A DNA stretch of 64,000 nt from Candidatus Micrarchaeota archaeon. Lineage in GTDB: Archaea > Micrarchaeota > Micrarchaeia > Burarchaeales > JAKAKT01. Under the pieces are notes generated by a model. The model did not search any database and was not told where the DNA came from. It worked only from the letters and a program-made list of their open reading frames with translations. The stretch spans positions 8,577 through 72,576 of the forward strand of contig JBFYLO010000011.1 in assembly GCA_041305385.1 (NCBI GenBank). The letters run 5' to 3'. Made by a program: the position numbers and the translations under genes. Shown here piece by piece: positions 1 through 64,000 of this stretch. Each line of letters starts with the position of its first letter. Position 1 is the stretch's first letter.

Positions 1-356
1 TTCCTTATGACAAACGGAAGGAAGAGCTTCCTGAGGTTCCCATGCCTGTAGTCTACATATCTCCAGACTCTGGTCGCCATCGCCTTCGGGGTCAGCGGCA
101 TCTTCGCCCTGGACCCAGTGACAGGCATGTCAAGCGGGGCCGGCAATATGGTGAGCCCGCCGACAGCCACAGCATCAAGCTGTCCTGCAGCAATCCCTGC
201 AGTCTTGAGGGTCCACTCAAGTGCTTCTTTCGGGAACCCGCTTGAGTTTTTCTTCTTGTCGAACCTTTCCTGCTGGGCAGCGGAGATTATCCGCCCATCC
301 CGCATTAGGCATACTGAAGAGCAGTGCCCCACATGGAGTCCGAGTATCAAAACCAT
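1..356 (-). CDS. Carbamoyltransferase (NodU/CmcH/TobZ family, Kae1-like N-terminal domain). Partial: the 3' end runs off the window edge.
   Basis: Minus-strand translation from ATG at 354-356 gives MVLILGLHVGHCSSVCLMRDGRIISAAQQERFDKKKNSSGFPKEALEW..., which matches the carbamoyltransferase N-terminal pattern (ILG.H..HDSSA.L..DG.I..A.QEERF.R.KH...FP). It is absent from the ORF track because the frame is open to position 1. A TATA-like TTTAAAATTAT lies ~30 bp upstream at 384-394. The plus-strand ORFs 42..245 and 118..387 are Arg-rich shadow frames. Confidence 0.5.
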   Translation of the reverse strand, partial: MVLILGLHVGHCSSVCLMRDGRIISAAQQERFDKKKNSSGFPKEALEWTLKTAGIAAGQLDAVAVGGLTILPAPLDMPVTGSRAKMPLTPKAMATRVWRYVDYRHGNLRKLFLPFVIR

Positions 357-389
357 TGAATCAGCTCATTCATTTTTGAAGGGATAATT

Positions 390-1274
390 TTAAATCCCGC
401 TCAGTTTTTCAGGAAGTTCTGTTATTGAGTTCAAAACGAGCTTCGGCTTGTAATCCGGGCCAGCCTTCTCAACGTCCTCCTTGCTCGAGGCTCCGGTCAG
501 CACCAAAACTGTGTAGAGACCCATGTCATTGCCCCCGAGAATGTCGGTCTCGAGCCTGTCTCCAACGAGGAGTGTTTCCTCGGCTTTTGTCCCGAGTTCT
601 TTCAGCGCCTGCTCGAACATCAGCAAATACGGCTTCCCAACAACGATGTCTGGCTTCCTCTGGGCGGCCCAGACAAGGGAGGCGACCATCGAGCCAGCCC
701 CGGGGAGCGGCCCGCTCTCAGTGGGGAGGGTTGCGTCCTCGTTTGTGGCAATGAACTTTGCGCCCCTCTTCAGGGCCCTGAACGCGATTGCCAGCTTTTC
801 GTAGGTCAATCTCCTGTCAAGCCCGACAACCACAAAGTCCGCGCCATCGTCCATCACCAGGTCGAAGCCGGCCCTGTCCAGTTCTTCAGCCAGGCCCTCC
901 TCCCCGATTATGAATACCCTGCCTTTCCCGTACCTCTCCTTAAGGTAGCTCGCTGCGCAATAGGCAGAGCTCATGATTTCCTCTTCCTCAACCGAGAACC
1001 CGTTCTCGAAAAGGTATTTCCTAATCATCCTCCTGCTCCTAGTGGCGTTGTTGGTAAGGAAGCGGAGCTTCAGGCCCATGTCCCGAAGTTTCTTCACCGC
1101 AGCAGGAGCTCCGGGGACCGCGTCCCTCCCCAGCACAAGGACTCCGTCCAGGTCAATTGCAGATGCCTTGAAATCCAACCAATCACTCGAGAGAAATGGG
1201 CATAGAAAGATATTTAAATCTCCCAGCGAAAATCCAGAACGAAGGTGATAGTATGAGCAAATTCGTGATTGCAA
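390..1274 (-). CDS. HAD-superfamily hydrolase, subfamily IIA (NagD-like sugar phosphatase)
   Basis: HAD motif I is AIDLDGVLVLG. Downstream are LRFLTNN and a C-terminal GDRLETDILGG (motif IV). The DxDG motif sits ~40 aa into the ORF, so the true start is more likely the in-frame TTG at 1176-1178 (giving MDFKASAIDLDG) than the ORF-track start at 1274. Confidence 0.7.
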   Translation of the reverse strand: MQSRICSYYHLRSGFSLGDLNIFLCPFLSSDWLDFKASAIDLDGVLVLGRDAVPGAPAAVKKLRDMGLKLRFLTNNATRSRRMIRKYLFENGFSVEEEEIMSSAYCAASYLKERYGKGRVFIIGEEGLAEELDRAGFDLVMDDGADFVVVGLDRRLTYEKLAIAFRALKRGAKFIATNEDATLPTESGPLPGAGSMVASLVWAAQRKPDIVVGKPYLLMFEQALKELGTKAEETLLVGDRLETDILGGNDMGLYTVLVLTGASSKEDVEKAGPDYKPKLVLNSITELPEKLSGI

Positions 1275-1504
1275 AGCAGCTCGCTGGCAAAAAGCTTATT
1301 ACCAACGAAGGCGAGGAGATAGGCAAGCTCGTCGACGTGAACGTGAACGAAGTAACTGGCAAACTCGAGTCCATCGTCATTGAGCCGAATCCGGACAACC
1401 CGACCGCGAGGTCACTCCACAAGAGCGACGGAATGATATTGATAAAATACAACGCAGTTCTTGCTGTTTCTGACCACATAATAGTAGACAAGAAGGGCCT
1501 CTAG
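1253..1504 (+). CDS. PRC-barrel domain protein
   Basis: ATG at 1253 is preceded by AGGTGAT (SD-like) and TATTTAAAT (1211-1219). The small acidic beta-barrel-like sequence ITNEGEEIGKLVDVNVNEVTGKLESIVIE is typical of archaeal PRC-barrel proteins. Confidence 0.55.
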   Translation: MSKFVIAKQLAGKKLITNEGEEIGKLVDVNVNEVTGKLESIVIEPNPDNPTARSLHKSDGMILIKYNAVLAVSDHIIVDKKGL

Positions 1505-1544
1505 AGCCCGCTTGTTTTTATTTTTGCTCTTCCTACCCCTAGTC

Positions 1545-2195
1545 ATGGGTTTCATTGCCGGAGCTGACGAGGCGGGGAGAGGATGCTTGATAGGGCCACT
1601 GGTAATTGGGATAGCATTCGCCAAGGAGGGTTCGGAAGAGCAGATTCGCAGGCTTGGAGCAAAGGATTCGAAACTCCTCTCGCCTTCCTCTCGAACCCGC
1701 CTTTATTCCGAGCTCTCCTCAGTCTGCCGCTTCAAACTCGTCAAAATCACTGCAGAGGAGCTTAATTTACTAATGAAAACCAAGAGCCTGAACGAGATTG
1801 AGGCAATGAAGATAGCTGAGGGAATGAAAGGGGAGGAGGTTTTGGAATTTTTCGTGGATTCCCCGGATACAATCACAAAGAGATTTGAGAAGAGAATTCG
1901 CTCGTATGGCTTCAACCCCAAAAAACTCATCAGCGAGCACAAGGCAGACTCTAAATTCCCGATAGTTTCAGCAGCCTCGATTGCTGCGAAAGTGGAAAGA
2001 GACGAGGAACTTGAAAAAATAAAGCGCGAGGTCGGTTTCGATTTTGGGAGCGGCTATACCTCAGACGAGAGGACAATTGATTTCGTGAAAAAGAATCTCG
2101 CCAATAAGATTCTCCAAAAATATCTCCGCACCAAGTGGGTGACTCTCGACAACATGAAGCAAAGAAAGCTCGGGGATTTCGAAGAAGAGGACTAG
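1545..2195 (+). CDS. rnhB: Ribonuclease HII
   Basis: N-terminus MGFIAGADEAGRGCLIGPLVIGIAF matches the RNase HII GIDEAGRGP catalytic motif. ATG at 1545 is chosen over the upstream TTG at 1512. Confidence 0.85.
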   Translation: MGFIAGADEAGRGCLIGPLVIGIAFAKEGSEEQIRRLGAKDSKLLSPSSRTRLYSELSSVCRFKLVKITAEELNLLMKTKSLNEIEAMKIAEGMKGEEVLEFFVDSPDTITKRFEKRIRSYGFNPKKLISEHKADSKFPIVSAASIAAKVERDEELEKIKREVGFDFGSGYTSDERTIDFVKKNLANKILQKYLRTKWVTLDNMKQRKLGDFEEED

Positions 2196-3127
2196 AGCCT
2201 CAATCTCCCAATAACCCTCAGCCCCCTGTTCGCTCCAATCAACAGAGCCGAGTCTCCTTTTTTATAGGAAAATGGCTTTATGAGCGTCAGCTTAACTTTT
2301 CCGCTCCCCCCACCCTTCACTTCCCCTGAAACTTTACCGCTCGCATACTGCATCCCATAGGAAACAAAAACATCCTCGCTTCCAGAAACAGGAGTTCTTT
2401 GGAATTTTGTCATTTCGAGCCCGCAGGAAAGTTCATCCGCAGTCTCAAACCCTTCCCCATTAACCAGCTCAACCCCCCGCTCAACATCCTCGAGATCAAC
2501 TCCCTTCAAGCACAGCCCCGTCCTGTCCCCGGCGCTCGATTCCTGCACGTCCTTGTCCTGGACTTGAATGGAGCGCACAGAAGCAGTCTTGCCAGAGGGA
2601 AGAGCCCTCAACTCGCCATGCACTTTAACTGTTCCGCTCTTTACGATTCCCAGCACAACGAGCCCGACGCTTTTCACAACAAAGGCTGAATCCACAGGAA
2701 CTCGGAGAGGCGAAGAGACAGCCCGGTCAATATTAACCGAATCCAGTTTTTGGAGCATGGCTGAAGCATTGTTCTCGCAAGTTTCGAATTTCTCCACAGC
2801 TGTTCCCTTTGCAATCCCCGCCAATTCCTCTTTCGTTCCATCCCTGAAAACTACTACCCCTTTCATCCCAAGCGAATCAAGGGCGACAATGCATTCCCCA
2901 ATCTCCTTGCTCACTCCATCGAAAACAAGCAATGCAATGTCTGAGGAGTTCAGGCAATGGAGGAGCGAGACCAGTTTTTCTGGATAAAGGCTCGGCTCAT
3001 ACAAGCAAAGGACCGAATCATCAGTTTTCCTGTTGTAAATGGTATAATCGCTCGCTGTGCCCTTCTTTGCGAGTTTTCCCGCAGTCTCAAATTTCAGGTC
3101 TATTACGGTGACACCCAAGTTTCGCAT
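2192..3127 (-). CDS. EF-Tu/EF-1alpha-like three-domain protein with degenerate (non-canonical) G-domain motifs
   Basis: Domain II/III beta-barrel signature DSAFVVKSVGLVVLGIVKSGTVKVHGELRALPSGKTASVRSIQVQDKDVQESSAGDRTGLCLKGVDLEDVERGVELV aligns with EF-Tu/SelB domain II. The N-terminus NLGVTVIDLKFETAGKL lacks the GxxxxGK[ST] P-loop, and DxxG/NKxD are absent. Confidence 0.45.
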   Translation of the reverse strand: MRNLGVTVIDLKFETAGKLAKKGTASDYTIYNRKTDDSVLCLYEPSLYPEKLVSLLHCLNSSDIALLVFDGVSKEIGECIVALDSLGMKGVVVFRDGTKEELAGIAKGTAVEKFETCENNASAMLQKLDSVNIDRAVSSPLRVPVDSAFVVKSVGLVVLGIVKSGTVKVHGELRALPSGKTASVRSIQVQDKDVQESSAGDRTGLCLKGVDLEDVERGVELVNGEGFETADELSCGLEMTKFQRTPVSGSEDVFVSYGMQYASGKVSGEVKGGGSGKVKLTLIKPFSYKKGDSALLIGANRGLRVIGRLRL

Positions 3128-3155
3128 GGGAACGTTCTAGAGGAGAAAATTATTA

Positions 3156-4475
3156 TTAGTTCCCAAGCTCCCCGTGAACTCTCACTAAGAATTCGTTCAG
3201 CTTCCCAGGCTCGAGCTTCCCGCCAGCAGCGATGTTGTGCCCTCCCCCCAAGCCAATCCCCTCAGTCGCGGCGTGCAAGAGCTTCGAGAGATTAACTCCC
3301 TCCTTAATGAGCTTCTGCGTGGCCCTGCCTGAAATCTTTATGCTTCCTTCATCGTAAAATGCGATTGCAATTATCGGCTTGTCCCTGCTTATAACCGAAT
3401 ACAGCATCCCGGCTACGACCCCGATAATCCCGTCCTCAATTACTCCCCGTCCATCCAAAAAGTAGAACTTTCCATAGTCCTCAACAGCATTCCGCCCATA
3501 TTCAATGCCGTCCCTCAGGGCTTTCCTGTGCTTCAGCAGAAGGGCGCTCGCTTCCTTGTAGGCTCCCTCCTCGCCAAGGCAAACCCCTACCCCGACCTCG
3601 GGCTTCCCGTGCCTCCCGCAGGCATTAATCAAAGTGGAGAATTCCTTCGCATCCGAGAGCTCGGTTCCAGCCGGCCTTCTAGGGAGCCCATAAACCTCCC
3701 CAATCAGTTCGCTGGCACTGTGGCCCTTCCCTACAGAATAAAGGTGCTTCACAAGCCCGCTCACAAATGTTTTTTTCTCCTCCCTGCTCAGTTCCCCGTA
3801 TTTCCTCCAGTTTTCCCCTTGCTTGGGCTCAATCCCGATGTCAGCGAGAAATGTTCCGGCTTTCTCCTCGCTCCCGGTTATCCCAGGCAAGTAGGGTTCG
3901 GTGCAGTAGGCAAGAAAAGAAACTAGCGGCCTGCTCACCCTTCCGAAGAGCCTCAAGTCCTGCTCGCAAGTTATTTCACCAGCCTCAACTCCCTGCTCGA
4001 GCACTTTCCTGTTCCAGCCAATGAACGGGTCCTGCATGTCCCCAACTGAGCCAACGATTGCGAGGTCCGCAAGGGAAGGCTCGCTGAAAACCAGGTAAGC
4101 GGTGCTCGAAGCAGACAGCTCCTTCCCGCCGTCAATTCCGAAAATGAAGGGGTTCACCTGGAGCACCTTACTATCATTGGCCTGGTGGTGGTCTATTATC
4201 AGCACTTCCGAATCAGGCAGGAGCTCCCCAATCCTCTCCCCCATCGCCCCGCCAAAATCAACGAAAACAATTTCGCGCTCACCCCTCAGCCCCTTCACAA
4301 TCCCCTCATCGAGGCTCCTGAAAGTTCTATTCTGAGGGTCCTTCCCCATCCCCATGAGTCCTTTCTTCACAAGCGAGCCAGAGCAAACCCCATCGCAGTC
4401 GTAGTGGTTGACAATGAGAGGATTCTTCATTCTCGCAAGAAACTCTCGCCCCTCTTTGCACCTGTCCTCGAACAT
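3156..4475 (-). CDS. DHH-family phosphoesterase (archaeal RecJ/GAN-like nuclease)
   Basis: Contains HYDCDGVCS (DHH motif I), VDFGG and IIDHHQ (DHH motifs), and a GGGH-containing DHHA1-like C-terminus. TATA TTTAAATATTT lies on the minus strand at 4495-4506. Confidence 0.7.
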   Translation of the reverse strand: MFEDRCKEGREFLARMKNPLIVNHYDCDGVCSGSLVKKGLMGMGKDPQNRTFRSLDEGIVKGLRGEREIVFVDFGGAMGERIGELLPDSEVLIIDHHQANDSKVLQVNPFIFGIDGGKELSASSTAYLVFSEPSLADLAIVGSVGDMQDPFIGWNRKVLEQGVEAGEITCEQDLRLFGRVSRPLVSFLAYCTEPYLPGITGSEEKAGTFLADIGIEPKQGENWRKYGELSREEKKTFVSGLVKHLYSVGKGHSASELIGEVYGLPRRPAGTELSDAKEFSTLINACGRHGKPEVGVGVCLGEEGAYKEASALLLKHRKALRDGIEYGRNAVEDYGKFYFLDGRGVIEDGIIGVVAGMLYSVISRDKPIIAIAFYDEGSIKISGRATQKLIKEGVNLSKLLHAATEGIGLGGGHNIAAGGKLEPGKLNEFLVRVHGELGN

Positions 4476-4513
4476 ACATTAACTTCGCCAAAGAAAATAT
4501 TTAAACCGGTCAG

Positions 4514-4622
4514 GGCAGCAGGTGCCGCGGCGCTTGCAGTCTCGCCCTCGGCCGTCTGCAAGCGGCCGCCCCCGAGGGCTGGCCGAGCCATCCGGATGGC
4601 TCGCCGCAATTGGCACTGCTGC
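4514..4622. repeat. GC-rich triple-hairpin intergenic element, copy A (terminal inverted repeats GGCAGCAGGTGCC / GGCACTGCTGCC)
   Basis: Hairpins: CGCTTGCAG..CTGCAAGCG; GCCCCCGAGGGC; GAGCCATCCGGATGGCTC (perfect palindrome). It lies in the divergent intergenic region between the recJ-like gene and the small membrane gene. Homologous copies sit at 10501-10600, 11711-11806, 56250-56354 and 61649-61763. Confidence 0.55.
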
Positions 4623-4628
4623 CTAAGG

Positions 4629-4637
4629 TATTTAAAT
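4629..4637 (+). promoter_or_regulatory. Archaeal TATA box (TATTTAAAT) about 32 bp upstream of the ATG at 4669
   Basis: The same palindromic TATTTAAAT box recurs at 1211-1219 and 9335-9343, and as a near variant at 4495-4506. The ATG is preceded by GGTGGT (SD-like). Confidence 0.4.
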
Positions 4638-4668
4638 CCCGAGAGTCCAGAGTTCTACTGGTGGTAAG

Positions 4669-4884
4669 ATGAAAAGCCCAGCAGGCTTCTTGCTCGAAGT
4701 TATCGGTGCAGTCCTAGTGGTTGCTTCCATTGCAGCAGCAGGACCGGCAATCGGTTCAATAATAGGCGGAACCACGAATGCAGTTTCCGATGTTCTAGGG
4801 GTGGTGTTCCTCGCCATAGCGGGGGTGGTGGGATTTGCCCTTGGTCTGTTCATGCACAAGATTGAGGCACTCGCAGGTGAGTAG
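4669..4884 (+). CDS. Small hydrophobic membrane protein (2 TM), hypothetical
   Basis: Good TATA and SD context. The sequence is Gly/Ala/Val-rich with two predicted TM helices. Confidence 0.4.
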   Translation: MKSPAGFLLEVIGAVLVVASIAAAGPAIGSIIGGTTNAVSDVLGVVFLAIAGVVGFALGLFMHKIEALAGE

Positions 4885-5100
4885 ATGAAAACAAAATTCG
4901 CACTCGCATCGCTAATGCTTCCAGCTCTTTCTTTCGCCCAGAACGCGACCGCAGTTGCAACCCCCTATATCTCGCCCTATTACCCGCTTATAACCAGCCC
5001 ATACCTCGCAGCAACCCTCACCCTGCTCCGGGACATCACGATAATTGTCGTGCTCTGCGTGATTCTCTTCAAGCAGTTCGAGGGGAAAGAGAAGAAATAG
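4885..5100 (+). CDS. Small secreted/membrane protein, hypothetical
   Basis: N-terminal signal peptide MKTKFALASLMLPALSFAQNA and a C-terminal TM segment. Its start abuts the stop of the previous gene. Confidence 0.4.
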   Translation: MKTKFALASLMLPALSFAQNATAVATPYISPYYPLITSPYLAATLTLLRDITIIVVLCVILFKQFEGKEKK

Positions 5101-5142
5101 TTACCGCATCCTGCCAAAGAACAATCTTCTGGCCCGAGCTTC

Positions 5143-6261
5143 TTAACCGAACATCCTGTCGAAGAATCCCTTCCTTTCCTTTTCTTCAGAGTCCCCGATT
5201 TTCTTCAGCGCTTCCTTCTGCTCATCGGTCAATTTAGTCGGAGTCCTCAAAATTACCCGGACAATCAGGTCCCCGCTTCCCCTTCCCCGGATTCTCGTCA
5301 TCCCCTGCCCCCTTAACCTAAAGAGGGTGTGGGTTTGGGTTCCAGCAGGAACAGTGAGTGTCGCTTTCCCCTCAAGAGTGGGAACCTCAACTTCCCCACC
5401 GAGCGCCGCCTTTCCAAATGAGACGGGTACCTCGCAATAGAGGTCATCGCCATCGCGCTTGAAGAACTCGTGGGGCGCCACGTGAACCACCACATACAAA
5501 TCCCCAGATTCTCCACCGTCATAATTCCCTTGCCCGCTCAGCCTCAAATAAGCCCCATCCTCGATTCCAGCAGGGATTTTTACAGTAATCCTATCCTCTC
5601 TCCGAATGCTTCCGCTTCCGCCGCATTTCTTGCATGGCTTTTCGGGAATCGAGCCAGTTCCCCCGCATTTTTCGCAGTCAGAGACTGTCATAAATTGCGC
5701 AAAACCCATCCTTCTGGCACTTCGAACTTTTCCTCTCCCCCCGCATTTCGAGCAAGTCACCCGCTTTCCCCCAAGCGACCCGGTTCCCCTGCACTCGCCG
5801 CAAGGCCCATTCCTGGGAACCATCACTTCCTGCTCAATCCCTGTTCCTGCCTGCTCCAAAGTGATTTGGACATCATAGCGGAGGTCATTATTTCTCCTTC
5901 TTCCCCCTCCGCCCATCCCGAAAAACGATTCGAAGATGTCCCCGCCAAAGCTCCCCCCAGAATCCCCGAAACCGAACTCCCTGAAAACATCCTCGAAGTT
6001 TACGTTCCTGAAGATGTCCTCCTGGGAGTACATCCGGTCAAAGCCCGCATGCCCGAACTGGTCATATTGTGCTCTCTTCTGGGCATCCGAGAGTACAGCG
6101 TAGGCCTCTGAAATCTCCTTGAATCTCTCCCCAGCCCCGGAATCCTTGTTCCTGTCAGGGTGGTACTGGAGGGCGAGCTTCCTGTAGGCGGTTTTTATCT
6201 CATCCAGCGGGGCTGTTTTCGAAACTCCCAGGATTTCGTAGTAATCTTTCTTGGTAGTCAT
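5143..6261 (-). CDS. dnaJ: Chaperone DnaJ
   Basis: J-domain KDYYEILGV...YHPDRN, G/F-rich linker, and four CxxCxGxG zinc-finger repeats ([32 protein letters not shown]). Confidence 0.92.
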
Positions 6262-6272
6262 TTGGGAGTCCC

Positions 6273-8156
6273 CTATTTCTTGTCATTCACCTTGTAATCC
6301 GCATCGTAGACATTGTCCCCGCCAGGTCCGTAATTGCCCTTGAAGCTGTCGCTTCCTCCACTGGCTCCCGGGCCTGCGGAGCCCCCGCCCCCGCTTCCGC
6401 CAGCACCTGCGCTTCCCTGGTACATAGAACCCCCGGCCTTCTGCATCACGTCCTTTAGTGCGTCTCTCCTAATTTTCACCTGCGCAATGTCCTGGCCTTG
6501 GAGCGCTTTCTTTAGGTCTTCAGTCTTCTCAGAGACTTCCTTCTTCAGGTCTGCTGAAAGCTTTTCCCCATATTCCTTGAGCATCTTCTCAGCAGTATAC
6601 ACCAAGGTTTCCGCTTCATTCTTGGTCTCAGCCTGCTCGCGAACCTCCTTGTCCTTCTCCTCGAACTTCTTTGCCTGTTCCATCATCTTCTCGACATCCT
6701 CCTTCGAGAGCTTGTTCGGGGCCATAATGGTGATTTTCTGCTCCTTCCCAGTCCCCTTGTCCTTCGCAGAGACGCTGAGAATCCCGTTTGCGTCTATGTC
6801 GAAGGCGACCTCCACCTGGGGCACCCCCCTCTGGGCAGGCGGAATCCCGTCCAGCCTGAAGTTGCCGAGCTCGACGTTGTCGCGAGCCATTGCCCGCTCC
6901 CCCTGGAGGACATGGATGTCGACGCTGGTCTGGAAATCAGCAGCAGTCGAGAACACCTGGGTTTTCTTTGTCGGGATGGTTGTGTTCCTGTCGATGAGCT
7001 TGGTCATGACTCCCCCAAGGGTTTCAAGCCCCAGCGAAAGCGGCGTCACATCGAGCAGCAGTATGTCCCGCACTTCCCCACCGAGCACGCCTGCCTGAAT
7101 CGCAGCGCCGAAAGCCACGCACTCCATGGGGTCGACTCCCCCTTCTGCTTTCTTGCCAAGCATGCTCTCAACGAAACGCTGCACAATCGGCATTCTGGTC
7201 GGCCCGCCCACGAGAATCACCCTTCCGATATCATTTGGGGTAACCTTCGCATCAGCGAGCGCCTGTTCAACCGAGCCCCTGCACCTCCGAATCAGCGGTT
7301 CGACAATCTCCTCGAGTTTTGCCCTGGTGAAATCGAACACAAAGTGCTTCGGCCCGCTCGAGTCCGCGCTTATAAACGGCAAATTAATCTGCGAGTTCAA
7401 GGTTGTCGAAAGCTCAATCTTGGCCTTCTCAGCAGCCTCTCGAAGCCTCGTATTAGCAACCGGGTCTTTGGATAAGTCCAGTCCTGTCTCTCCCTTGTAG
7501 TAAGCAACAAGGTAGTCGACAATCGTCCTGTCCATGTCCGTTCCGCCCAGCTGGGTGTCCCCGCTCGTGGACTTGACCTCGAATACCCCGCCTCCGAACT
7601 CCATTACCGTTACATCGAGAGTCCCGCCCCCAAGGTCGAAGACCAGGATTTTCTGCTCCTTCCCGGCTTTGTCAAGCCCATAGGCGAGCGAGGCAGCAGT
7701 CGGCTCGTTGATTATCCTGACTACATCCAGCCCAGCTATCGCTCCGGCATCCTTTGTCGCCTGCCTCTGGTTGTCATCGAAATAGGCAGGAACAGTTATC
7801 ACCGCCTTCTCGACCTTGTCCCCAAGGAACGCCTCCGCGTCCCGCTTAATCTTCTGCAATATGAAGGCCGAAATCTGCTGTGGGGTATACTCCTTCCCAT
7901 AAACCTTGTACCTGTAATCAGTCCCCATTTTCCTCTTCGCAGCCATCACCGTTCCTTCTGGGTTGGTAACTGCCTGCCTTCTCGCCGGCTCGCCAACCAG
8001 CATCTGCCCGTCCTTGGTAAAGGCGACAAATGAAGGGAAGGCCTTCCCAGCCACTGTAGTTCCCTCTGCGCTTGGAATAAGCCTCGGCCTGCCTCCCTCA
8101 AGGACAGCAGCAGCCGAGTTCGAAGTTCCAAGGTCAATTCCGATTATTTTTCCCAT
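6273..8156 (-). CDS. dnaK: Chaperone DnaK (Hsp70)
   Basis: Contains [17 protein letters not shown] and the C-terminal GG-rich tail. The ATG at 8156 is preceded by GAGGTG; the ORF track extends to a TTG at 8177. Confidence 0.93.
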
Positions 8157-8211
8157 ATTCAACACCTCTAAACGCAAGTTTTTTCCAGGCTCGCAACAAA
8201 AAAATCCAACT

Positions 8212-8257
8212 GCCCGAGTTCTCGAGGCATCCCGAGATGCCTGTTTTCGAGCCGGGC
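8212..8257 (-). promoter_or_regulatory. Nested palindrome GCCCGAG..CTCGAGGCATCCCGAGATGCC..CGAGCCGGGC between grpE and dnaK; candidate operator or intra-operon attenuator
   Basis: Perfect GGCATC/GATGCC stem with a CCGAG loop, flanked by CTCGAG and GCCCG/CGGGC arms. A T-run follows on the minus strand. The CCGAG-loop hairpin resembles the repeat family. Confidence 0.3.
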
Positions 8258-8277
8258 GAGCATTTTTTTGTTTTGTC

Positions 8278-8829
8278 TCACCTAGCTTTCTCCTCTTCAG
8301 CAGGCTTCCTCGTCACGCTCACCATGGCGTGCCTGAGAATCCGCCCGTTGTAAATGTATCCCTTCCTCATCTCCTTTGCGACAACCCCCTCTCCCCCCTC
8401 GCTTTCGACCATCTCGACCGCATCGCACCGGTCAGGGTCGAACTTCTTCCCAAGGCATACTATGGGCTCCACGCCCTCCCCCTCTAAGAGGTCCTCCAGC
8501 TTCTTGTGCAGGAGGCGGATGCCGTTCCGCAGCTCGCTCTCGCTGCTTGCGTGCATATGGGCCTCTGCGGCCTCGAACTCGTCGGCAAGGGCTATGAGCT
8601 TTGCAAGGACTGCCCCCCTGCCCTTTTCCGAGGCCTCGCCCTTCTCCTTCTCCGTCCGTTTCTGGTAGTTCTCGAACTCCGCCTGAAGCCTCTTCAGGTC
8701 ATTCACGAGCTCCGAGTTTTCCTTTTTCAATCCCTCGGCCTCGCTTTCCCCGGTTTCGAGAGCCACCTTGTCCTCCCCTTCTCCGCACTCAGCCCGCTCT
8801 TTCTGTTGATTCTCCCCTTCGACCATCAC
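8278..8829 (-). CDS. grpE: Nucleotide exchange factor GrpE
   Basis: Coiled-coil N-terminus [14 protein letters not shown] and the conserved GrpE C-terminal beta domain. It overlaps the upstream regulator gene by 4 bp. Confidence 0.85.
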
Positions 8830-9275
8830 AACCCCCCTCGCTCATTCCTCTTGAGCAGCCGTTTTTCCCTCATCTGGAATTCCCTTTCCAGCTCATCCAT
8901 GTCCTGGTCGATTTCCGCAGCCATTTTCTCAAGGTCCTCGAACATGGTGAGAGCCTGCTTCCGAAGCTCGTGCATCGTCATCTGCAGGTTCTCGTTCCTT
9001 AGGTGATAGCGCCTGTTCTCCCTCTCAACAATGCCTGCTTCCTCGAGCCTCTTCAGGTGGTGGAGGCAGGTTATCCGATTAACCCCCGAGAGTTCGGAAA
9101 GCTCGGAGCCCCCAATGCCATCGCTCCGGGAATACTTTACGACAGTCCGGAAGACTTGGACAACGGTCCTGTCCGTATCCCTGCCGGAGACTATCCCAGC
9201 AGCCTCGCACAGGGCCTCAATGGGGTCGCCCTTCCCTGGGACCCTCCTAATCCTTATCATCAGGCCTTCGGCCAT
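8826..9275 (-). CDS. Winged-HTH transcriptional regulator with C-terminal coiled coil, first gene of the grpE-dnaK-dnaJ operon
   Basis: HTH region GGSELSELSGVNRITCLHHLKRLEEAGIVERE and a Glu/Arg-rich C-terminal helix. There is a 4-bp stop/start overlap with grpE. Confidence 0.6.
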   Translation of the reverse strand: MAEGLMIRIRRVPGKGDPIEALCEAAGIVSGRDTDRTVVQVFRTVVKYSRSDGIGGSELSELSGVNRITCLHHLKRLEEAGIVERENRRYHLRNENLQMTMHELRKQALTMFEDLEKMAAEIDQDMDELEREFQMREKRLLKRNERGGL

Positions 9276-9485
9276 TTTTTCACTCCGAAATCGTTAATAT
9301 GATTTTAACAGTCTATTTTTTATGGGGGGAAAAGTATTTAAATGTTCATATCATCTTGACAGTTTTTGCGAACCCTTGGCTTTGCGAGCCATTATAAACC
9401 CATAAGTCCATAATTAGTCTGCCTCGTTGAGAGGCCCCGTCATATGCGGGATTAGCGCACTCAGAGTGCGAATTGGAAAAAATAG

Positions 9486-9722
9486 GTGGAAAGTATGGAT
9501 GAAGAAGGAGAAGACCGCGACGATCGCGGATTTGGCGGACACGGCAGAGGCGGCGGTCGCGGCGGAAGCAGGTTTGGCGGCGGCGGCAGGGGCTTCGGCC
9601 CAAGGGAAATGCACAAAGCAACTTGTTCCGATTGCGGACAGGAGTGCGAAGTGCCGTTCAAGCCAACAGACGGCAGGCCTGTTTACTGCAGGGACTGCTA
9701 CCAAAAGCACAAGAAGTTCTAG
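9486..9722 (+). CDS. RGG-box plus CxxC-x17-CxxC zinc-ribbon protein (putative nucleic-acid binding)
   Basis: Sequence is MESMDEEGEDRDDRGFGGHGRGGGRGGSRFGGGGRGFGPREMHKATCSDCGQECEVPFKPTDGRPVYCRDCYQKHKKF. AGGTGG precedes the ATG, and an oligo-T tract follows the stop. Confidence 0.6.
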   Translation: MESMDEEGEDRDDRGFGGHGRGGGRGGSRFGGGGRGFGPREMHKATCSDCGQECEVPFKPTDGRPVYCRDCYQKHKKF

Positions 9723-9750
9723 GTTTTGTAAACCTGAATTAAACTAATGC

Positions 9751-9776
9751 TTCTATTTCTATTTTTTATTTTAAGG
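9751..9776 (+). terminator. Oligo-T tract (TTCTATTTCTATTTTTTATTTT) downstream of the RGG gene; archaeal-type terminator
   Basis: T-rich run within 30 bp of the stop codon at 9720-9722. Confidence 0.35.
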
Positions 9777-9862
9777 CCCTAGGGGAAGCGCTAAGCGAGA
9801 AAAAATTCGAGTTAAAAAAAGAAATCACACAGAACTCTTGCCCCGAGAGCCTCCAGTTTGTT

Positions 9863-10432
9863 TTACTGGTATTTCCCGTTAATCGTTCCCGAGTCCGAGT
9901 GCTGGATGTTGTACTGGTCCAGGGCATAGGGGAACAAGAGCTGGTAGTTATACGCCCCCCCACTCGCCCCTCCGCACGGGTAAGAGGAGTTCGAGCCGAC
10001 AATCGTCCCGTTTATGATTACCTGCCTCCCAGCAGGCACACTGACCACCCAGACCCCGTTCACCGGGTCATGGACCAGGTCAAGCGGGTTCCCGACCTCA
10101 TCCCTGACCCCGATTGGCTGGTTGATGAACCCGCAGTTCGGGGCCCAGGGCTTCCTGAACTTCATGGTATACGCATCGTTACTTCCGTTTACCCCGAGGT
10201 CCAGGTCTATCCCGCCGATGTTCGCAAGCGCCAAGGTCACATAAGAGGTATCCTGGCTCCCGCCGACGAAATTCCAGGCCACCGGCCTCAATACAGAGAA
10301 CCCGGCAGCCTGCATCACTGAGGAAGGGTTGAACACCCCGAGGTTCCAAAGGACTACCGCCAGCACAACTATGACGAGCACTGCCCATCCGTAGCTCATC
10401 ATGTACTCAAAAGAGCCCTGTCCCTTACTCAT
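9863..10432 (-). CDS. Archaeal type IV pilin-like protein (class III signal peptide)
   Basis: N-terminus MSKG|QGSFEYMMSYGWAVLVIVVLAVVLW is a basic leader, with Gln at +1 and Glu at +5 relative to the predicted prepilin peptidase site, then a hydrophobic helix. The remainder is a Gly/Asn/Ser-rich secreted domain. TATA CTTTATAAC lies on the minus strand about 35 bp upstream. Confidence 0.7.
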   Translation of the reverse strand: MSKGQGSFEYMMSYGWAVLVIVVLAVVLWNLGVFNPSSVMQAAGFSVLRPVAWNFVGGSQDTSYVTLALANIGGIDLDLGVNGSNDAYTMKFRKPWAPNCGFINQPIGVRDEVGNPLDLVHDPVNGVWVVSVPAGRQVIINGTIVGSNSSYPCGGASGGAYNYQLLFPYALDQYNIQHSDSGTINGKYQ

Positions 10433-10500
10433 TCAATCGACAATATATTGGAAGAACGGTTATAAAGGATTGCCTACTCTGGCTCTGTAAAAAACCTTGG

Positions 10501-10600
10501 GGCAGCAGCGCACCGCGGCAGGCGGCATCCGGATGCCGCCTGGTCGGCTCCCGGGAGCCGACCTGCCTGCCCGGGCAGGCAGCCGCATGTTGGGGGCGCT
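10501..10600. repeat. GC-rich triple-hairpin intergenic element, copy B
   Basis: TIR GGCAGCAGCGC...GCGCTGCTGC. Hairpins are GGCGGCATCCGGATGCCGCC, GGTCGGCTCCCGGGAGCCGACC and GCCTGCCCGGGCAGGC. It sits in the divergent intergenic region between the pilin and tdh-like genes. Confidence 0.55.
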
Positions 10601-10758
10601 GCTGCTGGGCATTTCTACAGGGCCCCTACTCTCGTTCATCTGCTCCAACCTCCAAAACAAATCCTGAAATCGGGGATTTGCAGGTTCAGCAACTAGGAAA
10701 TCTTATAAACATCAACGCACAATTGCAGTTCTGATTTCATTATCACGGAGATGTTGAA

Positions 10759-11700
10759 ATGGGAAAAATACTGGTGACTGGCGCATTCGGGCTTGTTGGC
10801 TCAGACCTCGTCCCGGCGCTCCAGAAAAAGTACGGCAGGGAAAACGTAATAGCAATGGCCCATTCCCACTCCCCAGAGCATTTCGAGGGAGTTATTGAAA
10901 GCGGGGACGTGACTGCCCCGGATTCAGTCGAGAGGATAATAACGCAGTACGGAGTGTCTGAAATCTATCACCTATCTGGCATCATCTCAGCAGGAAGCGA
11001 GAAGAATCCCGCGCTCGCCTGGGCAGTGAACCTGGGCGGGCTGAAGAACGTTCTCGACCTCTCCGTGAAGCACAAACTGAAAGTGTTCTGGCCCAGCTCC
11101 ATCGCAGTCTTCGGCCCGACCACCCCGACGCAGAACACCCCCCAGCACACCGTCCTCGAGCCCACGACAATCTATGGGGTTGCAAAAGTCGCAGGCGAGC
11201 TCCTATGCCAGTACTACTCTTCGAGATACGGGCTCGATGTCAGGAGCCTCAGGTATCCCGGGCTTCTGGGCTGGAAGGCGCGGCCAGGGGACGGGACCAC
11301 TGAATATGCGATTTGGATTTTCTATGGGGCCATAAAGGAGGGAAAATACACTTGTTTCCTGAAAGAGGATTCTGTTCTTCCGATGATGTACATCGATGAT
11401 GCGATAAAAGGGACAATTGACCTCATGGACGCAAAGAAGGAGAGGATAAAAGTCCGGACAAGCTACAACTTCGCGGCGATGAGCTTCGCTCCGAAGGACA
11501 TATGTGAAGAGCTGAAAAAGCACGTCCCCGGGCTTAAGATGTCCTGCGAGCCGGACTTCAGGCAGAAGATTGCGGATTCCTGGCCAAAATCCATTGACGA
11601 TTCGGAAGCGAGGAAGGACTGGGGCTGGAAGCCAAAATACGATTTGCCAGCCATGACCAAGGAGATGCATCTTCACCTGAGCGAGAAACTGAAAAAATAA
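10759..11700 (+). CDS. NAD-dependent epimerase/dehydratase-family L-threonine 3-dehydrogenase-like (SDR-type TDH)
   Basis: Rossmann motif ILVTGAFGLVGSDLVPAL, catalytic YGVAKVAGE (YxxxK), and the characteristic C-terminus DWGWKPKYDL of UDP-Gal-epimerase-like threonine dehydrogenases. Confidence 0.7.
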   Translation: MGKILVTGAFGLVGSDLVPALQKKYGRENVIAMAHSHSPEHFEGVIESGDVTAPDSVERIITQYGVSEIYHLSGIISAGSEKNPALAWAVNLGGLKNVLDLSVKHKLKVFWPSSIAVFGPTTPTQNTPQHTVLEPTTIYGVAKVAGELLCQYYSSRYGLDVRSLRYPGLLGWKARPGDGTTEYAIWIFYGAIKEGKYTCFLKEDSVLPMMYIDDAIKGTIDLMDAKKERIKVRTSYNFAAMSFAPKDICEELKKHVPGLKMSCEPDFRQKIADSWPKSIDDSEARKDWGWKPKYDLPAMTKEMHLHLSEKLKK

Positions 11701-11710
11701 AAAACTAGAG

Positions 11711-11806
11711 CACGCGGTTCCTGCCGTCTCACTCAAAGCCGTCGGCAGGAAGTCTGCCCCCAGGCAGACCGAGTGCCCCGAGGCACTCGCCGCAATCGGC
11801 GCTGGG
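11711..11806. repeat. GC-rich triple-hairpin intergenic element, copy F
   Basis: Hairpins CCTGCCG..CGGCAGG, GTCTGCCCCCAGGCAGAC and GAGTGCCCCGAGGCACTC, followed by a GCCGCAATCGGCGC tail. The same tail is found in copies A and C. It sits in the convergent intergenic region between the tdh-like and ferritin genes. Confidence 0.5.
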
Positions 11807-11810
11807 AAAC

Positions 11811-12284
11811 CTACTCCCTCTTTCCAAGCTCCTTGTCGAGCACCATGAGGCCGCTTCCAGAGTTCCCAACAATCTTGAGCTTCTGGACAATCTCGTTCGC
11901 CGAATCCTCTTCCTCGACCTGCTCGTCTATGAACCACTTGAGCATGCTCCCGCTCGCCCTGTCCTTCTCGGACTCCGCAAGGTCAGCCAGGCCATAAATC
12001 ATCTGCGTTACATTCTTCTCGTGTTCGTACGCCTGCTCAAAGACCTCAAGCGGGCTCTTCCAGGAGCTAGGAGGCTTTTCAATAGTTTCAAGCACAACTC
12101 TCCCTCCCCTTTCAGCCACGAAATCGAAGAACTTCATCGCGTGCTTTTTCTCCTCCTCGGCCTGCTTTCTCATCCAGTGGGCAAATCCCTTCAAATTCTC
12201 TGCCTCAAAATAGGCTGCCATGGACAGATAAAGATAGCCTGAGTAGAGCTCGCGGTTTATCTGCCGGTTTATTGCGTCATTCAT
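11811..12284 (-). CDS. Ferritin (non-heme, Ftn-like)
   Basis: MNDAINRQINRELYSGYLYLSMAAYFE...EEEKKHAMKFFDF carries the ferroxidase E/ExxH residues. An internal ATG at 12284 is chosen; the ORF track's 12380 start would overlap the peroxiredoxin gene. Confidence 0.7.
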   Translation of the reverse strand: MNDAINRQINRELYSGYLYLSMAAYFEAENLKGFAHWMRKQAEEEKKHAMKFFDFVAERGGRVVLETIEKPPSSWKSPLEVFEQAYEHEKNVTQMIYGLADLAESEKDRASGSMLKWFIDEQVEEEDSANEIVQKLKIVGNSGSGLMVLDKELGKRE

Positions 12285-12310
12285 TTTTTTCTTAATCTCC
12301 ACACAATCAC

Positions 12311-12874
12311 CTATATTTTTCCAACCAGGTCCAGGCCCGGCTTCAGCGTCTTCGCCCCAGGAGCCCAGTTCATAGGGCACACCTGCCCATTGTGGTCTCT
12401 CACGAACTTCGCAGCCTGCAGCTTCCTTATGAGCTCGGCGCTGCTCCTCCCGATGCTGTTGTCATGGACCTCATAAGCCTTCAGAATCCCGTCAGGGTCG
12501 ATGAGGAACGTTCCCCTAAGTGCAACACCCTCCCCCTCAATGTAGACCCCGTAGTCCCTTGAGATTTTCCCGGTCTTGTCCGAGAGCATCGGGTACTTGA
12601 TTTTCCTTATCATGTCAGATTGGTCGTGCCAGGCCTTGTGCACGTATTCGCTGTCAGTGCTTACCCCGACCACCTCGGCTCCAAGACTCTTGAACTTCTC
12701 GTATTGGTCTGCAAGCTCCCCGAGCTCAGTCGGGCAGACAAAGGTGAAGTCCCCAGGGTAGAAAAACAGCACAACCCATTCTCCCTTGTAATCTGACAGG
12801 TGAACGGTCGTCAATTCATCCCCATGATACGCCTTGCCGCTGAAGTCAGGGGCAGGTGCATTTATAGTTGGCAT
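12311..12874 (-). CDS. Peroxiredoxin (2-Cys Prx, AhpC/TSA family)
   Basis: Peroxidatic Cys in FTFVCPTE, a resolving Cys near the C-terminus (VCPMNW), and a conserved Prx fold sequence. Confidence 0.9.
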   Translation of the reverse strand: MPTINAPAPDFSGKAYHGDELTTVHLSDYKGEWVVLFFYPGDFTFVCPTELGELADQYEKFKSLGAEVVGVSTDSEYVHKAWHDQSDMIRKIKYPMLSDKTGKISRDYGVYIEGEGVALRGTFLIDPDGILKAYEVHDNSIGRSSAELIRKLQAAKFVRDHNGQVCPMNWAPGAKTLKPGLDLVGKI

Positions 12875-12958
12875 AGGACTACCTCCGTTATAATTAACGC
12901 TTGTTGATATTCATAAATTGGTCATTTATTTAAACCTTTTGGTTCGAAATCTAAACAT

Positions 12959-13576
12959 ATGAAAAACAGGGAAAAAGAGCTGGCGAGGGAAGTGCTCAAG
13001 CTCAAGCGCGAGATTGGGCCTTTAGTGGGCAATCGGGTTGCCGAGCTCAAGGGGAATCCCGATTGGTTCTCCGAGCTTTGCTTCTGCCTGCTTACTGCGA
13101 ACTATACTGCAGAAGGAGGAATCCGAATCCAGAAGGAAGCAGGGGGGGATTTCCCGAAAATGTCCCTTGGGGAATTGCGGGCATTCCTGAAAAAATGCGG
13201 GCACAGGTTCCCCAACGCCAGGGCGGGTTTCATTCACGAGGGGAAGAAGCACACTGGCAAGTTAACGTGCTTAGTCAACATGAAAGACTCTCACGAACGC
13301 CGGGAGTGGCTAGTTGCAAACGTAAAGGGGTTAGGGTACAAGGAGGCAAGCCACTTTCTTAGGAACGTCGGCTATATGGACGTCGCAATAATCGACAGGC
13401 ACATCATAAACCTGCTAGTTGAGTATGGAATCATAACAAGGCCAAAAACAATAACAAAAACCCGGTATCTTGAAATCGAGAAAGCCCTTGAGAAGTTGGC
13501 GAAAGCGACTCGTTTCAGTTTGGGCGAGCTCGACTTTTATCTTTGGTACATGAAGACGGGAAAAGTGCTGAAATAG
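12959..13576 (+). CDS. ogg: N-glycosylase/DNA lyase (archaeal Ogg2-type 8-oxoguanine DNA glycosylase)
   Basis: HhH-GPD region GLGYKEASHFLRNVGYMDVAIIDRHI with catalytic Lys/Asp; the length and layout match archaeal Ogg. Confidence 0.7.
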   Translation: MKNREKELAREVLKLKREIGPLVGNRVAELKGNPDWFSELCFCLLTANYTAEGGIRIQKEAGGDFPKMSLGELRAFLKKCGHRFPNARAGFIHEGKKHTGKLTCLVNMKDSHERREWLVANVKGLGYKEASHFLRNVGYMDVAIIDRHIINLLVEYGIITRPKTITKTRYLEIEKALEKLAKATRFSLGELDFYLWYMKTGKVLK

Positions 13577-13691
13577 TTGCCCTCTTCAGACCCGGTTCGA
13601 GAACAAACGTCGTAAAGCTCACTGAGAAATACAGGAGACTGTTTCTGGAGTAGCGATTGTAATATAAATCCATCCGTTTATACTTATATTC

Positions 13692-13940
13692 GTGAAAACT
13701 AATATATTGGGCGTAATCTCAGACCCAACCCGTTTCTCAATCCTCTCAGCTCTTTCGAACTACGAGCGATGCGCATGCGGAATCCCCACTCTTGTCAAGA
13801 AATCCCAGCCCGCAGTCTCCCAGCACCTGGCTGTTCTTAAGTCAGTGGGCTTAGTCGTCATGAGGCGAGACGGGGCGAGGAGGATGTACTCGCTGACTCC
13901 GAAGGCGAAGAGGGTCTTAAGGGACGTCTCAAAGTGGTGA
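13692..13940 (+). CDS. arsR: ArsR-family transcriptional regulator
   Basis: GTG start. HTH is LGVISDPTRFSILSAL...CACGIPTLVKKSQPAVSQHLAVLKSVGLV. TATA TAATATAAAT lies ~25 bp upstream, suggesting a leaderless transcript. Confidence 0.75.
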   Translation: MKTNILGVISDPTRFSILSALSNYERCACGIPTLVKKSQPAVSQHLAVLKSVGLVVMRRDGARRMYSLTPKAKRVLRDVSKW

Positions 13941-13944
13941 CTGA

Positions 13945-14178
13945 ATGAAAATCGAAGTCTTCGGAAGCGGTTGTGCGAAATGCAAGGAACTCGAAAGAAG
14001 AACCAGGGAGGCAGTTGCCAAAGCCGGGCTTAAGGCGGAAGTCGAGCACGTCTACGATTTGGGCAAGATTGTCGAGAAAGGCATTTTCTCGACCCCTGCA
14101 ATCACAGTTGACGGCAAACTGCTGGTTTCCGGAAGAGTTCCCGAGGTTTCCGAACTAATCTCTTTGCTGAAGAAGTGA
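13945..14178 (+). CDS. Thioredoxin-fold protein (redox-active disulfide protein, CxxC = CAKC)
   Basis: MKIEVFGSGCAKCKEL...TPAITVDGKLLVSG. This small thioredoxin-like protein is typically paired with an ArsP/DUF318 permease. Confidence 0.6.
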   Translation: MKIEVFGSGCAKCKELERRTREAVAKAGLKAEVEHVYDLGKIVEKGIFSTPAITVDGKLLVSGRVPEVSELISLLKK

Positions 14179-14179
14179 G

Positions 14180-15292
14180 TTGATGAACGACAAATACCTG
14201 TTCGCACTGTTCGCAACAGTTTTCCTGTTCGCCTACCTGTTGCCTGCTGAGGAGAGCTGGCCCGAGTCTCCGATAACCGGCGGGCTTGCGTTTCTTCATG
14301 AATACGCGAAATTCCACATGCTCACCGGGCTTTTGCCGGCGTTTTTCATCGCCGGGGCCATTGCGTCGCTCATCAAGAAAGAGCTGGTCCTGAAATACCT
14401 GGGCTCGAAAACCAGCAAGCCCGTCTCCTACGGTGTTGCCGCGGTTTCAGGCTCGGTTTTAGCAGTATGCTCATGCACAATCCTGCCGCTCTTCGCCGGA
14501 ATATGGAAGAAAGGCGCAGGACTAGGCCCCGCAATCGCGTTCCTCTTCTCAGGCCCGGCAATCAACGTTGCAGCAATATTCCTGACCGCCTCAGTGCTTG
14601 GCTTTCAAATCGGCCTCGCCAGAGGGGTTGCAGCCATTTTCCTCTCAATAGTCATCGGCCTGTTGATGGCTTTCATTTTTTCAAAAGAGGACAAAGCTCG
14701 GGGAGAACTGGTTTCGGAGGCAAAGTCTGGACTCCCCCTAAGCACTGCAGTTGTTTTCATAGCCTTGCAGGTCCTCTTTCTCGTGGCCAATGGCCTAGCA
14801 CTGGATTTCTCCATGAAACTGAGCCTTTTCGCCATAATACTCCTCTCAGTTGCCTATATCGCCTGGTTCCGGCTTCCCCGTGAATACGCAAAATCATGGC
14901 TAGATGAAACGTGGTCTCTCTCGAAAACGATGCTCCCGGTTCTCTTCGCGGGAGTTTTCATCGCCGGGCTGGTCCAAGCAATACTGCCAGCGGAACTAGT
15001 TTCATATTATGTTGGCGGGAATTCATTTACAGCGAACATACTCGCCTCTATCTTCGGTGCGCTCATGTATTTTTGCACCTTGACCGAAGTCCCGATAGTC
15101 CAGATGTTCGTTTCCAAGGGAATGGGTTCTGGTCCATCCCTTGCGCTACTGCTTGCAGGCCCGTCGCTCTCGCTTCCGTCAATGTTAGTGCTTAATCGGG
15201 TTTTAGGGGCAAAGAAGACAATTGCGTATGCATTGTTCGTCATTCTGTTCTCCGCATTAGCCGGAGTTACCTTTGGGTGGATTAATGGTTGA
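14180..15292 (+). CDS. DUF318/ArsP-family permease (putative organoarsenical efflux permease)
   Basis: About 8-10 TM helices and a conserved AVCSCTILPLFAG (CSC motif as in ArsP TPFCSCS). It is located downstream of arsR and the thioredoxin-like gene. Confidence 0.6.
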   Translation: MMNDKYLFALFATVFLFAYLLPAEESWPESPITGGLAFLHEYAKFHMLTGLLPAFFIAGAIASLIKKELVLKYLGSKTSKPVSYGVAAVSGSVLAVCSCTILPLFAGIWKKGAGLGPAIAFLFSGPAINVAAIFLTASVLGFQIGLARGVAAIFLSIVIGLLMAFIFSKEDKARGELVSEAKSGLPLSTAVVFIALQVLFLVANGLALDFSMKLSLFAIILLSVAYIAWFRLPREYAKSWLDETWSLSKTMLPVLFAGVFIAGLVQAILPAELVSYYVGGNSFTANILASIFGALMYFCTLTEVPIVQMFVSKGMGSGPSLALLLAGPSLSLPSMLVLNRVLGAKKTIAYALFVILFSALAGVTFGWING

Positions 15293-15743
15293 AATCGTCA
15301 GCTATTCAAGGAAGGATTCCCTCCAGGCTCTTGAACTAATCGGGCAGGTGACGGAGGACTGGGGCGAGGGGTGGAAGGAGCTGGTCTCGGGCATGTTCGA
15401 GAACGAGAGCAGCTGCCCGTTCCAGCTTGAGAAATTCGTGGCGAAGGAAAAGGACGAGGTGCTCGGGCTCCTGGTTTTGAAGAAGGAAATCTGTGCCTCG
15501 GTGATTTATTTTTTGGCAGCAAAGCCTGGGAGAAGGGGGGAGGGAATTGGGAGCGAACTCCTGAACCGAGCCGAAGAGTGCGCCAAGAATTCCAAATGCT
15601 CTTTTCTCCGGGTGGATGTCTACGATGGATTTGAGAAGAACAAGGCGTTCTATCTGAAGAATGGGTTTGAGCCCTCGGGAAAAGTGGACAATTACTACGA
15701 GTTCGGGGACTCGCAGGCCTTCTTTTTCAAGAAAATTCAGTGA
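15285..15743 (+). CDS. GNAT-family N-acetyltransferase
   Basis: Acetyl-CoA motif RRGEGIGSELL and NGF. ATG at 15285; the ORF-track TTG at 15273 overlaps the arsP end. Confidence 0.7.
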   Translation: MVEIVSYSRKDSLQALELIGQVTEDWGEGWKELVSGMFENESSCPFQLEKFVAKEKDEVLGLLVLKKEICASVIYFLAAKPGRRGEGIGSELLNRAEECAKNSKCSFLRVDVYDGFEKNKAFYLKNGFEPSGKVDNYYEFGDSQAFFFKKIQ

Positions 15744-15744
15744 G

Positions 15745-17154
15745 CTAGTCGCCGAGCTTTTGGCTTATCTCCTTGTGCATCTGGACAAAAACTGCTTTGC
15801 ACCCATCGTGGGAGGCGTTGGAGTTGCAGCTCTTGAGGGCCTTTTTTACCTCGCTCTCGGAAACTACTGTTTGATACAAGTAAAGGCTTCTCGCATAAAT
15901 GAAGAACGGGCAATCACCACCACCTCGAGTCAAGTGCAGTCCAAGAGTTCCCATGTCAAGATGGGAAGAAGACAACAGTTCGCCAGGCAACCCAAAATAT
16001 GCATCGTATCTCGCATCGGCGTCTGGAGGAACTGGTTTTTCTCTCTTCGTAAACTTTACTGATTCAGAGCCGTACAAACCTCGCATAATCAATGGAAATG
16101 CATTGCCTTTAATCGTTATTATTGGTGCACTCGGAACACCGACCAAAGCTACATTCTTCCTTATCCGAACTCCTCCAAACTGTCCATTTGCGGCTTCTAA
16201 CCCTTCTACCGGATATCCGCCGAAGTCTCTTCCATGTATCATGAAAATCGTTGATTTGTCCGAACCAAAAATATAACTGAAAATGGCTAGATAAGAGACG
16301 GATTCTTCTCTCCATAAGTCTCTTATTGCTCGTACTTGTTCTTCAGTAACGCCGCTTATAAAACCGTCTCCGGATTTCATCTCTGTCTTTCCAATTAGGG
16401 GATATCTTTGCATAAAGTCTGCAAGCTTTCCTCTAAACTCAGGGTCATGAGTTAGAATTATCTTCAATTTTACGTCTCCAAAAAAAGCGCTTCCGACCTT
16501 CCCAAGAAATGAAGCATATTTTTCTCCCAACTGCAACACAGCATGTTTAACCTCCTCACCGTCCATTTTAAGCAAACTTGCATTTGCTGCAGAAGAGACC
16601 GCATATTCATAGCTTGGGACTACAAGCGTCAGCTCTTGTCCTGTTGCCCTAGCGATCTCAAAATAACGAGTTGCTTTTACCAACACGTCCCATGAAACCT
16701 TCGTTAGTCCAGAAATCTCCAGCTTCCATTGCGTTGGGAACTCAGTTATCCCCAATTCATCTATGACGCTTTTCGGGATATCGGCTCCGCCATCGAAAAT
16801 TGGTTTCGGTGGTGGGTTCTCTAAAGCCCATTTTACAATTCTCCCATTCGTCACCCCATGTGCAACTACGTCACCATGGTGTAAAAAACAGAAACCGCCA
16901 ATAATCTGTCCATCTCCACCTCGAACTCTTTTTTCAATTAGACTTAGATTTTCACTAAAAAACGCAGAAAATCTGGCCCCGCGGTATCCCTCCACGGTCT
17001 CCTCGCTAACCACTCCTTTTTTTAGAGGGCCAAAAACAGTTATTGGTGCAAATGTCTCTTTACTGGTCCAATGCTGTGTCGCCATCGGGAAAACGTGTTT
17101 CGTGAAATGTCTAGACGTCCCATCAGTTGAAAGAATCCCCTGTCGCATGCCCAT
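15745..17154 (-). CDS. Conserved hypothetical protein (469 aa); weak ASKHA-like N-terminal DxGxT motif
   Basis: Contains ILSTDGTS, GGDGQIIGG and HHGD. No confident family assignment. It is co-directional with and immediately downstream of cysS. Confidence 0.35.
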   Translation of the reverse strand: MGMRQGILSTDGTSRHFTKHVFPMATQHWTSKETFAPITVFGPLKKGVVSEETVEGYRGARFSAFFSENLSLIEKRVRGGDGQIIGGFCFLHHGDVVAHGVTNGRIVKWALENPPPKPIFDGGADIPKSVIDELGITEFPTQWKLEISGLTKVSWDVLVKATRYFEIARATGQELTLVVPSYEYAVSSAANASLLKMDGEEVKHAVLQLGEKYASFLGKVGSAFFGDVKLKIILTHDPEFRGKLADFMQRYPLIGKTEMKSGDGFISGVTEEQVRAIRDLWREESVSYLAIFSYIFGSDKSTIFMIHGRDFGGYPVEGLEAANGQFGGVRIRKNVALVGVPSAPIITIKGNAFPLIMRGLYGSESVKFTKREKPVPPDADARYDAYFGLPGELLSSSHLDMGTLGLHLTRGGGDCPFFIYARSLYLYQTVVSESEVKKALKSCNSNASHDGCKAVFVQMHKEISQKLGD

Positions 17155-17185
17155 TATTTCTAAGAATTCAGTTTTATATCCTTTT

Positions 17186-18424
17186 TCAGATAGGGAAAGC
17201 CCCGGTCGCCCTGTCGAACTCGCGGATTGCCTTCAGGAACTCCCTCATGCATCCCCTGCAGAGCAAGCCCGTCCTTCTCCTCCTGTCTGCCTCCCCAATC
17301 AGCTCCACGGCGTGCCTGAAAGCAGTTTCGAAATCGAGTCCGTCATTGAGGGCCTCGAAAAAGAGCCTCCTTTTCTCCAGAATAACAGGGCAGAAGTGCT
17401 CCCTCACCTTGCACCTCTTCGTGTTCTTTATGTGTTTCATAGTGTTCCTAAACTCCCGATACTTGGCTTCGTATTCCCGGAGCCTGGAAAGGGTGAAGTT
17501 CACCTTTTTGGTATACGGTTTTGAGAGGAGAAGCCACTTTATCGCAGTCACCGAGAACCCCATGCCCTGCAGCTGCTCGACTGAGTAGTAGTTCTTGAGG
17601 CTCTTGCTCATCTTCTTTCCGTTCACCATTAAGTGCCTCACGTGGAACCAGTATTTTGCCGGAATCTCTCCAGTCAGCGCCTGCACCTGGGCAATCTCGT
17701 TCTCGTGGTGCGAGAAGATGTTGTCGAACCCGCCTGCGTGGATGTCCATGGGAATTTTCAGGAATTTCATGCAGAGGACAGGGCATTCTGCGTTCCAGGA
17801 GGGCATTCCCTTCCCGAGCTTTGTTTTCCAGTAGATTTTTCCGTGCGATTTGCGGTAAGCATACCAAAGGAGGAAGTCGCCTGCCTGGAATCCCTGGTAA
17901 TCGTAGAGGCGAACGCGGGAGTTGAGCTGCTTTTTCATAAACTTGTATTTCGAGAGAATCCCGTAGTTCTTGGATTTCGAGATGTCGAAATAGATGTCCC
18001 CATTCAGCCCATAGGCATACCCTTTCTTCATCATTTCCTGAATTGCCGCAACCATCTCCTTGACATTTTTCGAAGCTCGCGGGTAACAAGTTGCAGGGAG
18101 GAGCCCGAATTCCTTGGTCCCATCGAAAAAGACTTTTGTGTTCTTCCTCATCAGACTCCAGAACTCGGTTTTGCTTTTTTTGGCAGCGGCAATCCCCTTC
18201 GTCTCAAGGTCCGTGATGTTCATTATGTGCCTGACCTTGTATCCATCGTGGACGAGGACCCGCTTCAGCAAATCCTCATAAATGAAGGTCCGGTAATTCC
18301 CAAGGTGCGGGAGGTCATAGACCGAGGGGCCGCAGGTGTAGAACTGAATCTCTTTCGGGTTCACAGGTATGAAATCCTCCTTCCTTCCAGTTATTGTGTT
18401 GTAGAGCCTAAGGGCCAAACTCAC
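17186..18424 (-). CDS. cysS: Cysteine--tRNA ligase
   Basis: Class I motifs: HLGNYRT (HIGH variant), KMSKS and the CysRS-specific FSHHENEIAQ. The short C-terminal domain gives 412 aa. Confidence 0.85.
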   Translation of the reverse strand: MSLALRLYNTITGRKEDFIPVNPKEIQFYTCGPSVYDLPHLGNYRTFIYEDLLKRVLVHDGYKVRHIMNITDLETKGIAAAKKSKTEFWSLMRKNTKVFFDGTKEFGLLPATCYPRASKNVKEMVAAIQEMMKKGYAYGLNGDIYFDISKSKNYGILSKYKFMKKQLNSRVRLYDYQGFQAGDFLLWYAYRKSHGKIYWKTKLGKGMPSWNAECPVLCMKFLKIPMDIHAGGFDNIFSHHENEIAQVQALTGEIPAKYWFHVRHLMVNGKKMSKSLKNYYSVEQLQGMGFSVTAIKWLLLSKPYTKKVNFTLSRLREYEAKYREFRNTMKHIKNTKRCKVREHFCPVILEKRRLFFEALNDGLDFETAFRHAVELIGEADRRRRTGLLCRGCMREFLKAIREFDRATGAFPI

Positions 18425-19182
18425 ACCTGCATGCGCTTGAAGCTATAAGTGCCAATGAGAATTGCGATTATCATCGTGGTCCCTATCACTAGCAGATCAA
18501 CAATTATTGGAAATTGCCCTCCCCCGACCATCACCTGCCTCAGCGCATCCACTCCGTAGAACAGCGGGTTGAGTTTAACCACGACGTCGAGCCAGCCCGG
18601 GAGGTTGCTGGTTGGAAACAGGGCCCCGGAGAACAGGAACATGGGCCACATCACGAAAGTCATCACCAGGTTGAATCCCTCGGGGCTCGAGAGGTTCGCC
18701 CCGATTATCAGGCCGATACTCACAAGGCAGGCCCCGAGATAGACTGCTATGAGAAAAGCGAGAATTGCCGTCAGAGGACTCAGGTTGAAACCAAACAGGG
18801 TGCTAGCAATCACCAACAGAAGGCCTGTCTGAATCGCCCCATCGGTGACTCCCCCAAGCATTTTCCCTATGAATACAGAGGTTCTGCTGACTGGGGCAAC
18901 CAGGACCTCCTTCAGGAAATCCAATTTCCTGTCCCACACGATGTAAACTCCATAGAAAAGCGAGACAAACAGCACATTCATCGAAATTATTCCTGGAAAC
19001 ACGAAATCCTTGTAGTTGACTCCCTGCAAATCAACAGATGCCCCGAGCCCGGTCCCGAGGGCTGCGAGCCAGAGGAGCGGGGTGATTATGGACGAGACTA
19101 CCCTCTCCTTTTCCCTGAAGAAAACCTTGACTTCCCGGAGCCAAATGCCGTAAATCCCAGTTAGTTCGCTCATAAATCTCAT
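18421..19182 (-). CDS. ABC-2 type transporter permease
   Basis: Six predicted TM helices, 4-bp overlaps with both neighbours, and ABC-2 family topology. Confidence 0.7.
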   Translation of the reverse strand: MRFMSELTGIYGIWLREVKVFFREKERVVSSIITPLLWLAALGTGLGASVDLQGVNYKDFVFPGIISMNVLFVSLFYGVYIVWDRKLDFLKEVLVAPVSRTSVFIGKMLGGVTDGAIQTGLLLVIASTLFGFNLSPLTAILAFLIAVYLGACLVSIGLIIGANLSSPEGFNLVMTFVMWPMFLFSGALFPTSNLPGWLDVVVKLNPLFYGVDALRQVMVGGGQFPIIVDLLVIGTTMIIAILIGTYSFKRMQV

Positions 19183-20141
19183 CTATTGTTCGAGTTCATG
19201 GTCCTCTCGAAAATGCCCCCTTCCGCATGGTCCTCCCTGATGTCTTTTCCAGTGTAGTGGATGAACACGTCGTTCAAAGTCGGTTTTCGGACCTCTATTT
19301 CTCCAAGCTCGCCAGTTTTCGCCAAAAGCGCGCAGAGGTTCTTCCCAGCGTTCTCGACCTTTATTTTTACGAGCTCCCCACTCCGCTCGATTCCCTTCAC
19401 GAACTTGAGCCCCTTCGTGAGCTTCGCGATGTCCTTGTCCGTTTTCGCCATTACTATGTCGTCTGCCCCAAGGCTCTTTTTCAATTCGAATGGAGTCCCA
19501 AGGGTGATTAGCTTACCGTGGTCAATTATGGCAATCCTGTCCGCCAGATTTTCGGCTTCCTCCATGTAATGGGTTGTCAGGAGAACGGTTATGTTCTGCT
19601 TTCTCGCCAGGTCCCGTATGTAAGTCCATATGTGGTTCCTGGTCTGCGGGTCAAGGCCAGTTGTCGGCTCATCGAGGAAAAGAACCTTTGGCATGTGCAG
19701 GAGGCCCCTGGCTATTTCTGCCCGCTTCCTCATCCCTCCTGAGTAAGTTTTAATCTGCCCGTCCGCCCTGTCAAAGAGCCCCACGATTTTCAGGACTTCG
19801 GGGATTCTCCTGAGCCTCTCGCTCTTTTCCATTCCGTACAGCAATCCATGAAGCTCGAGGTTCTCCCTCGCTGTGAGCAGGTCGTCTATGCTCGGGGACT
19901 GGAAGACAATGCCTATTGACTTTCTTACTTGGAGAGCCTGGTCCCTGATGTCAAATCCGTTGACAGTGGCAGTCCCGCTCGTGGGCGCGAGAAGCGAGGT
20001 CAGCATCGAAATTGTCGTTGTTTTTCCAGCCCCATTGGGCCCGAGGAGAGCAAAAATCTCGCCCTCCTTAATCACGAGGTCCAGAGCATCCACTGCCGTC
20101 AAGTTGCCGAACTTCTTAGTAAGCTTGAAAGTCTTAATCAC
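19179..20141 (-). CDS. ABC transporter ATP-binding protein
   Basis: Walker A GPNGAGKTT, signature YSGGMRKR, and Walker B LLFLDEPTTGLD. Confidence 0.88.
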   Translation of the reverse strand: MIKTFKLTKKFGNLTAVDALDLVIKEGEIFALLGPNGAGKTTTISMLTSLLAPTSGTATVNGFDIRDQALQVRKSIGIVFQSPSIDDLLTARENLELHGLLYGMEKSERLRRIPEVLKIVGLFDRADGQIKTYSGGMRKRAEIARGLLHMPKVLFLDEPTTGLDPQTRNHIWTYIRDLARKQNITVLLTTHYMEEAENLADRIAIIDHGKLITLGTPFELKKSLGADDIVMAKTDKDIAKLTKGLKFVKGIERSGELVKIKVENAGKNLCALLAKTGELGEIEVRKPTLNDVFIHYTGKDIREDHAEGGIFERTMNSNNR

Positions 20142-20243
20142 AATAAGCCCTTTAGAGAATAGGTCCCGGGAATTTAAAACATTAGCGGAGGCTTAACATC
20201 GTTAGGAATTCCAATTAAAAAATCTTCCCGCCAAATTCTTTTC

Positions 20244-20540
20244 ATGAAAAAATTCAAGTCTGGTTCAGAGTTCAAGGCAAGCCTAAACAATGACGAAGTG
20301 ACTGCAGTTTTCTACATGGCCTACTGCCCTTTCTGCCGCGCATTCTGCCCGAAGTTTGAAGCGAAATTCGGCAAGAGCGATAAGCACGTTATGGTTGCCA
20401 TTGATGAGGATTCGGATTGCTCCTGGGTTGACTACAAAATCGATGCTGTTCCAACTGTGCTTGTTTTCAAGGGGAAGAAAATTGTGAAGCGATTCGATGC
20501 GGTTCCCGGAGCCGGGCTGAAAATTGAAGACGTGAAATAA
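20244..20540 (+). CDS. Thioredoxin-like protein (CPFC active site)
   Basis: AVFYMAYCPFCRAF...VPTVLVFKGKK. Confidence 0.6.
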   Translation: MKKFKSGSEFKASLNNDEVTAVFYMAYCPFCRAFCPKFEAKFGKSDKHVMVAIDEDSDCSWVDYKIDAVPTVLVFKGKKIVKRFDAVPGAGLKIEDVK

Positions 20541-20542
20541 GA

Positions 20543-21292
20543 CTAACTCGAAGCATTTTTCCAAAGAAGCTTAAAGTGGATGTTGTAAGCTTTCGCCAGC
20601 TGCTTGCTCACCATCATGACTGCAAAGAAATCGTCCTGCGTTGGATGGTAAATGATCACCCTGTCCGCATAGAGAATTATTGAAGATGGGAGGTCCATCC
20701 CGCTCGGAAGCCATCGCACCTTTACGTTCTCCCCCCTCAGTTCTTCTAAGCCCTGTTTTTCCGCGCTCGCCAGCACATACCTGTTGATTTTGAGTTTTTC
20801 CATCTGCTTTAGGAAATTCAGCCACCAAACTCCCACAACTTGATACGACCTCCCAGTCCACCCGATTGTCCTCCATTTCGCCCCCATTTTAGTGTGCTTC
20901 ATCAAGTCCATGAATACTGTCTTGAATCCCTCCTTCCCCCTAAACATCATTACGTCGAACCGTTCCCCCCTCTCAGGAGTTATCTGCTTTATTTTCTTAA
21001 TTGCAGCGTCAAGTTCAGTGTTCAGTCTCTTCAGTTCAGCTTCCTTTTGCCTTAGAACATCCCTCAATCTCTCAGGTTCAGCAGCCTGAAAATGCCTCTT
21101 GTTGTCCCTTATGGCAAATGAGGCGAGCCCTTTCGTTCCTAAGGAATTCAACGAGTCGTACACGTGCGGCCTGCTGATGTTCGTGCGCTTAACCAGCGTG
21201 CTCGCCGGGCAGGGGCCGTATTCAGCAAGAAGAAGATAGACCTCTGCCTCCTGTTTTGAGAGGCCAAGTCTCTCGAGCTCCGGTATTTCCAT
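20543..21292 (-). CDS. TrmB-family transcriptional regulator
   Basis: N-terminal wHTH LGLSKQEAEVYLLLAEYGPCPASTLVKRTNISRPHVYDSLNSL plus a C-terminal TrmB sensor-like domain. ATG at 21292 is chosen over the long hydrophobic extension to 21403. Confidence 0.7.
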   Translation of the reverse strand: MEIPELERLGLSKQEAEVYLLLAEYGPCPASTLVKRTNISRPHVYDSLNSLGTKGLASFAIRDNKRHFQAAEPERLRDVLRQKEAELKRLNTELDAAIKKIKQITPERGERFDVMMFRGKEGFKTVFMDLMKHTKMGAKWRTIGWTGRSYQVVGVWWLNFLKQMEKLKINRYVLASAEKQGLEELRGENVKVRWLPSGMDLPSSIILYADRVIIYHPTQDDFFAVMMVSKQLAKAYNIHFKLLWKNASS

Positions 21293-21356
21293 ATGGAGGG
21301 CCTGTTGTCCATTTTCAGGACAACATACCTTATTAGGCAGGAAAACATAAATACGT

Positions 21357-22484
21357 ATGTCCATGAGCAACAGGACAAAAAAAGTAGTCCGAGGGACAAT
21401 CAAAAAACCTACGGACTACGGGTTTCAGGTCATAACTCCCTGGTTCCGCGAGCACCAGAAGACCGAGGCAAGGGAAAAACTGATTTCCGAAGCCCTCCGA
21501 AAAGGCCGGATGAGCCTTTATGTTCACATCCCTTTCTGTAAATCCAAATGCGCCTATTGTGCCTATGTCTCAAGGACGCCCACGACCGACCTAGTGGACT
21601 CATACTTCGAAGCTCTAAAAAACGAGATTCAGTTATTTGGGTCGCTTTCGAACGTCCAAGTGACATCAATATACTTTGGAGGAGGCACTCCAACGCTCAT
21701 CCCAACAAAACTACTAGAAACGATGGCTTTCGTGCGCTCTCGGTTTTCAGTGAAGGAAGGCGCAGAAATAACAGTCGAAACCCACCCGAAAACAGTAAAT
21801 ACGCGCCTTTTATCTTCTCTGAAAAAAGCAGGCGTTAACCGGCTTTCCATGGGTGTCCAGTCATTCTCAAATGAAATTTTGAAAGCTATGAACCGAGGCC
21901 ACACGGCAGAGGAGGCGATTGATGCAGCACAAAAAATCAGGGCTGCAGGGTTTCAGAGGTTCAATATAGACCTAATTTACGCCTACCCAAAGCAGGACAT
22001 TGAAATTTGGATGAAAACCCTTGAGCAGGCAGTTGTGCTTTGCCCTACTGAGATTACAACTTACCGTGTAAGGCTCGGAAACAGGGGGGGCAAAACGCCG
22101 CTCAGGCTCCAGTATGAAACGAGCCCGGAAGACTTTCCGGACGAGGCTCTCGTATCAAAAATGGAGACAAGTACGAGGAAAATCTTGGGGAAGAACGGCT
22201 ATTCCGAAAGTCCCGTCGGATGGTTCATAAAAGAAGGAGTGTGCGAGCCACAGATGTGCATCGACAGGTGGAGGGACCAGGTCCCGCTGATTGGATTTGG
22301 GCCCGGGGCATATTCCATGGGGCAGCTCTCCCAATACCAAAACACCAGCAATATACTGGAATATGTTGAACGAGCTGATCCCAGCAACCCAACCGCATTA
22401 ATAGAAAAGGGCATGGTTTTGACCAAAACCGAGGCGGAAGCGGCCAGGGATTGGAAAAAGAAAAAGTTTTCTGACAACGAGTGA
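21357..22484 (+). CDS. Radical SAM protein, HemW/HemN-like (heme chaperone / coproporphyrinogen III oxidase-like)
   Basis: LYVHIPFCKSKCAYCAY (CxxxCxxC), GGGTPT and the HemN C-terminal domain. Confidence 0.75.
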   Translation: MSMSNRTKKVVRGTIKKPTDYGFQVITPWFREHQKTEAREKLISEALRKGRMSLYVHIPFCKSKCAYCAYVSRTPTTDLVDSYFEALKNEIQLFGSLSNVQVTSIYFGGGTPTLIPTKLLETMAFVRSRFSVKEGAEITVETHPKTVNTRLLSSLKKAGVNRLSMGVQSFSNEILKAMNRGHTAEEAIDAAQKIRAAGFQRFNIDLIYAYPKQDIEIWMKTLEQAVVLCPTEITTYRVRLGNRGGKTPLRLQYETSPEDFPDEALVSKMETSTRKILGKNGYSESPVGWFIKEGVCEPQMCIDRWRDQVPLIGFGPGAYSMGQLSQYQNTSNILEYVERADPSNPTALIEKGMVLTKTEAEAARDWKKKKFSDNE

Positions 22485-22531
22485 CTATCGGCTAGAAATC
22501 CCTTTAAGCTTAACCAGGCATACCAAGTCGG

Positions 22532-25102
22532 ATGGCAGACCTGGATTTGACGAAAATAAATGGCCTTTCCGAAGCAGAAGCAGCCGAATTCTTAATAAAA
22601 AATGGCCCAAACGAGCTCCCCTCATCAAAACCAAGGGGCGTGCTCCACATGGCCATCGAAGTGATAAAGGAGCCCATGTTCCTCCTGCTCATTGCCGGGG
22701 GCCTCATCTATCTCGCCCTGGGCGAACCCAGGGATGCAATGCTCCTGTTCTTCTTCGTGTTCGTAGTCATCGCAATAACTTTCTACCAGGAGAGGAAAAC
22801 CGAGCGGGCGCTCGAAGCCCTCAGGGACCTCTCAAGCCCGAGAGCCCTGGTGATTAGGGGCGGGGAGCAGAGGAGAATCGCCGGGAAGGAAGTGGTGAAG
22901 GGCGACATAATCCTCCTTTCAGAGGGGGACAGGGTCCCGGCTGATGCGGTTGTCCTTGCATGCTCAAACCTCTCAGTTGATGAGTCTCTTCTCACTGGCG
23001 AGTCTGTCCCGGTGCGAAAGTCGACCTGGGATGGGGAAGCGAAAATGTCCGCCCCTGGAGGAGACGACCTCCCGTCAATCTATTCCGGAACCCTTGTCGT
23101 TTCCGGAAGGGGAGTTGCGAGAGTCGAGTCAACTGGAATGAGCACCGAGATGGGAAAAATAGGGAGGGCGCTCACAACAATTGAAACTGAAAAGACGCTT
23201 CTCCAAAAGGAGACTGCAGTGATTGTCAGGAATTTCGCTCTGGCAGGGCTTCTCCTGTGCGCCCTGGTTGTAGCTTCCTATGGATTAATTCAAAACCAGT
23301 GGCTTTCAGGCCTTCTTGCAGGAATAACCACTGCCATGGCTATTCTCCCGGAGGAATTCCCGGTAGTTCTAACTGTATTCCTTGCTCTCGGGGCCTGGAG
23401 GATGTCAAAGAAGAACGTTCTTGCGAGCAGGATTCCTGCGCTCGAGACACTTGGCTCGGCGACAGTCCTTTGTGTGGACAAGACCGGAACCCTGACCATG
23501 AACCAGATGTCAGTGGCAAGCCTTTATGCCAGGGGCAAATCATGGTCCCAGGAAGAAGGAGGGTTCCCGGAGGAGTTCCACGAGCTTCTCGAATTCGGGA
23601 TTCTCGCAAGCCAGAAGGACCCGTTCGACCCGATGGAGAAGGCGGTGCGAGGCCTCGGGGAAACCGCCCCATTCAAGTCCGAGCACATTCACAACGACTG
23701 GGTCCTGATCCGCGAGTATCCGCTCTCCGAGAAGCTGCTTGCGATGTCCCACGTCTGGAAATCGCTGGATGGAAAGGATTATGTGATTGCAGTCAAGGGA
23801 GCGCCCGAGGCTGTCGCCGACCTCTGCCATTTCCCAAAAAGGCAGAACGAGGAGCTCTCCAAAAGCATAACCGAGCTAGCCTCCGAGGGCCTCAGGGTGC
23901 TCGGGGTTGCCAAAGCCCAGTTCAAGGCAAAGAGGCTTCCCAAGGAGCAGCACGATTTCGAATTCGAGTTCCTCGGGCTCATCGGATTCTCGGACCCAGT
24001 CAGGCCTGGGGTTCCCGGGTCAGTGAAAGATTGCCATTCAGCCGGCATTCGCGTCATAATGATAACCGGGGACTACCCAGCCACTGCGAGCAACATCGCG
24101 AGGCAAATCGGGCTTGCGAACCCGCAGAACGTAATCACGGGCCCGGAACTTGATGCGATGCCGGACTCCGAGCTTCAGGAGCGCATAAAGACCACCAATC
24201 TCTTCGCGAGAGCAGTGCCTGAGCAGAAGCTTCGGATTGTGAACGCCCTCAAGGCGAACGGTGAGATAGTCGCCATGACGGGTGATGGAGTGAACGACGC
24301 CCCAGCGCTCAAGGCCGCACACATAGGTGTGGCCATGGGGAAGAGGGGAACGGATGTAGCGAGAGAGTCCTCGGCCCTCGTCATTCTTGATGACGACTTC
24401 TCCTCAATCGTTGGCGCAGTCAGGATGGGACGAAGGCTCCTGGACAACATAAAGAAGGCGATGGCCTACATTTTCGCAATCCATGTGCCCATAGCAGGCC
24501 TCTCCCTCATCCCAGCAGTCATGAATTGGCCGGCAATGCTCTTCCCAGTTCACGTTGTCTTCCTCGAGCTCATAATCGACCCAGCCTGCTCCATAGTGTT
24601 CGAGGCAGAGCGGGAAGAGGCGGACGTGATGGGGCGCAAACCGAGGGACCCGAAGAAGCCGCTGTTCGGGAAGAGGGCCGTGGGCCTAAGCCTCCTCCAG
24701 GGCGCAAGCGTGCTCGCAATCGTGCTCGCCATCTACTGGTTTTTCCTTTCCAATGGACCATTCGGCGCCGATGGCCCAGAGGCCCGCACAATCGCCTTCA
24801 CCACCCTGGTTATCGCGAACCTGAGCCTCATACTGTCAAACCTCTCATGGTCGCACTCGTTAATCGGCTCGCTTCGGTCCGGCAATTCCGCGCTCCTGGT
24901 TGTCTTGGGAGGGGCGCTCGGAGTTCTGGCTCTTGTGCTCTACGTTCCTTTCCTCCAGAAACTCTTCCATTTCGCCCCGCTTCATGCTGAAGATATCCTC
25001 CTGTGCCTTTCCGCAGGCGCCCTAAGCGTAATCTGGTTTGAGGCGCTGAAGTTCGTGCACAGAAAGAGCAGGGGAGTTTACGATGGCCCGATAACGCCCT
25101 AG
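22532..25102 (+). CDS. Cation-transporting P-type ATPase (type II, Ca2+/Mn2+-like)
   Basis: DKTGTLT phosphorylation site, TGDGVNDAPALK, TGES, PEEFP in the M4 region, and ten predicted TM segments. Confidence 0.9.
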   Translation: MADLDLTKINGLSEAEAAEFLIKNGPNELPSSKPRGVLHMAIEVIKEPMFLLLIAGGLIYLALGEPRDAMLLFFFVFVVIAITFYQERKTERALEALRDLSSPRALVIRGGEQRRIAGKEVVKGDIILLSEGDRVPADAVVLACSNLSVDESLLTGESVPVRKSTWDGEAKMSAPGGDDLPSIYSGTLVVSGRGVARVESTGMSTEMGKIGRALTTIETEKTLLQKETAVIVRNFALAGLLLCALVVASYGLIQNQWLSGLLAGITTAMAILPEEFPVVLTVFLALGAWRMSKKNVLASRIPALETLGSATVLCVDKTGTLTMNQMSVASLYARGKSWSQEEGGFPEEFHELLEFGILASQKDPFDPMEKAVRGLGETAPFKSEHIHNDWVLIREYPLSEKLLAMSHVWKSLDGKDYVIAVKGAPEAVADLCHFPKRQNEELSKSITELASEGLRVLGVAKAQFKAKRLPKEQHDFEFEFLGLIGFSDPVRPGVPGSVKDCHSAGIRVIMITGDYPATASNIARQIGLANPQNVITGPELDAMPDSELQERIKTTNLFARAVPEQKLRIVNALKANGEIVAMTGDGVNDAPALKAAHIGVAMGKRGTDVARESSALVILDDDFSSIVGAVRMGRRLLDNIKKAMAYIFAIHVPIAGLSLIPAVMNWPAMLFPVHVVFLELIIDPACSIVFEAEREEADVMGRKPRDPKKPLFGKRAVGLSLLQGASVLAIVLAIYWFFLSNGPFGADGPEARTIAFTTLVIANLSLILSNLSWSHSLIGSLRSGNSALLVVLGGALGVLALVLYVPFLQKLFHFAPLHAEDILLCLSAGALSVIWFEALKFVHRKSRGVYDGPITP

Positions 25103-25170
25103 GTCTCCCCAACACGGTTCGCCCGGCCCAGAGATTCCAGAACCAAGCGAGCCGCATTATTTTTTGGTTG

Positions 25171-25419
25171 CTACTTCTTCGAAGTGCTAACTCCGAGCAG
25201 CGAATACAGCAGGCATGAGTTCCTCACAGCTGTCACGAGCAGTATCAGCCCCAGAAACGCAAGAACCGCCTTAACCCACAAATCAAATTTCGCCATTCCG
25301 AACTCCATTGTAATAACGAGCGCCAGAAGCGAAATTCCGAGTATCAGCCTAACAACCTTGTCTCTCGAACCCACATTCTTTTCATTAATCATCTTCATCA
25401 GGTTCATACAATCACCCAA
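25171..25419 (-). CDS. Small inner-membrane protein (DUF2892/YgaP-like)
   Basis: SRDKVVRLILGISLL plus a second TM helix, typical of DUF2892. Confidence 0.45.
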   Translation of the reverse strand: MGDCMNLMKMINEKNVGSRDKVVRLILGISLLALVITMEFGMAKFDLWVKAVLAFLGLILLVTAVRNSCLLYSLLGVSTSKK

Positions 25420-25505
25420 AGTCTTAGCGCTGCGAATCCTTATTAAATGTTTTCGCTGAAAACCCCTCTGTATCCGGCGAAAGCCGGTCGGAGAACGGTG
25501 ATGGA

Positions 25506-25733
25506 ATGGTGGATCTCACTCCAATCGAGCAAAACATCGTGAGGGCGCTCCAGGAGCTGGGCGCGTCTGACGAAACAAAGATGAAGACAGCGGATGACGT
25601 GATGAAGAAGTGCAAGATGGCGAAGGGGCAGATTGCCAACGCACTCATTACCCTGGTGAACAAGGGAGTCGTCGTGCGGAAGGCCCGCGAGAAATCCGCA
25701 GGCTACTTCGTTAAGAAGCAGGAAGGCCAGTAG
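25506..25733 (+). CDS. Small winged-helix DNA-binding protein, hypothetical
   Basis: 75 aa, basic, with a helix-turn-helix-like segment GQIANALITLVNKGVVVRK. Confidence 0.35.
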   Translation: MVDLTPIEQNIVRALQELGASDETKMKTADDVMKKCKMAKGQIANALITLVNKGVVVRKAREKSAGYFVKKQEGQ

Positions 25734-25769
25734 CTACTTTTCTCTTTTCATACCCCCAGCGCAAGCCTG

Positions 25770-26483
25770 CTAGCCGAGCCCGATGCACTTGGTGGGCGAA
25801 ACCTCCGCGAGCTTGGCGAAGTTCCCAGTCAATATGAGCACCCCTATAATCACCAGGACAGCCCCCATGAGCCTGTTGAAATACATGAATGCCCGTCCGT
25901 GTTTCCTTATCAAGCCGCTCACTTGTGCCGTGAAAGCGCCCGTTATCGCGAAGGGGACCGCCAGTCCAAGCGAGTAAAGCAGGAGAAGAATGAATGAGCT
26001 CCCAGGGGAGGTTGTTGCGATTCCCAGTATCGCCGCCAGCGTAATCCCGACGCAGGGAGACCAGCTTATCGCAAAAGCCGCCCCGAAAATAAACGAGGTC
26101 AGGTAGGCGTAGCGCGTCTTCATGGGCTTCAGCTTCCTCTCCTTCTCCAGGAATCCGAGCCTGATGAGCCCAAGCACCGAGAGCCCGAAGAAGACAATCG
26201 CAAGTCCGGACGCCTTGCTCACGACATCCAGGGCCTGTGAGGATAGGCTGTCAAGCGCGCCTTTCACCAGCACCCCGAGAACCGAGAACACGACGACAAA
26301 TCCCATTATGAAGAAGAACGTGTTCATCATCGTCTTCTCCCGTGCCGCGTTTTTCCCTGCGCCCTCGCTGAGGCCGAAACCGCCCAGGTATGAGACAAAA
26401 GCAGGCACCAGGGGAAGGAAGCACGGCGAAAGCACAGAAGCCAGCCCCGCCATGAATGCAGTTATGAGCGCTATCTCTGCCAT
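25770..26483 (-). CDS. ccdA: Cytochrome c-type biogenesis / thiol-disulfide transporter CcdA (DsbD core)
   Basis: VLSPCFLPLVPAFVSYL and WSPCVG show the two conserved Cys in TM1 and TM4; six TM segments. Confidence 0.8.
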   Translation of the reverse strand: MAEIALITAFMAGLASVLSPCFLPLVPAFVSYLGGFGLSEGAGKNAAREKTMMNTFFFIMGFVVVFSVLGVLVKGALDSLSSQALDVVSKASGLAIVFFGLSVLGLIRLGFLEKERKLKPMKTRYAYLTSFIFGAAFAISWSPCVGITLAAILGIATTSPGSSFILLLLYSLGLAVPFAITGAFTAQVSGLIRKHGRAFMYFNRLMGAVLVIIGVLILTGNFAKLAEVSPTKCIGLG

Positions 26484-26750
26484 AAGTCTCCCGCTTTAAA
26501 TGCTGCGGGCAAGAATAAAAAACCGCCAGTCGATGCCATCCAGATAATGGCATGGGCGGACATACGCCCAACCAACGAGATAACTCGGGTTGCGCCCGAG
26601 CCTCGCCAACGCCGAGCGCGCAACGCCGGCGAACCCGAAAAATCAGGTTGGCATGGTGTAGCTCTTCCGAAGTGCCCTTCAGGCAACCCTGGAAATCATC
26701 TGGCGCTTGTGGTTCTGGCCTATCTCTGGGATTCGCCCTATTAATCTGTT

Positions 26751-28007
26751 TCAGCCTTTTTTCCCAGCGAACAGCGAGATAATCGCGGAGATTGCAACCA
26801 GCCCCCCGACCAGCATGAGAGGCGTTGCATAATCCCCCACAGCAAGCCCAACCGTTATGTCGCTTTTAGATACCAGCGCGTAGTCAAGCATCAACGCCAT
26901 TATCTGCGGTCCGACTATCCCCCCGAATCCATAGGCAGTGAACATGAACCCATAGTTTACCCCCATGTTCTTGGTCCCGAACGCATCCGCAGTGGCAGAC
27001 GGGAAGAGGGAGAAGTTCGCTCCGAAGCAAAGCCCTATGAGCGCCATGGAGGCGAAGAGCGACCAGGGCGAGAGATTGCTCGAGAGAAGCACTGTCCAGA
27101 GGAGCAGGGCCTGGAGCCCGAACACAGCGAGCATCGTTTTCTGCCTTCCAACCTTGTCCGAGAGCCAGCCCCCCAAAATCCTGCCGGCCCCGTTGAAAAT
27201 CGCCAGCGCTCCAACTGCCAATGCCGCGAGCGAGGCTGCAGCGGCTTTGTCCATGCCGTGTACGCTGGTGAAGGAGAGCTTCGCGAATGTTGCGAGGTTC
27301 CCGATGACCATGAGGCCAGCGGCAGCGGCGAATGCAAACATCAGCCAAAGCATCCAGAAATTCTTGGTCATGAGCATCTGCCTGGGCCCGCACTCGTTTT
27401 CCGCGCAACTTTTCGCCGATGCCTTCTGCTCAGCCGGGTTCCTGAGCAGGAGCGCGCCAATTGTTATGATGATTGCGATTGCAACCCCAAGGGCGAGGAA
27501 CGTTTGCGTTATTCCCTGCATTTCGATGAGCTTCTGCGCAACCGGGGCGAGGAGAAGCGAGCCGAACCCGAACCCGAAAACAATTATGCCGCTCACCAGG
27601 CCCTTCTTTTTCTCGAACCACTTCACCCCGGCGGCAATGGGCGTTACATAAGCGAGCCCAACACCGGAGCCGCACAATACTCCATAAGTTATGTAAAGAA
27701 TCAACGGCGAGCTTGCGAACAGCGCAGTGGCGATGAACCCGAGCCCAAGCAGAATCCCTCCTGCGAGCGCGACCATCCTCGGGCCCTTTCGGTCCTGAAT
27801 CATCCCGGCGGGAATCATGGATACTGCAAACATCGCGAGCATCACCGAGAAGGCGAGCTGAACCTCGGTTTGCGACCATCCATATTTTTCTACGAGCGGG
27901 CCGGCGAACACGCTCCAGGTATACGTTACCCCGAGCATCAGGTTTATGAGAACCCCGCCTGCAACGACCACCCACCCTGCCCTTTCCTGTTCATCCATAA
28001 TCATCAC
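26751..28007 (-). CDS. MFS transporter, oxalate/formate antiporter (OFA) family
   Basis: 12 TM segments and an OFA-like N-terminus AGWVVVAGGVLINLMLGVTYTWSVF. Confidence 0.8.
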   Translation of the reverse strand: MMIMDEQERAGWVVVAGGVLINLMLGVTYTWSVFAGPLVEKYGWSQTEVQLAFSVMLAMFAVSMIPAGMIQDRKGPRMVALAGGILLGLGFIATALFASSPLILYITYGVLCGSGVGLAYVTPIAAGVKWFEKKKGLVSGIIVFGFGFGSLLLAPVAQKLIEMQGITQTFLALGVAIAIIITIGALLLRNPAEQKASAKSCAENECGPRQMLMTKNFWMLWLMFAFAAAAGLMVIGNLATFAKLSFTSVHGMDKAAAASLAALAVGALAIFNGAGRILGGWLSDKVGRQKTMLAVFGLQALLLWTVLLSSNLSPWSLFASMALIGLCFGANFSLFPSATADAFGTKNMGVNYGFMFTAYGFGGIVGPQIMALMLDYALVSKSDITVGLAVGDYATPLMLVGGLVAISAIISLFAGKKG

Positions 28008-28110
28008 CAGATTGAAATCACGTTTTAGCGGAAAAAGTTAAAAACGTTAACAACTCGCTAGCCGTATTTTTTCAGAAAGGCTTATGAACCCCAGGAGTTC
28101 AGATTAACTC

Positions 28111-29613
28111 ATGGTTCCCTCTAGTTCAAACGGACATGAAAACGGCAAGGAAAAGGAAGAAAAAATTGAGAAGGAGGAGAAGAAAGAAGAGAAGAGGGAC
28201 GAGAAGCCGGAGAAGAAAGAGGAGGAAAAAAAGGAAGAGAAGCGAGAGGAAAAACGGGAAGAGGAGAAGAAGAGTGAGAAGAAGGACGAAAAACAAGAGA
28301 AGAAAGAGGAGAAGAAAAACGGGGAGAAGCCCGAGAAAATCAAATTCTTGTTCGTTTCATTCGAGGGATTGATAGGCGACCTCGCGTGGCAGGTGAAGAG
28401 GGAGGGCCACGAAGTCAAATACTACATACACTCCAAGACCGAAAAGGACGTCGCAGACGGTTTCGTGGACAAGTGTGATGACTGGAAGGCGCTCAAGGAT
28501 TGGGCAGACGTGTTCGTGTTCGATGACGTGGGGTTCGGGAAAATTGCAGATGACTTGAGAAAAGAGGGGAAGGCAGTCGTGGGCGGGAGCGAATACGGGG
28601 ACATGCTCGAGGATGACAGGGAGTTCGGCCAGGACGAGCTCAAGAAGCTTGGCGTCAATGTTCTCCCCCACTGGGACTTCAAGGACTTCGATGCTGCCAT
28701 AGAGTTCGTGCAGAAGAATCCTGGCAGGTATGTGATAAAGCCAAACGGGAAGGCGCAGAACGAGAAGGAGCTCTCCTACATCGGGCAGGAGGAGGACGGC
28801 AACGACATCATCAACGTGCTTGCCCACTACAAGAAGAGCTGGTCCAAGAAGCTCAACGACTTTCAGCTTCAGAAGTTCGCCCAGGGGGTCGAGGTCGCTG
28901 TCGGGGCCTTTTTCAACGGGAAGGATTTCGTTTATCCGATAAACGTGAATTTCGAGTACAAAAAGATGTTCCCAGGAGACATAGGGCCGAACACCGGGGA
29001 GATGGGAACGCTGATGTTCTGGTCCCCACCAACCACGCTGTTCAATGAGACGCTTCTCAAGATGAAGGATGCGCTCGCGCAGGCAGGATACGTTGGCTAC
29101 ATCGACCTCAATTGCATCGCCAATGCGAAGGGAATTTATCCGCTAGAGTTCACCTCGAGGTTCGGCTACCCGACAATCAGCATACAGATGGAAGGGGTGA
29201 CGAGCAACTGGGGGGAGTTCCTGAGGGCTCTTGCCAAAGGCGAGACTACTGAGTTCAGGACCAAGAAGGGATTCCAGGTGGGCGTGGTGATTGCAGTTCC
29301 CCCATTCCCGTTCACAGACCTGTCTTCCTTCAGGAAATATTCCGAGGATGCAACCATCATTTTCAAGAAGCCCATGACTGATGGCGTGCACATCGGGGAT
29401 GTGAAGCTGGTTGAGGATGACTGGCGGCTTGCGGGCCAATCTGGCTATGCAGTGGTAGTGACGGGCTCGGGGCTGACAGTCGACGATTCACAAAAGCAGG
29501 CCTACAAGCGAATTGAGAACATCCTGATTCCGAACATGTTCTACAGGACCGACATCGGGGAGCGCTGGTCCAGGGACAGCGACATGCTGCACACCTGGGG
29601 CTACTTGTACTGA
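28111..29613 (+). CDS. Phosphoribosylamine--glycine ligase (PurD)-like ATP-grasp enzyme with a K/E-rich N-terminal extension
   Basis: PurD signatures: KFLFVSFEGLIGDLAWQ (cf. KVLVIGSGGREHALAWK), GDIGPNTGEMGT (cf. GDKDTGPNTGGMGA), EFTSRFGYPT (cf. EFNCRFGDPE), and the C-terminus AYKRIENI..YRTDIGER. No other pur genes are nearby. The start is uncertain: either the ATG at 28111 or an internal TTG around 28345. Confidence 0.6.
   Translation: MVPSSSNGHENGKEKEEKIEKEEKKEEKRDEKPEKKEEEKKEEKREEKREEEKKSEKKDEKQEKKEEKKNGEKPEKIKFLFVSFEGLIGDLAWQVKREGHEVKYYIHSKTEKDVADGFVDKCDDWKALKDWADVFVFDDVGFGKIADDLRKEGKAVVGGSEYGDMLEDDREFGQDELKKLGVNVLPHWDFKDFDAAIEFVQKNPGRYVIKPNGKAQNEKELSYIGQEEDGNDIINVLAHYKKSWSKKLNDFQLQKFAQGVEVAVGAFFNGKDFVYPINVNFEYKKMFPGDIGPNTGEMGTLMFWSPPTTLFNETLLKMKDALAQAGYVGYIDLNCIANAKGIYPLEFTSRFGYPTISIQMEGVTSNWGEFLRALAKGETTEFRTKKGFQVGVVIAVPPFPFTDLSSFRKYSEDATIIFKKPMTDGVHIGDVKLVEDDWRLAGQSGYAVVVTGSGLTVDDSQKQAYKRIENILIPNMFYRTDIGERWSRDSDMLHTWGYLY
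28136..28343 (+). repeat. Roughly 200-nt strand-asymmetric polypurine (GA-rich) low-complexity tract encoding a K/E-rich peptide
   Basis: More than 90% A/G on the plus strand (gaggagaagaaagaagagaag...). It encodes EKKEEKREEKREEEKKSEKKDEKQEKKEEKK at the 5' end of the purD-like ORF. Confidence 0.6.
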
Positions 29614-29683
29614 TTGCCGCGCGTATTTTCCCCAGCAGCGTATTAGTTGTTAGCTATTTATTCTCCGCAGTCCATACCCTATC

Positions 29684-31297
29684 ATGCCAGAACTAACCGA
29701 CTCGAAGCAAACTCAGAATCCCGACACTATTAAGCTCATTAACCTTCTTGGTAACCTAGATGGACCAACCAGAAATGAAGGATGGTTAACGGATCTCTGC
29801 ATACTCATCAAGACCGGCGAGAATTGGAAAATAGCGGCTGCGAACTTCGAGAAGCTTTCCAAGTACTTGGAAGAAACTCTTTGCCTTGCGGAAACATCCA
29901 ACTTTCGTCCCTCGATTGTAGCTGAAATAGTGGCGTTTCTAGGACTTAAAGGCTGTGCTGAGGCAACGGAATTTGCAGCCGCGGTATCGAACAGCCCTCA
30001 AAATAAGTTTGCTTCGGCGTTTGCCCAGGAACTAGTCAGGAATATCGCAGACGGCGGTTGCAACTACTTCGCTTCAAACTACGCAATCTTCAGGCAAGCC
30101 GTTTTACGCAACATCTCAGATCCCTTCATGCAGATTCTTCTGCACAGCTCATTCAATGTCGCGAAATCTCCGGCTATCCAGGATGATATCAACAAATTCA
30201 TCTATGGGGAACCAGATACACTCAAAAAATCCCACAGTATAATTTCGCACTTCATGATTAACAAGGACAACCCGCTCAAACCAAAGTGGTTCAGAAAAAT
30301 ACTGGCGTTGTATTCCGACAGGGCAACTCTGGGCCTTACTAACGAGGAAGTATGCGGTTTTGACGGAATCAAGAGCACAATCGGGCGTTCTCTTGAAGAC
30401 CCCGAGCTTATGAGAATGGCGTTCGAGAGCGGAAACGCGGAAATTGGAAAAATAGTAGTGGATCGTCTTGACAGCTTCAGGAACAATCCCGCCAAAGAAA
30501 AATCAGAGCAATATGCCCGCTTCATTCAGGAGGCTTATTCGAAAGCTCTTGAAGGCGATTCGTATCATCTTACTCTAGTGTCGTTCATGCAAGAACGACG
30601 CTTCGATGCTCCAGCCAAACTTCTGAAAGAAAATTTCTTTACAAAAATTCTCCCTAACATAAAGAATGATTCAAGTTGGGCATACCCGATTATGGCAAAA
30701 AACTGCATCGCAGAATTCGATTGGGGTTTCTATAAAAAAGTTTTCAGCAAGATGAACGAACTGTACGAGAAAGAGCAATTGGACGAGCTGTCCAAAATAG
30801 TCGGGATATTGACGGCAGAAATAGGGGCATTCCCCGCGCCGGAAGTGGGGTTTCTTAAGAAAATAGAAATAGCCGCCTATCTTCTTTCCAGCGGCGGGAT
30901 TACCAAAAAGCTCTTTGGTTCCATTGGCGCAATCCTGGGGCTTGCCAAAGGGAACATCCCGGTAAGCCGCGTCTTGAACCTAGTGGGCGAGGACGAGAAG
31001 GCACGGACTTTTGCTCTCATGTCGCTTTCCGTTGCTGTCGAATACACCGCGTTCAGTTTTAACCTCAAACCAGAGCAAGGACAAGAAGACGGCGGCTTCG
31101 TTATTGGCGAATTGGATGACGCGGTGGAAAACACATTCAAAAAAATGGGCAAAAAGGAAAAGGGGAAGCTTTTTTCAATGCTTCATGACGAGAAGATGCA
31201 GGCCGACTTGCTGGGGAACCCAAAGACGAAATACGGCGCCCTCTATCTACTGAAGCTGTTCGATTACCTTTCTGAAAAAGAAAATGCCCCTAATTAA
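29684..31297 (+). CDS. Hypothetical alpha-helical protein (537 aa), no recognisable domain
   Basis: Long clean ORF within an AT-rich island (~42% GC versus ~55% in flanks). There are no TM segments, and the sequence is predicted helical-repeat-like. Confidence 0.5.
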   Translation: MPELTDSKQTQNPDTIKLINLLGNLDGPTRNEGWLTDLCILIKTGENWKIAAANFEKLSKYLEETLCLAETSNFRPSIVAEIVAFLGLKGCAEATEFAAAVSNSPQNKFASAFAQELVRNIADGGCNYFASNYAIFRQAVLRNISDPFMQILLHSSFNVAKSPAIQDDINKFIYGEPDTLKKSHSIISHFMINKDNPLKPKWFRKILALYSDRATLGLTNEEVCGFDGIKSTIGRSLEDPELMRMAFESGNAEIGKIVVDRLDSFRNNPAKEKSEQYARFIQEAYSKALEGDSYHLTLVSFMQERRFDAPAKLLKENFFTKILPNIKNDSSWAYPIMAKNCIAEFDWGFYKKVFSKMNELYEKEQLDELSKIVGILTAEIGAFPAPEVGFLKKIEIAAYLLSSGGITKKLFGSIGAILGLAKGNIPVSRVLNLVGEDEKARTFALMSLSVAVEYTAFSFNLKPEQGQEDGGFVIGELDDAVENTFKKMGKKEKGKLFSMLHDEKMQADLLGNPKTKYGALYLLKLFDYLSEKENAPN

Positions 31298-31880
31298 TCC
31301 GCTCTTTTGCGCTGCAGATAGCAGCATAATTCTTCCTGACTCTCCTCAGCACTTCAGCAACTGCCCTCCCGAACCTCCTTGCTTTCCAGAACGAGACATG
31401 CGTCCTCCCATGCATATGGCCGTCAACAGGCAGATTGAGCGAGAAGGCCGGGTACTTCTTCCCGTAAACCGCGGTCTCATCGATGTGCCCAGTCTTGAAA
31501 CTCACTTTCAGCCTGGGTATCCTCCCCAGGACCCTTCTCAGCTCGGCCCTGTTCACATTGTGCGGCCACTCCACGTTTATATCCGATTTTCTGGCCGCAG
31601 TTGTGAGGTCTATGGGGATATAGAGCGCATTTCCCTCTCTCTTCATCACCTTCTTCGCCCCGGCCATTGTGGTCTCCTCCTCACCGGTGAAGTAGAACTT
31701 AATCCTCCTATCCCTGACCCGGGGCATGACCGAGCGAAGCACCTCGGCAACGCAGATGATGTTGTCCAGATTCCCGTAGTAATACCGCCTCTTCTTTCTC
31801 CTAAGCAGCTTGATGCTGGCGGCATTCCAGACGGTGTCGCAGTGAACGCTTACGACGATTTTTCCGTCTTTTTTAGGCAT
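31290..31880 (-). CDS. Small putative zinc hydrolase with M28/M42-like metal-ligand pattern (HxD..D..EE..H), hypothetical
   Basis: VSVHCDTVW, GNLDN, FTGEEETT and DGHMHGRTH. At 196 aa it is much shorter than canonical M20/M28/M42 enzymes. It overlaps the upstream ORF end by 8 bp in a convergent arrangement. Confidence 0.3.
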   Translation of the reverse strand: MPKKDGKIVVSVHCDTVWNAASIKLLRRKKRRYYYGNLDNIICVAEVLRSVMPRVRDRRIKFYFTGEEETTMAGAKKVMKREGNALYIPIDLTTAARKSDINVEWPHNVNRAELRRVLGRIPRLKVSFKTGHIDETAVYGKKYPAFSLNLPVDGHMHGRTHVSFWKARRFGRAVAEVLRRVRKNYAAICSAKERIN

Positions 31881-31932
31881 AAAATCGGGAGAATGATATG
31901 CGGGAATAGCTTAAAATAGGCACTGGGGCCAG

Positions 31933-33048
31933 TCAGCCGAACGTAAATGCATAGATTCGTACATTCTTCCCGCTAATCCGGAGTTCGAGCCTGTGCTGTC
32001 CGTAGGATTCACCCCGAGCGACTCGGTACATCTCATGCCCGGAGACATCGGTCGATCCCGCGCTTTTTCCGTCTATAAATGCCTCGATTTTTCCGCCCCC
32101 GCTACTTCCGGCAACCAGGTTCACGTCCTTTGCAGTGTAGACGAGGATTACTCGCCCACCAGGACTCGAGAGTTCAAGTGAGTCCCCGGCATCAATCCAC
32201 TTTCCTTCTAGATAAGGTTTGTTGGATTCAAAAGCTGCAGGGAGCTTAAAGTCGTGTTCTCCGCCAATTTCCATAATCACGGGCTGGTTCCCGAGAGGCG
32301 CCCGCCTGAAGTTGTAGCCAAAATAAATCTCGGGGGTCTGGATGCCCTGATAGTTGATAGTTTCAGTTCCCTGGGGGGCTGATTTATCAGGGCCAATCTC
32401 GTTTCCGTTCAAATCCTCGAGCAATCCCCTTATCCTGCCCTCAGTTTCTTCATACCCCCCTTCCCCGAAGTGAGTGTAGACAATTTTTCCATTCTTGTCA
32501 ATGAGGTATTTTGCCGGCCAGTAGTGGTTATGGTAGGCACGCCAGGTAGCATAGTCATTGTCAAGGACAACGGGATAATAAAGGCCGTTCTTTTCCGCTG
32601 CCTGTTTCACGTTTTCATAATTTTTCTCGAACTCGAATTCTGGGGTATGAACACCGATTATGAGGAGGCCCTTGTCTGCGTATCTCGTCTGCCATGCGCG
32701 GAGATAAGGGAGTGTCCTTATGCAGTTTACGCAGCTATAAGTCCAGAAGTCAACGAGAATGATTTTCTTTCCAATATTCTCGCCAATTGAAACCTTTTCT
32801 GTATTAACATAACCATGAAGTCCCGAAAGCTCCGGAGCCATCCTCCCAATCTGCGCACTTTCGATACCAAACGCTCCAAGGAGCGCCCTCTGCAAGTCCT
32901 CGCTAGTCACAATAACCACCGCCAAGGCGATCATGAGGAAAAAGCCAATGAACAGCAAATCTGCTTTTTCCAAGAAAATCCCATTGCTTTTCGCTCTTTC
33001 AGAATATAAACCGATAGGTTTTGAAAGCGAACTGGAGAAAAGTGCCAA
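31933..33048 (-). CDS. Membrane-anchored TlpA/ResA-like thiol:disulfide oxidoreductase with a C-terminal DipZ-like extension
   Basis: N-terminal TM, thioredoxin fold with WTYSCVNC (CxxC), and a ~150-aa C-terminal beta-rich domain. Confidence 0.65.
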   Translation of the reverse strand: MALFSSSLSKPIGLYSERAKSNGIFLEKADLLFIGFFLMIALAVVIVTSEDLQRALLGAFGIESAQIGRMAPELSGLHGYVNTEKVSIGENIGKKIILVDFWTYSCVNCIRTLPYLRAWQTRYADKGLLIIGVHTPEFEFEKNYENVKQAAEKNGLYYPVVLDNDYATWRAYHNHYWPAKYLIDKNGKIVYTHFGEGGYEETEGRIRGLLEDLNGNEIGPDKSAPQGTETINYQGIQTPEIYFGYNFRRAPLGNQPVIMEIGGEHDFKLPAAFESNKPYLEGKWIDAGDSLELSSPGGRVILVYTAKDVNLVAGSSGGGKIEAFIDGKSAGSTDVSGHEMYRVARGESYGQHRLELRISGKNVRIYAFTFG

Positions 33049-33097
33049 ATCCTAACCAGTCTCCCCAAAAGTAATTTATACTGCCCATGGGAGGTGT

Positions 33098-33895
33098 ATG
33101 CATATGTCGGGGATTATGCGGTTGCTAAGGCATCGGCACCTGGTGGTGCTCTACTGTTTCGCGCTCTCGATTTTCTCGTTCTTCTTCTTGTCTCCGGACG
33201 GCTCAAACTCAATAGTCGTGTTCATCCTAATCGCACTTCTCCCGTTCATAATCAGGCCGCTCCATGGCCCCCAAGTAAAAATAACCTGCTATCTCCTTTT
33301 GGGAATGCTCGGCTACTGGGCCATGGGAAGCTCGTTTGTTTCGTCCGGCTTCCTCCCAGAGCCCACCTTACCAGCGACAGTGGCGCTTTCAGCATTGGGC
33401 GCAATCCTCGCCCTCGTTACCTACTCAGATGGCAAGCTCTCAGGATATGCATTCGCCGGCGGCTCGCTAGTCCTGTTATTCCTTGCCACCAAGGACATAT
33501 GGTCCATCTCCTCCGCGTTGCTCCTTTTCATATCAACCCAAATAATCGTCTACTTCGTCTACAAGATATCTGGGCCAGAGGACTTTGCGAAGAACCTCAT
33601 GAAAGGCCAGGGATTCTCCGCCCTGTTTCTCTTCTGCGCAGCGCTAGTCCCGGTTCTTGAGGGTGCGTTGCTAGGTGTTTACTCATTCCCAAACCCAGTT
33701 TCCATTGGCGTGTCTTTCGCATACGTTCTCCTGGCGAACATCCTGTTCGTCGGCCTGACGCTCTATGCGTTCGACACCGTGCTCGCAAGGATAAAACTCA
33801 AGCGCTATATCGAAGAGGACAGGGTCCTGTATGGCTCCATTGGGCCGCAGTCAGCCAGGGAGCATCAGCTTCTTCCAAGGAAGGCGAAGAAGTGA
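33098..33895 (+). CDS. Polytopic membrane protein, hypothetical (7-8 TM)
   Basis: Hydrophobic throughout; no motif recognised. Confidence 0.45.
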   Translation: MHMSGIMRLLRHRHLVVLYCFALSIFSFFFLSPDGSNSIVVFILIALLPFIIRPLHGPQVKITCYLLLGMLGYWAMGSSFVSSGFLPEPTLPATVALSALGAILALVTYSDGKLSGYAFAGGSLVLLFLATKDIWSISSALLLFISTQIIVYFVYKISGPEDFAKNLMKGQGFSALFLFCAALVPVLEGALLGVYSFPNPVSIGVSFAYVLLANILFVGLTLYAFDTVLARIKLKRYIEEDRVLYGSIGPQSAREHQLLPRKAKK

Positions 33896-34099
33896 GGGGC
33901 GTGCATAACTGCTGAGGACGTCGGGGGAGCACAGCAGAGCACACGCCTCCATCTTGAGGACAGGCCGCGCGTTGTCCAGACGAACCTATAAATTAGGGAC
34001 TGTTCTAAAGGACGTTGGAGTCGCAGGAACGCGCCTGCTAAAACCAAGAGGGAGATTTAAACGGTTTTAGAGGAGGAGCTTAGGTTCACGCGTTTCGCC

Positions 34100-35176
34100 G
34101 TGGACCGTGCCTCAGTTGCCACATTCTGGGTCGACAAGAGCAGTCGCTTTCTTTACGTGAACGAGCAGACATGCCGAAGCCTCGGATATTCGAGAAAGGA
34201 ACTGCTCTCCATGTCCGTTCCTGATATCGACCCTAATTACCCGAAGAAAAAATGGCAAGCCCACTGGAAGGAAGTCAAAAAAAGAGGCACGTTGACCATA
34301 ACCGCCCAGCACAGGGCCAAAGACGGCAGGCTGTTTCCAGTCGAGATGTCCCTCAATTATCTTGCTTTTGGGGGCAAAGAATACGAAGTTGCCTTCGCCA
34401 AGGATATCACAGGTCAAAAGCAAGCCGAAGAGGACCTCACAGAGAGCCAGGAGCTGTTTCGTTCCACCCTGAACTCGATGGACGATGCGGTCATCATCCT
34501 AGGGAAGACCGGGTTTATTCTCGGCTACCACAAGCCTCCGGGCTGGGAGAACTTTTTGAACATTATCCCCTTCATTGGAAGGAACTATGAAAAGGTGCTC
34601 CCAAATGATTTGGTGATGAGATTGAGGCCTGCAGTCGAAAGGGCATCCAACACGGGGTGCGTGCAGCATTTCGAGCACAACCTTCAGATAGGGAACATGA
34701 TGGGCTGGTTCAGCGTGAAGGTTTCTTCCCGGAGGGACATCTCAGGAAAAATTTCCGGGTTCACGATAGTCTCCCGAAACATCACGGAGCGCAAGCGCTC
34801 TGTCGAGAAGCTCGCAAGAAGCGAGAACAAGTACAAAAGGCTGGTGGAGAACTTGGATGAGGGAGTCTGGTCGATAGACAAGGATGCCTACACGACATTC
34901 GTGAACTCGAGGACGGCGCAGATGCTCGGTTACTCGCAGAACGAGATGGCGGGCGAGCACATGTTCTCATTCATGGACACCAAGGGGGCTGAGCTTTTTA
35001 AGAAGCACCTCCAGAAGCGGAAGAGGGGAATTCGGGAATCCTATGAATTTGAATTGATAAGGAAGGACGGCTCGCGCTTGCAAGCCCATATCAACGCGTC
35101 GCCCCTTTTTGACGACGAAGGCAGTTACATCGGAGCCATAGCCGCCCTGACAGAATTGGGCAAGAGGAAGAAATAG
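34100..35176 (+). CDS. Tandem PAS-domain sensor protein without output domain
   Basis: Two PAS S-box-like regions (FWVDKSSRFLYVNEQTCRSLGYSRKELL... and GVWSIDKDAYTTFVNSRTAQMLGYSQNEM...). Confidence 0.7.
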   Translation: MDRASVATFWVDKSSRFLYVNEQTCRSLGYSRKELLSMSVPDIDPNYPKKKWQAHWKEVKKRGTLTITAQHRAKDGRLFPVEMSLNYLAFGGKEYEVAFAKDITGQKQAEEDLTESQELFRSTLNSMDDAVIILGKTGFILGYHKPPGWENFLNIIPFIGRNYEKVLPNDLVMRLRPAVERASNTGCVQHFEHNLQIGNMMGWFSVKVSSRRDISGKISGFTIVSRNITERKRSVEKLARSENKYKRLVENLDEGVWSIDKDAYTTFVNSRTAQMLGYSQNEMAGEHMFSFMDTKGAELFKKHLQKRKRGIRESYEFELIRKDGSRLQAHINASPLFDDEGSYIGAIAALTELGKRKK

Positions 35177-35213
35177 GCCCAGCGCCTTTTTATACAATGG
35201 GTTTCAACAGTCT

Positions 35214-35534
35214 TTGGGAGGTGGTCATTTGGCCATAGTCAAAGAGTTTTCAGAATTCCTTAAGAAATACCAGGTGATAGGGCTCGCGGTTGCGTTCATA
35301 ATCGGCGCTGCCTCAACAAAGCTCGTGACAGCGCTCGTGAATGACATAATAATGCCAATCGTCGCTGTCGCGGTCCCTGGGGGGGAGTGGAGGACGGCCG
35401 AGCTCATCGCAGGGCCAATAAAGTTCCTCATTGGGGATTTCGCAGGAGCAGTTATCGATTTCCTGATAATTGCAGCAGTCGTCTTCCTCATTGTGAAAAT
35501 GCTAATGAAGGAGGATGCGACCCAGAAGAGGTAG
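35214..35534 (+). CDS. mscL: Large-conductance mechanosensitive channel MscL
   Basis: IVKEFSEFLKKYQVIGLAVAFIIGAASTKLVTALVNDIIMP matches the MscL TM1 consensus. Confidence 0.8.
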   Translation: MGGGHLAIVKEFSEFLKKYQVIGLAVAFIIGAASTKLVTALVNDIIMPIVAVAVPGGEWRTAELIAGPIKFLIGDFAGAVIDFLIIAAVVFLIVKMLMKEDATQKR

Positions 35535-35582
35535 AACGGTAACGTTGATTAAGGACCTCTTCCCTTATTTTTTCGTGATTCT

Positions 35583-36362
35583 ATGGTTTCGAAGAAGAAA
35601 ACCCCGGCTTTGTTCATCGGGCACGGTTCACCGATGAACGCGATTTCGAACAGCGAGTTCACAAGGACCCTTTCGCACCTCGGCCACAGGCTGCCGAAGC
35701 CCAAGGCAATTCTCGTCATCTCCTCCCATTGGCTTACGAAGGGCACGTTTGTAACCTGCAACGAGCATCCGAAAACCATCCACGATTTCCTGAATTTTCC
35801 CGATGAGCTGTACTCACTTCAATACCCTGCCTGCGGCAATCCGAAACTCGCCAAGCAATTGGCCGATTCCTCAAAAGGCTCAATCTTCTGCTCGCCGGAC
35901 TGGGGCCTCGACCACGCAGCCTGGTCTATGCTCAGGCACATCTACCCGAAAGCGGATGTTCCTGTTCTAGAATTGAGCCTCAATGTTGAAAAACCTCCGG
36001 AATACCACTACAAACTTGCAAGCAAGCTCGCTCCTTTTAGAAAAGAAGGAGTCATGATAATCGGCACTGGCAACATGGTCCACAACCTCTGGCACATGCG
36101 GAGGGACTCTCACGCGCCACCTTACAGATGGGCAAAGCACTTCGACGAGGTCTTGAGGGAAAAACTATTAAAATGCAAGCACAAGGACCTCGTAAATTAC
36201 TCTAGATTGGGCGAGGCTTCCACTCTCGCAATACCCAACAAAGACCACTACCTGCCCATGCTCTACATTCTCGGGCTGCAGGAGAAGGGCGAGAAGCTCG
36301 AGTTCGTTTACGAGGGAATCCAGAACGGCTCGGTGTCCATGAGGAGCTTCATGATTTCATGA
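35583..36362 (+). CDS. ygiD: 4,5-DOPA-dioxygenase-extradiol-like (YgiD / LigB-type class III extradiol dioxygenase)
   Basis: PALFIGHGSPMN, SSHW, TIHDF, GNMVHNL and HYLPMLYILG match YgiD throughout. Confidence 0.8.
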   Translation: MVSKKKTPALFIGHGSPMNAISNSEFTRTLSHLGHRLPKPKAILVISSHWLTKGTFVTCNEHPKTIHDFLNFPDELYSLQYPACGNPKLAKQLADSSKGSIFCSPDWGLDHAAWSMLRHIYPKADVPVLELSLNVEKPPEYHYKLASKLAPFRKEGVMIIGTGNMVHNLWHMRRDSHAPPYRWAKHFDEVLREKLLKCKHKDLVNYSRLGEASTLAIPNKDHYLPMLYILGLQEKGEKLEFVYEGIQNGSVSMRSFMIS

Positions 36363-36437
36363 GTCAATTGCGCGAAAAGGGAAAAGCCTCTCTTTAGCTG
36401 AAATTAGGGTCCACTTAGTTTTTAGGGGGCACGGACG

Positions 36438-36498
36438 CTTGGTGGGAAGCGCTCTGCCTGACTGAGGAGAGGGCGTTTCCGCGGAAACAAGGCGCGCC
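36438..36498. repeat. Left copy of a ~65-bp imperfect direct repeat bracketing the HEPN/MNT cassette
   Basis: GGTGGGAAGCGCTCTGCCTGACTGAGGAGAGGGCGTTTCCGCGGAAAC... Its counterpart is at 37531-37597 (GAGTGGAAAGTGCTCTGCCTGACCGCCGAAGGAGACTGCATTTCCTAGGAAT...). The shared core is GCTCTGCCTGAC, and each copy has an internal palindrome (GTTTCCGCGGAAAC vs TTCCTAGGAA). Confidence 0.45.
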
Positions 36499-36933
36499 TT
36501 ACTTTTTCAGGAGCTTCTCCCTTATCCTCTGCACGAACTTCGTGGCATTTTCAAGTGCGCGCCTTGCCTCGTCATCTCCTACGCTGCCAATGGCTTCCCC
36601 ATACATCACATCGTGCCTTCTCACCCTGTAATTGTCAAACATCCTGTGTGGCCCGCCGCTCTCATCGGGCATTACTGCAGAGCAAAACTTCACCACGGTG
36701 ACATGGTGCGCTTCAGATAATGGTGCGTACCCCTTGGCAGCCATCAGCGCGCGCCCGGCGGACAGCATGGCGTTGTAGGCGATGGCAAGCGCCCAATCGG
36801 GGTTCCCCCCTTTCAGGTTGTCATTTGCCGCCTTCAGGTCCTTTTGTGCAACAGAAATCAGGCTTTGCGCCTTCTCCGGGTCAGGCTCCACCTTTTTTAC
36901 CATGCGATCTTTCAACAAGTCCGACAAATTCAT
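36499..36933 (-). CDS. HEPN-domain protein (toxin component of a HEPN/MNT pair)
   Basis: HEPN fold helices with a conserved R..H-like region (RHDVMYG). It is positioned immediately downstream of, and overlapping, the nucleotidyltransferase gene. Confidence 0.7.
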   Translation of the reverse strand: MNLSDLLKDRMVKKVEPDPEKAQSLISVAQKDLKAANDNLKGGNPDWALAIAYNAMLSAGRALMAAKGYAPLSEAHHVTVVKFCSAVMPDESGGPHRMFDNYRVRRHDVMYGEAIGSVGDDEARRALENATKFVQRIREKLLKK

Positions 36934-37486
36934 CGTAATCGCCCTCCAGCCATGCCACGCCCTTTTTCACGATGTCTCGAAGAAAGGGGCTTCCGTCGCG
37001 AAGCTTCTTTTGGAAGTCGCCCCAGCTCCAGTGAATGTAATTGACCTCCCTGGAGATTCTCCCACCTGCCTGGAACATGCGCCGCGAAAGCTCCCCATCA
37101 TCGCAGTCCCCGATAACCATCACGTCAATGTCGCTTCCAGCTGCTTCCTTCCCGCTTGCCATGCTCCCGAAGACAAAGGCGTACCTGACAGCCGCCAGCT
37201 TTGCAAGCGCCACCTTCAGCTCTCCGAAAGCGCCGTCAGTCTTGAGGTAAAGCCCGCGCATTTCGGGGTATACCGGAGACCTTCTGTCTGGATAAAAAAA
37301 GACCTGTCTCCCCTTCTTTTCCCTTTTCAGGAGGCCCATCCATTCAAAAAGCGCAAGCTCGCGAGCTGCTTCTGATGGAGAGACGCCTGCCCTCCTTGCA
37401 ACCTCCCGAAGGTGCAACCCCTCCTGGAAAAGGGCGACCCCCAGTACCTTGGCCCTGGCAGAGGAGCCGAGCAGTTTTTCAAGCAT
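36881..37486 (-). CDS. Minimal nucleotidyltransferase (MNT) with N-terminal wHTH (antitoxin component of a HEPN/MNT pair)
   Basis: NTase motif GSMASGKEAAGSDIDVMVI (GS...DxD) and an N-terminal HTH GLHLREVARRAGVSPSEAAREL. It overlaps the HEPN gene by 53 nt. Confidence 0.7.
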   Translation of the reverse strand: MLEKLLGSSARAKVLGVALFQEGLHLREVARRAGVSPSEAARELALFEWMGLLKREKKGRQVFFYPDRRSPVYPEMRGLYLKTDGAFGELKVALAKLAAVRYAFVFGSMASGKEAAGSDIDVMVIGDCDDGELSRRMFQAGGRISREVNYIHWSWGDFQKKLRDGSPFLRDIVKKGVAWLEGDYDEFVGLVERSHGKKGGA

Positions 37487-37530
37487 GTTCTTTATTTAGA
37501 CACAATTGTCCTTTTAAAGTTAACGATATT

Positions 37531-37597
37531 GGCCGAGTGGAAAGTGCTCTGCCTGACCGCCGAAGGAGACTGCATTTCCTAGGAATTCGGCAAACGC
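37531..37597. repeat. Right copy of the direct repeat bracketing the HEPN/MNT cassette
   Basis: See the left copy at 36438-36498: about 70% identity over ~65 bp in the same orientation. Confidence 0.45.
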
Positions 37598-37980
37598 TAT
37601 CTGTTCGACTTAGATTTTTTTAAAAGGGGTTGCGCCATCATAAATCCAGAATAGATGACGCCTAACAAAATTATCGCTTCTAGAGGACCATACAATGGAT
37701 AATACAAAAAAAAGTAACTTCTTGGTTCATAATTGCAGCAGCAGGGAGATTCTGAGGCTTTCCGCGGGCATGGCAGTTTGTCAGCCCCTTTTTCGCATTC
37801 AACTATCGAATCGACTCTCTCTTCGCACCATCGCTCACATTCTGGGCCAATCATGCACTGTAAATTACTAGTTGAACCAGCACTGGAATTATGCAAAAAC
37901 ACCAGAACAGAATTCAGAAATATGAACATGGCCAATGTCAGCAAAGCAAGCTTCCAGTTCAGATAATGCGTCAGATGCAC
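37597..37980 (-). CDS. Cys-rich small membrane protein, hypothetical
   Basis: Two terminal TM helices flank a Cys-rich loop (CMIGPECERWCEERVDSIVECEKGADKLPCPRKASESPCCC). It lies in an AT-rich stretch. Confidence 0.35.
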   Translation of the reverse strand: MHLTHYLNWKLALLTLAMFIFLNSVLVFLHNSSAGSTSNLQCMIGPECERWCEERVDSIVECEKGADKLPCPRKASESPCCCNYEPRSYFFLYYPLYGPLEAIILLGVIYSGFMMAQPLLKKSKSNR

Positions 37981-38194
37981 GTATTCTTATGGGCAACCCG
38001 GATTAAAACCTTGCTACGGTCTGCTAACTTTAGTTGCATCAGACCGCCTGTCTATCCTCATCGCCTGCGAGGGCTTGGAGATCACCTTCGTCATCATCTG
38101 CGGTTAACTTTGCAAACGTAGAATATATCTCTTCTGCGGTCGCCAACCCCATCTTTATTAATTAAACCGGCATAAACCGTCCGGGGTTGATTTT

Positions 38195-38911
38195 ATGGAG
38201 AAACCAGTTCATCTATTAGTTGTGCTTCTAGTCAGTGCCGTTCTTCTGTTCGGCTGCAGCCAGCCGCAGCAGACAGGCGATTCCCAGCAACCGGGAACAA
38301 ATTCTCTTCCGACAGGAGCCAATGAAAATACCGGAGTGGCCCCGCAACAGCCCTCTTCAGTAAACCAGCCAACTGCAAAGCCCACTGAGCCGAAGCCGAC
38401 TGAGACCCAATCCAAGGACTTCAGCAGTCTCTACTCATACTCCTCGCTCACAAGCTACGAATACAGGGTAACCGCCACTTCCGAAACCGGCCAGAGTTCA
38501 GTGACAAACCTCAAGACCAAGGTTTCCTCAGACGCTTACAAGGGGACCCCGGCTTGGCTCACCCAGACCGACATGAGCACTGAAGGGACTTCTGTCATGA
38601 CAAAACTGTGGGTCGATAAAAAGACAAACGCCTGCCTTGCTACCAAGAGCGTTATAAATTACGGCGGGCAGACAATGGAGAACGAGGCGCCCTGCCCCAC
38701 CGAAGGCCCCAATTCCGCTTCGGGAACATCGGGAACCGAATCCAAAAAGCTGAAATACGAGGGAATAGAGTCAGTTTCAGTTCCCGCAGGCACGTTCCAG
38801 GCGGAGAAATATTCAATTCAGGGCTCTTATTACTGGACAAGTGCGAGCGTTCCGATACCAGTGAAGATGACATACGGGACAACTAAGATGGAACTCGTCT
38901 CCTACTCTTAG
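38195..38911 (+). CDS. Secreted Ser/Thr-rich lipoprotein-like protein, hypothetical
   Basis: Signal peptide with lipobox-like LLFGCS, followed by a long low-complexity S/T/P/Q-rich linker and a beta-rich C-terminal domain. Confidence 0.5.
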   Translation: MEKPVHLLVVLLVSAVLLFGCSQPQQTGDSQQPGTNSLPTGANENTGVAPQQPSSVNQPTAKPTEPKPTETQSKDFSSLYSYSSLTSYEYRVTATSETGQSSVTNLKTKVSSDAYKGTPAWLTQTDMSTEGTSVMTKLWVDKKTNACLATKSVINYGGQTMENEAPCPTEGPNSASGTSGTESKKLKYEGIESVSVPAGTFQAEKYSIQGSYYWTSASVPIPVKMTYGTTKMELVSYS

Positions 38912-38912
38912 T

Positions 38913-39593
38913 TCAGAGGAACAGTGCAACGGAATAAGCCCCGAGAGCGATGAACACAAGAGTGAACATCGTGCACCCGAGCAGAAGCGCAGTGTTCAGG
39001 GAGTCGAAGACCCCCCCGAGGTCCCTCTTTGCCTTTGCGAGGTCGCTCTTTGCTTTCGAAAGGTCGTCCCGCACCGCCTTTATCCCCTGCTGCGACTCCT
39101 TCATGGACGATGAAACCGATGAGAGCGAGTCAGCCTGCCCCCCTAGCGAATTCGAAGAGGAATAGAGGCTCTGCGCAGCTGATTTCAGGGAGGTTGAGGC
39201 GTCGCTTCCGCCTGGAAGAGAGGAGGCCTGGGTTGCAAGCTCGTCAATTCCATCGGCCAGCTCCTTGGTGCTGGAGGAGTAACCCTGGAATCCAGCGGAA
39301 AGGTCTTCAGTTAATCCTGGGACAGTGTTCATCGCATTATATGCGCCCTGCAGGCTCTTGTCCAGGTTGTTCACAGCGCTCGATGCAGTGTCCAGCTGCG
39401 AGAGCGTGCTCTCCCTAAGCGTATTGATTGACGGGGAAAGGGTCAGGTAAACCAGCACTACCAGCACCAAGCCTACGAATGAGGCGAATACCCCGACTCC
39501 GGCGAAACCGTAGCGGGCCCATTTCCCCAGTCCCTTGAATCCGGCTCCGCCTTCAGTTTCCTTTCCGTTTTCTTGGTTTTCCTCTTGTGGCAT
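38913..39593 (-). CDS. Bitopic membrane protein with long Ser/Ala-rich coiled-coil-like ectodomain, hypothetical
   Basis: TM segments near both termini. The start is uncertain: an internal ATG at 39593, or 39644 in the ORF track. It overlaps the 3' end of the NHL gene in another frame. Confidence 0.4.
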   Translation of the reverse strand: MPQEENQENGKETEGGAGFKGLGKWARYGFAGVGVFASFVGLVLVVLVYLTLSPSINTLRESTLSQLDTASSAVNNLDKSLQGAYNAMNTVPGLTEDLSAGFQGYSSSTKELADGIDELATQASSLPGGSDASTSLKSAAQSLYSSSNSLGGQADSLSSVSSSMKESQQGIKAVRDDLSKAKSDLAKAKRDLGGVFDSLNTALLLGCTMFTLVFIALGAYSVALFL

Positions 39594-41472
39594 AGTAAAC
39601 AACCACCACTGCGACAAGCAGCAGCACCAGAACTCCAATCCCAATTATCGTTAGCTGGTTGGTTCTGTCAATTCCAGCTCTCGCGCCATCGATGGAATCA
39701 AGGGCGCTTTTCACCTTCTCAACAGCCCCGTCCGGGTCCCTGTCGAGCATCGCTTCGGCCTCGCTTAGCCGCTTCTCTGCAGGGGACATGTCAGGCTTGA
39801 AGAAATAAGACATTCCATAGGTTTTGCTCAGCTCCTGCCGGGCAGCCGAGAGCTTCCCCCTCGCTGATTCAACCCTGGCCGCATGGCCCTGGAGAAGGAG
39901 CTTGGCGACATTAATCTTTCCCTTCGCAGCTGAGAGCTTCTCCCTGCACTGGCCGAAGTCATAGGAGTTGCAGGACTCGCGCGCAGCATCGAGAGCCGAG
40001 GTTATTTCGGTGAAGTTGATGTCAAGGATATAGCCAGATGCCGAAGCAGAGACTTCTGACAACTCGTTCTGGGCGTCGGAGATCGCGAGCAGAAGTTCGC
40101 TCTTGGTCGTGGAGCTTTCCCCGGAAGAGCCGGAGACAGAAGCCTTGAATTCGAGGACCCTGGGATGGAGGGCAGTTGAGTTGAAGGCCGCGTCATAGTA
40201 TTTGCCAGCATCCAGCATCGCCTGTATCCTGATAATCTCAGCCCTAAGGGAGCTTGAGTCAACATTCAGGTTATACCTAGATGCTTCCTGGTCCGCCAGG
40301 TCCAATGCCTGTTCATCCCCAAGGGTTATCCTGAGAACCTCCGTATGTATGCTCGAGGCAAGGCTCGCGTTGAGCTTTTCAGTCTCGGAGACCGATTGGG
40401 TTGCATTGAAATAGGCATTCGAGAATCTTCCCCCAGCGAACTCGGACCGCGCCTTCTCCAGGAGCGACCCGCCCAGGTCTTCAAACGAGAACCCGAGGTG
40501 CGTGGCTGCGGAAATTCTGCTGCTGAGCGAACTGTGCCGGGCCTCGGCAACCTCGATTTTTTTGGACGCCTCGCCCTGGGTCTGGTAATACGGTATGTAC
40601 TGGAATATCTGTATTACGGCGTGTCCGGAGTCTGCCACGTAAAGTTTACCCGAAGACTCAACACGAATCCCGACTGGCTGCGAGAAAGAAGTCCAGGGGC
40701 TTCCGTTCATTCGGTCAACGCACCGGTAATCCTTGTCGAATACCACTATCCGATCATTTTCGGAATCCGAGACGAAGATGAATCCCTCATCGCTTACGGC
40801 GACTCCCCGGGGCGAGTTCAGAACGCATTCATAGGAGCCCCTTATGGAACTCACCTGGGAGCCGTTCAAATTGAAAATCTGGACCCGGTTGTTTCCCCTG
40901 TCCGCCACGTAGATGAGGCCGTTCTTTATTTCTATCCCAGCGGGCTCGCTCAGCTGCCCTTCGCCGAATCCCCTGGAACCGATTTTTCCCGCATAGGTCC
41001 TGTCCTTCAGGTCGAAAAGTTTGATTATTCCCCTGCCGGTGTCCGAGACATACATCAGGTTCCCAAGGACCGCGACTCCGGATGGGATGTTGAAGGAATA
41101 GGCGTCCGAATCAGACACCGAGAAGCCGTTCGAGTAAAGCCAGTTGTCGTAAACCACCACATCGTTAGTGCCCGTGCTTGCGACATACACCTTGTTGTTA
41201 TCTGCGAACCAGAACGCCTTGGGGTAAAGCATCTTGCCGAGTGCCGCGCCACTTATTATCTTGTTGGGCTCGCCCTTGTAGAACTCGACCACCCTGCTGT
41301 TGCCGGTATCGAGCACATAGAGGTAATCCCCGCTCGGTTGCACGTCAGAAGGCGAGGAGAGGTTGATCCACTTCCCAGTGTCCTTTATGTAAACCTTTCC
41401 AACATAGCTGAACTCCGCGTAGGGACAGAAGGCAAGCAGTAGAAGCATGGCAAGCGCAACCCAGTTCCTCAT
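39553..41472 (-). CDS. Cell-surface NHL-repeat (six-bladed beta-propeller) protein with coiled-coil stalk and C-terminal TM anchor
   Basis: N-terminal signal peptide. Repeated NHL motifs include YVLDTGNSRVVEF, YVSDTGRGIIKLFD, YVADRGNNRVQIF, FVSDSENDRIVVFD and YVADSGHAVIQIF. A ~250-aa helical region follows, then a C-terminal TM plus KRKG tail. Confidence 0.75.
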   Translation of the reverse strand: MRNWVALAMLLLLAFCPYAEFSYVGKVYIKDTGKWINLSSPSDVQPSGDYLYVLDTGNSRVVEFYKGEPNKIISGAALGKMLYPKAFWFADNNKVYVASTGTNDVVVYDNWLYSNGFSVSDSDAYSFNIPSGVAVLGNLMYVSDTGRGIIKLFDLKDRTYAGKIGSRGFGEGQLSEPAGIEIKNGLIYVADRGNNRVQIFNLNGSQVSSIRGSYECVLNSPRGVAVSDEGFIFVSDSENDRIVVFDKDYRCVDRMNGSPWTSFSQPVGIRVESSGKLYVADSGHAVIQIFQYIPYYQTQGEASKKIEVAEARHSSLSSRISAATHLGFSFEDLGGSLLEKARSEFAGGRFSNAYFNATQSVSETEKLNASLASSIHTEVLRITLGDEQALDLADQEASRYNLNVDSSSLRAEIIRIQAMLDAGKYYDAAFNSTALHPRVLEFKASVSGSSGESSTTKSELLLAISDAQNELSEVSASASGYILDINFTEITSALDAARESCNSYDFGQCREKLSAAKGKINVAKLLLQGHAARVESARGKLSAARQELSKTYGMSYFFKPDMSPAEKRLSEAEAMLDRDPDGAVEKVKSALDSIDGARAGIDRTNQLTIIGIGVLVLLLVAVVVVYYATRGKPRKRKGN

Positions 41473-41523
41473 GACCGGTTATTTCCCGATAACCCTTAAA
41501 ACCCTTGCCTATGAAATCCACTC

Positions 41524-42237
41524 ATGGCAGACGCATCAATCATAATACCTTCTCTTAACGAAGGAAAGAACATCGAAGCGTGCCTGAAGGCAGCCAGGGC
41601 CCAGAAGACCAGACTGGACTATGAAATCGTGGTTTCGGATGGCGGGAGCACAGACAACACGCGGGAAATCGCCGGGAAATATGCCGACAAGATGATAACA
41701 GCAAAGCAGCGCGGGATATGGATTGGCAGGAACAAGGGCGCAGAGGCCTCAAGCGGAAAGACTTACATTTTCATCGATGCGGACACCGTAATCCCGCCCA
41801 ATTACATCGATTCGGTGTTTCCGATTCTCCAGGGCCCCGGGATATCGGGCCTCTCCTGCGCCTTCGTATTCTCGGACAGGAACACCAAGCTCAAGATTAT
41901 AGAGGAAATATGCAACGAATACCTGCTGTTCAGGGGCTCTTTTGGAAAGGGCGAGCTCCTCGGCTTCAATGCAGTGGTCCCAAAGAAGTATTTCAAGAAG
42001 GCAGGTGGCTTTCCCAATGCCCCGCTCGAGGACGGGGCGCTTGCGATAAAGCTCAGGAGGTTGGGCAGGCTCGTTTTCCTCCCAGAGCCAAAGGTGACGA
42101 CCAGTTCCAGGAGAATTGAAAAGCAGGGAATCCTAAAATCAACCCTATACTATTCGCAGATAGCACTCAAGAGCTCGCTTCCCAAATCCCCGCTCGAGAG
42201 GCTCCTTCTCTACAGGGACTACGTGCCCATCAGGTGA
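41524..42237 (+). CDS. Glycosyltransferase family 2 (GT-A, dolichyl-phosphate sugar synthase-like)
   Basis: IIIPSLNEGKNI, VVSDGGSTDNT and FIDADT (DxD). Confidence 0.8.
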   Translation: MADASIIIPSLNEGKNIEACLKAARAQKTRLDYEIVVSDGGSTDNTREIAGKYADKMITAKQRGIWIGRNKGAEASSGKTYIFIDADTVIPPNYIDSVFPILQGPGISGLSCAFVFSDRNTKLKIIEEICNEYLLFRGSFGKGELLGFNAVVPKKYFKKAGGFPNAPLEDGALAIKLRRLGRLVFLPEPKVTTSSRRIEKQGILKSTLYYSQIALKSSLPKSPLERLLLYRDYVPIR

Positions 42238-43431
42238 TTAGAACTCAGTGAGCCTTCTCTGCTTCAGCACAAAACTTTCCTCAATGTATTTTCTCATCGG
42301 GACCCGAAGGCGGGAGGCGATATCTGCTAACGCTTCCTCTCTTGTCCCGAACTTCTTCCCTCCATTCTCGAATGCCTTTCTGACAGTCTCCCTTATCACC
42401 CAGACCCCCATAGGAAGCATGTATCCTTCGTAAATCTCCCTGAAAACCATAACCCTCGCCTGCCTTTTCATCCCCCCGAGCCCCTCGCAAACCCCAAACC
42501 GCGCAGCGTAATAGCCTCCCCCCTGCTTGTCCGCGTATTTCGTCCTCCCCGAATAGGGCTCCCTCTCTTCTATCACCTTGTAGGCATCCGCCCCCTGGGT
42601 CCACACCGTCCCAGGGGCCCAGGCCTCGAATCCCTCGTATTCCCAGGCCCCAGGCATCAGCAAAATTTCGAAGTGGTTGTGCAGGTATTCGTTGGAGAAC
42701 ACCATAAACTCGCCAAGTTCCCGGTGGTCCCGAATTTTCTCCATCAGCCCCTTTGCTAGCATGTCATCGGTTGCAGTGATTCCCCACCTGGTTGGCACGA
42801 GCTTCCTGTCAGCCGGCTTCCCGAGAATCCCTGCAGTCAGGAGCTTCATAAGGTAATAGTTTTCATAGCCTTTCGAGGAAAGCTCCCTAACCGCTTCATC
42901 CGCCTTCATCCCTTCCCCGACAACCGAGTCGACTTTCCTCGGGATGTAGGGGTTATCAGCAACCCTCATCCTGTCGAGAGGCGCCACTGCGCCCATTGGC
43001 TGGAGGATTCCAGAGAAGCTCATGTTGAAGAACGGCTTCTTGGTGAACCTGACCTCCATGTCGACGCTTTTCAGCGACATCACTGCTTCCTGGGCCTCGA
43101 GAACGAGCCGCTCCCTGGTTTTCACGTGCTGGGGCTTGCTGCCCCGCACGAGCATGGACCTCTGCCTTATCACTTCCCCGTACTCCAGTCCATACCAGTC
43201 CCTCGGGGTGTCGCTGTTGTCCCCCAGGGACACCATGGGCCCCCAGCTCACCACCGGGTAGTTGAAGTGACCAACGAAGACATTCGGAGGGGACGGGCCG
43301 AACACCTCCTGCTTCATCTCAGGCGCAGCTGAGAGCTGGTAGTTCAGTTTCTGGAGGTGCGGGCAGAACTCGAGGCCGCAGAGCCTCTTCGAACCCTTGC
43401 AGGTGACGCACATCGAGTAATCGGGCTTCAT
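42238..43431 (-). CDS. nreA: DNA repair protein NreA (archaeal Nre family)
   Basis: N-terminal Cys cluster MCVTCKGSKRLCGLEFCP and Nre-family length. ATG at 43431 is preceded by GGGGAAACG; the ORF-track start at 43503 would overlap the divergent neighbour. Confidence 0.65.
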   Translation of the reverse strand: MKPDYSMCVTCKGSKRLCGLEFCPHLQKLNYQLSAAPEMKQEVFGPSPPNVFVGHFNYPVVSWGPMVSLGDNSDTPRDWYGLEYGEVIRQRSMLVRGSKPQHVKTRERLVLEAQEAVMSLKSVDMEVRFTKKPFFNMSFSGILQPMGAVAPLDRMRVADNPYIPRKVDSVVGEGMKADEAVRELSSKGYENYYLMKLLTAGILGKPADRKLVPTRWGITATDDMLAKGLMEKIRDHRELGEFMVFSNEYLHNHFEILLMPGAWEYEGFEAWAPGTVWTQGADAYKVIEEREPYSGRTKYADKQGGGYYAARFGVCEGLGGMKRQARVMVFREIYEGYMLPMGVWVIRETVRKAFENGGKKFGTREEALADIASRLRVPMRKYIEESFVLKQRRLTEF

Positions 43432-43477
43432 CGTTTCCCCCAGTAGGTTTTTGTTATTAACTATAATATAATTTGGC

Positions 43478-44371
43478 ATGGGCTTTTTCGAGCAGTATTT
43501 CATCCAGCCGATTTGGGACAGGACCGGCTACAACCCTGTGAACACAATCACCTACGGCATCATCGCGCTCCTCGCTGCCTATGGGATGTACCTGGTTCTC
43601 AAGAAGGAAAAAATCCACATCGACCAGAAGTTCGTCCTCTCAATCATTCCGTTCATTCTCCTCGGCTCGACCATCCGCTCGGTTGTGGATGCCGTGGACA
43701 GGGGGGCGATGGGCGCCCACAGGGATGCGCTGTTCGGCCTGCTCGGCGCAGTCCAGGATTCGCACATCTATGACTATGGTTACATCACAGTCACCCCAGG
43801 CATTTACGTGGTCATCGGGCTCCTCACCTTCTTCTCAGTCCTCATCGCCAACCGCCTGAAAAAGCCGATGCTCGCCCCTGTTTTCGGTTTAATTTTATGG
43901 ATTCCACACATAGTGATTCTCCTGCCCATGATGGCCTACTGGGTTTACGGGCTTCTCGTGATGGCTCTCGCATTCCTGGGAGGGCTTGCCGGATATTTCT
44001 ACCTCAAGCGGGCAGGAGTCAGGCCCTTTGCTTCTCTTGTAGTCTTCTCCCACGCATTCGACGGTGCCGCAACCTACATCACAATCAACATATGGAACAA
44101 GTTCGAGCCAGCATGCTTCAAGCTCGGGCACTGCTATGGGGAGCAGCACGTGGTCTCAGCAGGGCTCGGGGATTTCGGGAACATGCTGTTCGCCCCCATA
44201 GGCGGCTACTTCCTCTTCTTCCTCGTAAAGCTCCTCTTCTCCACTGTTGCAGCAGAGGTTACTGAGAAGGATGCGAAGGGGGAGGAGAGGGATTTCATCA
44301 TCCTCCTGCTCATAATTTTCGGCCTCGCCCCAGGGGTTAGGGATATCCTCACATTAATGACAGGTGCCTGA
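43478..44371 (+). CDS. Archaeal polytopic membrane protein (DUF63-like), hypothetical
   Basis: Seven to eight TM segments; the assignment is tentative. Confidence 0.4.
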   Translation: MGFFEQYFIQPIWDRTGYNPVNTITYGIIALLAAYGMYLVLKKEKIHIDQKFVLSIIPFILLGSTIRSVVDAVDRGAMGAHRDALFGLLGAVQDSHIYDYGYITVTPGIYVVIGLLTFFSVLIANRLKKPMLAPVFGLILWIPHIVILLPMMAYWVYGLLVMALAFLGGLAGYFYLKRAGVRPFASLVVFSHAFDGAATYITINIWNKFEPACFKLGHCYGEQHVVSAGLGDFGNMLFAPIGGYFLFFLVKLLFSTVAAEVTEKDAKGEERDFIILLLIIFGLAPGVRDILTLMTGA

Positions 44372-45118
44372 ATGTTGACTCTCATCGGAATTGGAATCTG
44401 GAACGAAAAGGACATTTCAGTCAGGGGGCTTGAGGAGCTGAAGAAGTGCGAATTGGCTTTCGCAGAGAGATACACCCATTTCGGGGATAAGGAGACAATA
44501 ACAAAACTCGAGAACCTCGCGAACAAAAAAATAAAAATTCTCTCGAGGGAGGAGGTTGAGGGGGAAGAGAGGATTCTCGAGAGAGCGAAAGACAGTTCCG
44601 TGGTTCTTCTTGTCGGCGGGGACCCGATGATTTCGACAACCCACATCTCACTAGTTCTTTCTGCCCGCAAGAAAGGAATCGAAACAAGAATCATCCACTC
44701 CTCCTCAATCTTCACTGCCGCAGTCGGGGAGAGCGGGCTGCAGATTTACAAGTTCGGGAAAACCGTTACTCTGCCCTTTTGGAGGGAGAATTACAAGCCC
44801 ACCAGCACTTATGACGTAATCTCCCAGAACAAATCACTCGGCCTGCACACGATGGTCTTCCTGGACATTGCGGAAAAAATGATGGACGCGAAAGAGGCAT
44901 TAGAGCTGCTCGCAAAAATGGAAAAATTAAAAAAAGGGAAAATCGCCAGGCCCCGGGATTCAGCCGTGGTTCTGAGCAGGATTGGAAGCGGGGAGCAGAA
45001 AATCAGTTTTGGAAAAATTGGAGAGCTTTTGAAGCAGGACTTGGGGAAGCCTCCGTTCATATTAATTTTCCCCGGGAAGCTCCATTTCCTGGAGGAAGAG
45101 GGACTGCATGCTTTTTAA
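44372..45118 (+). CDS. dph5: Diphthine synthase (diphthamide biosynthesis methyltransferase)
   Basis: MLTLIGIGIWNEKDISVRGLE, GGDPMISTTH, LQIYKFGKTVTLPF and the PPFILIFPGKLHFLEEE tail match Dph5 end to end. Confidence 0.88.
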   Translation: MLTLIGIGIWNEKDISVRGLEELKKCELAFAERYTHFGDKETITKLENLANKKIKILSREEVEGEERILERAKDSSVVLLVGGDPMISTTHISLVLSARKKGIETRIIHSSSIFTAAVGESGLQIYKFGKTVTLPFWRENYKPTSTYDVISQNKSLGLHTMVFLDIAEKMMDAKEALELLAKMEKLKKGKIARPRDSAVVLSRIGSGEQKISFGKIGELLKQDLGKPPFILIFPGKLHFLEEEGLHAF

Positions 45119-45162
45119 AGCCTAAAACGCATAATACATTACTTATTCTCAGAGGTGTTTAT

Positions 45163-45678
45163 GTGGGAGAAAACAAGATAAGAATAGCAATAGTGGACCC
45201 TTTTAATGTCGCTCCGCCTGAACTTAGGGCAATTCTTGACGACTCCGGAAAGTTCGAAATAACGCACACATACCCTACAAATACCCACTCCCACCTAGTC
45301 GATTTGGCAATTGCAGTTGTCCCAAAAGGGAAAACAACCGCAGACATTGGCTATAGGAGGCAGATGCAAAATTTATCGCACAGGTTTTCTGACTCTGGAG
45401 TCTCTGTGCTGTTTGTGGCAAGCACAAAACTTGCAACAGGCCTTTCCTTGGCTCCGTTCATCACCCCAGAAGAAATTCAGTCCAAACCGAATGATTTTTT
45501 GGCTATGGTCGAGGGCCTAATCAAAAAGAAAGAGACCGGCGGGATGAGCGGGGGTTCGCTCGATAAAGACCCAAGCACAAGACATTTCATGAGGGGCCTA
45601 AATCAAGACCCATCCTGCGGGAGGCATCTGAAAACCCAACCCCATGGCCCGCCGAAGTGGCTCAAACAGAGATGGTAG
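45163..45678 (+). CDS. Hypothetical protein
   Basis: 171-aa ORF with no recognised domain. Confidence 0.3.
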   Translation: MGENKIRIAIVDPFNVAPPELRAILDDSGKFEITHTYPTNTHSHLVDLAIAVVPKGKTTADIGYRRQMQNLSHRFSDSGVSVLFVASTKLATGLSLAPFITPEEIQSKPNDFLAMVEGLIKKKETGGMSGGSLDKDPSTRHFMRGLNQDPSCGRHLKTQPHGPPKWLKQRW

Positions 45679-45766
45679 TCCAGAAAGGGAACGGTCTAAG
45701 GAGTGGTTATGCGACTGATAACATGCCGGAAGCCAACATCCGCGCAGGAGGATGACCATCTTTTAA

Positions 45767-46240
45767 TTATTTTTTTCTCGGGGTCGCCTTGAGCTTCTGC
45801 GCCCTTTCCGACTTTTTCTCGAGCGAGTCCTTGAGCTCAACGAGCAAATCCTCATCTGGCTTGGAAAGTGCCGCCTCCATCCTCGCGAGGGCATTGGCGG
45901 AAATCTTGTCCTTGAGGAGCGACTCGAGGGTTTCCAAATCCTTCTCGCTGAACGGAGCCTTTCCAGCCTTAACATTCTCGTAGGCCTTCTCAAGAATCGC
46001 GATTATCTCATCCATGTCATCAGGGGGAATGCCCGCCAGGTCCAGGACCGTTGCGATTCCCTGGGCGAGGACCTCGTCCCTCTCCTCGGCTTCGGATATT
46101 ATCTGCTCGAGCTTCCTTGTTTCGGAAGGCGAGAACTCCGCGCCCTTTGCAGCTGCCATTACTTTTGAGCAGAACTGGCTCCGCTTTCTTTTGCTGTCCG
46201 AAGTTTTTGAGATTTCCATTTTCTGCATCCGAATACCCAA
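45767..46240 (-). CDS. Hypothetical acidic alpha-helical protein
   Basis: 157-aa ORF, predicted all-alpha, Glu/Lys-rich. Confidence 0.3.
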   Translation of the reverse strand: MGIRMQKMEISKTSDSKRKRSQFCSKVMAAAKGAEFSPSETRKLEQIISEAEERDEVLAQGIATVLDLAGIPPDDMDEIIAILEKAYENVKAGKAPFSEKDLETLESLLKDKISANALARMEAALSKPDEDLLVELKDSLEKKSERAQKLKATPRKK

Positions 46241-46283
46241 CAGTTTAAAGCATTGCTATTAAATAAATACTTTCGGTGTTTTA

Positions 46284-47063
46284 ATGCGCGGGGGAAAGGC
46301 CAGGAAAAGAAGGCAGGCGAAGCAGGAGCAGGCCCCCCCAGGGAAATTTCTCAGGGATGCGTTCATCCCCAATTTTTCAGGCTCGAAATGGCTTATGCTC
46401 GCGATACTCGTGGCCACGGGCCTGTTCCTAACCTACTTCATCACGCGGCCAATCCCCCCTCCAATCGTCGTCTCCTACGCAGACCCCCTCGTGCCTCTCA
46501 CAGGGCTGAAGATGGTCTCCGGCGAAAACTACGTTTATTCCTGGTCAGACCCGCAGCTCGGGGAAGTTCGCATTGAGAATAAGGTCGGGAACCTGGCGGG
46601 TGAATGCCTGCTGGTTACCACCGAGTCAAACAACGCCACAATCCCTTTCTGCCTGGATGGGAAGACCGGGGAGCCGATTGACCCCTCGAGGCAGGGCCAG
46701 ACCCTGAACGTCAGCCCGCAGTTTTTCCAGTCCTGGATGCTTGCCCTCACCGATGGCTGGACCTGGAGGGCGAGCGTGAACACGACTGTCGAATGGCTCG
46801 GCTCATCCGAGACCATCGAGTCGGCTTCGAACTACCGGGTCGCAGCGAGAGGCACAGTCAAGGGGAGGGAGGCCTTCAAGGTGCTCATTGAGACTTCAAT
46901 GGCCAGAATCAGCAATGAGAAGAGGTATCCATCGGAAACTGCGACCCAGGTCGTCTGGGTGGATGCAGAAAAAAGGGTCCTTCTCTATGCAGGCTCCGAG
47001 GAGGGTCACCTCGAGCTGATGGAGGCGCCATTCAAAGTCGAGCCCTACTCAGAGCCGAAATAA
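46284..47063 (+). CDS. N-terminally membrane-anchored extracellular protein, hypothetical
   Basis: Basic N-terminus, a single TM helix (WLMLAILVATGLFLTYFI), and a beta-rich ectodomain with N-glycosylation-like sequons. Confidence 0.4.
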   Translation: MRGGKARKRRQAKQEQAPPGKFLRDAFIPNFSGSKWLMLAILVATGLFLTYFITRPIPPPIVVSYADPLVPLTGLKMVSGENYVYSWSDPQLGEVRIENKVGNLAGECLLVTTESNNATIPFCLDGKTGEPIDPSRQGQTLNVSPQFFQSWMLALTDGWTWRASVNTTVEWLGSSETIESASNYRVAARGTVKGREAFKVLIETSMARISNEKRYPSETATQVVWVDAEKRVLLYAGSEEGHLELMEAPFKVEPYSEPK

Positions 47064-47066
47064 CTG

Positions 47067-48035
47067 CTAAAGATTGAGTAGCCCAATCCTCTTCGCATAG
47101 CCAACCACTTCATCGTATTCCTCCTTCCTCAGCGTTCTCCCCATCTCCCCTTTCGCTTTGTACTCCGGCTTGTACTGGTCCATTATGTTGACCCTGGTCC
47201 CCGGGCCGAGGTTCTTCCTTATCCACTTGAGAATGGGCTTCGAGCAGCACTCGGCGTGCCCGGGCAGGAGGAGGTGGCGGATGAGGAGGTCGGAGCTCTT
47301 CGAGGCGAGCAGGTGGTTTCTCGAGACGACCTCAAAATAATTTTCAGCTCCTGAGAACCTCTCAGCGCACCCGTCATTCCCATACTTGAAATCGCCCAGG
47401 AAAAGGTCCACAACTCCGTCGAGCAGCCTCATCGATTCCTCGCTCATGTACATGTTCGAGTTCCAGACGACTGGCAAATCCGCCTCCAGCAAAAGGAGGG
47501 AATTGAGTATGTTGTGGAGATTAGGCGTTGGTTCGCCCCCCACAAAGTTCACGTTTCTTATCCCGTTCCTCATCCCGCTTACCCAGGCTGCAATCATCTG
47601 CGGGGTCCATAGGTACCCGCCCTTCGGGTCCTGGCTTATCTCCCAGTTCTGGCAGAAGCAGCATTCGAAGTTGCAGCCGGAGAAGAATATGGTTCCCGAG
47701 GGCACGAGTTCCGCCTCCTCCCCAAGGTGGACGAAGGCCGACGAGACGAAGGAATCCTTCCCAACCCTGCAGAAGCCAAGCTTCTTTCTCCTGTCGACCT
47801 TGCACCTTCGCTCGCAGAAGATGCAGGATTCGAGAATCTTTTCCGAGATGTAGGACTTCAGGCCGAGAAGAGAGAATTCGCCATCGCTTTTCCCCTCGAG
47901 AGCTTTCTCGTGCTTTTTCCACGCATCCTCGAGGTTTCTGGGCTTTTCAGCATGCGTTCTCTTTGCAATGAGATACTTCGGCTTCGCCTTCCCTTCGAGA
48001 ATTGAAAAATATCTTTTCAGCGGCGAGGATTTCAT
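47067..48035 (-). CDS. Radical SAM protein, PflX/pyruvate-formate-lyase-activating-enzyme-like
   Basis: CNFECCFCQNW (CxxxCxxC) and the conserved PflX N-terminal Cys pair CIFCERRC. Confidence 0.7.
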   Translation of the reverse strand: MKSSPLKRYFSILEGKAKPKYLIAKRTHAEKPRNLEDAWKKHEKALEGKSDGEFSLLGLKSYISEKILESCIFCERRCKVDRRKKLGFCRVGKDSFVSSAFVHLGEEAELVPSGTIFFSGCNFECCFCQNWEISQDPKGGYLWTPQMIAAWVSGMRNGIRNVNFVGGEPTPNLHNILNSLLLLEADLPVVWNSNMYMSEESMRLLDGVVDLFLGDFKYGNDGCAERFSGAENYFEVVSRNHLLASKSSDLLIRHLLLPGHAECCSKPILKWIRKNLGPGTRVNIMDQYKPEYKAKGEMGRTLRKEEYDEVVGYAKRIGLLNL

Positions 48036-48219
48036 CTTATCTCACTTTCGAGTAAACGGTCCCGATAATTTTTCTAAGAGCGCGCGGCCCTTCATCCTCG
48101 AAATAATATGAAATGAAAATCTTTCCAGAATACATTTAACCCCGAAAACCAGCACCAGAAAAATGAAAATGTACGTAAATTTCATTTTCGCACCGGTTCA
48201 CTATCTTAATTTAAACTAT

Positions 48220-48951
48220 TTAATAGGGTGTCTGAGCTCTGACCGTCACCGTTCCTACTATAGTCCTTATGTTTGCGCTTCCTTCATCAGCAAAGTAGTA
48301 CCTGACGTACAGCTTACCGTTGTATTGTTGACCGGAGGCGAGGTTGCCACCAATAACTATGCTGTCTCCATTCGCGTCAGTGCACAATAATGGGTCATTG
48401 GGCGAGAAAGCCTGACCCATTGAAGCTGAAATGTCTTGAGCTTCAAAATCCGTTGGGCCGATTTCCTGGGTGCATTTCATGCCTACGAAATGAATGGTCT
48501 TCTGCAACCCATTAACTAGAGTTACGTTCAAGGTTCCATCAGTGGACAAATACGTCTTCTGGCAGTTTATTCCTGCAGGCATCATGCAGATTTCTGGGCT
48601 GCCAGGATAGCACTCGCTCGTATACGAAAGCAAAACAATCAAACAGGATATCCCCAATAAATTGAATAATAGCACCGATATTCCCCCCCAAACCCACTTC
48701 TTTTTATCTATCTGCTTTCTGGTAATAAACCAAAACACCAAAGCAAAAAGAGAAATAACGACCGAAAAACCGAAATACGGCAATTCTACATGGTGTGCGC
48801 AATCGTCTATCAATAAGAAAAAAATGTTATACGTCAGAGCGAGAACAAGCAGGGCGAGAGAGATTTTGGACAGGTTCTGCGGCAGTCTCATGTGTGTTTT
48901 TTGTTCTGAAGAAGTTCTTATCTTTTTCGTTCGAAATGATTTGGTTCTCAC
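48220..48951 (-). CDS. Membrane protein with extracellular C-terminal domain, hypothetical (AT-rich island)
   Basis: Three TM helices then a Cys-containing beta-rich domain. The alternative ATG at 48891 would remove the 4-bp overlap with htpX. Confidence 0.4.
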   Translation of the reverse strand: MRTKSFRTKKIRTSSEQKTHMRLPQNLSKISLALLVLALTYNIFFLLIDDCAHHVELPYFGFSVVISLFALVFWFITRKQIDKKKWVWGGISVLLFNLLGISCLIVLLSYTSECYPGSPEICMMPAGINCQKTYLSTDGTLNVTLVNGLQKTIHFVGMKCTQEIGPTDFEAQDISASMGQAFSPNDPLLCTDANGDSIVIGGNLASGQQYNGKLYVRYYFADEGSANIRTIVGTVTVRAQTPY

Positions 48952-49859
48952 ATCGACCTCAACCGCTTTATCCTGTCCTCTATCGGCGGATGAGTCGAAA
49001 ACAGCCCCGAGAGCAGCTTTCCCTTCAATGGGTTTGAGATGTAGAGTGGGGCGGTCGCATCGGTCGCGTGCTGAAGCTGGTGGTTGTCCTTCGAGATTTT
49101 CTCCAGGGCACTGGCGAGCCCGTCAGGATATCTCGTAAGCAGCGCCCCGCTCGCATCCGCCAGGTATTCCCTGTTCCTAGAGAGCGCAAGCCTTACAAGC
49201 TGGGCAAATATCGGGGCCAATATCGCTAGGACAAGCGAGATGAGCACTATCACCCCGGCTCCCCCGCCTTTCCTCCCCCCGCCTCCCCCTATGTTCCCCC
49301 TCAGGCCGATTCTGAGCATGAAGTCGCTGATGAGGGCTATGAACCCGACCATAACAACGGCGAAAGTCGCGAGCCTTATGTCGTAGTTCTTTATGTGCGC
49401 CATCTCGTGGCCTATCACTCCTTCGAGCTCGTACCTGCCCACGATGTTCAGGAGCCCGGTGGTGACTGCAATCGCCGAGTGCTTGGGGTCCCTCCCAGTG
49501 GCAAAGGCATTGGGGGCGGGGTCCTCAATCACATAGACCTTCGGCATGGGGATGCCGGCTGCTATGGAAAGCCCCTCGACTGTGTTGTAGAGGTGCGGGA
49601 ATTCGCTCTTCTCAGCAGGCCTTGCCCCGGATATGGAAAGGACGAGCTTGTCGCTGTAGTAATAGCTGAATATGGACGAGGCAATGGCAACAATCATGAG
49701 GACCGGGAAAAGCGCGAACCCGAGCCCCCCCATATCCCAGAAAATACCGAGTGCCTCGGCGAATATGAAGGCGGTGAAAAGCACGAAAATGATGAAGAAT
49801 GCGATTATGGCCATCGATTTCCTTTTGTTCCAAGTTATCTCGTCGTAGAGAAGGGCCAA
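48948..49859 (-). CDS. htpX: Zinc metalloprotease HtpX (peptidase M48)
   Basis: HEMAHIKNYD (HExxH), four TM helices, and a C-terminal STHPPIEDRI. Confidence 0.88.
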   Translation of the reverse strand: MALLYDEITWNKRKSMAIIAFFIIFVLFTAFIFAEALGIFWDMGGLGFALFPVLMIVAIASSIFSYYYSDKLVLSISGARPAEKSEFPHLYNTVEGLSIAAGIPMPKVYVIEDPAPNAFATGRDPKHSAIAVTTGLLNIVGRYELEGVIGHEMAHIKNYDIRLATFAVVMVGFIALISDFMLRIGLRGNIGGGGGRKGGGAGVIVLISLVLAILAPIFAQLVRLALSRNREYLADASGALLTRYPDGLASALEKISKDNHQLQHATDATAPLYISNPLKGKLLSGLFSTHPPIEDRIKRLRSM

Positions 49860-49896
49860 GCAAACAACCTCGCTCGTTTTATGTCATTTTGAATTA

Positions 49897-51582
49897 TTAA
49901 CTTTTCTGAGCTGGGGGCTCCCAGACTTCGTAGCCTGCCTCGAGAGCCCTGGCGGGGTCCCTGACATAAACTACAGTGAAGTTGCTCGAATGCTTGTTTT
50001 CAAGCATGCACTCAAAATCCGTCGGGTTATAACACGTGGGGCAGGAGAGTTTTAGCCGTCCGTATCCCCTAGTTATGTTGACTAAGTTGAGCGCCCCGGA
50101 ATCTGAACCTAAATAAGTTATCACCACATAGTCTGTCTTTAATTCCGGGTCTCTGAACTCCCCACAGGATACGTTCGACCAGCTATGGCAAAAGTAGGTT
50201 TTCAACCCAGTGTAGTGCATAAGGGGGACCTCAACATTGTTCATCTTTACGGTCTCGGCATTACTCCTCTTCATACGGTTTATCGGTTCAATAAAACAAC
50301 TGTACAAAAGCTTGGGTGGCTCGTTCACGATTCTAAAATAATTCGGTATTGTCTGGCCGGGGTCATATCCTATGTGAAAGAGGTATAAGGTTTTTTCGTT
50401 GAAGAGCCCATAGCATGACCACAGCAAGGGAGTCTTGATAAGCACATTCTGTTCAAAAATAATCGCAGGCGGAAAAAAGAAGACGCATGATACCAGGTAT
50501 CCCACCATTACTTGGGAAAGCAGAGGTAACCTCCTGTGCAGGAACTCGATTAGTCCCGCACTAATGAAATACGCCAGGGGCATGAGCGGGGCAATGAACC
50601 TCAACGCCCAGTAATCAACAAACGACAAAGCCACGATGCTAAAAACAAAAAGCAAAACAATTAAACTGAAAAATGGGTCTGCTTTTAAGGGTTGCTTCTT
50701 CAGGAGAGCAACGAAAAACGCAATCAGCAACAGCGGGTAAAAAAGGAACTGCCCCAGGTTTCCGACATAGCCCAAAACGTTCAAAACAAATGCATCTTGG
50801 CCTGCAGACGATTTCCCGGCTTTTTCCCACATCTTAACATAGGCTAGCCACGGGGCAGTAAGAAGCAAGAACGAAATTCCCAGCACAGCAATCCAGGCAA
50901 TCGTCTGCCTCCTGCGCTCAGGGGCCTCGAAAACCAGATAATGGATGCAAAATGCCCCGAAAACTGCAACTGAAAGCACGAAGTTTGAGGAGTGGAAGAG
51001 AGCGGCGTTTGATAGAACGAACAGGGCGCCCATCGCAAGAGTTCTTTTTTCCCTCAGTTTCAAATAACTGTAAAAGGCGATTCCAAACAAAAGGCAAGTG
51101 AGCGAATAATACCTCCCTTGTCTAAACAGCGCAAGCATCGGGACTGATGTGGCCATCAGGAAAAGAAAAAAAAGGCGCGGCCAAAGAGACAGCCTGTCCT
51201 TCAATAAACAATACCACAAAACAACTGATAGAACGCCGAACAATGCAAACGGCGCCCTCGCAGAGAAGTTGCTCTCCCCCAGAACCTTGAAGGAGAATGC
51301 AGTTATGTAATACGGGAACCAGGTGTGTTGCGTGTGGATGAAATCTTCATTATAATCGGCGTCATTCATCCATTTAGCCCCTATAGTCACCAAGTTTTTT
51401 CCGTCATAAACCAAGGGCAGGCCAGTCCTAAGGATGTTCTTTGCAATCATTGCGCTCTCGGCTTCATCCCACCAAAGGTATTCCGCGCCCAAATTCCAGA
51501 ATAGGAGAATAAAGAATATGAAAAACATTGCAGCTGCTGCGAGATTTTCTAGGTTTAAGGCGACTTTTGGCAAAGGTCGCAT
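49897..51582 (-). CDS. GT-C fold membrane glycosyltransferase (ArnT/PMT-like, family 39/83-like)
   Basis: About 12 TM helices and a WWDEAE motif in the first extracytoplasmic loop (the DE catalytic motif of ArnT/PMT enzymes). ATG at 51582 is chosen to avoid overlapping lemA. It lies in an AT-rich region. Confidence 0.5.
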   Translation of the reverse strand: MRPLPKVALNLENLAAAAMFFIFFILLFWNLGAEYLWWDEAESAMIAKNILRTGLPLVYDGKNLVTIGAKWMNDADYNEDFIHTQHTWFPYYITAFSFKVLGESNFSARAPFALFGVLSVVLWYCLLKDRLSLWPRLFFLFLMATSVPMLALFRQGRYYSLTCLLFGIAFYSYLKLREKRTLAMGALFVLSNAALFHSSNFVLSVAVFGAFCIHYLVFEAPERRRQTIAWIAVLGISFLLLTAPWLAYVKMWEKAGKSSAGQDAFVLNVLGYVGNLGQFLFYPLLLIAFFVALLKKQPLKADPFFSLIVLLFVFSIVALSFVDYWALRFIAPLMPLAYFISAGLIEFLHRRLPLLSQVMVGYLVSCVFFFPPAIIFEQNVLIKTPLLWSCYGLFNEKTLYLFHIGYDPGQTIPNYFRIVNEPPKLLYSCFIEPINRMKRSNAETVKMNNVEVPLMHYTGLKTYFCHSWSNVSCGEFRDPELKTDYVVITYLGSDSGALNLVNITRGYGRLKLSCPTCYNPTDFECMLENKHSSNFTVVYVRDPARALEAGYEVWEPPAQKS

Positions 51583-51592
51583 CTCACCACTT

Positions 51593-52171
51593 TCAGAACT
51601 CAACCTTCACTGGTCCTCGCGCAGCCTCTTCAGTTTCGAAGTATTCCCTTATCTTGAAACCCAGAATCGAGGCAATCAGGTTGGACGGGAACATCTGGAC
51701 CTTGTTGTTGTAGCTCATCACGTTGTCGTTGTAGAACTGGCGCGCGTAGGCAATCTTGCTCTCGGTCCCGGCGAGCTCCTCCTGGAGCATCTTGAAGTTC
51801 TCGTTGGCCTTCAGCTGCGGGTAGTTCTCAGCCACTGCGAAGAGGCTCTTCAGAGTCTGGGTGAGCATATTGCTGGCCTGGGCCTTGTCCTTCACGCTGG
51901 TGCCATCCATGGCAGTGGCCATCTGGGCCCTGGCCTTGGTCACATTCTCGAAGACTTCCCTTTCGTGCTTGGCATAGCCCTTGACGGTGTTCACCAGGTT
52001 TGGTATGAGGTCGTACCTCCTCCTGAGCTGGACGTCAATCTGCGCCCATGCGTTGTTTATCTGGTTGCTCAGTGCAATCAGGCCGTTGTAGGTCAAAACA
52101 ACAAAGAGCAAAATTCCTAAAACTACGACCAGAAGCGCAATTCCGATGATCTCAAGCATCATCCTCACCAC
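51593..52171 (-). CDS. lemA: LemA family protein
   Basis: N-terminal TM, then [43 protein letters not shown] matching the LemA consensus. Confidence 0.8.
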
Positions 52172-52174
52172 CTC

Positions 52175-52342
52175 CTATTTTTTAACCGAAAGGGGTATCG
52201 CCCCCTTCCCAAATTCCGCGAATGCTATGTCGACCGGGTTTATCATCCCAGCGACTATCTCTACAAACGGCGGCGCGCCAAGGGAAAGCTGAAGCGCCCT
52301 GGCACCGATTATTCTAGCCTTTTCAAACCTGTTAAGCTGCAT
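52175..52342 (-). CDS. rpoK: DNA-directed RNA polymerase subunit K (Rpo6/Rpb6 homolog)
   Basis: Not in the ORF track (55 aa). Minus-strand translation gives MQLNRFEKARIIGARALQLSLGAPPFVEIVAGMINPVDIAFAEFGKGAIPLSVKK, the canonical RpoK motif RFEKARIIGARALQ. The stop is 3 nt from the lemA start. Confidence 0.8.
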   Translation of the reverse strand: MQLNRFEKARIIGARALQLSLGAPPFVEIVAGMINPVDIAFAEFGKGAIPLSVKK

Positions 52343-52419
52343 AGAAACCCCTCAACTCCTCTAATATGTCATCAATAGACTTTTTAGCCTTTTCCCCAAG
52401 GAAAACTTCCAGGAGCATG

Positions 52420-53598
52420 TCACCTGAGCAGGACTTCCAACACCTTCAGGAGTTGCGGCCTCCTGAGCAGCACCTTCTTAACCACCGGGATGAAGTTGCT
52501 CTTGAGAAGCTTGTCAATATCCTCGTCAGTGACCGTGCCAATGACTGCGTTCAGGTCGTCATCATTTAGTTTCTCGAGGACCTTCCTGAGCTTGAGCCTC
52601 TTGAGGAGCTTTGCCTCCCTCTTCCCCCTCCATGCAGTCTCATATTCGAAAAGGCTTTTTGCATCAGTCTTGTCCGCGAGCGCGCATTTCGCAGCAACCC
52701 TGCCAGCCATCATCCCGGCGTCCATGGCCAGGCAGATGCCTCCCCCATGAATCGGGTCGACCTGGTGCGCAGCAGTCCCTGCAACCATGAACCCATCGAG
52801 CACCAGCCCCTTCATGGGCGCGCCGACCGGAATGAGGCCCGCTTTCAGGGCCACTGGCTGGGCGTTTTTCAGTCTGTCAGTCTTCAGGAACCTGTTGAGA
52901 TATTCGATTGCATGGCCCTTCTCGTTCCCGCCTACCCCGACTCCCACATTCGCGACGTCCTTTCCCTTCGGGAATATCCAAACGTATCCGCGCGGCGCAT
53001 ATTCCCTTGTGAAGTATATCTCGATGAGGTCCTCGCAGTCGACGTTGACCATCTCGTACTCGGCCCCAAAGTCAGAGTCATACAATGTCGCAACTGAATT
53101 GATGCCCGCCATTCTTGCGACAGTGCTCTCCCCCCCGTCGCAGGCGATGAGGACTTTCGATTGGTATTCTGTCTTTCGCCCGTCGCTTTCTACGACCACT
53201 CCCGCGACCTTCCCCATGTCCTTCTTTACGCTGACTACCTCGCTCTTTATCATTATCTCGGCCCCTGCCCTTCCTGCCTCGAAAGCCAAGTCCTTATCGA
53301 AAACTTTCCTGTCAACGACGACTCCCTTGGTTTCTGCAGTTTTCACCTTTATGCTGTCCTTCATGTTCGGGGCAATAACCCGCGCTCCGTTGATGTGGGC
53401 GCTCACCGCCTTCTCGCTCATCTCCATCCCAAGCTCGGCAATCCAGTGGCCCCCAATCCCCTCACCGCACCTGACAGGAGCCCCGATTTCCTTCCTCCGC
53501 TCAATCACCAGAACTTCGGCTCCTGCCTTCGCCGCCTCCCTCGCAGCCATGCTCCCTGCCGGGCCAGCCCCGACAATGATTACGTCGTATTTCTCCAT
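52420..53598 (-). CDS. Geranylgeranyl reductase (digeranylgeranylglycerophospholipid reductase, FAD-dependent)
   Basis: MEKYDVIIVGAGPAGSMAAREAAKAGAEVLVIERR (FAD Rossmann), RCGEG, and a GGR-family C-terminal domain. Confidence 0.85.
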   Translation of the reverse strand: MEKYDVIIVGAGPAGSMAAREAAKAGAEVLVIERRKEIGAPVRCGEGIGGHWIAELGMEMSEKAVSAHINGARVIAPNMKDSIKVKTAETKGVVVDRKVFDKDLAFEAGRAGAEIMIKSEVVSVKKDMGKVAGVVVESDGRKTEYQSKVLIACDGGESTVARMAGINSVATLYDSDFGAEYEMVNVDCEDLIEIYFTREYAPRGYVWIFPKGKDVANVGVGVGGNEKGHAIEYLNRFLKTDRLKNAQPVALKAGLIPVGAPMKGLVLDGFMVAGTAAHQVDPIHGGGICLAMDAGMMAGRVAAKCALADKTDAKSLFEYETAWRGKREAKLLKRLKLRKVLEKLNDDDLNAVIGTVTDEDIDKLLKSNFIPVVKKVLLRRPQLLKVLEVLLR

Positions 53599-53662
53599 GA
53601 CCATCACCAATAACAAACCCGGCTCGAGTCTGCCACCTCGTTCATTTTTTTCTCCATGACCA

Positions 53663-53836
53663 TCATTTCTTCCTCACTGTTATCGCACCCATCGGGCAGG
53701 CCTTCTCGCAGTTCCCGCACGAGATGCACTTCTCATCGCAAAGGATCATCGTTTCCCTAAGCCTGAGCGCATCAACTGGGCAGACTGCCACGCAGGCGCC
53801 GCAATAAGCGCATTTGCTCTTGTCAACGTCTATCAT
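53663..53836 (-). CDS. 2x[4Fe-4S] ferredoxin (57 aa) upstream of geranylgeranyl reductase
   Basis: Not in the ORF track. Sequence is MIDVDKSKCAYCGACVAVCPVDALRLRETMILCDEKCISCGNCEKACPMGAITVRKK, with two CxxCxxCxxxCP clusters. Confidence 0.7.
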   Translation of the reverse strand: MIDVDKSKCAYCGACVAVCPVDALRLRETMILCDEKCISCGNCEKACPMGAITVRKK

Positions 53837-53900
53837 GAGACACTACCTCCTCTCCAGGATTAATCCCACTTATCATGAAAAATCAAATATAAAATAATAC

Positions 53901-54962
53901 CTATTTTTTCAGGGCAGTCTTCCATTTCTCTTCGATTCTCGCAATCGCAATCCTCTCGGCCCTCTCCCGCAGGCTCCTCCCAGGTTCCTCGAGGACCCCC
54001 ATGGTCGTTCTCCTCATCGAGTTGACCACTATCTCGGTCATGTCGACGACATTCCCGCCTATGTATTCCACGTGGGAGCTGAGGCTCGCCCCACCGCAGG
54101 CAAGTATGTCAGGGATGACATTGACGCCTCTTGCTTCGAGCATGGACTCCTCGTCTCTCCCAAGGACCCCCAGCTCTCCCTCGACCAGGATTCTCGGCCT
54201 TATCTCATTGGCGAGGTTTCGGTCTATTGCCGGAATGGTTATGAGCATCAGGTCCGTCTGTTCAGCAAGGGCCTGGGAAACAGTTGCAGGATTCCCCCTT
54301 GGAAATGCGTCAACCCTGCCCCCGGAATTCACGAGTTTGGCAAGGGATTCGACATCAAGCCCCTCCCTGTTTATCGTGGCCCCGTCCAGCTCACCGGCAG
54401 CCACCACCTTCACCCCGTTCCTCGCCAAGACCCTTGCCGCAAAGAGCCCGTCTCTCCCGAGCCCGAAAACAGATGCCTTCGCCCCGCCAATTTTCTCAAA
54501 ACCGAGCGCAGCCAGGGCACAGTTTGCAATCCCAAGTCCTGCCCCTCCCGCCTCGAAGGGAATCCCCCTGAGCTTCGACGGCTTTCCAGCAGCGCCCCGC
54601 ACATCCCCGCACGAATAGGCATAGAGCTCCATCACTTCCTCGCCCGCGCCCCTGCCAGGGCAGGCGACAAAGGAGTTGTTCGCAAGAGGGGCTATTGCAG
54701 ATGCGAATTCCCGAACATCCGCCTTCACGTTCTCGCCCTTCAGAAGGCAGGCGCACCCTCCTCCGAAAGGAACGCCGTGGAGCGAGTTCATGAACGTATA
54801 GCGCCTTGCGAGCTGGGAGGCGTATTCTATGGTGATTTTGTCAAGAAGATGGAGCCCCCCGAGCCCGGGGCCGAGAGCAGTGTTGTCTACTATCAACAAC
54901 CCGAGGCTGCCTGTTTGGGGCTTGTAAGCCTGCATGAGCCTCTCCGGGCCGTATTTGTCCAT
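53901..54962 (-). CDS. Glu/Leu/Phe/Val dehydrogenase-family protein (leucine-dehydrogenase-like) with catalytic Lys replaced by Cys
   Basis: MDKYGPERLMQAYKPQTGSLGLLIVDNTALGPGLGG aligns with the LeuDH N-terminus (MEKYDYEQLVF..GLKAIIAIHDTTLGPALGG). The GGGK motif reads GGGCACLLKG here. NAD-binding GLGRDG is present. ATG at 54962 is chosen rather than 55013. Confidence 0.6.
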   Translation of the reverse strand: MDKYGPERLMQAYKPQTGSLGLLIVDNTALGPGLGGLHLLDKITIEYASQLARRYTFMNSLHGVPFGGGCACLLKGENVKADVREFASAIAPLANNSFVACPGRGAGEEVMELYAYSCGDVRGAAGKPSKLRGIPFEAGGAGLGIANCALAALGFEKIGGAKASVFGLGRDGLFAARVLARNGVKVVAAGELDGATINREGLDVESLAKLVNSGGRVDAFPRGNPATVSQALAEQTDLMLITIPAIDRNLANEIRPRILVEGELGVLGRDEESMLEARGVNVIPDILACGGASLSSHVEYIGGNVVDMTEIVVNSMRRTTMGVLEEPGRSLRERAERIAIARIEEKWKTALKK

Positions 54963-55011
54963 GCAAGAACTTCTCATATCCCAATAAAAAGCCTTTTGGA
55001 GAAATACCATC

Positions 55012-56187
55012 ATGCTCGAGTACGTGCTCGCATTCCTTGGGCTCTACTCCGTGGTGTTCTACTTCCTGCTCTACCTGACGGAATCTGAGAATGTCAGGGA
55101 GGACCCGAAGCCCAAGGGAACGCCGACGGTTTCGGTAATCATTCCCGCCTACAATGAGGAGAAATCCATCGGGAAAACCATTGAGTCGATACTCGCCCTC
55201 GATTACCCCAAGAAAAAACTCGAGGTAATCGTGGTTAACGACGGCTCAAAAGACAGGACGAGCGAAATAGCTAAAAGATACCCCGTAAAGCTAATTGAAA
55301 AGAAAAACTCGGGCAAGGCGAACTCAATCAACGTTGCCCTCGGGCAGGCGAGGGGCGAGCTGGTTGCAATCATGGATGCGGACTCCTACGTCTCAAAAGG
55401 TGCGCTGCTGAAAATGGTCGGGTATTTCGAGGACCCGGAAGTTGCGGCAGTCACTGCGGCCATGAAGGTCTGGGAGCCGAAAACACTGGTCCAGAAGATG
55501 CAAAAGGGCGAATACCTGATAAACGCATTTTTCAAAAAACTCCAAAGCTTCATTGATGGCATTTCCGTGACCCCGGGTCCTTTTTCAATTTATAAGCGGG
55601 CGGTGCTTCTGGAGCTGGGAGGATTCGATGAGCACACGATAACTGAAGACCAGGAAATCGCCCTCAGAATCCAGTCAAGGAACCTGAGAATCGAGAACTC
55701 CATCAACGCCGAGGTTTTCACCGATGTTCCCTCGAATTTGAGGTCCCTTTTCAAGCAGAGGAGGAGGTGGTACTTAGGCTATCTCCAGAACATCTGGAAG
55801 CACAAATCCCTATTCAGCCCGAAATATGGCGACTTCGGAATGTTTGTCATGCCCCTGGCCGCGGTCCTTCTAATCCTCTCTGTGCTCTCGCTGTTCATTG
55901 CCTACGTCCCCAAGTCCCTTGACCTCAGCCTGAGGCTCGACCCCTCAGCCCTCACTTTCTTTTACCTGGAACTCACCCCGACCCGGGTCGTGTTCCTGTT
56001 CATTTTCGCCATAAACGCCCTGGCTTTTTACTTCACATTGAGGAACACGCGCGAATACGGGTTCCTCGGAAACTTTTTATCGCTGATTGCTGTATCCTCA
56101 TTGATGCTCCTGCTCTGGATAGTGGTCCTCGCCGAGCAAATCGCAAACCTCTTGAGGGGCTTCAGCCCCACCTGGAGAGGCGAATGA
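55012..56187 (+). CDS. Processive family-2 glycosyltransferase (cellulose/chitin/PNAG-synthase-like, QxxRW)
   Basis: VSVIIPAYNEE, DGSKDRT, DAD, the processive GT2 motif QRRRW (KQRRRWYLG), an N-terminal TM and four C-terminal TM helices. Confidence 0.75.
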   Translation: MLEYVLAFLGLYSVVFYFLLYLTESENVREDPKPKGTPTVSVIIPAYNEEKSIGKTIESILALDYPKKKLEVIVVNDGSKDRTSEIAKRYPVKLIEKKNSGKANSINVALGQARGELVAIMDADSYVSKGALLKMVGYFEDPEVAAVTAAMKVWEPKTLVQKMQKGEYLINAFFKKLQSFIDGISVTPGPFSIYKRAVLLELGGFDEHTITEDQEIALRIQSRNLRIENSINAEVFTDVPSNLRSLFKQRRRWYLGYLQNIWKHKSLFSPKYGDFGMFVMPLAAVLLILSVLSLFIAYVPKSLDLSLRLDPSALTFFYLELTPTRVVFLFIFAINALAFYFTLRNTREYGFLGNFLSLIAVSSLMLLLWIVVLAEQIANLLRGFSPTWRGE

Positions 56188-56249
56188 AAGGACAAAGTTG
56201 CCAACAACTTTGGCCGCATTGGAATTAGCAAATTCCAATACAATATGAA

Positions 56250-56354
56250 GCAGCTGCATGGCGCGGTGCGAAGCTCCCGGGAGCTTCGCAGTCGGCATTC
56301 GAATGCCGACCGAGCCATCCGAATGGCTCGCCGCCAATTGCCGATGCAGCTGCC
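56250..56354. repeat. GC-rich triple-hairpin intergenic element, copy C (TIR GCAGCTGCAT...ATGCAGCTGC)
   Basis: Hairpins GCGAAGCTCCCGGGAGCTTCGC, AGTCGGCATTCGAATGCCGAC and GAGCCATCCGAATGGCTC, then a GCCGCCAATTGCCG tail. It lies in-frame inside the ORF-track extension of the 56245 ORF. Confidence 0.55.
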
Positions 56355-56355
56355 C

Positions 56356-57024
56356 ATGGTGGATGAGATGCAGAGAAAAATCAGCCCGCTCCACATCGTC
56401 GCCCTTTTCATAACGTCCCTAATATTCATAATCGGGATTCTAATCGGCTGGCAGATGGGATACACTGCCGAGAGCAAGATGAAGGGAGAGCTTGAGGGGC
56501 TCAGGAGCGAGCAGTATGCCCTGGATGTCCTTTCCCTCATGAGGGAGACCGGCGAGGCCGGGTGCCCAGCGCTTCAGAACGAGTTCGCCGAACTTTCAAC
56601 AATGACCATCGAATATGGTAACAGCCTCGATTACATGGAGAAGAAGCTGGGAAAGCTGGACCCCGAAGTCATGAGCCTCAAATCCGATTATTCGTTGATG
56701 CAGGCCAGGAACTACCTTCTGTTGAAGGACATGGACAAGAACTGCGGCTCAAGCCACATCATAATTCTGTACTTCTACACTAATGAGGACTACTCCGCAA
56801 GCACGGACCAGGGAATTGCCCTCCAGGATGCACTCGCCCAGTTGCCCGCGATTCGCGAGAAAACCGCCATCTACCACTTCGATGTAAATGTGAATAACCC
56901 GGTGATGGATGCATTCAAGGAGCAATATGGGGTTACTAAAGTTCCAACCATGATAATCAAAGGGAAGAAATACGAGGGCTATGTGAGCGCTGAAAAATGC
57001 AGGGAGATTTTTGAGAATGCGTGA
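56356..57024 (+). CDS. Membrane-anchored thioredoxin-fold protein, hypothetical
   Basis: The start is taken at ATG 56356, immediately after the repeat element. The ORF-track start at 56245 would translate the repeat as RSSRELRSRHSNADRAIRMARRQLPMQ. An N-terminal TM is followed by a glutaredoxin-like C-terminus VPTMIIKGKKYEGY. Confidence 0.4.
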   Translation: MVDEMQRKISPLHIVALFITSLIFIIGILIGWQMGYTAESKMKGELEGLRSEQYALDVLSLMRETGEAGCPALQNEFAELSTMTIEYGNSLDYMEKKLGKLDPEVMSLKSDYSLMQARNYLLLKDMDKNCGSSHIIILYFYTNEDYSASTDQGIALQDALAQLPAIREKTAIYHFDVNVNNPVMDAFKEQYGVTKVPTMIIKGKKYEGYVSAEKCREIFENA

Positions 57025-57033
57025 GGCGGGAGA

Positions 57034-57537
57034 ATGATGCTGTTCACCTTTTGGAATGATGACATCTCGAGAAAGCTCGAGAAATCGGACAAATCCGCAG
57101 CCCTATTCTGGAGGCTTTCGAACCTTTTCGGAAAGCTTTGCATGTTCCCGTTGGCAGCAGGAGTCGTCTGTCTTCTCATTGCAGCACTTGGCCCACCCAT
57201 ACTCAGTTCAATGTTCGGCGAATTAACCGCCGATCTGAACATGCCGGTTGCGAAGAACATCAGCTCAATCTCTGAAAACACTCGCGATATTTTCTCGACC
57301 CTCGGCCTCCTTGCGTTCATCATAGCCGGATTGCTCATCATCCCCTATTCAGTCGCAACTGGAATGCTTGCTCTTAGGATGAAGGATAACGGCTGGGGCA
57401 TAGCCCTGCTCCTCGGCTTCTTCCTGTGGCCCCTGGCCATTCTGGGCCCCATATACAAGCAGCGGAAGCGAAAGGAGTTCTCAAACAAAACTGAGGCGGT
57501 TGAATGTTCTGGGAAGACGACATCTCGAAAAAGCTGA
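57034..57537 (+). CDS. Small polytopic membrane protein, paralog 1 (FWxDDISxKL family), hypothetical
   Basis: Begins MMLFTFWNDDISRKLEK...FWRLSNLF, with 3-4 TM helices. It overlaps paralog 2 by 34 nt in another frame. Confidence 0.4.
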   Translation: MMLFTFWNDDISRKLEKSDKSAALFWRLSNLFGKLCMFPLAAGVVCLLIAALGPPILSSMFGELTADLNMPVAKNISSISENTRDIFSTLGLLAFIIAGLLIIPYSVATGMLALRMKDNGWGIALLLGFFLWPLAILGPIYKQRKRKEFSNKTEAVECSGKTTSRKS

Positions 57538-58034
57538 CCGAGGCTGGAAGGAAAAACACGGGCACTCTCTGGAAGGTCTCGAACCTGTTTGCGGTTCCAG
57601 CGGTCCTCGCTATGCTTGCGCTAATCGGCGGAATCGTCCTTCTAATAGTTGCTGCCTCGGCCACCTTTCTCTTCGGTCCATCGCCAACCACCGACACCAT
57701 AAAAAACGTTGTCCCAGTGATAGCTCTGCTGCTCTTTATCGCTGCAGGAGTCCTTTACCTCTTTTTCCTCGTCTATGCTGTCATTGTAGCTGCCATAGCA
57801 TTTGATTTCGGAGATGTTTGGTGGGGGGCGGCGAACCTGCTAATTGGCATTACGGCTCCGTTCTACAAATATTTCAAGGCCAAGGAGATTCGGGAGAAGG
57901 GGCTCCAGCTGAAAGAACTTAACAATTCGCCGGCTGAAGTGGAAAAAAACAAACAACCTCCTGAAGCCGAGCCCGTTGTTCAGCCGCCCGCCCCCGAGCC
58001 TAAAAAGCCCACTAGAAAAAAAGTTTCCTCTTAA
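57504..58034 (+). CDS. Small polytopic membrane protein, paralog 2 (FWxDDISxKL family) with Pro-rich basic tail, hypothetical
   Basis: Begins MFWEDDISKKLTEA...LWKVSNLF and ends PPEAEPVVQPPAPEPKKPTRKK. Confidence 0.4.
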   Translation: MFWEDDISKKLTEAGRKNTGTLWKVSNLFAVPAVLAMLALIGGIVLLIVAASATFLFGPSPTTDTIKNVVPVIALLLFIAAGVLYLFFLVYAVIVAAIAFDFGDVWWGAANLLIGITAPFYKYFKAKEIREKGLQLKELNNSPAEVEKNKQPPEAEPVVQPPAPEPKKPTRKKVSS

Positions 58035-58041
58035 TATCCAA

Positions 58042-58323
58042 TCACTCGAGCCATCCATAGCCAGCGTTTCTCCTCATTATCGTAGTTACCCGGACCTCGT
58101 TTCCAACAATAGCATAAACGACCCTGAAATCCCCGGCTCTCAGGCGGTAAAAAGCCGGATTAAACGAGCCTTCGAGTTTCTTTATGTCCGCGCCGCTTCT
58201 TTTTCTGAAAGGGTTTTCCCCAAGAGCCGAAAGCGCCTTCTTTATCCTCCGCTGGTCCTTCTGCTCGAGCTCGTAAAACGATTTGCGGGCAGCGTCAGAA
58301 ACCAAAACTGAGAAACCGTTCAT
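58042..58323 (-). CDS. RelE/ParE-family type II toxin
   Basis: 93 aa, KKALSALGENPF...RLRAGDFRVVYAIVGNEVRVTTIMRR, with typical RelE/StbE-fold conservation. It overlaps the upstream small gene by 4 bp. Confidence 0.65.
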   Translation of the reverse strand: MNGFSVLVSDAARKSFYELEQKDQRRIKKALSALGENPFRKRSGADIKKLEGSFNPAFYRLRAGDFRVVYAIVGNEVRVTTIMRRNAGYGWLE

Positions 58324-58514
58324 AGCTCATCAGCCGGAGTGAACCCCTCGTTCCTCAGAATCCACTTCTGCCTCTCGAGGAATCCGTGCAAGGTGGCGAC
58401 TTCCATGAGCTCATTCAGTATGTCGTTGTATGTCTGCTTCTTGCTGCCGAACTCCTTGAGCTTGTCTCGAGTCCTAACGTCTATCGATATCGTCGTGTTC
58501 ATATAATCAAACAT
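58320..58514 (-). CDS. Putative antitoxin partner of the RelE-like toxin
   Basis: 64-aa acidic protein immediately upstream with a 4-bp overlap. Confidence 0.5.
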   Translation of the reverse strand: MFDYMNTTISIDVRTRDKLKEFGSKKQTYNDILNELMEVATLHGFLERQKWILRNEGFTPADEL

Positions 58515-58550
58515 AATTGTTAGATTTAGTTATATTTAAGCCTTGCCCAC

Positions 58551-58766
58551 CTACTTGAACAGATCCTCGATGCCATCGTCGTCCTCAATTTCTTCCAGAA
58601 CCGAATTCTCTGCAGGCGGGGCTTCAATTTTCCTCCCGCCCGCGCAGTTCTTGCAGACATTCCCCCTGTAATCAAAGCAGGCGGGGCATACCTTCGCCCC
58701 GCACAGGGGACACGTGTGCTTCACGGTCAATTTCCCGCAGATGTCGCATAATCCGGCGAAGTCCAA
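58551..58766 (-). CDS. Cys-rich zinc-ribbon protein (8 Cys), hypothetical
   Basis: CDICGKLTVKHTCPLCGAKVCPACFDYRGNVCKNC plus an acidic tail. Confidence 0.45.
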   Translation of the reverse strand: MDFAGLCDICGKLTVKHTCPLCGAKVCPACFDYRGNVCKNCAGGRKIEAPPAENSVLEEIEDDDGIEDLFK

Positions 58767-58812
58767 GGTATCACCATTTAAATAACGCCGTTTATATATT
58801 ACTGGTGATGCT

Positions 58813-61269
58813 TTGAACTGGCACTACTCGCTTTTCGTAATACTCTTCTTGGCCTCGTCTCCTTTTGCTACGCTGATAGCCGAACAATCTACAGACAAAG
58901 AGATTTCTGTGCCGACTTCGATTTCTGAAAACAAAATTGGGATGGCAAACCCGGCAGCAGTTTACTGCATTGAGCTTGGCTATGGTTACAAAATCACCAA
59001 AGGGCCATTGGGCGAATATGGGACTTGCATTTTCCCGGACAAGACCGAGTGCGAAGAGTGGCAGTTTCTTGCTGGTAAATGCGGGCAGAGCCACTCCTAT
59101 TGCGCGAAGCAAGGCTATGGGATAAAAACGATGAGCGATGGGAAGGACCCGTTCTCCCCGGAATATGCGGTTTGCACTTCCGTTGATAAAAAAATTGAAA
59201 TTGATTCTGTTTCAAAACTATTCGACCTGCAAACAAAATCACTGAAAGGGTCGATTACTATTTCGGTCAAAGAAGCCGTAGCTGCCCCCACATCGTCTAC
59301 ACAAGCCCAGGAAACTCCATCAGTTCTTCCCCCATCTTTTGACTGGAGAGATTACAATGGTCAGAATTGGATGACTCCAGTTAGAGACCAAGGCAGTTGT
59401 GGTTCATGCTGGGTTTTTTCGACAGTTGGAGTGGTTGAGGCTCTTTTTAACTTACTTGACAATACTCCAGGACGAGATTTTGACCTCTCAGAACAGACCA
59501 TAGTTTCTTGCAACGGAGTGGGTAATGGTTGTCTTGGAGGAGACCCAAGATTTGCGCTCTCATACATTAAAAATACCGGAATCCCGGATGAGATGTGTTT
59601 TCCCTATGTTGCTCAGTACGCGTCATGCTCAAATAGATGTCCAGACTGGATGGAAAGATCAGTAACCATAACGAGTCATGGGGAAATGTGGAACGTCTCC
59701 GGTATGGAACTTGTTCCTCTGGATATCGAAACAGTAAAAAGATATCTAATCGAGAAGGGACCACTTGAAACTGTTATGAGCACCCGTGGCAGTTTCATAA
59801 ATTTTAACGGAACTTTTGTTTATGTTTGTAACGGTGATCGAAATCTCACGCATTCTGTAATCATTACGGGTTATAATGATAACTTTACCCTCCCTCAAAA
59901 CCCATACACGAACAGCGGAGGTTACTGGATTATTAAAAACAGTTGGGGTTTAGTGGGTGATGGGTATATCTACATAAAATATGGGGAATGCGGCGTGCCT
60001 ACGATGATAACCTACGCTAAAAAATGCCTGGAGGCAGGAGCGCAATGCAATAATAATCTTCAGTGCTGCTCTCGCGATTGTAATGGCGGGACGTGTTCTC
60101 AGCGATGTGGTGATGATGATTGTGATGGAAATGAAACCTGTGAAACTTGTAAGCAAGATTGTGGTCGTTGCTCTTGTGGAGATGGGGAGTGTACTCATAC
60201 TGGCATTACGAGCCAATTTGAAAGATGCGATAATTGTCCAGAAGACTGTGGCCAGTGCACAGGGTGCGGAGACGGTTTTTGCGTCCCCCCTGAAAACTGC
60301 TTAACGTGTCCAGGAGATTGCATTAGTTGTTGTGGTGACGGACAGTGTTTAGGAAACGAAACAACAGTTACATGTCCAAATGATTGCGGAAGCCTTTGTG
60401 GCGATGGAGCATGTAATGGGTACGAAGACACCCGTGAATGCCCAGAAGACTGCGGTTCATTGTGCGGCGATTGGACATGCAATGGAAATGAGACCTGTTT
60501 ATCCTGCCCGACAGACTGTTTCTACTGTTTCGCCGACCCAGCGGTCCAAAACATCAGTTGGACGCCGGATTCACCAACTAACTGTAGCGGATACGGCAAC
60601 GTTGAGGTGAAGAACATAGGGACTTTCCCGAGCCCACGGGGGGTTTACTCAATTTATGCCGATAACATACTCATCGGTCAAGGGTTTACTAGTGAACTCC
60701 CGCCAGGGCGGTCCAACTACATCGGCTTCCTTTACAATCCCATATCAACGTCCTCACCTTACCGGATGATTGAAGCATCGATAAATGTTGTCAACGATTC
60801 TAACCCTGAAAACAACCGGCTCGTCAAGCAGATAACTCTCAACTGCTACTGCGGTAACGGGAGATGCGATTTGAATGAGAATACAGCAACCTGTCCTTCT
60901 GACTGCCCACTCCAATTCTGCGGAGATGGAACCTGCAATTCTGGAGAGACGTGCTCTTCATGTCCGAGTGACTGCGGAACGTGTATATGTACCCCAGCCT
61001 ATTTCTGCAAAGACATCAACACGCTGGCGTACAGAAATTTCAAGTGCTACGTTAGCTATTCGAGCTGCAATGGGGGAATCTGCTGCAATGGCAAATGCCA
61101 AAAGGCACTCCCCGGAGCTACGTGCATCGATGTCAATACGGTGGTGGCAGCACAAAACATTGCGCAGGTGCAGGGCCCTGAGCTTCCGACTGTTCTCGCA
61201 GTTCTGAGCATGGTTGTCTTGGTGGGGGTAGTGCTCTATGCGTTCATAAAAATAGAAACGAGGTTCTGA
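58813..61269 (+). CDS. Membrane-anchored secreted papain-like (C1) cysteine protease with N-terminal DUF333 domain and a C-terminal array of Cys-rich repeats
   Basis: TTG start with signal peptide. DUF333-like NPAAVYCIELGYGYKI..GTCIFPDKTECEEWQF. C1 peptidase motifs are QGSCGSCWVFSTVG (catalytic Cys) plus downstream His/Asn regions. There are at least eight repeats of C[GS]DGxCxxxExxxxCPxDCGxxC. The C-terminus has a TM anchor LPTVLAVLSMVVLVGVVLYAFI. The island is AT-rich. Confidence 0.75.
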   Translation: MNWHYSLFVILFLASSPFATLIAEQSTDKEISVPTSISENKIGMANPAAVYCIELGYGYKITKGPLGEYGTCIFPDKTECEEWQFLAGKCGQSHSYCAKQGYGIKTMSDGKDPFSPEYAVCTSVDKKIEIDSVSKLFDLQTKSLKGSITISVKEAVAAPTSSTQAQETPSVLPPSFDWRDYNGQNWMTPVRDQGSCGSCWVFSTVGVVEALFNLLDNTPGRDFDLSEQTIVSCNGVGNGCLGGDPRFALSYIKNTGIPDEMCFPYVAQYASCSNRCPDWMERSVTITSHGEMWNVSGMELVPLDIETVKRYLIEKGPLETVMSTRGSFINFNGTFVYVCNGDRNLTHSVIITGYNDNFTLPQNPYTNSGGYWIIKNSWGLVGDGYIYIKYGECGVPTMITYAKKCLEAGAQCNNNLQCCSRDCNGGTCSQRCGDDDCDGNETCETCKQDCGRCSCGDGECTHTGITSQFERCDNCPEDCGQCTGCGDGFCVPPENCLTCPGDCISCCGDGQCLGNETTVTCPNDCGSLCGDGACNGYEDTRECPEDCGSLCGDWTCNGNETCLSCPTDCFYCFADPAVQNISWTPDSPTNCSGYGNVEVKNIGTFPSPRGVYSIYADNILIGQGFTSELPPGRSNYIGFLYNPISTSSPYRMIEASINVVNDSNPENNRLVKQITLNCYCGNGRCDLNENTATCPSDCPLQFCGDGTCNSGETCSSCPSDCGTCICTPAYFCKDINTLAYRNFKCYVSYSSCNGGICCNGKCQKALPGATCIDVNTVVAAQNIAQVQGPELPTVLAVLSMVVLVGVVLYAFIKIETRF

Positions 61270-61315
61270 GGCTCACTCCGCTTCAATCCCGTGGTCTCTT
61301 CGCGCTCGATTCGTC

Positions 61316-61642
61316 TCATTCCACTTCGATTTCCACAACCTTCACTTCATTGGCATTGGTCTCAATATCAGGCGAGCCGCACTTCGGGCAGCGAATGGGC
61401 GAGAACTGCGTCGAGGTCTCCTTCTTGCACTTGTGGCACTTGAGATAAGGTTTCATCATCTTGACTTCGAGTTTTGCATTTCCCGCAGGAGTGCTCTCGG
61501 AAAGCATGAAGAACAATTCCCTGAACTCGGCCACATCGGTTATGTTCGAGCCCACCTCAATGCGGATTCTCTTTACTTTCTTCCCTTTTGCCCCCTCGAG
61601 GACAGCGGAAAGCGCGGCTTTCACATAAGGCATCTCTTGCAT
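61316..61642 (-). CDS. hypA: Hydrogenase nickel-insertion / maturation protein HypA
   Basis: 108 aa with an MQEMPYVKAALSAVLE N-terminus (HypA MHE.s.a.sI...) and a C-terminal zinc site CHKC...CPKCGS. Confidence 0.6.
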   Translation of the reverse strand: MQEMPYVKAALSAVLEGAKGKKVKRIRIEVGSNITDVAEFRELFFMLSESTPAGNAKLEVKMMKPYLKCHKCKKETSTQFSPIRCPKCGSPDIETNANEVKVVEIEVE

Positions 61643-61648
61643 GATTCA

Positions 61649-61763
61649 CACAACTTCCGCAGCGCCACGGCGCGGTGAGAAACGCCCCGAGCGTTTCTCA
61701 GTCGGCCTCCGAAGGCCGACCAAGCGCCTCGCAGCGCTTGCCGCTTATTGCCGGTGGCGCTGC
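61649..61763. repeat. GC-rich triple-hairpin intergenic element, copy D (TIR GCAGCGCCAC...GTGGCGCTGC)
   Basis: Hairpins GAGAAACGCCCCGAGCGTTTCTC, AGTCGGCCTCCGAAGGCCGAC and CAAGCGCCTCGCAGCGCTTG, then a GCCGCTTATTGCCG tail. It lies between the NuoI-like gene stop and the hypA start. Confidence 0.55.
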
Positions 61764-61768
61764 TTTTT

Positions 61769-62434
61769 TCACTTGTTTCTTTTCACCCAGGGCGGGGCAT
61801 CCTTGAATTCCAAATCTTCGGCGGGCTTCCCGTCCCCCTCGATTATACCGCCCCCAGTTTTTTCTTCACTCTGGGCTTCCCCGCCTCCCCCCTCCAGCTC
61901 CTTCCTGGCCTTTTCCACTAGGGTTTCCTCTTTCTCTTGCTTGGGCTCAGGGGGCTTCTCCTCTGGCTTGGGCTGGGCGGGCTTGAGCCTGCATTCCGGG
62001 CATCTGGCGAACAGCTTCGGGTCCATCCTCTTCGTTTCAATCATGTAATTCTTCTGGACAAGGGCCATGGTGTCCTTGCCGCATACCTCGCACTTGGCCA
62101 TCTCGTAAATTTTCTTGGCATAGAGCTCCTTGTCCTCGCGCGCCTCCTCGTAGCGGTCGGTGAATATGACTGCGTTCACGGGGCAGACGTCGGCGCACCT
62201 TCCGCAGGATATGCAATGGGGGAGCCAGTAGACCAGGGATTTCCTGTCGAACTTTATGCACTTGGCAGGGCAGGCTGCTGCGCAAGCCCCGCAGGCTATG
62301 CATGCGTCTGAAATCTCAATCATGCCCCTGAACCTCGCCGGGGGCAGCACCTTCCTGGCCGGGTAGGGGACAGTGCTTGGCATGCGGAAGAGGTTCTTCA
62401 GCACGTCGTCAATCATCCTTGGAATCAGTTTCAT
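61769..62434 (-). CDS. NuoI/EchF/HycF-like 2x[4Fe-4S] ferredoxin subunit of a membrane-bound hydrogenase, with extra Cys motif and K/E/P-rich tail
   Basis: CIACGACAAACP and CISCGRCADVCP, an additional CEVCGK...CPEC, and a C-terminal PKPEEKPPEPKQEKEE low-complexity region. Confidence 0.75.
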   Translation of the reverse strand: MKLIPRMIDDVLKNLFRMPSTVPYPARKVLPPARFRGMIEISDACIACGACAAACPAKCIKFDRKSLVYWLPHCISCGRCADVCPVNAVIFTDRYEEAREDKELYAKKIYEMAKCEVCGKDTMALVQKNYMIETKRMDPKLFARCPECRLKPAQPKPEEKPPEPKQEKEETLVEKARKELEGGGGEAQSEEKTGGGIIEGDGKPAEDLEFKDAPPWVKRNK

Positions 62435-63414
62435 CCAACAACACCGTTATAGACCAATACAATTAACATCTGGATTATCGCGAACAGGAGCAGGCCCTTC
62501 AGGTAGAAGCCGGAGGCCTGGTGGACCTTGAACCTCCCGGAGACTGCTTCCACAATCGCCATGAGAATCGCTGCGAAGAGCGCCACAGCCATCTGGAACA
62601 CGAGCATCATGAGGACCCCGAGGGCTGAAACTGAGAGGAAGGGGACCGCTTTCTCGATGCCCTGGAACGCCGGCATGAGGAAGGCTCCGGGCTCGGGAAT
62701 GGGCATGAACAGGGTTGCGAAAAGCATGGGGAAGACATAGAATTTGAGGGCTTCAGTAATCTTGTAGGCTGCGAGGAGCCTTCCCGAATATTCGGTGTAA
62801 ATGCCCTCCACTATCTCGGTCTCAGCCTCGGTCACGTGGAACGGCGCCCTTCCCAGCTCCCCGAGCATGCAGGCGAAATAGACCGCTGCACCAAGGAGGA
62901 GCAGTGCGTTCGAAGCCGCGTCCATGGCCCCAAGGGAGAAGCTCTTCGCCAGGAAGGCCACTGAGAGCAGGACCAATGTCATGGGGAGCTCAAACGAGAT
63001 GACCATCGTTATCTCCCTGGAGGCGCCGATTGCCGAGAAGGGGGAGCCCGAGGCAGAGGCCCCAAGTATTATCCCGATGCTCGAGAGTATAATCACATAA
63101 AGGAGCACGAACAGGTCGCCGCCGAATCCCCAGAGCGAGACCTTTGCTATGGGCACGAGCAGCACCGCAGTTGAAATCGCAGCCACTGAGACCAGCGGGG
63201 CGAGTATGAACAGGGGCCTGACCGCACCCTTCGGAATCAGCGTCTCCTTCGAGAGCAGTTTCAATATGTCATAGAGGGGCTGGAGTATGGGCGGGCCTAT
63301 CCTGTTCTGCAGCCTCGCGAAAAGCTTCCTCTCGACTCCTTGAAGTATTATCCCGAATAGGAAAGCGAACAGCAGGAGCACAGCCGAGCCCAGCAAATAT
63401 TGGACAGCATCCAT
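62431..63414 (-). CDS. NuoH/EchB/HycD-like integral membrane subunit of energy-converting hydrogenase
   Basis: RKLFARLQNRIGPPILQPLYDILKL and eight TM helices. It has 4-bp overlaps with both neighbours. Confidence 0.8.
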   Translation of the reverse strand: MDAVQYLLGSAVLLLFAFLFGIILQGVERKLFARLQNRIGPPILQPLYDILKLLSKETLIPKGAVRPLFILAPLVSVAAISTAVLLVPIAKVSLWGFGGDLFVLLYVIILSSIGIILGASASGSPFSAIGASREITMVISFELPMTLVLLSVAFLAKSFSLGAMDAASNALLLLGAAVYFACMLGELGRAPFHVTEAETEIVEGIYTEYSGRLLAAYKITEALKFYVFPMLFATLFMPIPEPGAFLMPAFQGIEKAVPFLSVSALGVLMMLVFQMAVALFAAILMAIVEAVSGRFKVHQASGFYLKGLLLFAIIQMLIVLVYNGVVG

Positions 63415-63415
63415 C

Positions 63416-64000
63416 CTATCTCCTCATCTTCCTCAGTTCCCTGAATGAAACATACCTGCCCGTCCCCCTTTCATCGATGAAAGAAACCCGGTCCATGCAC
63501 CCGATGCATGGGTCGATGCTTGCTATGATTATCGGGATGTCCGCGATATGCTCGTCCTTGAACATTGCGGGAATCGAGAGCACGTTCGCAAGGGTCGGCG
63601 CCCTTACCTTGTAGCGGGCTGGCCTCGGCCCGCCCTCGGTCCTCATGTAGTGGATGTCCTCGCCCCTTGGTGCCTCGGTCCTGCTCACCGCCTCGCCCTT
63701 CGGCATCTTCCAGTTGTCGTTCCTGAAATCCCCGGCAGGCATGTTCCTGAGCGCCTGCTCGATTATCCTGATGGACTCCTTAAGCTCGAGAATCCTGACC
63801 ACTGTCCTCCCGAAAACATCCCCGCTGTCCCAGGTTATCACGTCGAAATCGAGCTCACCATAGGCGAAATACGGGTCGTCCCTCCTGACATCGATATCGG
63901 CCCCCGAAGCCCTGGCAGTCGGCCCGACAGCCCCGAGCTTGTAAGCCTCGTCCTTGGTGAGCACCCCGACCCCTGCAACCCTTCTCTCGATTATCGGGTC
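63416..64000 (-). CDS. [NiFe] hydrogenase large subunit, group 4 (EchE/MbhL/HycE-like), C-terminal part. The 5' end lies beyond the window.
   Basis: The frame is open to the window edge (...DPIIERRVAGVGVLTKDEAYKLGAVGPTARASG). It is NuoD-like but retains the C-terminal Ni-binding DPCIGCMDR (DPCxxC), and hypA lies downstream. Confidence 0.75.
   Translation of the reverse strand, partial: DPIIERRVAGVGVLTKDEAYKLGAVGPTARASGADIDVRRDDPYFAYGELDFDVITWDSGDVFGRTVVRILELKESIRIIEQALRNMPAGDFRNDNWKMPKGEAVSRTEAPRGEDIHYMRTEGGPRPARYKVRAPTLANVLSIPAMFKDEHIADIPIIIASIDPCIGCMDRVSFIDERGTGRYVSFRELRKMRR

Follow-up and report, generated by a model that had tools for sequence, protein, structure and literature searches.

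A family of GC-rich three-hairpin elements in a Candidatus Micrarchaeota genome: probable MITE-like transposons with a covarying four-way junction

The window (the whole 64,000-nucleotide stretch of DNA that was analysed, 52% GC) contains dnaJ-dnaK-grpE, a membrane-bound hydrogenase-like cluster with hypA, and ordinary housekeeping genes, and for two of its proteins the closest homologues (60-80% identity) carry the NCBI name Candidatus Micrarchaeota. Between these genes lie five non-coding elements, referred to as copies A to E, with a size of 98-144 bp and a GC content of 66-78%. Copy A (4506..4628, + strand, 123 bp, with the core and its outer stem at 4514-4623) is located in a promoter region between the gene of a DHH phosphoesterase and a gene of 71 aa. 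Copy B (10481..10624, + strand, 144 bp, cloverleaf core 10502-10605) is found between a gene of 190 aa and an epimerase gene, and copy C (11705..11806, + strand) lies where the epimerase and ferritin genes converge, between their stop codons. Copies D (56250..56353, + strand) and E (61659..61763, + strand) are inside operons, D between a glycosyltransferase gene and a thioredoxin-like gene and on the sense strand of its genes, E between the genes of a 4Fe-4S subunit and hypA, both of which are on the minus strand, with E antisense to them. An initial annotation of this DNA had described a mixed placement, with two copies in divergent promoter regions, two after gene 3' ends and one in the hydrogenase-hypA cluster, and this was upheld.

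Open reading frames crossing the copies are short and not conserved, and the Pfam search involves no domain in them. Two long frames of the window (56245-57024 and 4185-4667) run straight through copies D and A. When the thioredoxin-like gene is called from ATG 56245, it gains 37-41 spurious N-terminal codons by way of copy D; the start shared by the relatives, MERRISPLH, corresponds to ATG 56368 in the window. Between D and E there is also a gene of an 818-aa peptidase, for which the homologue search found no orthologues in the relatives.

The five loci share one architecture, which consists of an outer stem, an internal loop on the 3' side, an inner stem, and three abutting perfect hairpins that together form a four-way junction. 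Both the folds and the covariance model described below confirm the five loci proposed in the initial annotation. The outer stem has 10-13 bp, with GCAGC at its start and GCTGC at its end, in copies A, B, D, and E, and the outer repeat of copy C is short and imperfect. The proposed inverted-repeat boundary is supported. At the junction of the two stems 4-5 nt are unpaired on the 3' side only (AATT, ATGTT, CAATT or TTATT, i.e. AAUUG-like). The inner stem, CGCGG(Y)...GCCGC, is invariant among the five copies. Each of the three hairpins has a stem of 7-10 bp, with no linker between neighbours. In copy D, for example, the outer stem is at 56250-56262 / 56340-56353, the inner stem at 56263-56266 / 56331-56334, and the hairpins at 56267-56290, 56291-56310, and 56311-56330, all on the + strand. 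No pair is broken in D or in E. Copy C has, besides its short outer stem, a long first hairpin that resembles that of copy A.

Several details of the hairpins had to be corrected. The hairpin GTCGGC-N8-GCCGAC occurs three times in the window, against 0.13 expected, and is found in copies B (10501), D (56250), and E (61649) rather than in B, C, and D; the GAGCCATCCGRATGGCTC hairpin is shared by copies A (4514) and D (56250) rather than by A and C. The loops, previously given as CCGAG, CCGGGAG, and CCCAG, are mostly the tetraloops CCGG, CCGA, TCGA, and CCCA. With RNA or DNA parameters, and on either strand, the minimum-energy structure of every copy is the four-way junction, with z-scores of -3.7 to -7.7 (RNA parameters) and -4.8 to -9.6 (DNA parameters). 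No curated covariance model of Rfam 15 matched at its gathering score in the whole 64-kb window, and nothing relevant appeared at E up to 5 in 4300-12000, which spans copies A, B, and C. A tRNA origin of the elements was considered and rejected, as ARAGORN finds no tRNA in the window.

Within the window, a plain fold descriptor (GCGG, three hairpins, CCGC) matches these five loci and no others; however, it gives 135 matches in 910 kb of GC-rich bacterial DNA. Because it is unspecific in GC-rich DNA, a covariance model was relied on instead, trained on B, D, and E together with two copies from other sources, with A and C left out. When the model was run with its filters off, it matched exactly five places in the 64 kb, and the next match had E=6. 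Copies B, D, and E score 103.5, 113, and 106 bits, respectively. The untrained copies are recovered as well, A by a match at 4512-4625 (55 bits, E=1e-10) and C with 40 bits (E=5e-7). In 764 kb of GC-rich bacterial DNA used as a negative control there is one match of 27 bits, compared with 40-113 bits for the copies. Further copies were recovered in the relative L121 and in metagenome contigs, as discussed below.

For the pattern CGCGGYN{18,36}GTCGGCN8GCCGACN{15,25}GCCGC there is no true copy among the genome-contig matches listed, which are chance matches in bacteria of 60-75% GC; these bacterial loci served as negative controls only. Two different sequence patterns gave no match to the family in viral contigs, and blastn of copy D against plasmid and phage collections gave none either. 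The initial annotation had taken the family to be undescribed; among the papers searched, none mentions both Micrarchaeota and 'miniature inverted-repeat'.

Two other regions of the window, 8190-8260 and 26550-26630, had been regarded as weaker members of the family. They are structured (z -3.2 and -4.1, respectively) but unrecognised by the model, and they were not accepted. The first belongs to the dnaK / grpE spacer, where 8195-8270 is one long palindrome whose outer arms are A7/T7 and whose tip is GGCATC-CCGA-GATGCC (z -3.2); this spacer varies from 11 to 224 bp in relatives. In the second (26520-26650, z -4.1), four clustered GC-rich hairpins separate a DsbD-like gene from the gene of an MFS transporter, and the model does not place them in the family. 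A different closed GC-rich element was observed in L148 (3570-3700, minus strand), in which an outer stem surrounds two hairpins and a third hairpin stands before it. It is a weak match to the family model (E=0.045) and comes from the organism that carries the IS5-like element described below.

The initial annotation had also pointed to conserved stems with compensatory variation, and the covariation of the stems is supported. In an alignment of five sequences 94% of the cells are standard pairs, 25 of the 43 pairs differ on both sides, and none varies on one side only. The observed covariation was reached by 0 of 500 shuffles, and controls with slid partners pair at only 29-50%. For pair counts the stems of A and C were segmented by hand, since MAFFT misaligns their long first hairpin. 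A count over seven distinct copies gives 163 Watson-Crick cells out of 168 in the stems, and 19 of the 24 stem positions vary between at least two pair types. A comparison of the first hairpin of E with that of the L121 copy illustrates the compensated double changes (GAGAAACGC/GCGTTTCTC vs GGAAAACGC/GCGTTTTCC). Conservation of sequence is confined to the outer-end GCAGC, CGCGG(Y)...GCCGC, and the 3' tail, to which the middle-hairpin stem GTCGGC/GCCGAC can be added in five of the seven copies. Beyond the outer stem, copies A and B and the metagenomic subfamily have nothing obvious in common.

G-U pairs make up 5 of 286, as against 10% in the folds of shuffled sequences. Their near absence means that the fold has to function on both strands. 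It could do so as DNA, single-stranded or in a cruciform during transposition, or as RNA transcribed from either strand. In the young metagenomic copies, on the other hand, all four private substitutions (4/4) break a pair. Since diverged lineages keep Watson-Crick stems while young private mutations break pairs, it appears that the three-hairpin four-way junction is needed for the propagation of the element. In our reading, the fold is selected while lineages propagate, and not at each resting copy.

Whether the copies were inserted can be judged from relatives in which the gene order is kept, namely L121-L124, L143 (epimerase 78-79% identity), and L144 (72%), and, for sites D and E, from the relatives L140-L142, whose NuoH-like protein has 60-66% identity. 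All five sites are empty in these syntenic relatives (A, B, and C in L121, L143, and L144; D and E in L140-L142). At site A, the spacer between the DHH phosphoesterase and the 71-aa gene has 62 bp in the relatives (L121, L144) and 193 bp in the window. At site B, the distance from the 190-aa gene to the epimerase is 74-126 bp in the relatives (74 in L121, 91 in L143) and 326 bp in the window. At site C, the epimerase and ferritin stop codons are 1 bp apart in L121 and L143 and 110 bp apart in the window. At site D, L140, L141, and L142 have the glycosyltransferase gene abutting or overlapping the thioredoxin-like gene, while the window has 180 bp before the start codon that corresponds to that of the relatives. 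At site E, the gene of the 4Fe-4S subunit is 13 bp (L140) or 5 bp (L141) away from hypA, compared with 126 bp in the window.

The difference is also seen in the other direction. The model finds a single copy in about 150 kb of relatives. It scores 88 bits, is at 5474-5578 of L121, and lies in the dnaJ-dnaK spacer, which has 11 bp in the window. Presence and absence in both directions is what mobility predicts, and elements that evolved in place would not give it. Therefore, the copies are insertions, and the shared modules, inner stem, 3' tail, and architecture show that they descend from a common ancestor element. All five copies of the window and the L121 copy point one way on the syntenic strand, which is a weak signal (two-sided p ~0.03, n=6), and the GC skew stays below zero throughout the window.

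Other differences were observed around these sites. In L125 (2841-3125), a relative of 80% identity, site B has the same two TATA-like boxes, and the roughly 170 bp that separate them are unrelated in sequence and weakly structured; this spacer appears to be a site of recurrent insertion or a variable site. In the segment from the 71-aa gene to dnaJ (L121 2656-4302 vs window 4669-5143), L121 has three extra small open reading frames and a ParE/YafQ-type toxin gene pair that are absent from the window. Just upstream of copy D there is a pair of perfect AT-rich hairpins (56193..56239, + strand, z -4.1), CAAAGTTG-CCAA-CAACTTTG and ATTGGAATT-AGCA-AATTCCAAT. This pair falls within the same 180-bp stretch that is absent from the relatives, and it has the same design as the GC-rich hairpins (stems of 8-9 bp, 4-nt loops) with the opposite composition.

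Target-site duplications at the ends, a check proposed in the initial annotation, were found at A and B (8 bp each) and not clearly at C, D, and E. Copy A is flanked on the left (4498..4505) and on the right (4629..4636) by the TATA-box-like 8-mer TATTTAAA, to which no strand is assigned and which is the longest direct repeat within +/-45 nt of the copy (P=0.027). Inside it are short extra arms, CCGGTCAG.. on the left and ..CTAAGG on the right. The empty site in L144 reads ...AAAGTATTTAAATCCC... and has the 8-mer TATTTAAA once (TATTTAAATCCC), followed by TCCC as in the window; the empty site in L121 has CATATAAAGC once. Judged from its sequence, the target at site A looks like an archaeal TATA box. 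After the insertion one TATA-like box lies at promoter distance from each of the two divergent genes and may act as its promoter. Copy B is flanked by the exact 8-bp direct repeat CCTACTCT at 10473..10480 and 10625..10632, likewise without an assigned strand (P=0.01 for an 8-mer within 45 nt). Within these repeats its core is enclosed by a second pair of inverted arms, GGCTCTGTAAAAAAC.. / ..CATTTCTACAGGGCC, complementary at 12 of 15 positions (the pair can also be written GGCTCTGTAAAAAAC and GGCCCTGTAGAAATG, 12/15).

No exact flanking repeat above chance was seen at C, D, E, or the L121 copy; exact repeats at C, D, and E do not exceed 4-6 bp, and the best candidates at the four copies agree at 5-6 of 8 positions or have 4-5 bp. 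Thus the sole candidate at copy C, AAAACTAG / AAACCTAC, matches at 6/8 positions and is not a clear duplication, and the flanking repeat of copy E has 5 bp only (GTGAA, minus strand). Copies D and E are without broken pairs although they are without clear duplications. They were either inserted without a regular duplication or maintained in place.

A further subfamily was found in metagenome contigs, where a refined pattern scan returned 13 stretches, five of them chance matches in GC-rich DNA and eight belonging to the family. The eight copies (contigs L127-132, 134, and 135, from one study, Ga0233420 to Ga0233422) have 133 bp, are at least 99% identical, and lie in differing contexts. In this subfamily the cloverleaf is placed within perfect 11-bp terminal repeats (11/11), TAGGGCGTTGA...TCAACGCCCTA. 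All four complete copies (4/4) have abutting direct repeats of 6-9 bp, which are AAAAATGAA, CTGCGAAA, TTTCGCC, and GGAAAA. Four contigs end inside the element, and the Logan contig L001, which also contains copy C, starts within copy B; assemblies break inside the copies as they do in repeats. In the sequence features examined, the subfamily looks like a recently active MITE. The candidate ends of the elements are GCAGC..., GGCTCTGTA..., and TAGGGCGTTGA..., and no common 4-5 nt target motif was found in the flanks of the copies.

Taken together, the empty sites, the duplications at A and B, and the terminal inverted repeats and duplications of the metagenomic subfamily point to a non-autonomous transposon of the MITE type, which was one of the options offered in the initial annotation. 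The explanation proposed here, to which a probability of roughly 0.7 is given, is that the five loci are non-autonomous MITEs of one Candidatus Micrarchaeota lineage, moved in trans by a transposase that is encoded elsewhere and makes staggered cuts of about 8 bp. This enzyme, most likely of the DDE type, would be encoded elsewhere in the genome, would cut in a staggered manner, and would mobilise the elements in trans. It would recognise the outer stem (GCAGC...GCTGC), with or without the extra terminal arms. At least some insertions (A, B, and 4/4 complete metagenomic copies) were made by a cut with a target duplication of about 8 bp. The type of the enzyme and the role of the fold are the parts that we infer.

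In about 50 open reading frames of the window Pfam shows no transposase, HUH enzyme, TnpB, integrase, or recombinase domain, and no autonomous element with ends matching the family was found, either among the window frames or in the IS5-like element beside a metagenomic copy, whose ends do not match. This IS5-like element (L132 108-1352, same contig as L151) has 1,242 bp, ends of the type GGCTGTGGGACAGAAC, a 330-aa transposase, and a divergent DUF2080 frame, and is 170 bp from one metagenomic copy. The transposase is similar to the NCBIfam IS5 model with E=2e-10 and 40 bits, which is below the curated cut-off of 140 bits, and has no Pfam match. The element is present in at least eight genomic contexts (L146-L155) of an uncultured archaeon, in short contigs only. 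Some IS5 subgroups generate duplications of 8-9 bp, and the left arm of copy B (GGCTCTGTAAAAAAC) agrees with the IS5-like end GGCTGTGGGACAGAAC at 12 of 19 positions. However, the IS5-like element was not accepted as the mobiliser, since its ends mismatch those of the neighbouring subfamily and the adjacency is seen in one of 10 contexts. The IS5-like family is a lead only to the source of the transposase.

Three observations do not fit a plain DDE-type MITE: the lack of clear duplications at C, D, and E, the presence of five different variants within 64 kb, and the single shared orientation. They would be covered, together with the drift of sequence and termini around perfect stems and the flawless pairing of D and E, if the cloverleaf itself, as folded single-stranded or extruded DNA, were the unit read by a structure-specific transposase or recombinase, with one orientation relative to replication. 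This seems unlikely as an account of the family.

A related and similarly unlikely explanation names the enzyme: a structure-specific protein of the Y1/HUH type (IS200/IS605, RAYT), or an attC-style recombinase, would mobilise folded single-stranded DNA by recognising the cloverleaf and would insert it in a strand-specific manner. A structure that is conserved while sequence and outer ends vary, pairing that is Watson-Crick only, a fold that is stable as single-stranded DNA, and the missing duplications at C, D, and E would all be consistent with it, as would the common orientation of the six syntenic copies (6/6) under a GC skew that is negative window-wide. According to a published report (PMC13343696), IS200/IS605 elements are moreover present in over 65% of the genomes of Micrarchaeota. 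On the other hand, A, B, and 4/4 complete metagenomic copies have abutting duplications of 6-9 bp, and A has an empty counterpart with a single copy of the 8-mer. Insertion without target duplication is the rule for IS200/IS605 and REP/RAYT elements. Furthermore, the roughly 50 window frames contain no HUH, TnpB, or integrase domain, and the flanks lack a conserved 4-5 nt target motif. The duplications speak against this mechanism, and transposition in trans by a staggered-cutting enzyme is preferred.

Alternatively, the loci could be elements of the host that act in the transcript as small RNA genes, cis-acting stabilisers, terminators, or insulators, with mobility secondary or absent; this is regarded as rather improbable. 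The strong fold and its covariation would suit such a function, D and E lie within transcription units and have perfect stems, and stems that are Watson-Crick only let an RNA fold in either orientation. The stably folded transcripts of MITEs are known to affect expression (PMC10969869). The near absence of G-U pairs, however, is unlike typical RNAs, the Rfam search gave no match, even at E up to 5 over copies A, B, and C, and private mutations in young copies are uncompensated. Likewise, the orientation to transcription is inconsistent (D sense, E antisense), a T-run follows copy E only, and no copy has a promoter-like box at a fixed distance. Since the orthologous sites of the relatives are all empty, no conserved host function is tied to the flanking genes. 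An origin as an RNA terminator or a REP/BIME-like element, which the initial annotation had left open, is thus disfavoured by the lack of a fixed transcription orientation and of consistent T-runs and by the absence of a RAYT/HUH gene from the window. It is possible that the hairpins, once transcribed, exert an effect after insertion.

The last explanation, that these are unrelated GC-rich palindromes or ordinary terminator hairpins alike by chance, takes its plausibility from the abundance of hairpin clusters in GC-rich bacterial DNA under the loose descriptor, and it is refuted by the 52% GC content of the window, in which that descriptor finds only the five, by the E-values of the held-out copies and the nearly empty 764-kb control, and by the invariant inner stem, 3' tail, and hairpin modules that the copies have in common.

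Micrarchaeota are DPANN archaea with small genomes. Nearly all that is known of them comes from metagenomes, and little has been described of their mobile DNA. Against this background the family is evidence that such a genome has changed recently: a promoter, two operons, and the space between two converging genes have each received insertions. In practice, its copies break assemblies and mislead gene callers. The family is, besides, an exceptionally clear example of non-coding mobile DNA whose fold is kept by covariation and whose termini are not. If the mobilising enzyme does read the fold, archaeal transposition would have a recognition principle that is new, and DPANN would have a structure-defined class of elements comparable in principle to attC and REP-RAYT, distinguished by the fold and by the target duplications.

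Among the known systems, integron attC sites offer an analogy of principle only, as recombination substrates with a conserved fold and a highly variable sequence that are read on one strand. An attC site is a single imperfect hairpin with extrahelical bases, occurs in cassette arrays beside an integrase, and recombines without target duplication; neither the imperfect hairpin nor the arrays or the adjacent integrase are seen here. The REP/BIME-RAYT systems and the PATEs are closer, being GC-rich extragenic palindromes in many copies in which structure prevails over sequence, which may act on single-stranded DNA, and whose orientation can be biased. A REP consists of one imperfect hairpin (20-40 nt) and a conserved 5' tetranucleotide and makes no target duplication, whereas the present elements have three hairpins closed by two stems and duplications at several copies, and the window has no RAYT/TnpA. 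PATEs derive from IS200/IS605, e.g. in Haloquadratum (PMC3119063).

Prokaryotic MITEs include Correia/CREE of Neisseria, ERIC, RUP, Nezha/Chunjie of cyanobacteria and Geobacter, and SM1-4 of Sulfolobus (PMC11602168, PMC10969869). A survey that covered 8,220 archaeal genomes, DPANN among them, found MITEs in 20%, with up to 100-146 per Mb (PMC11602168); the density in the window, 5 per 64 kb (~78 per Mb if uniform), is below that of the densest archaeal genomes. MITEs are typically AT-rich, their terminal repeats are conserved, and stable stem-loops form in their transcripts (PMC10969869). The present family differs in its GC content of 66-78% and in that its conserved part is an internal junction with Watson-Crick covariation rather than the terminal repeat; in addition, the sequences outside the outer stem vary between subfamilies, and there is no known parent insertion sequence. 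It shares with MITEs that it is short, non-coding, multi-copy, and bounded by inverted repeats, with duplications at some copies and presence or absence among relatives, that it is mostly intergenic and tolerated in operons, and that its transcripts would fold stably. Overall, the family departs from MITEs in being GC-rich, in its closed three-hairpin core, in its variable termini, and in having no known parent, and it fits them by its size, non-coding nature, inverted ends, copy number, presence and absence, and duplications at several copies.

Follow-up and report, generated by a model that had tools for sequence, protein, structure and literature searches.

The 64-kb stretch of DNA analysed here (the window) carries a complete open reading frame whose 500-residue product comprises a PurD-like core and a K/E-rich N-terminal tail. 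Features of the locus are listed in Table 1; the original prediction had given the same position, ATG start and length for this frame and the same three motifs within its core, and all are confirmed. Rfam and tRNA scans of the window were empty.

Table 1. Features of the PurD-like locus, numbered from the first nucleotide of the window.
Feature	Position	Strand	Remarks
Divergently transcribed MFS transporter gene	26751..28007	-	Context; syntenic in the closest relatives, not family-wide
TATA-like element CTTATGAA	28081..28088	+	Inferred; 23–30 nt upstream of ATG
Complete CDS, putative PurD-fold ATP-grasp ligase paralogue	28111..29613	+	ATG start, 500 aa
Tail head MVPSSSNGHENG	28111..28146	+	Carries the family NG motif
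Polypurine/polypyrimidine tract	28128..28344		217 nt, 90.3% purine on coding strand
K/E-rich low-complexity expansion	28147..28335	+	Residues 13–75; from composition, repeats and graded orthologue series
Conserved core	28336..29610	+	Residues 76–500; full-length PurD homology (N, B, A, C domains)
In-frame TTG, codon L80	28348..28350	+	Proposed internal start, rejected
GPNTGEMGT loop	28984..29010	+	Residues 292–300; GPNTGGMG in PurD; intein site in other members
EFTSRFGYPT motif	29146..29175	+	Residues 346–355; second intein site of the family
YRTDIGER C-terminal motif	29542..29565	+	Residues 478–485

The first 75 residues include 28 Glu and 24 Lys (69%, net charge -3), and the DNA that encodes them (28111–28335) is 86% purine, with the bias strongest in the tract itself; a K/E-rich N-terminus of about 75 residues encoded by more than 90% purine DNA had been predicted and is evident here. 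The tract is the most strand-skewed 200-nt segment in the 64 kb (0.915, versus a mean of 0.559 ± 0.044), and its three longest uninterrupted purine runs (34, 32 and 25 nt) exceed any other in the window. Tandem repeats within it recur every 9, 12 or 27 nt, with spacings between copies that are all multiples of 3. We interpret the purine bias as a by-product of GAR and AAR codons, which account for it fully.

Comparison with orthologues, which the original prediction had suggested, reveals in-frame tails in both archaea and bacteria, joined to the core through a conserved EEKKPL junction. An NG dipeptide is present in 47 of 93 orthologue tails, compared with 12 ± 2.9 in shuffled tails, and is found in CPR bacterial copies too. 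Tail lengths range from 0 to 130 aa, in a graded series from EEKK through EEKKEEKK to a tail of 130 aa. We conclude that the tail is a lineage-specific, in-frame repeat expansion, in GAG, AAG and AAA units, of a short M-x-NG-x-EEKKPL tail, and a textbook case of a coding low-complexity expansion; such tracts also break assemblies and mislead start-codon callers. In an AF2 model residues 35–68 are predicted to form one long helix (pLDDT 54–75), and the tail probably acts as a charged helical or disordered spacer. It resembles ER/K single alpha-helices in having a proline-free 39-residue E/K/R stretch and a single predicted helix, but differs in having only six opposite-charge i/i+4 pairs within those 39 residues; it may therefore be disordered rather than a helix of the ER/K type.

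An alternative explanation for the tract is that it is a non-coding regulatory element, either an untranslated leader or an H-DNA/triplex switch, with translation starting internally near position 28348. The pure purine runs could in principle form triplexes, but RNA of the tract folds no better than shuffled sequences (z = -0.83) and we found no inverted repeats within it, so the structured leader put forward earlier loses its footing. Polypurine DNA has no stop codon in any frame, and therefore the open frame alone proves nothing; it is the NG motif and EEKKPL junction, conserved in archaea and bacteria, and the triplet spacing of the repeats that argue for translation as an N-terminal extension, the other of the two possibilities originally raised. 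A TTG start had been placed near 28345, and an in-frame TTG does exist there, but it falls inside invariant residues: neither L80 nor F81 varies in the family, and conservation of K78 and F79 is 90% or higher. Initiation at this codon would remove K78 and F79 and replace the invariant L80, whereas the PurD start itself corresponds to I77 (ATC). NCBI annotations of some orthologues do begin at the core, but the closest of these 'short' proteins, of 424 aa, is a contig-end artefact, and another (P0007) is the same protein as a longer entry (P0006), started at an internal Leu codon. We therefore regard the non-coding alternative as very improbable.

The TATA-like box lies some 27 nt before the ATG, a position that also argues against an untranslated leader. 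The block AAGGCTTATGAACCCC is conserved at the locus of a 90%-identical orthologue (L001), and among 65 homologue loci, 33 have their best TATA-like octamer centred 35 to 25 nt upstream of the tail ATG. This spacing suggests that the mRNA is probably leaderless or nearly so and is translated from the 5' ATG.

The homology of the core to PurD (glycinamide-ribonucleotide synthetase, EC 6.3.4.13) is genuine but weak. The window protein passes the Pfam GARS_A cutoff (49.2 bits, cutoff 27), falls below that of GARS_C (31.6 versus 34.8 bits), and has no Pfam match to GARS_N, although the N domain is nonetheless aligned by hhalign; alignment to E. coli PurD has a probability of 99.75% over 401 columns. 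The best PDB match is B. subtilis PurD (E = 7e-23), and identity to any solved PurD is 19–22%. An AF2 model with pLDDT above 90 across most of the core predicts the PurD three-dimensional fold, and the top 15 PDB matches in Foldseek are all PurD (TM 0.71–0.77), with biotin carboxylase next; a BFVD fold search returned only distant ATP-grasp proteins and no members of the family. Common to both are the four-domain ATP-grasp fold, the GPNTG-MG loop, the (D/E)-x-K pair, the Arg of RFG, and the C-terminal R-x-D-I-G, whose Arg and Asp (R479 and D481) are invariant family-wide. The GARS_A match, the PDB match and the profile alignment thus bear out the prediction of a PurD homologue.

Most of the features that distinguish PurD are nevertheless missing from the window protein. 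TIGR00877, the NCBIfam equivalog, scores 104.1 bits against a cutoff of 288 and matches only residues 145–485. The PROSITE signature PS00184, R-[LF]-G-D-P-E-x-[EQIM] (PMC3261824), is absent, residues 350–357 reading R-F-G-Y-P-T-I-S. In this region EFTSRFGYPT stands where PurD has EFNxRFGDPE (Asn to Thr, Asp to Tyr and Glu to Thr); Tyr-Pro-Thr is conserved among the close clade, and E346-F-T348, with a Thr that is nearly invariant in the family, replaces the Mg2+-binding E-x-N of the ATP-grasp A domain. The N-terminal GGREHA of PurD aligns to EGLIGDLA (hhalign, E. coli PurD) and the B-loop GLAAGKG to GKAQNEKE, with loss of the glycine-rich loop. In human GARS, Arg13 and Glu14 of the GGREH loop serve the phosphate/acyl-phosphate site and ribose orientation (PMC2978367); the B-loop GLAAGK is conserved in all GARS, and roles are also assigned to Asp295, as general base, and Glu297 (PMC2978367, PMC8880213). 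We conclude from these alignments that the replaced residues are those with which canonical PurD handles phosphoribosylamine and the glycine amine, together with one Mg2+ ligand. The earlier suspicion of a non-canonical substrate is therefore well founded, because the signature residues are missing and the score is far under the purD equivalog cutoff.

It had also been noted that no other purine-biosynthesis genes occur in the 64 kb. We identified none by Pfam among 26 of the largest of 73 candidate ORFs, or by eye among the other translations, and tblastn of the window with PurD, PurH, PurL, PurQ and PurS gave no matches. This observation holds, but it is a weak argument, since pur genes are dispersed in archaeal genomes; the case against a PurD role turns on the residue and family analysis. 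Among 77 homologue loci, pur genes lie within 8 kb in two, with one homologue 2 kb from purS-purL-purQ (L008) and another two genes from purM (L128). We considered these as a sign of a purine role and dropped the idea, two such loci being about as many as chance would give; some residual connection with purine metabolism may nevertheless exist, given these two loci and the purine pathways encoded by some Micrarchaeota.

Proteins of this kind have been noted before. Brown et al. 2011 (Biol Direct 6:63; PMC3261824) described two haloarchaeal 'extra PurD-like proteins', rrnAC0307 and Hlac_1553, which coexist with real PurD; they were rejected as true PurD and no function was proposed. The published grounds for rejection apply to the window protein as well: GARS_N is not matched, the Mg site is absent, the Asp of PS00184 is lost, and the N-terminal loop diverges. 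Other haloarchaeal members (Halorussus WP_115795769.1 and one on a Halarchaeum plasmid) are 51–53% identical to the window protein. That account, the only one dealing with the family that our literature search found, does not include the cross-domain and viral spread, inteins, SET/GNAT linkage or K/E-rich tail.

The family is very large. It includes more than 7,900 proteins (539 clusters at 50% identity, E < 1e-30) from at least 578 GTDB species in both domains, and 233 IMG/VR viral contigs encode a relative. Members are found in DPANN archaea, Thaumarchaeota, haloarchaea, CPR and other bacteria, on plasmids (in four cultured organisms) and in tailed viruses. Mean identity is 64.6% among archaeal members, 62.0% among bacterial members, and 61.2% between archaea and bacteria. 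Taxon labels of metagenome-assembled genomes may in some instances reflect mis-binning; a locus labelled 'Auribacter' (L104) is 89% identical to a Woesearchaeota locus, and the two have synteny in common. We conclude that the window protein belongs to a single, unusually conserved paralogue family. With archaeal and bacterial copies agreeing at about 61% of some 425 residues, the enzyme is expected to have an important role; it is also a host for inteins, and hundreds of viruses have acquired it.

These observations bear on whether the protein is simply the organism's real but divergent GAR synthetase, with the other pur genes elsewhere in the genome. The databases label homologues of the ORF phosphoribosylamine--glycine ligase, the homology is full-length with a common fold, and equivalents of PurD Asp212, Lys214 and Arg287 are kept (E282, K284 and R350), as would be expected of a PurD; the rare pur-adjacent loci and the Micrarchaeota purine pathways point the same way. 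However, the low equivalog score and the loss of the PS00184 Asp and Glu, GGREH, the B-loop and the Mg-binding Asn are difficult to reconcile with it, and the family is unlinked to pur genes beyond chance, is found alongside canonical PurD in haloarchaea, is borne on plasmids in free-living bacteria, and is present in structural modules of viruses, where further pur genes are lacking. Its conservation between domains (~61%) is also far above that of PurD, in view of the 19–22% identity to solved PurD. We consider a divergent PurD improbable, and conclude that the frame is a real gene, from a Micrarchaeota-like archaeon, for a putative ATP-grasp enzyme distinct from glycinamide-ribonucleotide synthetase. 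Thousands of genomes carry the gene under the phosphoribosylamine--glycine ligase label, notably those of CPR and DPANN organisms, whose metabolism is inferred from annotation; if the family is not PurD, purine-pathway reconstructions for the organisms that carry it are wrong at the PurD step.

Loss of the glycine-rich B-loop, the Mg-ligand Asn and the proposed general base Asp raises the alternative that the protein is a catalytically dead pseudo-enzyme that acts as a scaffold, binding partner or structural element, for instance within a virion or complex. Viral copies in head or tail modules, including one fused between portal and MuF domains, and the very high conservation of the whole surface, suggestive of many interaction constraints, are consistent with this. 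However, the ATP-grasp core residues K210, E261, E282, K284, E346 and R350 stay fixed or almost so in relatives down to 30% identity; for the first five, which cover the ATP-binding Lys, the ribose-binding Glu, the catalytic (D/E)-x-K and the Mg-binding Glu, conservation is 90% or higher. Moreover, inteins in some members are inserted exactly at the two active-site motifs (GPNTGEMG/T and LEFT/S, with the slash marking the insertion point), as is typical for active enzymes, and the operon partners described below are themselves enzymes. The catalytic core thus appears to be under selection, and we think a dead enzyme unlikely, although the Asn-to-Thr change and loss of the B-loop could indicate altered or weak catalysis.

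The only recurrent neighbours of the family are SET lysine methyltransferases and FemAB-like/GNAT transferases. A SET gene lies no more than three genes away in 12 of the 77 loci, in four of them co-directional with gaps of 14–31 nt, and the association recurs with a Sphingomonas copy of 35% identity. FemAB-like GNAT genes are present in six loci, and in Chondrinema the GNAT gene overlaps the 3' end of the ligase gene; a sequence search of the PDB with the FemAB-like partner gave no match. The SET/GNAT linkage extends to about 16% of sampled loci and is missing from the window and from 78 viral loci. PADLOC defence models do not match the window protein, a viral homologue, the SET and GNAT partners or the downstream ORF. 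We also considered a link to transporters, with MFS here and SSF genes adjoining two homologues, and rejected it; neighbour clustering across the 77 loci shows no general linkage.

Viral copies are located in head or tail modules, and in one virus the gene sits between those for the portal and the major capsid protein; the module assignment is approximate because PHROGs and Pfam identified just two of ten conserved neighbours in these loci, a head-closure protein and a primase. One distant member (~39% identity) is a fusion of portal, PurD-like and Phage_Mu_F (MuF) domains. Portal/MuF fusion architectures serve encapsidated effector domains, and MuF-fused phage cargo includes polyvalent or ejected proteins (PMC5512222). 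The fusion resembles such cargo in architecture, but the likeness applies to distant viral members and not to the cellular gene in the window.

Our interpretation is that the family may comprise carboxylate-amine ATP-grasp ligases with an acceptor other than phosphoribosylamine, perhaps a protein or peptide. ATP would phosphorylate a small carboxylate; retention of E282 and R350, the equivalents of Asp212 and Arg287, suggests that this could be a glycine-like amino acid. An amine other than phosphoribosylamine would then attack the acyl phosphate. The operonic linkage to SET and FemAB-like/GNAT genes and the viral portal-MuF fusion suggest, with low confidence, that the acceptor amine is a lysine or the N-terminus of a peptide or protein. 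ATP-grasp chemistry via an acyl-phosphate intermediate is used by RimK, LysX, graspetide/microviridin ligases and tubulin-tyrosine-ligase-like enzymes, and GNAT-type transferase neighbours are known for peptide- or protein-modifying ligases of this kind (graspetide/microviridin). These enzymes sit in RimK-like or TTL-like clades, not the PurD clade, and we found no precursor peptide or carrier protein adjoining the ligase gene in the window.

Taken as a whole, a translated gene for a ligase that has the PurD fold, is not PurD, and is directed at proteins or peptides is the explanation we favour, with moderate confidence. As to its parts, judged from sequence comparisons, a non-PurD paralogue with a translated tail is likely, and the direction of the ligase toward proteins or peptides is tentative. 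More speculative, and rather unlikely, is the broader proposition that the family is an unrecognised cross-domain protein-modifying ligase, partnered with SET methyltransferases and FemAB-like transferases and delivered as virion cargo by tailed viruses. If this were so, it would serve episymbiotic CPR and DPANN cells as well as free-living prokaryotes and tailed viruses, placing glycine or another small acyl group on a strongly conserved target, at lysine or N-terminal amines, and the K/E-rich tail could serve as a built-in substrate or docking arm. The SET/GNAT linkage and the portal-MuF fusion offer concrete starting points for identifying the substrate.

The PurD-like ORF opens with ATG and contains the motifs (GPNTGEMGT, EFTSRFGYPT and YRTDIGER) that had marked it as a homologue of glycinamide ribonucleotide synthetase. 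It had been described as an orphan, and in the 64 kb this description holds: Pfam profiles run on 26 of the largest ORFs, tblastn with PurD, PurH, PurL, PurQ and PurS queries, and reading of the remaining translations by eye gave no other purine-biosynthesis gene. The window also encodes DnaK/DnaJ/GrpE, CysRS, diphthine synthase, Nre and hydrogenase subunits. The closest homologues carry the name Micrarchaeota, which makes a Micrarchaeota-like archaeon the source of the window. A 469-aa ORF adjoining the cysteinyl-tRNA synthetase gene has no Pfam match, and a 537-aa ORF directly 3' of the PurD-like gene has no Pfam or PADLOC match; a minus-strand ORF of about 200 aa lies directly at its position in the closest relatives (loci L001 and L176), so the 537-aa gene seems to be a lineage-specific insertion.

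Coordinates of features in the window and in homologue loci (L numbers; P numbers are homologue proteins)
Sequence	Feature	Position	Strand	Remarks
Window	PurD-like ORF	28111-29613	+	ATG start, 500 aa
Window	Polypurine stretch	28128-28344		217 nt; coding strand 90.3% purine
Window	R/K-rich ORF overlapping the tract (rejected)	28136-28372	+	78 aa, ATG start, frame +2
Window	Internal TTG start (rejected)	28348		Only internal candidate
Window	ORF 3' of PurD-like gene	29684-31297	+	537 aa
Window	ORF adjoining cysteinyl-tRNA synthetase	15748-17154	-	469 aa
L151	SET, (FemAB-like GNAT), PurD-like cassette	2630-6546		
L154	SET, (FemAB-like GNAT), PurD-like cassette	6570-9272		
L159	SET, (FemAB-like GNAT), PurD-like cassette	7446-9272		
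L165	SET, (FemAB-like GNAT), PurD-like cassette	7499-9278		
L177	PurD-like gene, Sphingomonas daechungensis plasmid	7001-8648		Annotated as two CDS
L008	purQ-purL-purS	9349-12747		2 kb downstream of PurD-like homologue
L128	purM-like gene	6291-7367		Two genes upstream of PurD-like homologue
L012	Viral fusion P0175	2818-6528		1,236 aa
L176	Closest homologue P0001	1-1290		92% identity
L180	'Ubiquitin' gene	3988-4233		Annotation in MW202796.1
L180	'N-acetyltransferase GCN5' gene	7936-8346		Annotation in MW202796.1

Homology to PurD extends along the whole length of the protein. A family profile aligned with E. coli PurD by hhalign over 401 columns at 99.75% probability, and an AlphaFold2 model of the window protein (core, residues 76–500, with pLDDT mostly >90) matched 15 PurD structures first (TM 0.71–0.77, 19–22% identity), then biotin carboxylase. 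Residues of the ATP-grasp core (K210, E261, E282, K284, E346, R350, R479 and D481) are kept almost without variation across the family, and E282 and R350 are the equivalents of two of PurD's three glycine ligands. The features that define PurD itself are lost. The window protein scores 104 bits against TIGR00877 (cutoff 288 bits), and in a Pfam scan GARS_N is absent and GARS_C sub-threshold. In the hhalign alignment PurD GGREHA is replaced by EGLIGDLA, with loss of human Arg13 and Glu14, the B-loop GLAAGKG by GKAQNEKE, the Mg-binding E-F-N by E-F-T, and the PROSITE PS00184 block RFGDPE by RFGYPT, which removes Asp295, the proposed general base, and Glu297, a glycine-binding residue (residue roles from PMC2978367 and PMC8880213). 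The same defects led Brown et al. (2011, Biol Direct 6:63) to judge that the 'extra' PurD-like proteins of Haloarcula and Halorubrum, where a normal PurD is also present, are not GAR synthetases; haloarchaeal family members are 51–53% identical to the window protein. These results support a PurD-like ligase of a non-canonical kind, and allow a much firmer statement of it than the original prediction made.

This protein belongs to a large, extremely conserved family that is systematically annotated as PurD and is mobile across domains and into viruses; the sole mention of it that we found in the searchable literature is a brief 2011 remark on two haloarchaeal copies. A word-indexed search returned >7,900 relatives, the best 120 of which (68–92% identical) belong to MAGs of Micrarchaeota, Woesearchaeota, Nanoarchaeota and Thermoplasmatota, and an exhaustive search of 50%-identity representatives gave 539 clusters with E < 1e-30. 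At least 578 GTDB species genomes carry a member. The best 80 of these (61–77% identical) include DPANN lineages, Thaumarchaeota, Bathyarchaeota and many CPR/Patescibacteria, as well as Acidobacteriota, Planctomycetota, Verrucomicrobiota, Spirochaetota and others, and several GTDB copies lie on contigs of 0.2–1.1 Mb. Some taxon labels, such as that of L104, are probably binning errors. Mean pairwise identities (archaea–archaea 64.6%, bacteria–bacteria 62.0%, cross-domain 61.2%) do not separate the two domains, and PurD itself is much less conserved than this family. Plasmid-borne copies occur in cultured Halarchaeum, Chondrinema, Sphingomonas and Roseomonas. Several members contain LAGLIDADG/Hint inteins at core positions ~225 and ~274, within the family's two most conserved motifs (GPNTGEMG|T and LEFT|S); carriers with LAGLIDADG homing endonucleases include P0121, P0123, P0126 and P0143, and P0123 has two inteins.

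Clustering of neighbours at 77 cellular loci did not reveal a universal partner; SET-domain and FemAB-like or GNAT proteins are the sole neighbours that recur, and PADLOC defence models gave no match for the family. Genes for purine biosynthesis lie within 8 kb at two of the 77 loci (L008 and L128), about the chance expectation. A gene for a bona fide SET homologue is located no more than three genes away in 12 loci spanning CPR bacteria and DPANN archaea, in four of which it is co-directional with the PurD-like gene (gaps of 14–31 nt), and a gene for a ~300-aa FemAB-like/LPG_synthase_C/Acetyltransf_6 protein is a neighbour in six loci. Co-directional cassettes occur in Saccharibacteria and Staskawiczbacteria, and the same partners also at Aenigmatarchaeota, Woesearchaeota and Nanoarchaeota loci. 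The SET link recurs with a 35% identity member in Sphingomonas, and one representative (P0185) has a weak SET match at its C-terminus. On the S. daechungensis plasmid, the 3' end of the PurD-like gene is shared with a SET-domain gene that runs convergently, and its annotation as two CDS may reflect a frameshift or pseudogene; in Chondrinema, a GNAT gene overlaps the PurD-like gene at its 3' end. SET and FemAB-like partners are absent from the window and from the viral loci.

Viral members are more distant (31–40% identity), and a single-pattern scan of IMG/VR found a relative on 233 contigs. In one group the PurD-like gene lies between those for the portal and major capsid protein, and in another it is part of the P0175 fusion of an SPP1-type portal, the PurD-like ligase and Phage_Mu_F; the fusion gene adjoins a terminase gene and lies upstream of a capsid gene. 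In the largest group the PurD-like gene closes a block of large structural-looking proteins, including a head-closure protein, and adjoins a divergently transcribed primase gene. Its place in a complete Caudoviricetes genome of 43.8 kb is after tail genes and a GNAT gene. The complete viral genome (L180) with an unannotated family member also has, in the same structural block, genes annotated as 'ubiquitin' and 'N-acetyltransferase GCN5'.

The match of E282 and R350 to PurD glycine ligands suggests that the enzyme would activate a small carboxylate as an acyl phosphate, and the acyl group may then be passed to an amine other than phosphoribosylamine. SET enzymes act on protein lysines and FemAB-type enzymes aminoacylate amines. 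Together with the MuF fusions, which carry encapsidated effector domains (PMC5512222), these partners point to a peptide or protein amine as the likely acceptor, tentatively so given that only about one in six loci has the SET/FemAB linkage.

The N-terminal tail (residues 1–75, with 28 Glu and 24 Lys) is encoded by a tract that is, as noted before, more than 90% purine. It has the strongest strand skew of any 200-nt window in the 64 kb (0.915 vs 0.559 ± 0.044), and its pure purine runs of 34, 32 and 25 nt are longer than any others in the 64 kb. The tract had been proposed to encode a disordered charged domain or, alternatively, to form an untranslated structured leader with translation starting at an internal TTG. 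We reject the leader: folding of the tract as RNA is no better than that of shuffled sequence (z = -0.83), with no inverted repeats; the TTG encodes the invariant L80, so that starting there would cut the conserved K78 and F79; and the codon that aligns with the start of PurD is ATC. Within the tract, degenerate copies stand in tandem (periods 9, 12 and 27 nt) at spacings of 12, 24, 36, 15, 12 and 21 nt. Every spacing is divisible by three, which is the mark of a translated repeat that slips codon by codon. Upstream of the ATG by 23–30 nt is a TATA-like CTTATGAA, conserved at the 90%-identical orthologue locus. At 33 of 65 loci the octamer that best resembles a TATA box has its centre 25–35 nt upstream of the tail ATG. 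Such spacing is expected for archaeal leaderless mRNAs, and from these sequences a leaderless start at the tail ATG may be inferred. The overlapping, extremely R/K-rich ORF does not count as evidence for a gene; polypurine sequence lacks stop codons in any forward frame, and the ORF is an automatic by-product.

Orthologues argue likewise for a translated tail. Among 117 close homologues, counted upstream of the core, tails are 0–9 aa in 33 (five of which start slightly inside the core), 10–19 aa in 63, 20–29 aa in 13 and at least 40 aa in eight; seven of these eight are charged (46–129 aa), and the 234-aa tail of P0045 seems to be a mis-called start. An NG dipeptide occurs in the head of 47 of 93 tails (12 ± 2.9 after shuffling), EEKKPL is a common junction immediately N-terminal to KFLFVS, and intermediates such as EEKKEEKKPL and EEKKAKEEEKKEEKKPL bridge short tails to K/E tracts of 70–130 residues. 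NGNG...KK tails also occur in CPR bacterial copies; viral members lack the tail. Length varies from 25 to 75 aa even between relatives at least 80% identical. In the AlphaFold2 model, residues 1–34 are predicted to be disordered and residues 35–68 to form one helix (pLDDT 54–75). The simplest reading of the K/E tail is a charged spacer that evolves fast; a docking arm, or a substrate of the enzyme itself, would be speculation. The tract itself is ordinary, and the family is the object of interest. The closest short annotation is that of P0001, whose contig starts 15 nt upstream of the core, where assembly broke in the polypurine repeat, giving a truncated 424-aa annotation. In another short one, P0007, the protein is that of P0006 with its start placed at an internal Leu codon. 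Two distant members, P0236 and P0249, share an N-terminal extension of ~115 aa (…DGVI(T/S)EGIIPE…) with no Pfam match.

Follow-up and report, generated by a model that had tools for sequence, protein, structure and literature searches.

The window, i.e. the whole analyzed stretch of 64,000 nucleotides from contig JBFYLO010000011.1 of a Candidatus Micrarchaeota archaeon, harbors the following features around the junction between a PurD-like ligase gene and a small hydrolase gene (positions are those of the window).

28111..29613, + strand: divergent PurD-type ATP-grasp ligase, 500 aa, directly upstream of the 537-aa gene
28111-28350, + strand: K/E-rich low-complexity tail, corresponding to ligase residues 1-80
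29612..31326, no strand: 1.7-kb insertion segment, which carries the 537-aa gene together with the 70 bp upstream of it and whose counterpart is missing in the closest relative, L105
29654..29662, + strand: TATA-like box CTATTTATT, read from the sequence, with its centre about 26 nt 5′ of the ATG at 29684
29684..31297, + strand: predicted soluble ARM/HEAT-type α-solenoid protein, 537 aa, from a rare DPANN-restricted family
31290..31297, no strand: stop-codon regions of the 537-aa and 196-aa genes, overlapping by 8 bp, CTAATTAA
31290..31880, − strand: predicted minimal, strongly basic dinuclear metallohydrolase of clan MH (M42/M28/M20-like), 196 aa
31284..31919, + strand: shadow ORF of 211 aa lying antisense to the hydrolase gene, not a gene
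31933..33048, − strand: thioredoxin-like/redoxin protein, 371 aa, on the same strand as the hydrolase gene and upstream of it

The 537-aa (+) and 196-aa (−) ORFs are convergent and share 8 bp at their 3′ ends. Both are real genes, since 44 homologues of the 196-aa protein were found and a relative with 30% identity aligns with the 537-aa protein along its entire length; the exact 196-aa product is also present in the protein collection. The ORF on the opposite strand of the hydrolase gene was rejected as a gene, having no Pfam match, no exact copy in the protein collection and a GC3 of 0.486 which is not native-like. The 371-aa protein matches the Pfam families Thioredoxin_10 (6e-25) and Redoxin (4e-14), and its gene neighbors the hydrolase gene in the sub-lineage of the window only: at this position L105 possesses a 121-aa Thioredoxin_10 gene, and another relative, L005, retains a C-terminal remnant only.

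The ligase contains the Pfam domains GARS_A (7.6e-13) and GARS_C (2.1e-7), its matches in the PDB sequence search are represented by PurD proteins only and are nearly full length, and NCBI gives the name phosphoribosylamine--glycine ligase to the sequence representing its 90% cluster. Orthologues with 74-85% identity were found in 13 Micrarchaeota loci, and in the relatives of group A the gene adjoins PurS/PurL/PurQ. Judging by these matches, the protein probably behaves as a PurD, though a divergent one. Its score against TIGR00877 (purD) is 104 bits with the equivalog cut-off at 288, so it may act on a substrate other than that of PurD. One relative carries an intein.

The 537-aa gene has a GC content of 46.1% and a GC3 of 0.528, the genes flanking it having a GC content of 52-57%. 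A drop to about 42% over 29.65-31.3 kb, reported in the preliminary description, does exist but was overstated, as the value of 42% is a local minimum seen in a single 400-bp interval (30400-30799) and not the mean of the gene. The GC3 of the gene is the seventh lowest among the 57 ORFs of the window (z = −1.3, window median 0.67), so that its composition is atypical but not extreme, with a modest deviation. The GC3 values of the hydrolase gene (0.706) and of the ligase gene (0.735) are native, therefore the low-GC stretch corresponds to the 537-aa gene alone, which is the only one of the three to look foreign. Homologues of this gene found elsewhere have a GC content near that of their hosts.

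In the BLASTN comparison with L105, the closest relative (88% identity in the hydrolase), window positions 28324-29611 align at 82.8% identity and positions 31327-32100 at 78.3%, the two blocks being only 32 bp apart in L105. The homology thus stops at 29612 and restarts at 31327, and in L105 the hydrolase and PurD genes overlap by 4 bp with nothing between them. The distance between the ligase and hydrolase genes is 1677 bp in the window and either 0-50 bp or 470-890 bp in the relatives. The junction is seen to accept other genes as well, with a transmembrane (TM) protein gene lying between the pair in group A and the solenoid gene in the window. Neither L105, nor L005, nor any other examined relative has the 537-aa gene at the junction, and of the three genes it alone is lacking there in close relatives. 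It is most probably a recent insertion between the conserved ligase and hydrolase genes, the loss of an old gene in all sampled relatives being less parsimonious, and its low GC3 agrees with an acquisition in the fairly recent past.

No signatures of mobility accompany the insertion: neither flanking direct or inverted repeats, nor an RNA element or transposon-like boundaries were found around it, there is no tRNA gene in the window which could be a target, and there is no integrase to show the mechanism. A search of PHROGs and PADLOC with the 196-aa and 537-aa proteins gave no matches, and neither gene was therefore taken to derive from a phage or a defence system. The scan for sigma-70 promoters and terminators, which is not applicable to archaea, produced counts at chance level. 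The TATA-like box is placed as the spacing rule generally known for archaeal promoters prescribes, which suggests that the 537-aa gene may have its own archaeal promoter and give a leaderless mRNA.

The 196-aa protein possesses all four motifs attributed to it in the preliminary description, namely H13-C-D15, G36-N-L-D39-N, G66-E-E68-E69 and D153-G-H-M-H157. In the alignment of 44 homologues, residues H13, D15, D39, E68, E69, D91 and H157 are invariant, the sequences otherwise being only about 65% identical on average. The order of these residues is that of clan MH, i.e. His, bridging Asp, Glu, Asp/Glu and His, with the catalytic Glu directly preceding the Glu ligand. The Pfam matches are all borderline and confined to the N-terminal half: M28 (PF04389) scores 21.6 bits with the cut-off at 21.3 (residues 4-98 on profile positions 10-100 of 193), M20 (PF01546) stays below its cut-off with 22.5 bits against 24.6, as does M42 (PF05343) with 15.1 bits against 23.2, covering residues 37-100 only. 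Some homologues carry a precomputed PF05343 match, and one family member is named M28 family peptidase by NCBI. The family is small, consisting of about 45 clusters with every named member assigned to Micrarchaeota archaeon, uniform in length (191-219 aa) and strongly basic (pI 10.5 for the 196-aa protein, family median 10.35). A 197-aa gene beside P0045 in the locus L004, considered as a further member, was shown not to be a mini-hydrolase.

The PDB sequence search, run with both the 196-aa protein and its family profile, returned no match even at E = 10. The AlphaFold2 model of the protein (pLDDT 86, pTM 0.86) has the α/β catalytic-domain fold of clan MH, and the best matches in the Foldseek search of the PDB are M42 TET aminopeptidases with E-values of about 5e-6 (down to 4.7e-6) and TMq of 0.57-0.67. 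Among the 50 PDB matches listed by Foldseek, the catalytic domains of M42, M18 and M20 (DapE) enzymes lead with a probability of 1.00, and pyrrolidone-carboxyl peptidases and amidases are also present with lower TM scores. In the hhalign alignment, D39, E68/E69 and D91 are placed on D182, E212/E213 and D235 of PhTET2, with a low probability of 12% against a single-sequence template; the ligand spacing is 29 residues for D39-E68 and 22 for E69-D91, compared to 30 and 22 in PhTET2. Based on motif and spacing arguments, H13 and H157 would correspond to H68 and H323 of PhTET2. The 196-aa protein is thus predicted to be a stripped-down dinuclear metallohydrolase of clan MH. The earlier proposal of an M20/M28/M42-type ligand order at roughly half the usual size is borne out by both the fold and the order, the length being about 55% of that of PhTET2, and structure prediction, which had been named as a check that could place the protein in an unrelated fold, returned the known fold of the clan.

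The hydrolase gene is convergent with the PurD-like ligase gene in all 20 distinct loci holding enough DNA, namely 15 from genomes (L105 among them), an additional contig (L003) and four from metagenomes, and was never seen away from the ligase in these loci. The pair is kept across at least five flanking contexts, both proteins are vertically conserved with 63-88% identity, and in many relatives the 3′ ends of the two genes touch or overlap. On the ligase tree the loci with the hydrolase occupy three separate places, represented by L013, by L043 and by the main clade; the position and orientation of the gene are the same in all of them. No hydrolase gene follows the ligase gene in 54 other ligase loci with 58-80% identity and at least 700 bp of sequence past it, including L025 and L027 located inside the main clade; most lineages carry the ligase without the hydrolase, and the ligase therefore does not need it. 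As the genes are convergent, they are not co-transcribed. In the literature, no paper was found which names Micrarchaeota, aminopeptidase and purine together.

The model of the 537-aa protein is confident and all-helical, and no matches were found in Pfam, NCBIfam, PHROGs or PADLOC, which agrees with its initial characterization as a novel helical protein lacking a recognizable domain. The architecture of the model is that of an α-solenoid of stacked helical hairpins or triplets, and its fold matches are generic ARM/HEAT proteins only, with TM scores of 0.2-0.33, identity of 5-15% and none with an E-value below 1e-3. On the basis of the model, the protein is predicted to be an ARM/HEAT-type α-solenoid. 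No ARM/HEAT Pfam repeats were detected in any of the 14 family members, which gave single weak matches only, to IFRD (0.0011), SIL1 (0.033) and UNC45 (0.08). The family is rare, having 14 representatives out of 1.84 billion, with Parvarchaeota and Anstonellaceae among their names, and three relatives of the gene reside in three unrelated genomic contexts. A 538-aa gene of unknown function from F. limneticum (L001, 1976-3592) is not a homologue (E-value 6.4). Neither enzymatic nor carrier-protein features were found in the solenoid.

It seems quite probable that the locus is a composite and not a module, in which a conserved pair, one member of which is a minimal hydrolase, is combined with a solenoid insertion. 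The conserved backbone would be formed by the divergent PurD-type ATP-grasp ligase and the clan-MH metallohydrolase of about 195 aa transcribed towards each other, the latter being presumably an M42/TET-like catalytic core cut to essentials which retains the predicted two-metal co-catalytic site, with H13, D39 (bridging), E69, D91 and H157 as the predicted ligands and E68 as the putative general base. The bond which such a protein most likely cleaves is either an N-terminal peptide bond or an amide bond of another kind. The protein would probably work as a small enzyme with an open site and not as a TET dodecamer, and its substrate or partner may be acidic, as its very basic surface suggests; we infer its link to PurD in the same way as its activity and substrate. 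A gene of 1.7 kb, preceded by a TATA-like box of its own, would have been inserted exactly at the 3′-3′ junction in the lineage of the window only, its product being, according to the model, a cytosolic ARM/HEAT-type α-solenoid and most likely a protein-binding scaffold. The solenoid family is rare and fast-evolving, has no fixed genomic partners and occurs in DPANN or other archaeal genomes wherever taxonomy or context is available.

The preliminary description had instead proposed that all three genes constitute a single horizontally acquired module for making or trimming a peptide or amide-linked product, which would explain their physical adjacency in the window, the low GC content of the middle gene and the suggestive pairing of the ligase with the hydrolase. 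This proposal has to be abandoned as highly improbable: the solenoid gene was inserted between two conserved neighbors, therefore the three do not form a single acquired unit, and synteny speaks against it from both sides, i.e. at the loci found through the hydrolase and at those found through the ligase. The co-occurrence of the three genes in other genomes holds for the hydrolase and the ATP-grasp gene but not for the 537-aa gene, whose homologues reside in unrelated contexts, while only this gene is compositionally foreign, the other two having native GC3 and being vertically conserved; moreover, the solenoid lacks features expected of an enzyme or a carrier protein. A two-gene version, in which the PurD-like ligase would make an amide bond and the mini-hydrolase would cleave or trim a related one, with the 537-aa gene as an unrelated insertion, is conceivable by analogy with LysX/LysK or carnosine synthase/carnosinase, although we consider it doubtful. 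The invariable adjacency across different flanking contexts, the constant position and orientation in separate places on the ligase tree and the lack of any hydrolase gene apart from the ligase all point to it, but the genes are not co-transcribed, the ligase loci without the hydrolase are numerous and lie even within the main clade, the junction tolerates inserted genes (the TM protein gene in group A and the solenoid gene here), and the tiny or overlapping intergenic target alone could keep the two genes adjacent.

As for the 196-aa protein itself, it could have lost its activity and be what is left of a larger M42/M28 peptidase, i.e. a pseudoenzyme keeping the fold for binding. The loss of about 45% of the TET peptidase length, including the domain building the oligomeric chamber, the extreme basicity, which is atypical for clan MH, and the borderline Pfam scores are consistent with such a remnant, yet it is unlikely given that the five ligands, the catalytic Glu and the Asp of the H-x-D motif are invariant in the 44 sequences in spite of a mean identity of only about 65% otherwise, the family length is uniform and the D39-E68 and E69-D91 spacings match those of PhTET2 almost exactly.

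The locus does not overturn current understanding. If the mini-hydrolase is active, the co-catalytic site of clan MH works in about 195 residues without an oligomerization or lid domain, which would make the protein a useful minimal scaffold for enzymology and a case of protein miniaturization in genome-reduced DPANN archaea. Its constant location at the 3′ end of a PurD-type gene hints at a link to purine metabolism, and if the hydrolase-PurD reading is true, nucleotide metabolism in these reduced archaea would include a ligase/hydrolase step which has not been recognized before. The solenoid family enlarges the pool of DPANN-specific proteins with no assigned function and has been caught here as a recent single-gene insertion. 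One may speculate, with little expectation of being right, that the protein of about 195 aa is a self-sufficient minimal clan-MH hydrolase partnering the PurD-type ligase, either removing or proofreading an amide-linked product or processing an acidic partner, and that, separately, the 537-aa solenoid is a rapidly evolving DPANN-specific interaction protein involved, for example, in host contact.

Among known systems, the hydrolase is to be compared with the M42 TET aminopeptidases (PhTET1/2/3 and FrvX; PDB 1Y0R, 1XFO, 2PE3, 2WZN), with which it has the ligand order H...D...EE...D...H in common. Unlike PhTET2, which contains 353 aa, it has 196 aa and lacks some 55 residues at the N-terminus, a PDZ-like oligomerization (dimerization) domain of 88 residues and a 22-residue segment, therefore a TET-type dodecamer is not expected; the first His is separated from the bridging Asp by 26 residues (H13-D39) compared to 114 in PhTET2 (H68-D182). 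With the M28 and M20 enzymes (Aeromonas aminopeptidase and the DapE, ArgE and CPG2 types) it shares the clan and the co-catalytic site, the isolated DapE catalytic domain being a fold match, and it possesses an H-x-D-T-V motif which we take to resemble that of M20. In contrast to M20 proteins it has no lid/dimerization domain, for which 196 aa leave no room, and it is much shorter than M28 enzymes, whose mature forms contain about 280-300 aa. The 537-aa protein resembles ARM/HEAT scaffolds such as the symplekin N-terminal domain, the PP2A A subunit, β-catenin, importins and CAND1 only generically, and in contrast to theirs its family is archaeal (DPANN) and lacks annotated relatives. The ligase shares with PurD (GAR synthetase) the ATP-grasp domains A and C and differs from it in the K/E-rich N-terminal tail and in the equivalog score lying far below the cut-off. 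Pairs of an ATP-grasp ligase and a clan-MH hydrolase are represented by LysX/LysK of the LysW-mediated lysine synthesis and by carnosine synthase/carnosinase. Although the ligase described here is PurD-like and not RimK/LysX-like, there is no carrier protein, the genes are convergent and most ligase orthologues occur without the hydrolase, the locus has in common with these pairs that an ATP-grasp amide ligase, or a putative one, adjoins an amidohydrolase of the M20/M28/M42 type.

Three real genes make up the locus, the last two of which converge with an 8-bp overlap (CTAATTAA), as the preliminary description had it:

28111-29613, forward strand: PurD-like ATP-grasp ligase, 500 aa
29684-31297, forward strand: 537-aa protein
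31290-31880, reverse strand: 196-aa hydrolase

A longer ORF antisense to the 196-aa gene (31284-31919, forward strand) was rejected as a shadow ORF. Within positions 31260-31310, oligo-T runs lie 3′ of both stops, each on its own strand (TTTTCTTTTT for the hydrolase, CTCTTTTG for the 537-aa gene), and may be archaeal terminators that each lie inside the last coding stretch of the gene opposite. The source organism is a DPANN archaeon with a GC content of about 52%; the named homologues come from Candidatus Micrarchaeota, Micrarchaeia and Ca. Fermentimicrarchaeum limneticum, and the archaeal markers in the window include Nre and geranylgeranyl reductase.

The drop to 42% GC described before proved overstated, being reached in a single 400-bp stretch, although the 537-aa gene is indeed low in GC (46.1% vs 52-57% in the flanking genes). 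At third codon positions its GC (GC3) is 0.528, where the window median is 0.67, which makes it the 7th lowest among 57 ORFs (z = -1.3), and because the ligase (0.735) and the 196-aa gene (0.706) have native GC3, the low-GC island is one gene rather than three. Low GC3 seems to mark orphan and accessory genes throughout this genome: the lowest values in the window, 0.41-0.49, belong to three reverse-strand ORFs with no Pfam match (15745-17154, 469 aa; 37597-37980, 127 aa; 48220-48951, 243 aa). A further accessory gene of atypical composition lies at 58813-61269 (forward strand, GC3 0.46); its 818-aa product combines a papain-family C1 protease domain with a DUF333 domain.

In the closest relative, locus L105, the hydrolase is 88% identical to that of the window and the gene order is thioredoxin-like gene, hydrolase and then PurD in the opposite direction, the last two overlapping by 4 bp. 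At the nucleotide level the two loci align over window positions 28324-29611 and again from 31327 onwards, and the gap between these blocks is 32 bp in L105 and 1715 bp in the window. The inserted segment consists of the 537-aa gene and 70 bp upstream of it, and its arrival altered the end of the hydrolase gene over the last few codons. The upstream segment contains a TATA-like box, CTATTTATT, centred about 26 nt 5′ of the ATG, a position from which a leaderless mRNA is predicted. No repeats, integrase or tRNA were found at the insertion boundaries. In other genomes, family members stay near their hosts in GC content (member/host 0.554/0.593, 0.554/0.562 and 0.475/0.503), and in the window the 537-aa gene and its host stand at 0.461/0.523; judged by composition, this fits a gene acquired fairly recently from a donor lower in GC. 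A horizontally acquired module of all three genes, as suggested previously, is unsupported, since L105 lacks the 537-aa gene at the junction and the low GC is confined to that gene. The upstream flank of the hydrolase gene is likewise in flux: the thioredoxin-like gene there codes for 371 aa in the window (31933-33048, reverse strand, GC3 0.54), for 121 aa with Thioredoxin_10 only in L105 (1825-2190) and for a C-terminal remnant only in another relative, L005 (9833-9943).

The 537-aa protein had been called helical and devoid of recognisable domains, and rightly so: searches of Pfam, NCBIfam, PHROGs and PADLOC gave no match, and the AlphaFold2 model built from a 14-sequence alignment is confident and all-helical, with about 32 helices (pLDDT 85.4, pTM 0.78). 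A word-indexed search returned only the protein itself and one relative (30% identity, full-length alignment), and exhaustive HMMER searching across 1.84 billion representatives yielded a family of 14 proteins, labelled only as Parvarchaeota and Anstonellaceae where a name is given. We read the family as rare and fast-evolving, its identifiable members being DPANN or other archaea. With no transmembrane segment and a pI of 5.8, the protein is, going by the fold class of the model, a putative cytosolic alpha-solenoid scaffold. Conservation is highest in the C-terminal third (roughly residues 385-460); three members of 148-171 aa (P0050, P0053, P0055) comprise this third only, and could be either short-contig fragments or a sign that it is an independent domain. 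What this leaves at the junction is the apparently recent insertion of one gene, that of an uncharacterised DPANN alpha-solenoid.

Pfam matches of the ligase are GARS_A and GARS_C, with TIGR00877 at 104 bits (cut-off 288); its PDB sequence matches are PurD alone over nearly the full length, and the representative of its 90% cluster is named phosphoribosylamine--glycine ligase by NCBI. The neighbourhood in F. limneticum and six other loci reads PurL-PurQ ... PRTase-PyrK-PyrD, with PurS seen in L001/L002, and the ligase is most plausibly the PurD of these archaea in divergent form. Its N-terminal tail is an 80-residue K/E-rich low-complexity stretch (28111-28350; about 20 residues in relatives); this stretch strongly skews GC and AT around it and gives rise to an antisense shadow ORF rich in S and F (28104-28418). 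The 785-aa ligase of L002 (8577-10934; same as L017; JAVZHX010000001, Micrarchaeia DRTY-6) is interrupted directly after the conserved ATP-grasp GEMG motif by an intein (about 340 aa) that has homing-endonuclease motifs of the LAGLIDADG type, the tblastn match being broken in two at residue 300. Metagenome ligase ORFs of 845, 710 and 751 aa (L065, L083, L090; usually 425-460 aa) may contain inteins or be fusions.

The three-gene synteny proposed earlier holds for two of the genes: among 16 genome loci recovered via the hydrolase, plus L105 and L003, the ligase is convergent and immediately downstream wherever there is enough DNA, whereas the three long-contig relatives of the 537-aa gene lie in three unrelated housekeeping contexts. 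The pair is kept in at least five different flanking contexts. The stop-to-stop gap is 0-50 bp in nine loci (L005, L006, L008, L010, L013, L016, L017, L018, L105), 470-890 bp in group A, where a small membrane protein gene occupies it, and 1677 bp in the window, where the 537-aa gene does. In Fermentimicrarchaeum-like genomes the small membrane protein encoded in this slot is multi-pass, 153-285 aa long and without a Pfam match (L001 8569-9030; equivalent slot in L009, L011, L012, L014, L015, L035, L043), so lineages differ in the gene that this one junction has taken up. Starting from the ligase, a scan of metagenomes with its alignment gave 80 loci (58-80% identity), only four of which (L028, L030, L035, L043) have the hydrolase, each time in convergent orientation and -2 to 492 bp away; it is absent past the ligase in 54 others with at least 700 bp of DNA there. 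In a neighbour-joining ligase tree one clade contains most hydrolase-positive loci, with L025 and L027 inside it lacking the gene and the positive L013 and L043 placed elsewhere. This makes the hydrolase an accessory gene of patchy distribution, always at the purD 3′ end, on which the ligase does not depend. A functional link between them is possible; co-transcription is ruled out by the convergent orientation.

The hydrolase carries all four metal-ligand motifs listed for it (HCD, GNLDN, GEEE, DGHMH), and its placement in the M20/M28/M42 clan was structurally right. Pfam matches are N-terminal and borderline (M28 21.6 bits, cut-off 21.3; M20 22.5, 24.6; M42 15.1, 23.2). Searching 5.8 billion proteins gave 43 homologous clusters (53-88% identity, 191-219 aa), to which a profile search added just two; the family is small and tight, and all source names given are Micrarchaeota archaeon. 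H13, D15, D39, E68, E69, D91 and H157 are invariant in a 44-sequence alignment (mean column identity 65%). The AlphaFold2 model is a confident alpha/beta fold (pLDDT 86, pTM 0.86), whose top PDB matches are the M42 TET aminopeptidases FrvX, PhTET1, PhTET2 and PhTET3 (E about 5e-6, TMq 0.57-0.67), followed by M18 enzymes and the isolated DapE catalytic domain. We conclude that the protein is a domain-minimal hydrolase of clan MH whose predicted co-catalytic site is complete; both its catalytic activity and its substrate are inferred. Members of the family are unusually basic, with a median pI of 10.35 (42 K+R vs 18 D+E in the window protein), which suggests an acidic substrate or partner. Such a domain-minimal, unusually basic variant of the M42/M28/M20 clan, present in some Micrarchaeota only and positionally tied to purD, is new.

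When the family profile is aligned to the PhTET2 sequence (PDB 1Y0R, confirmed at 100%), D39 corresponds to D182, E68/E69 to E212/E213 and D91 to D235, residues with known ligand roles in PhTET2. The ligand spacings are near-identical (29 and 22 residues vs 30 and 22), but the protein is 157 residues shorter and is not expected to form a TET-type chamber. The entire difference is accounted for: about 55 N-terminal residues, the PDZ-like dimerisation domain (88 residues, located after the first His and ahead of the bridging Asp) and 22 residues before the last His are absent, and nine additional residues are present at the C-terminus.
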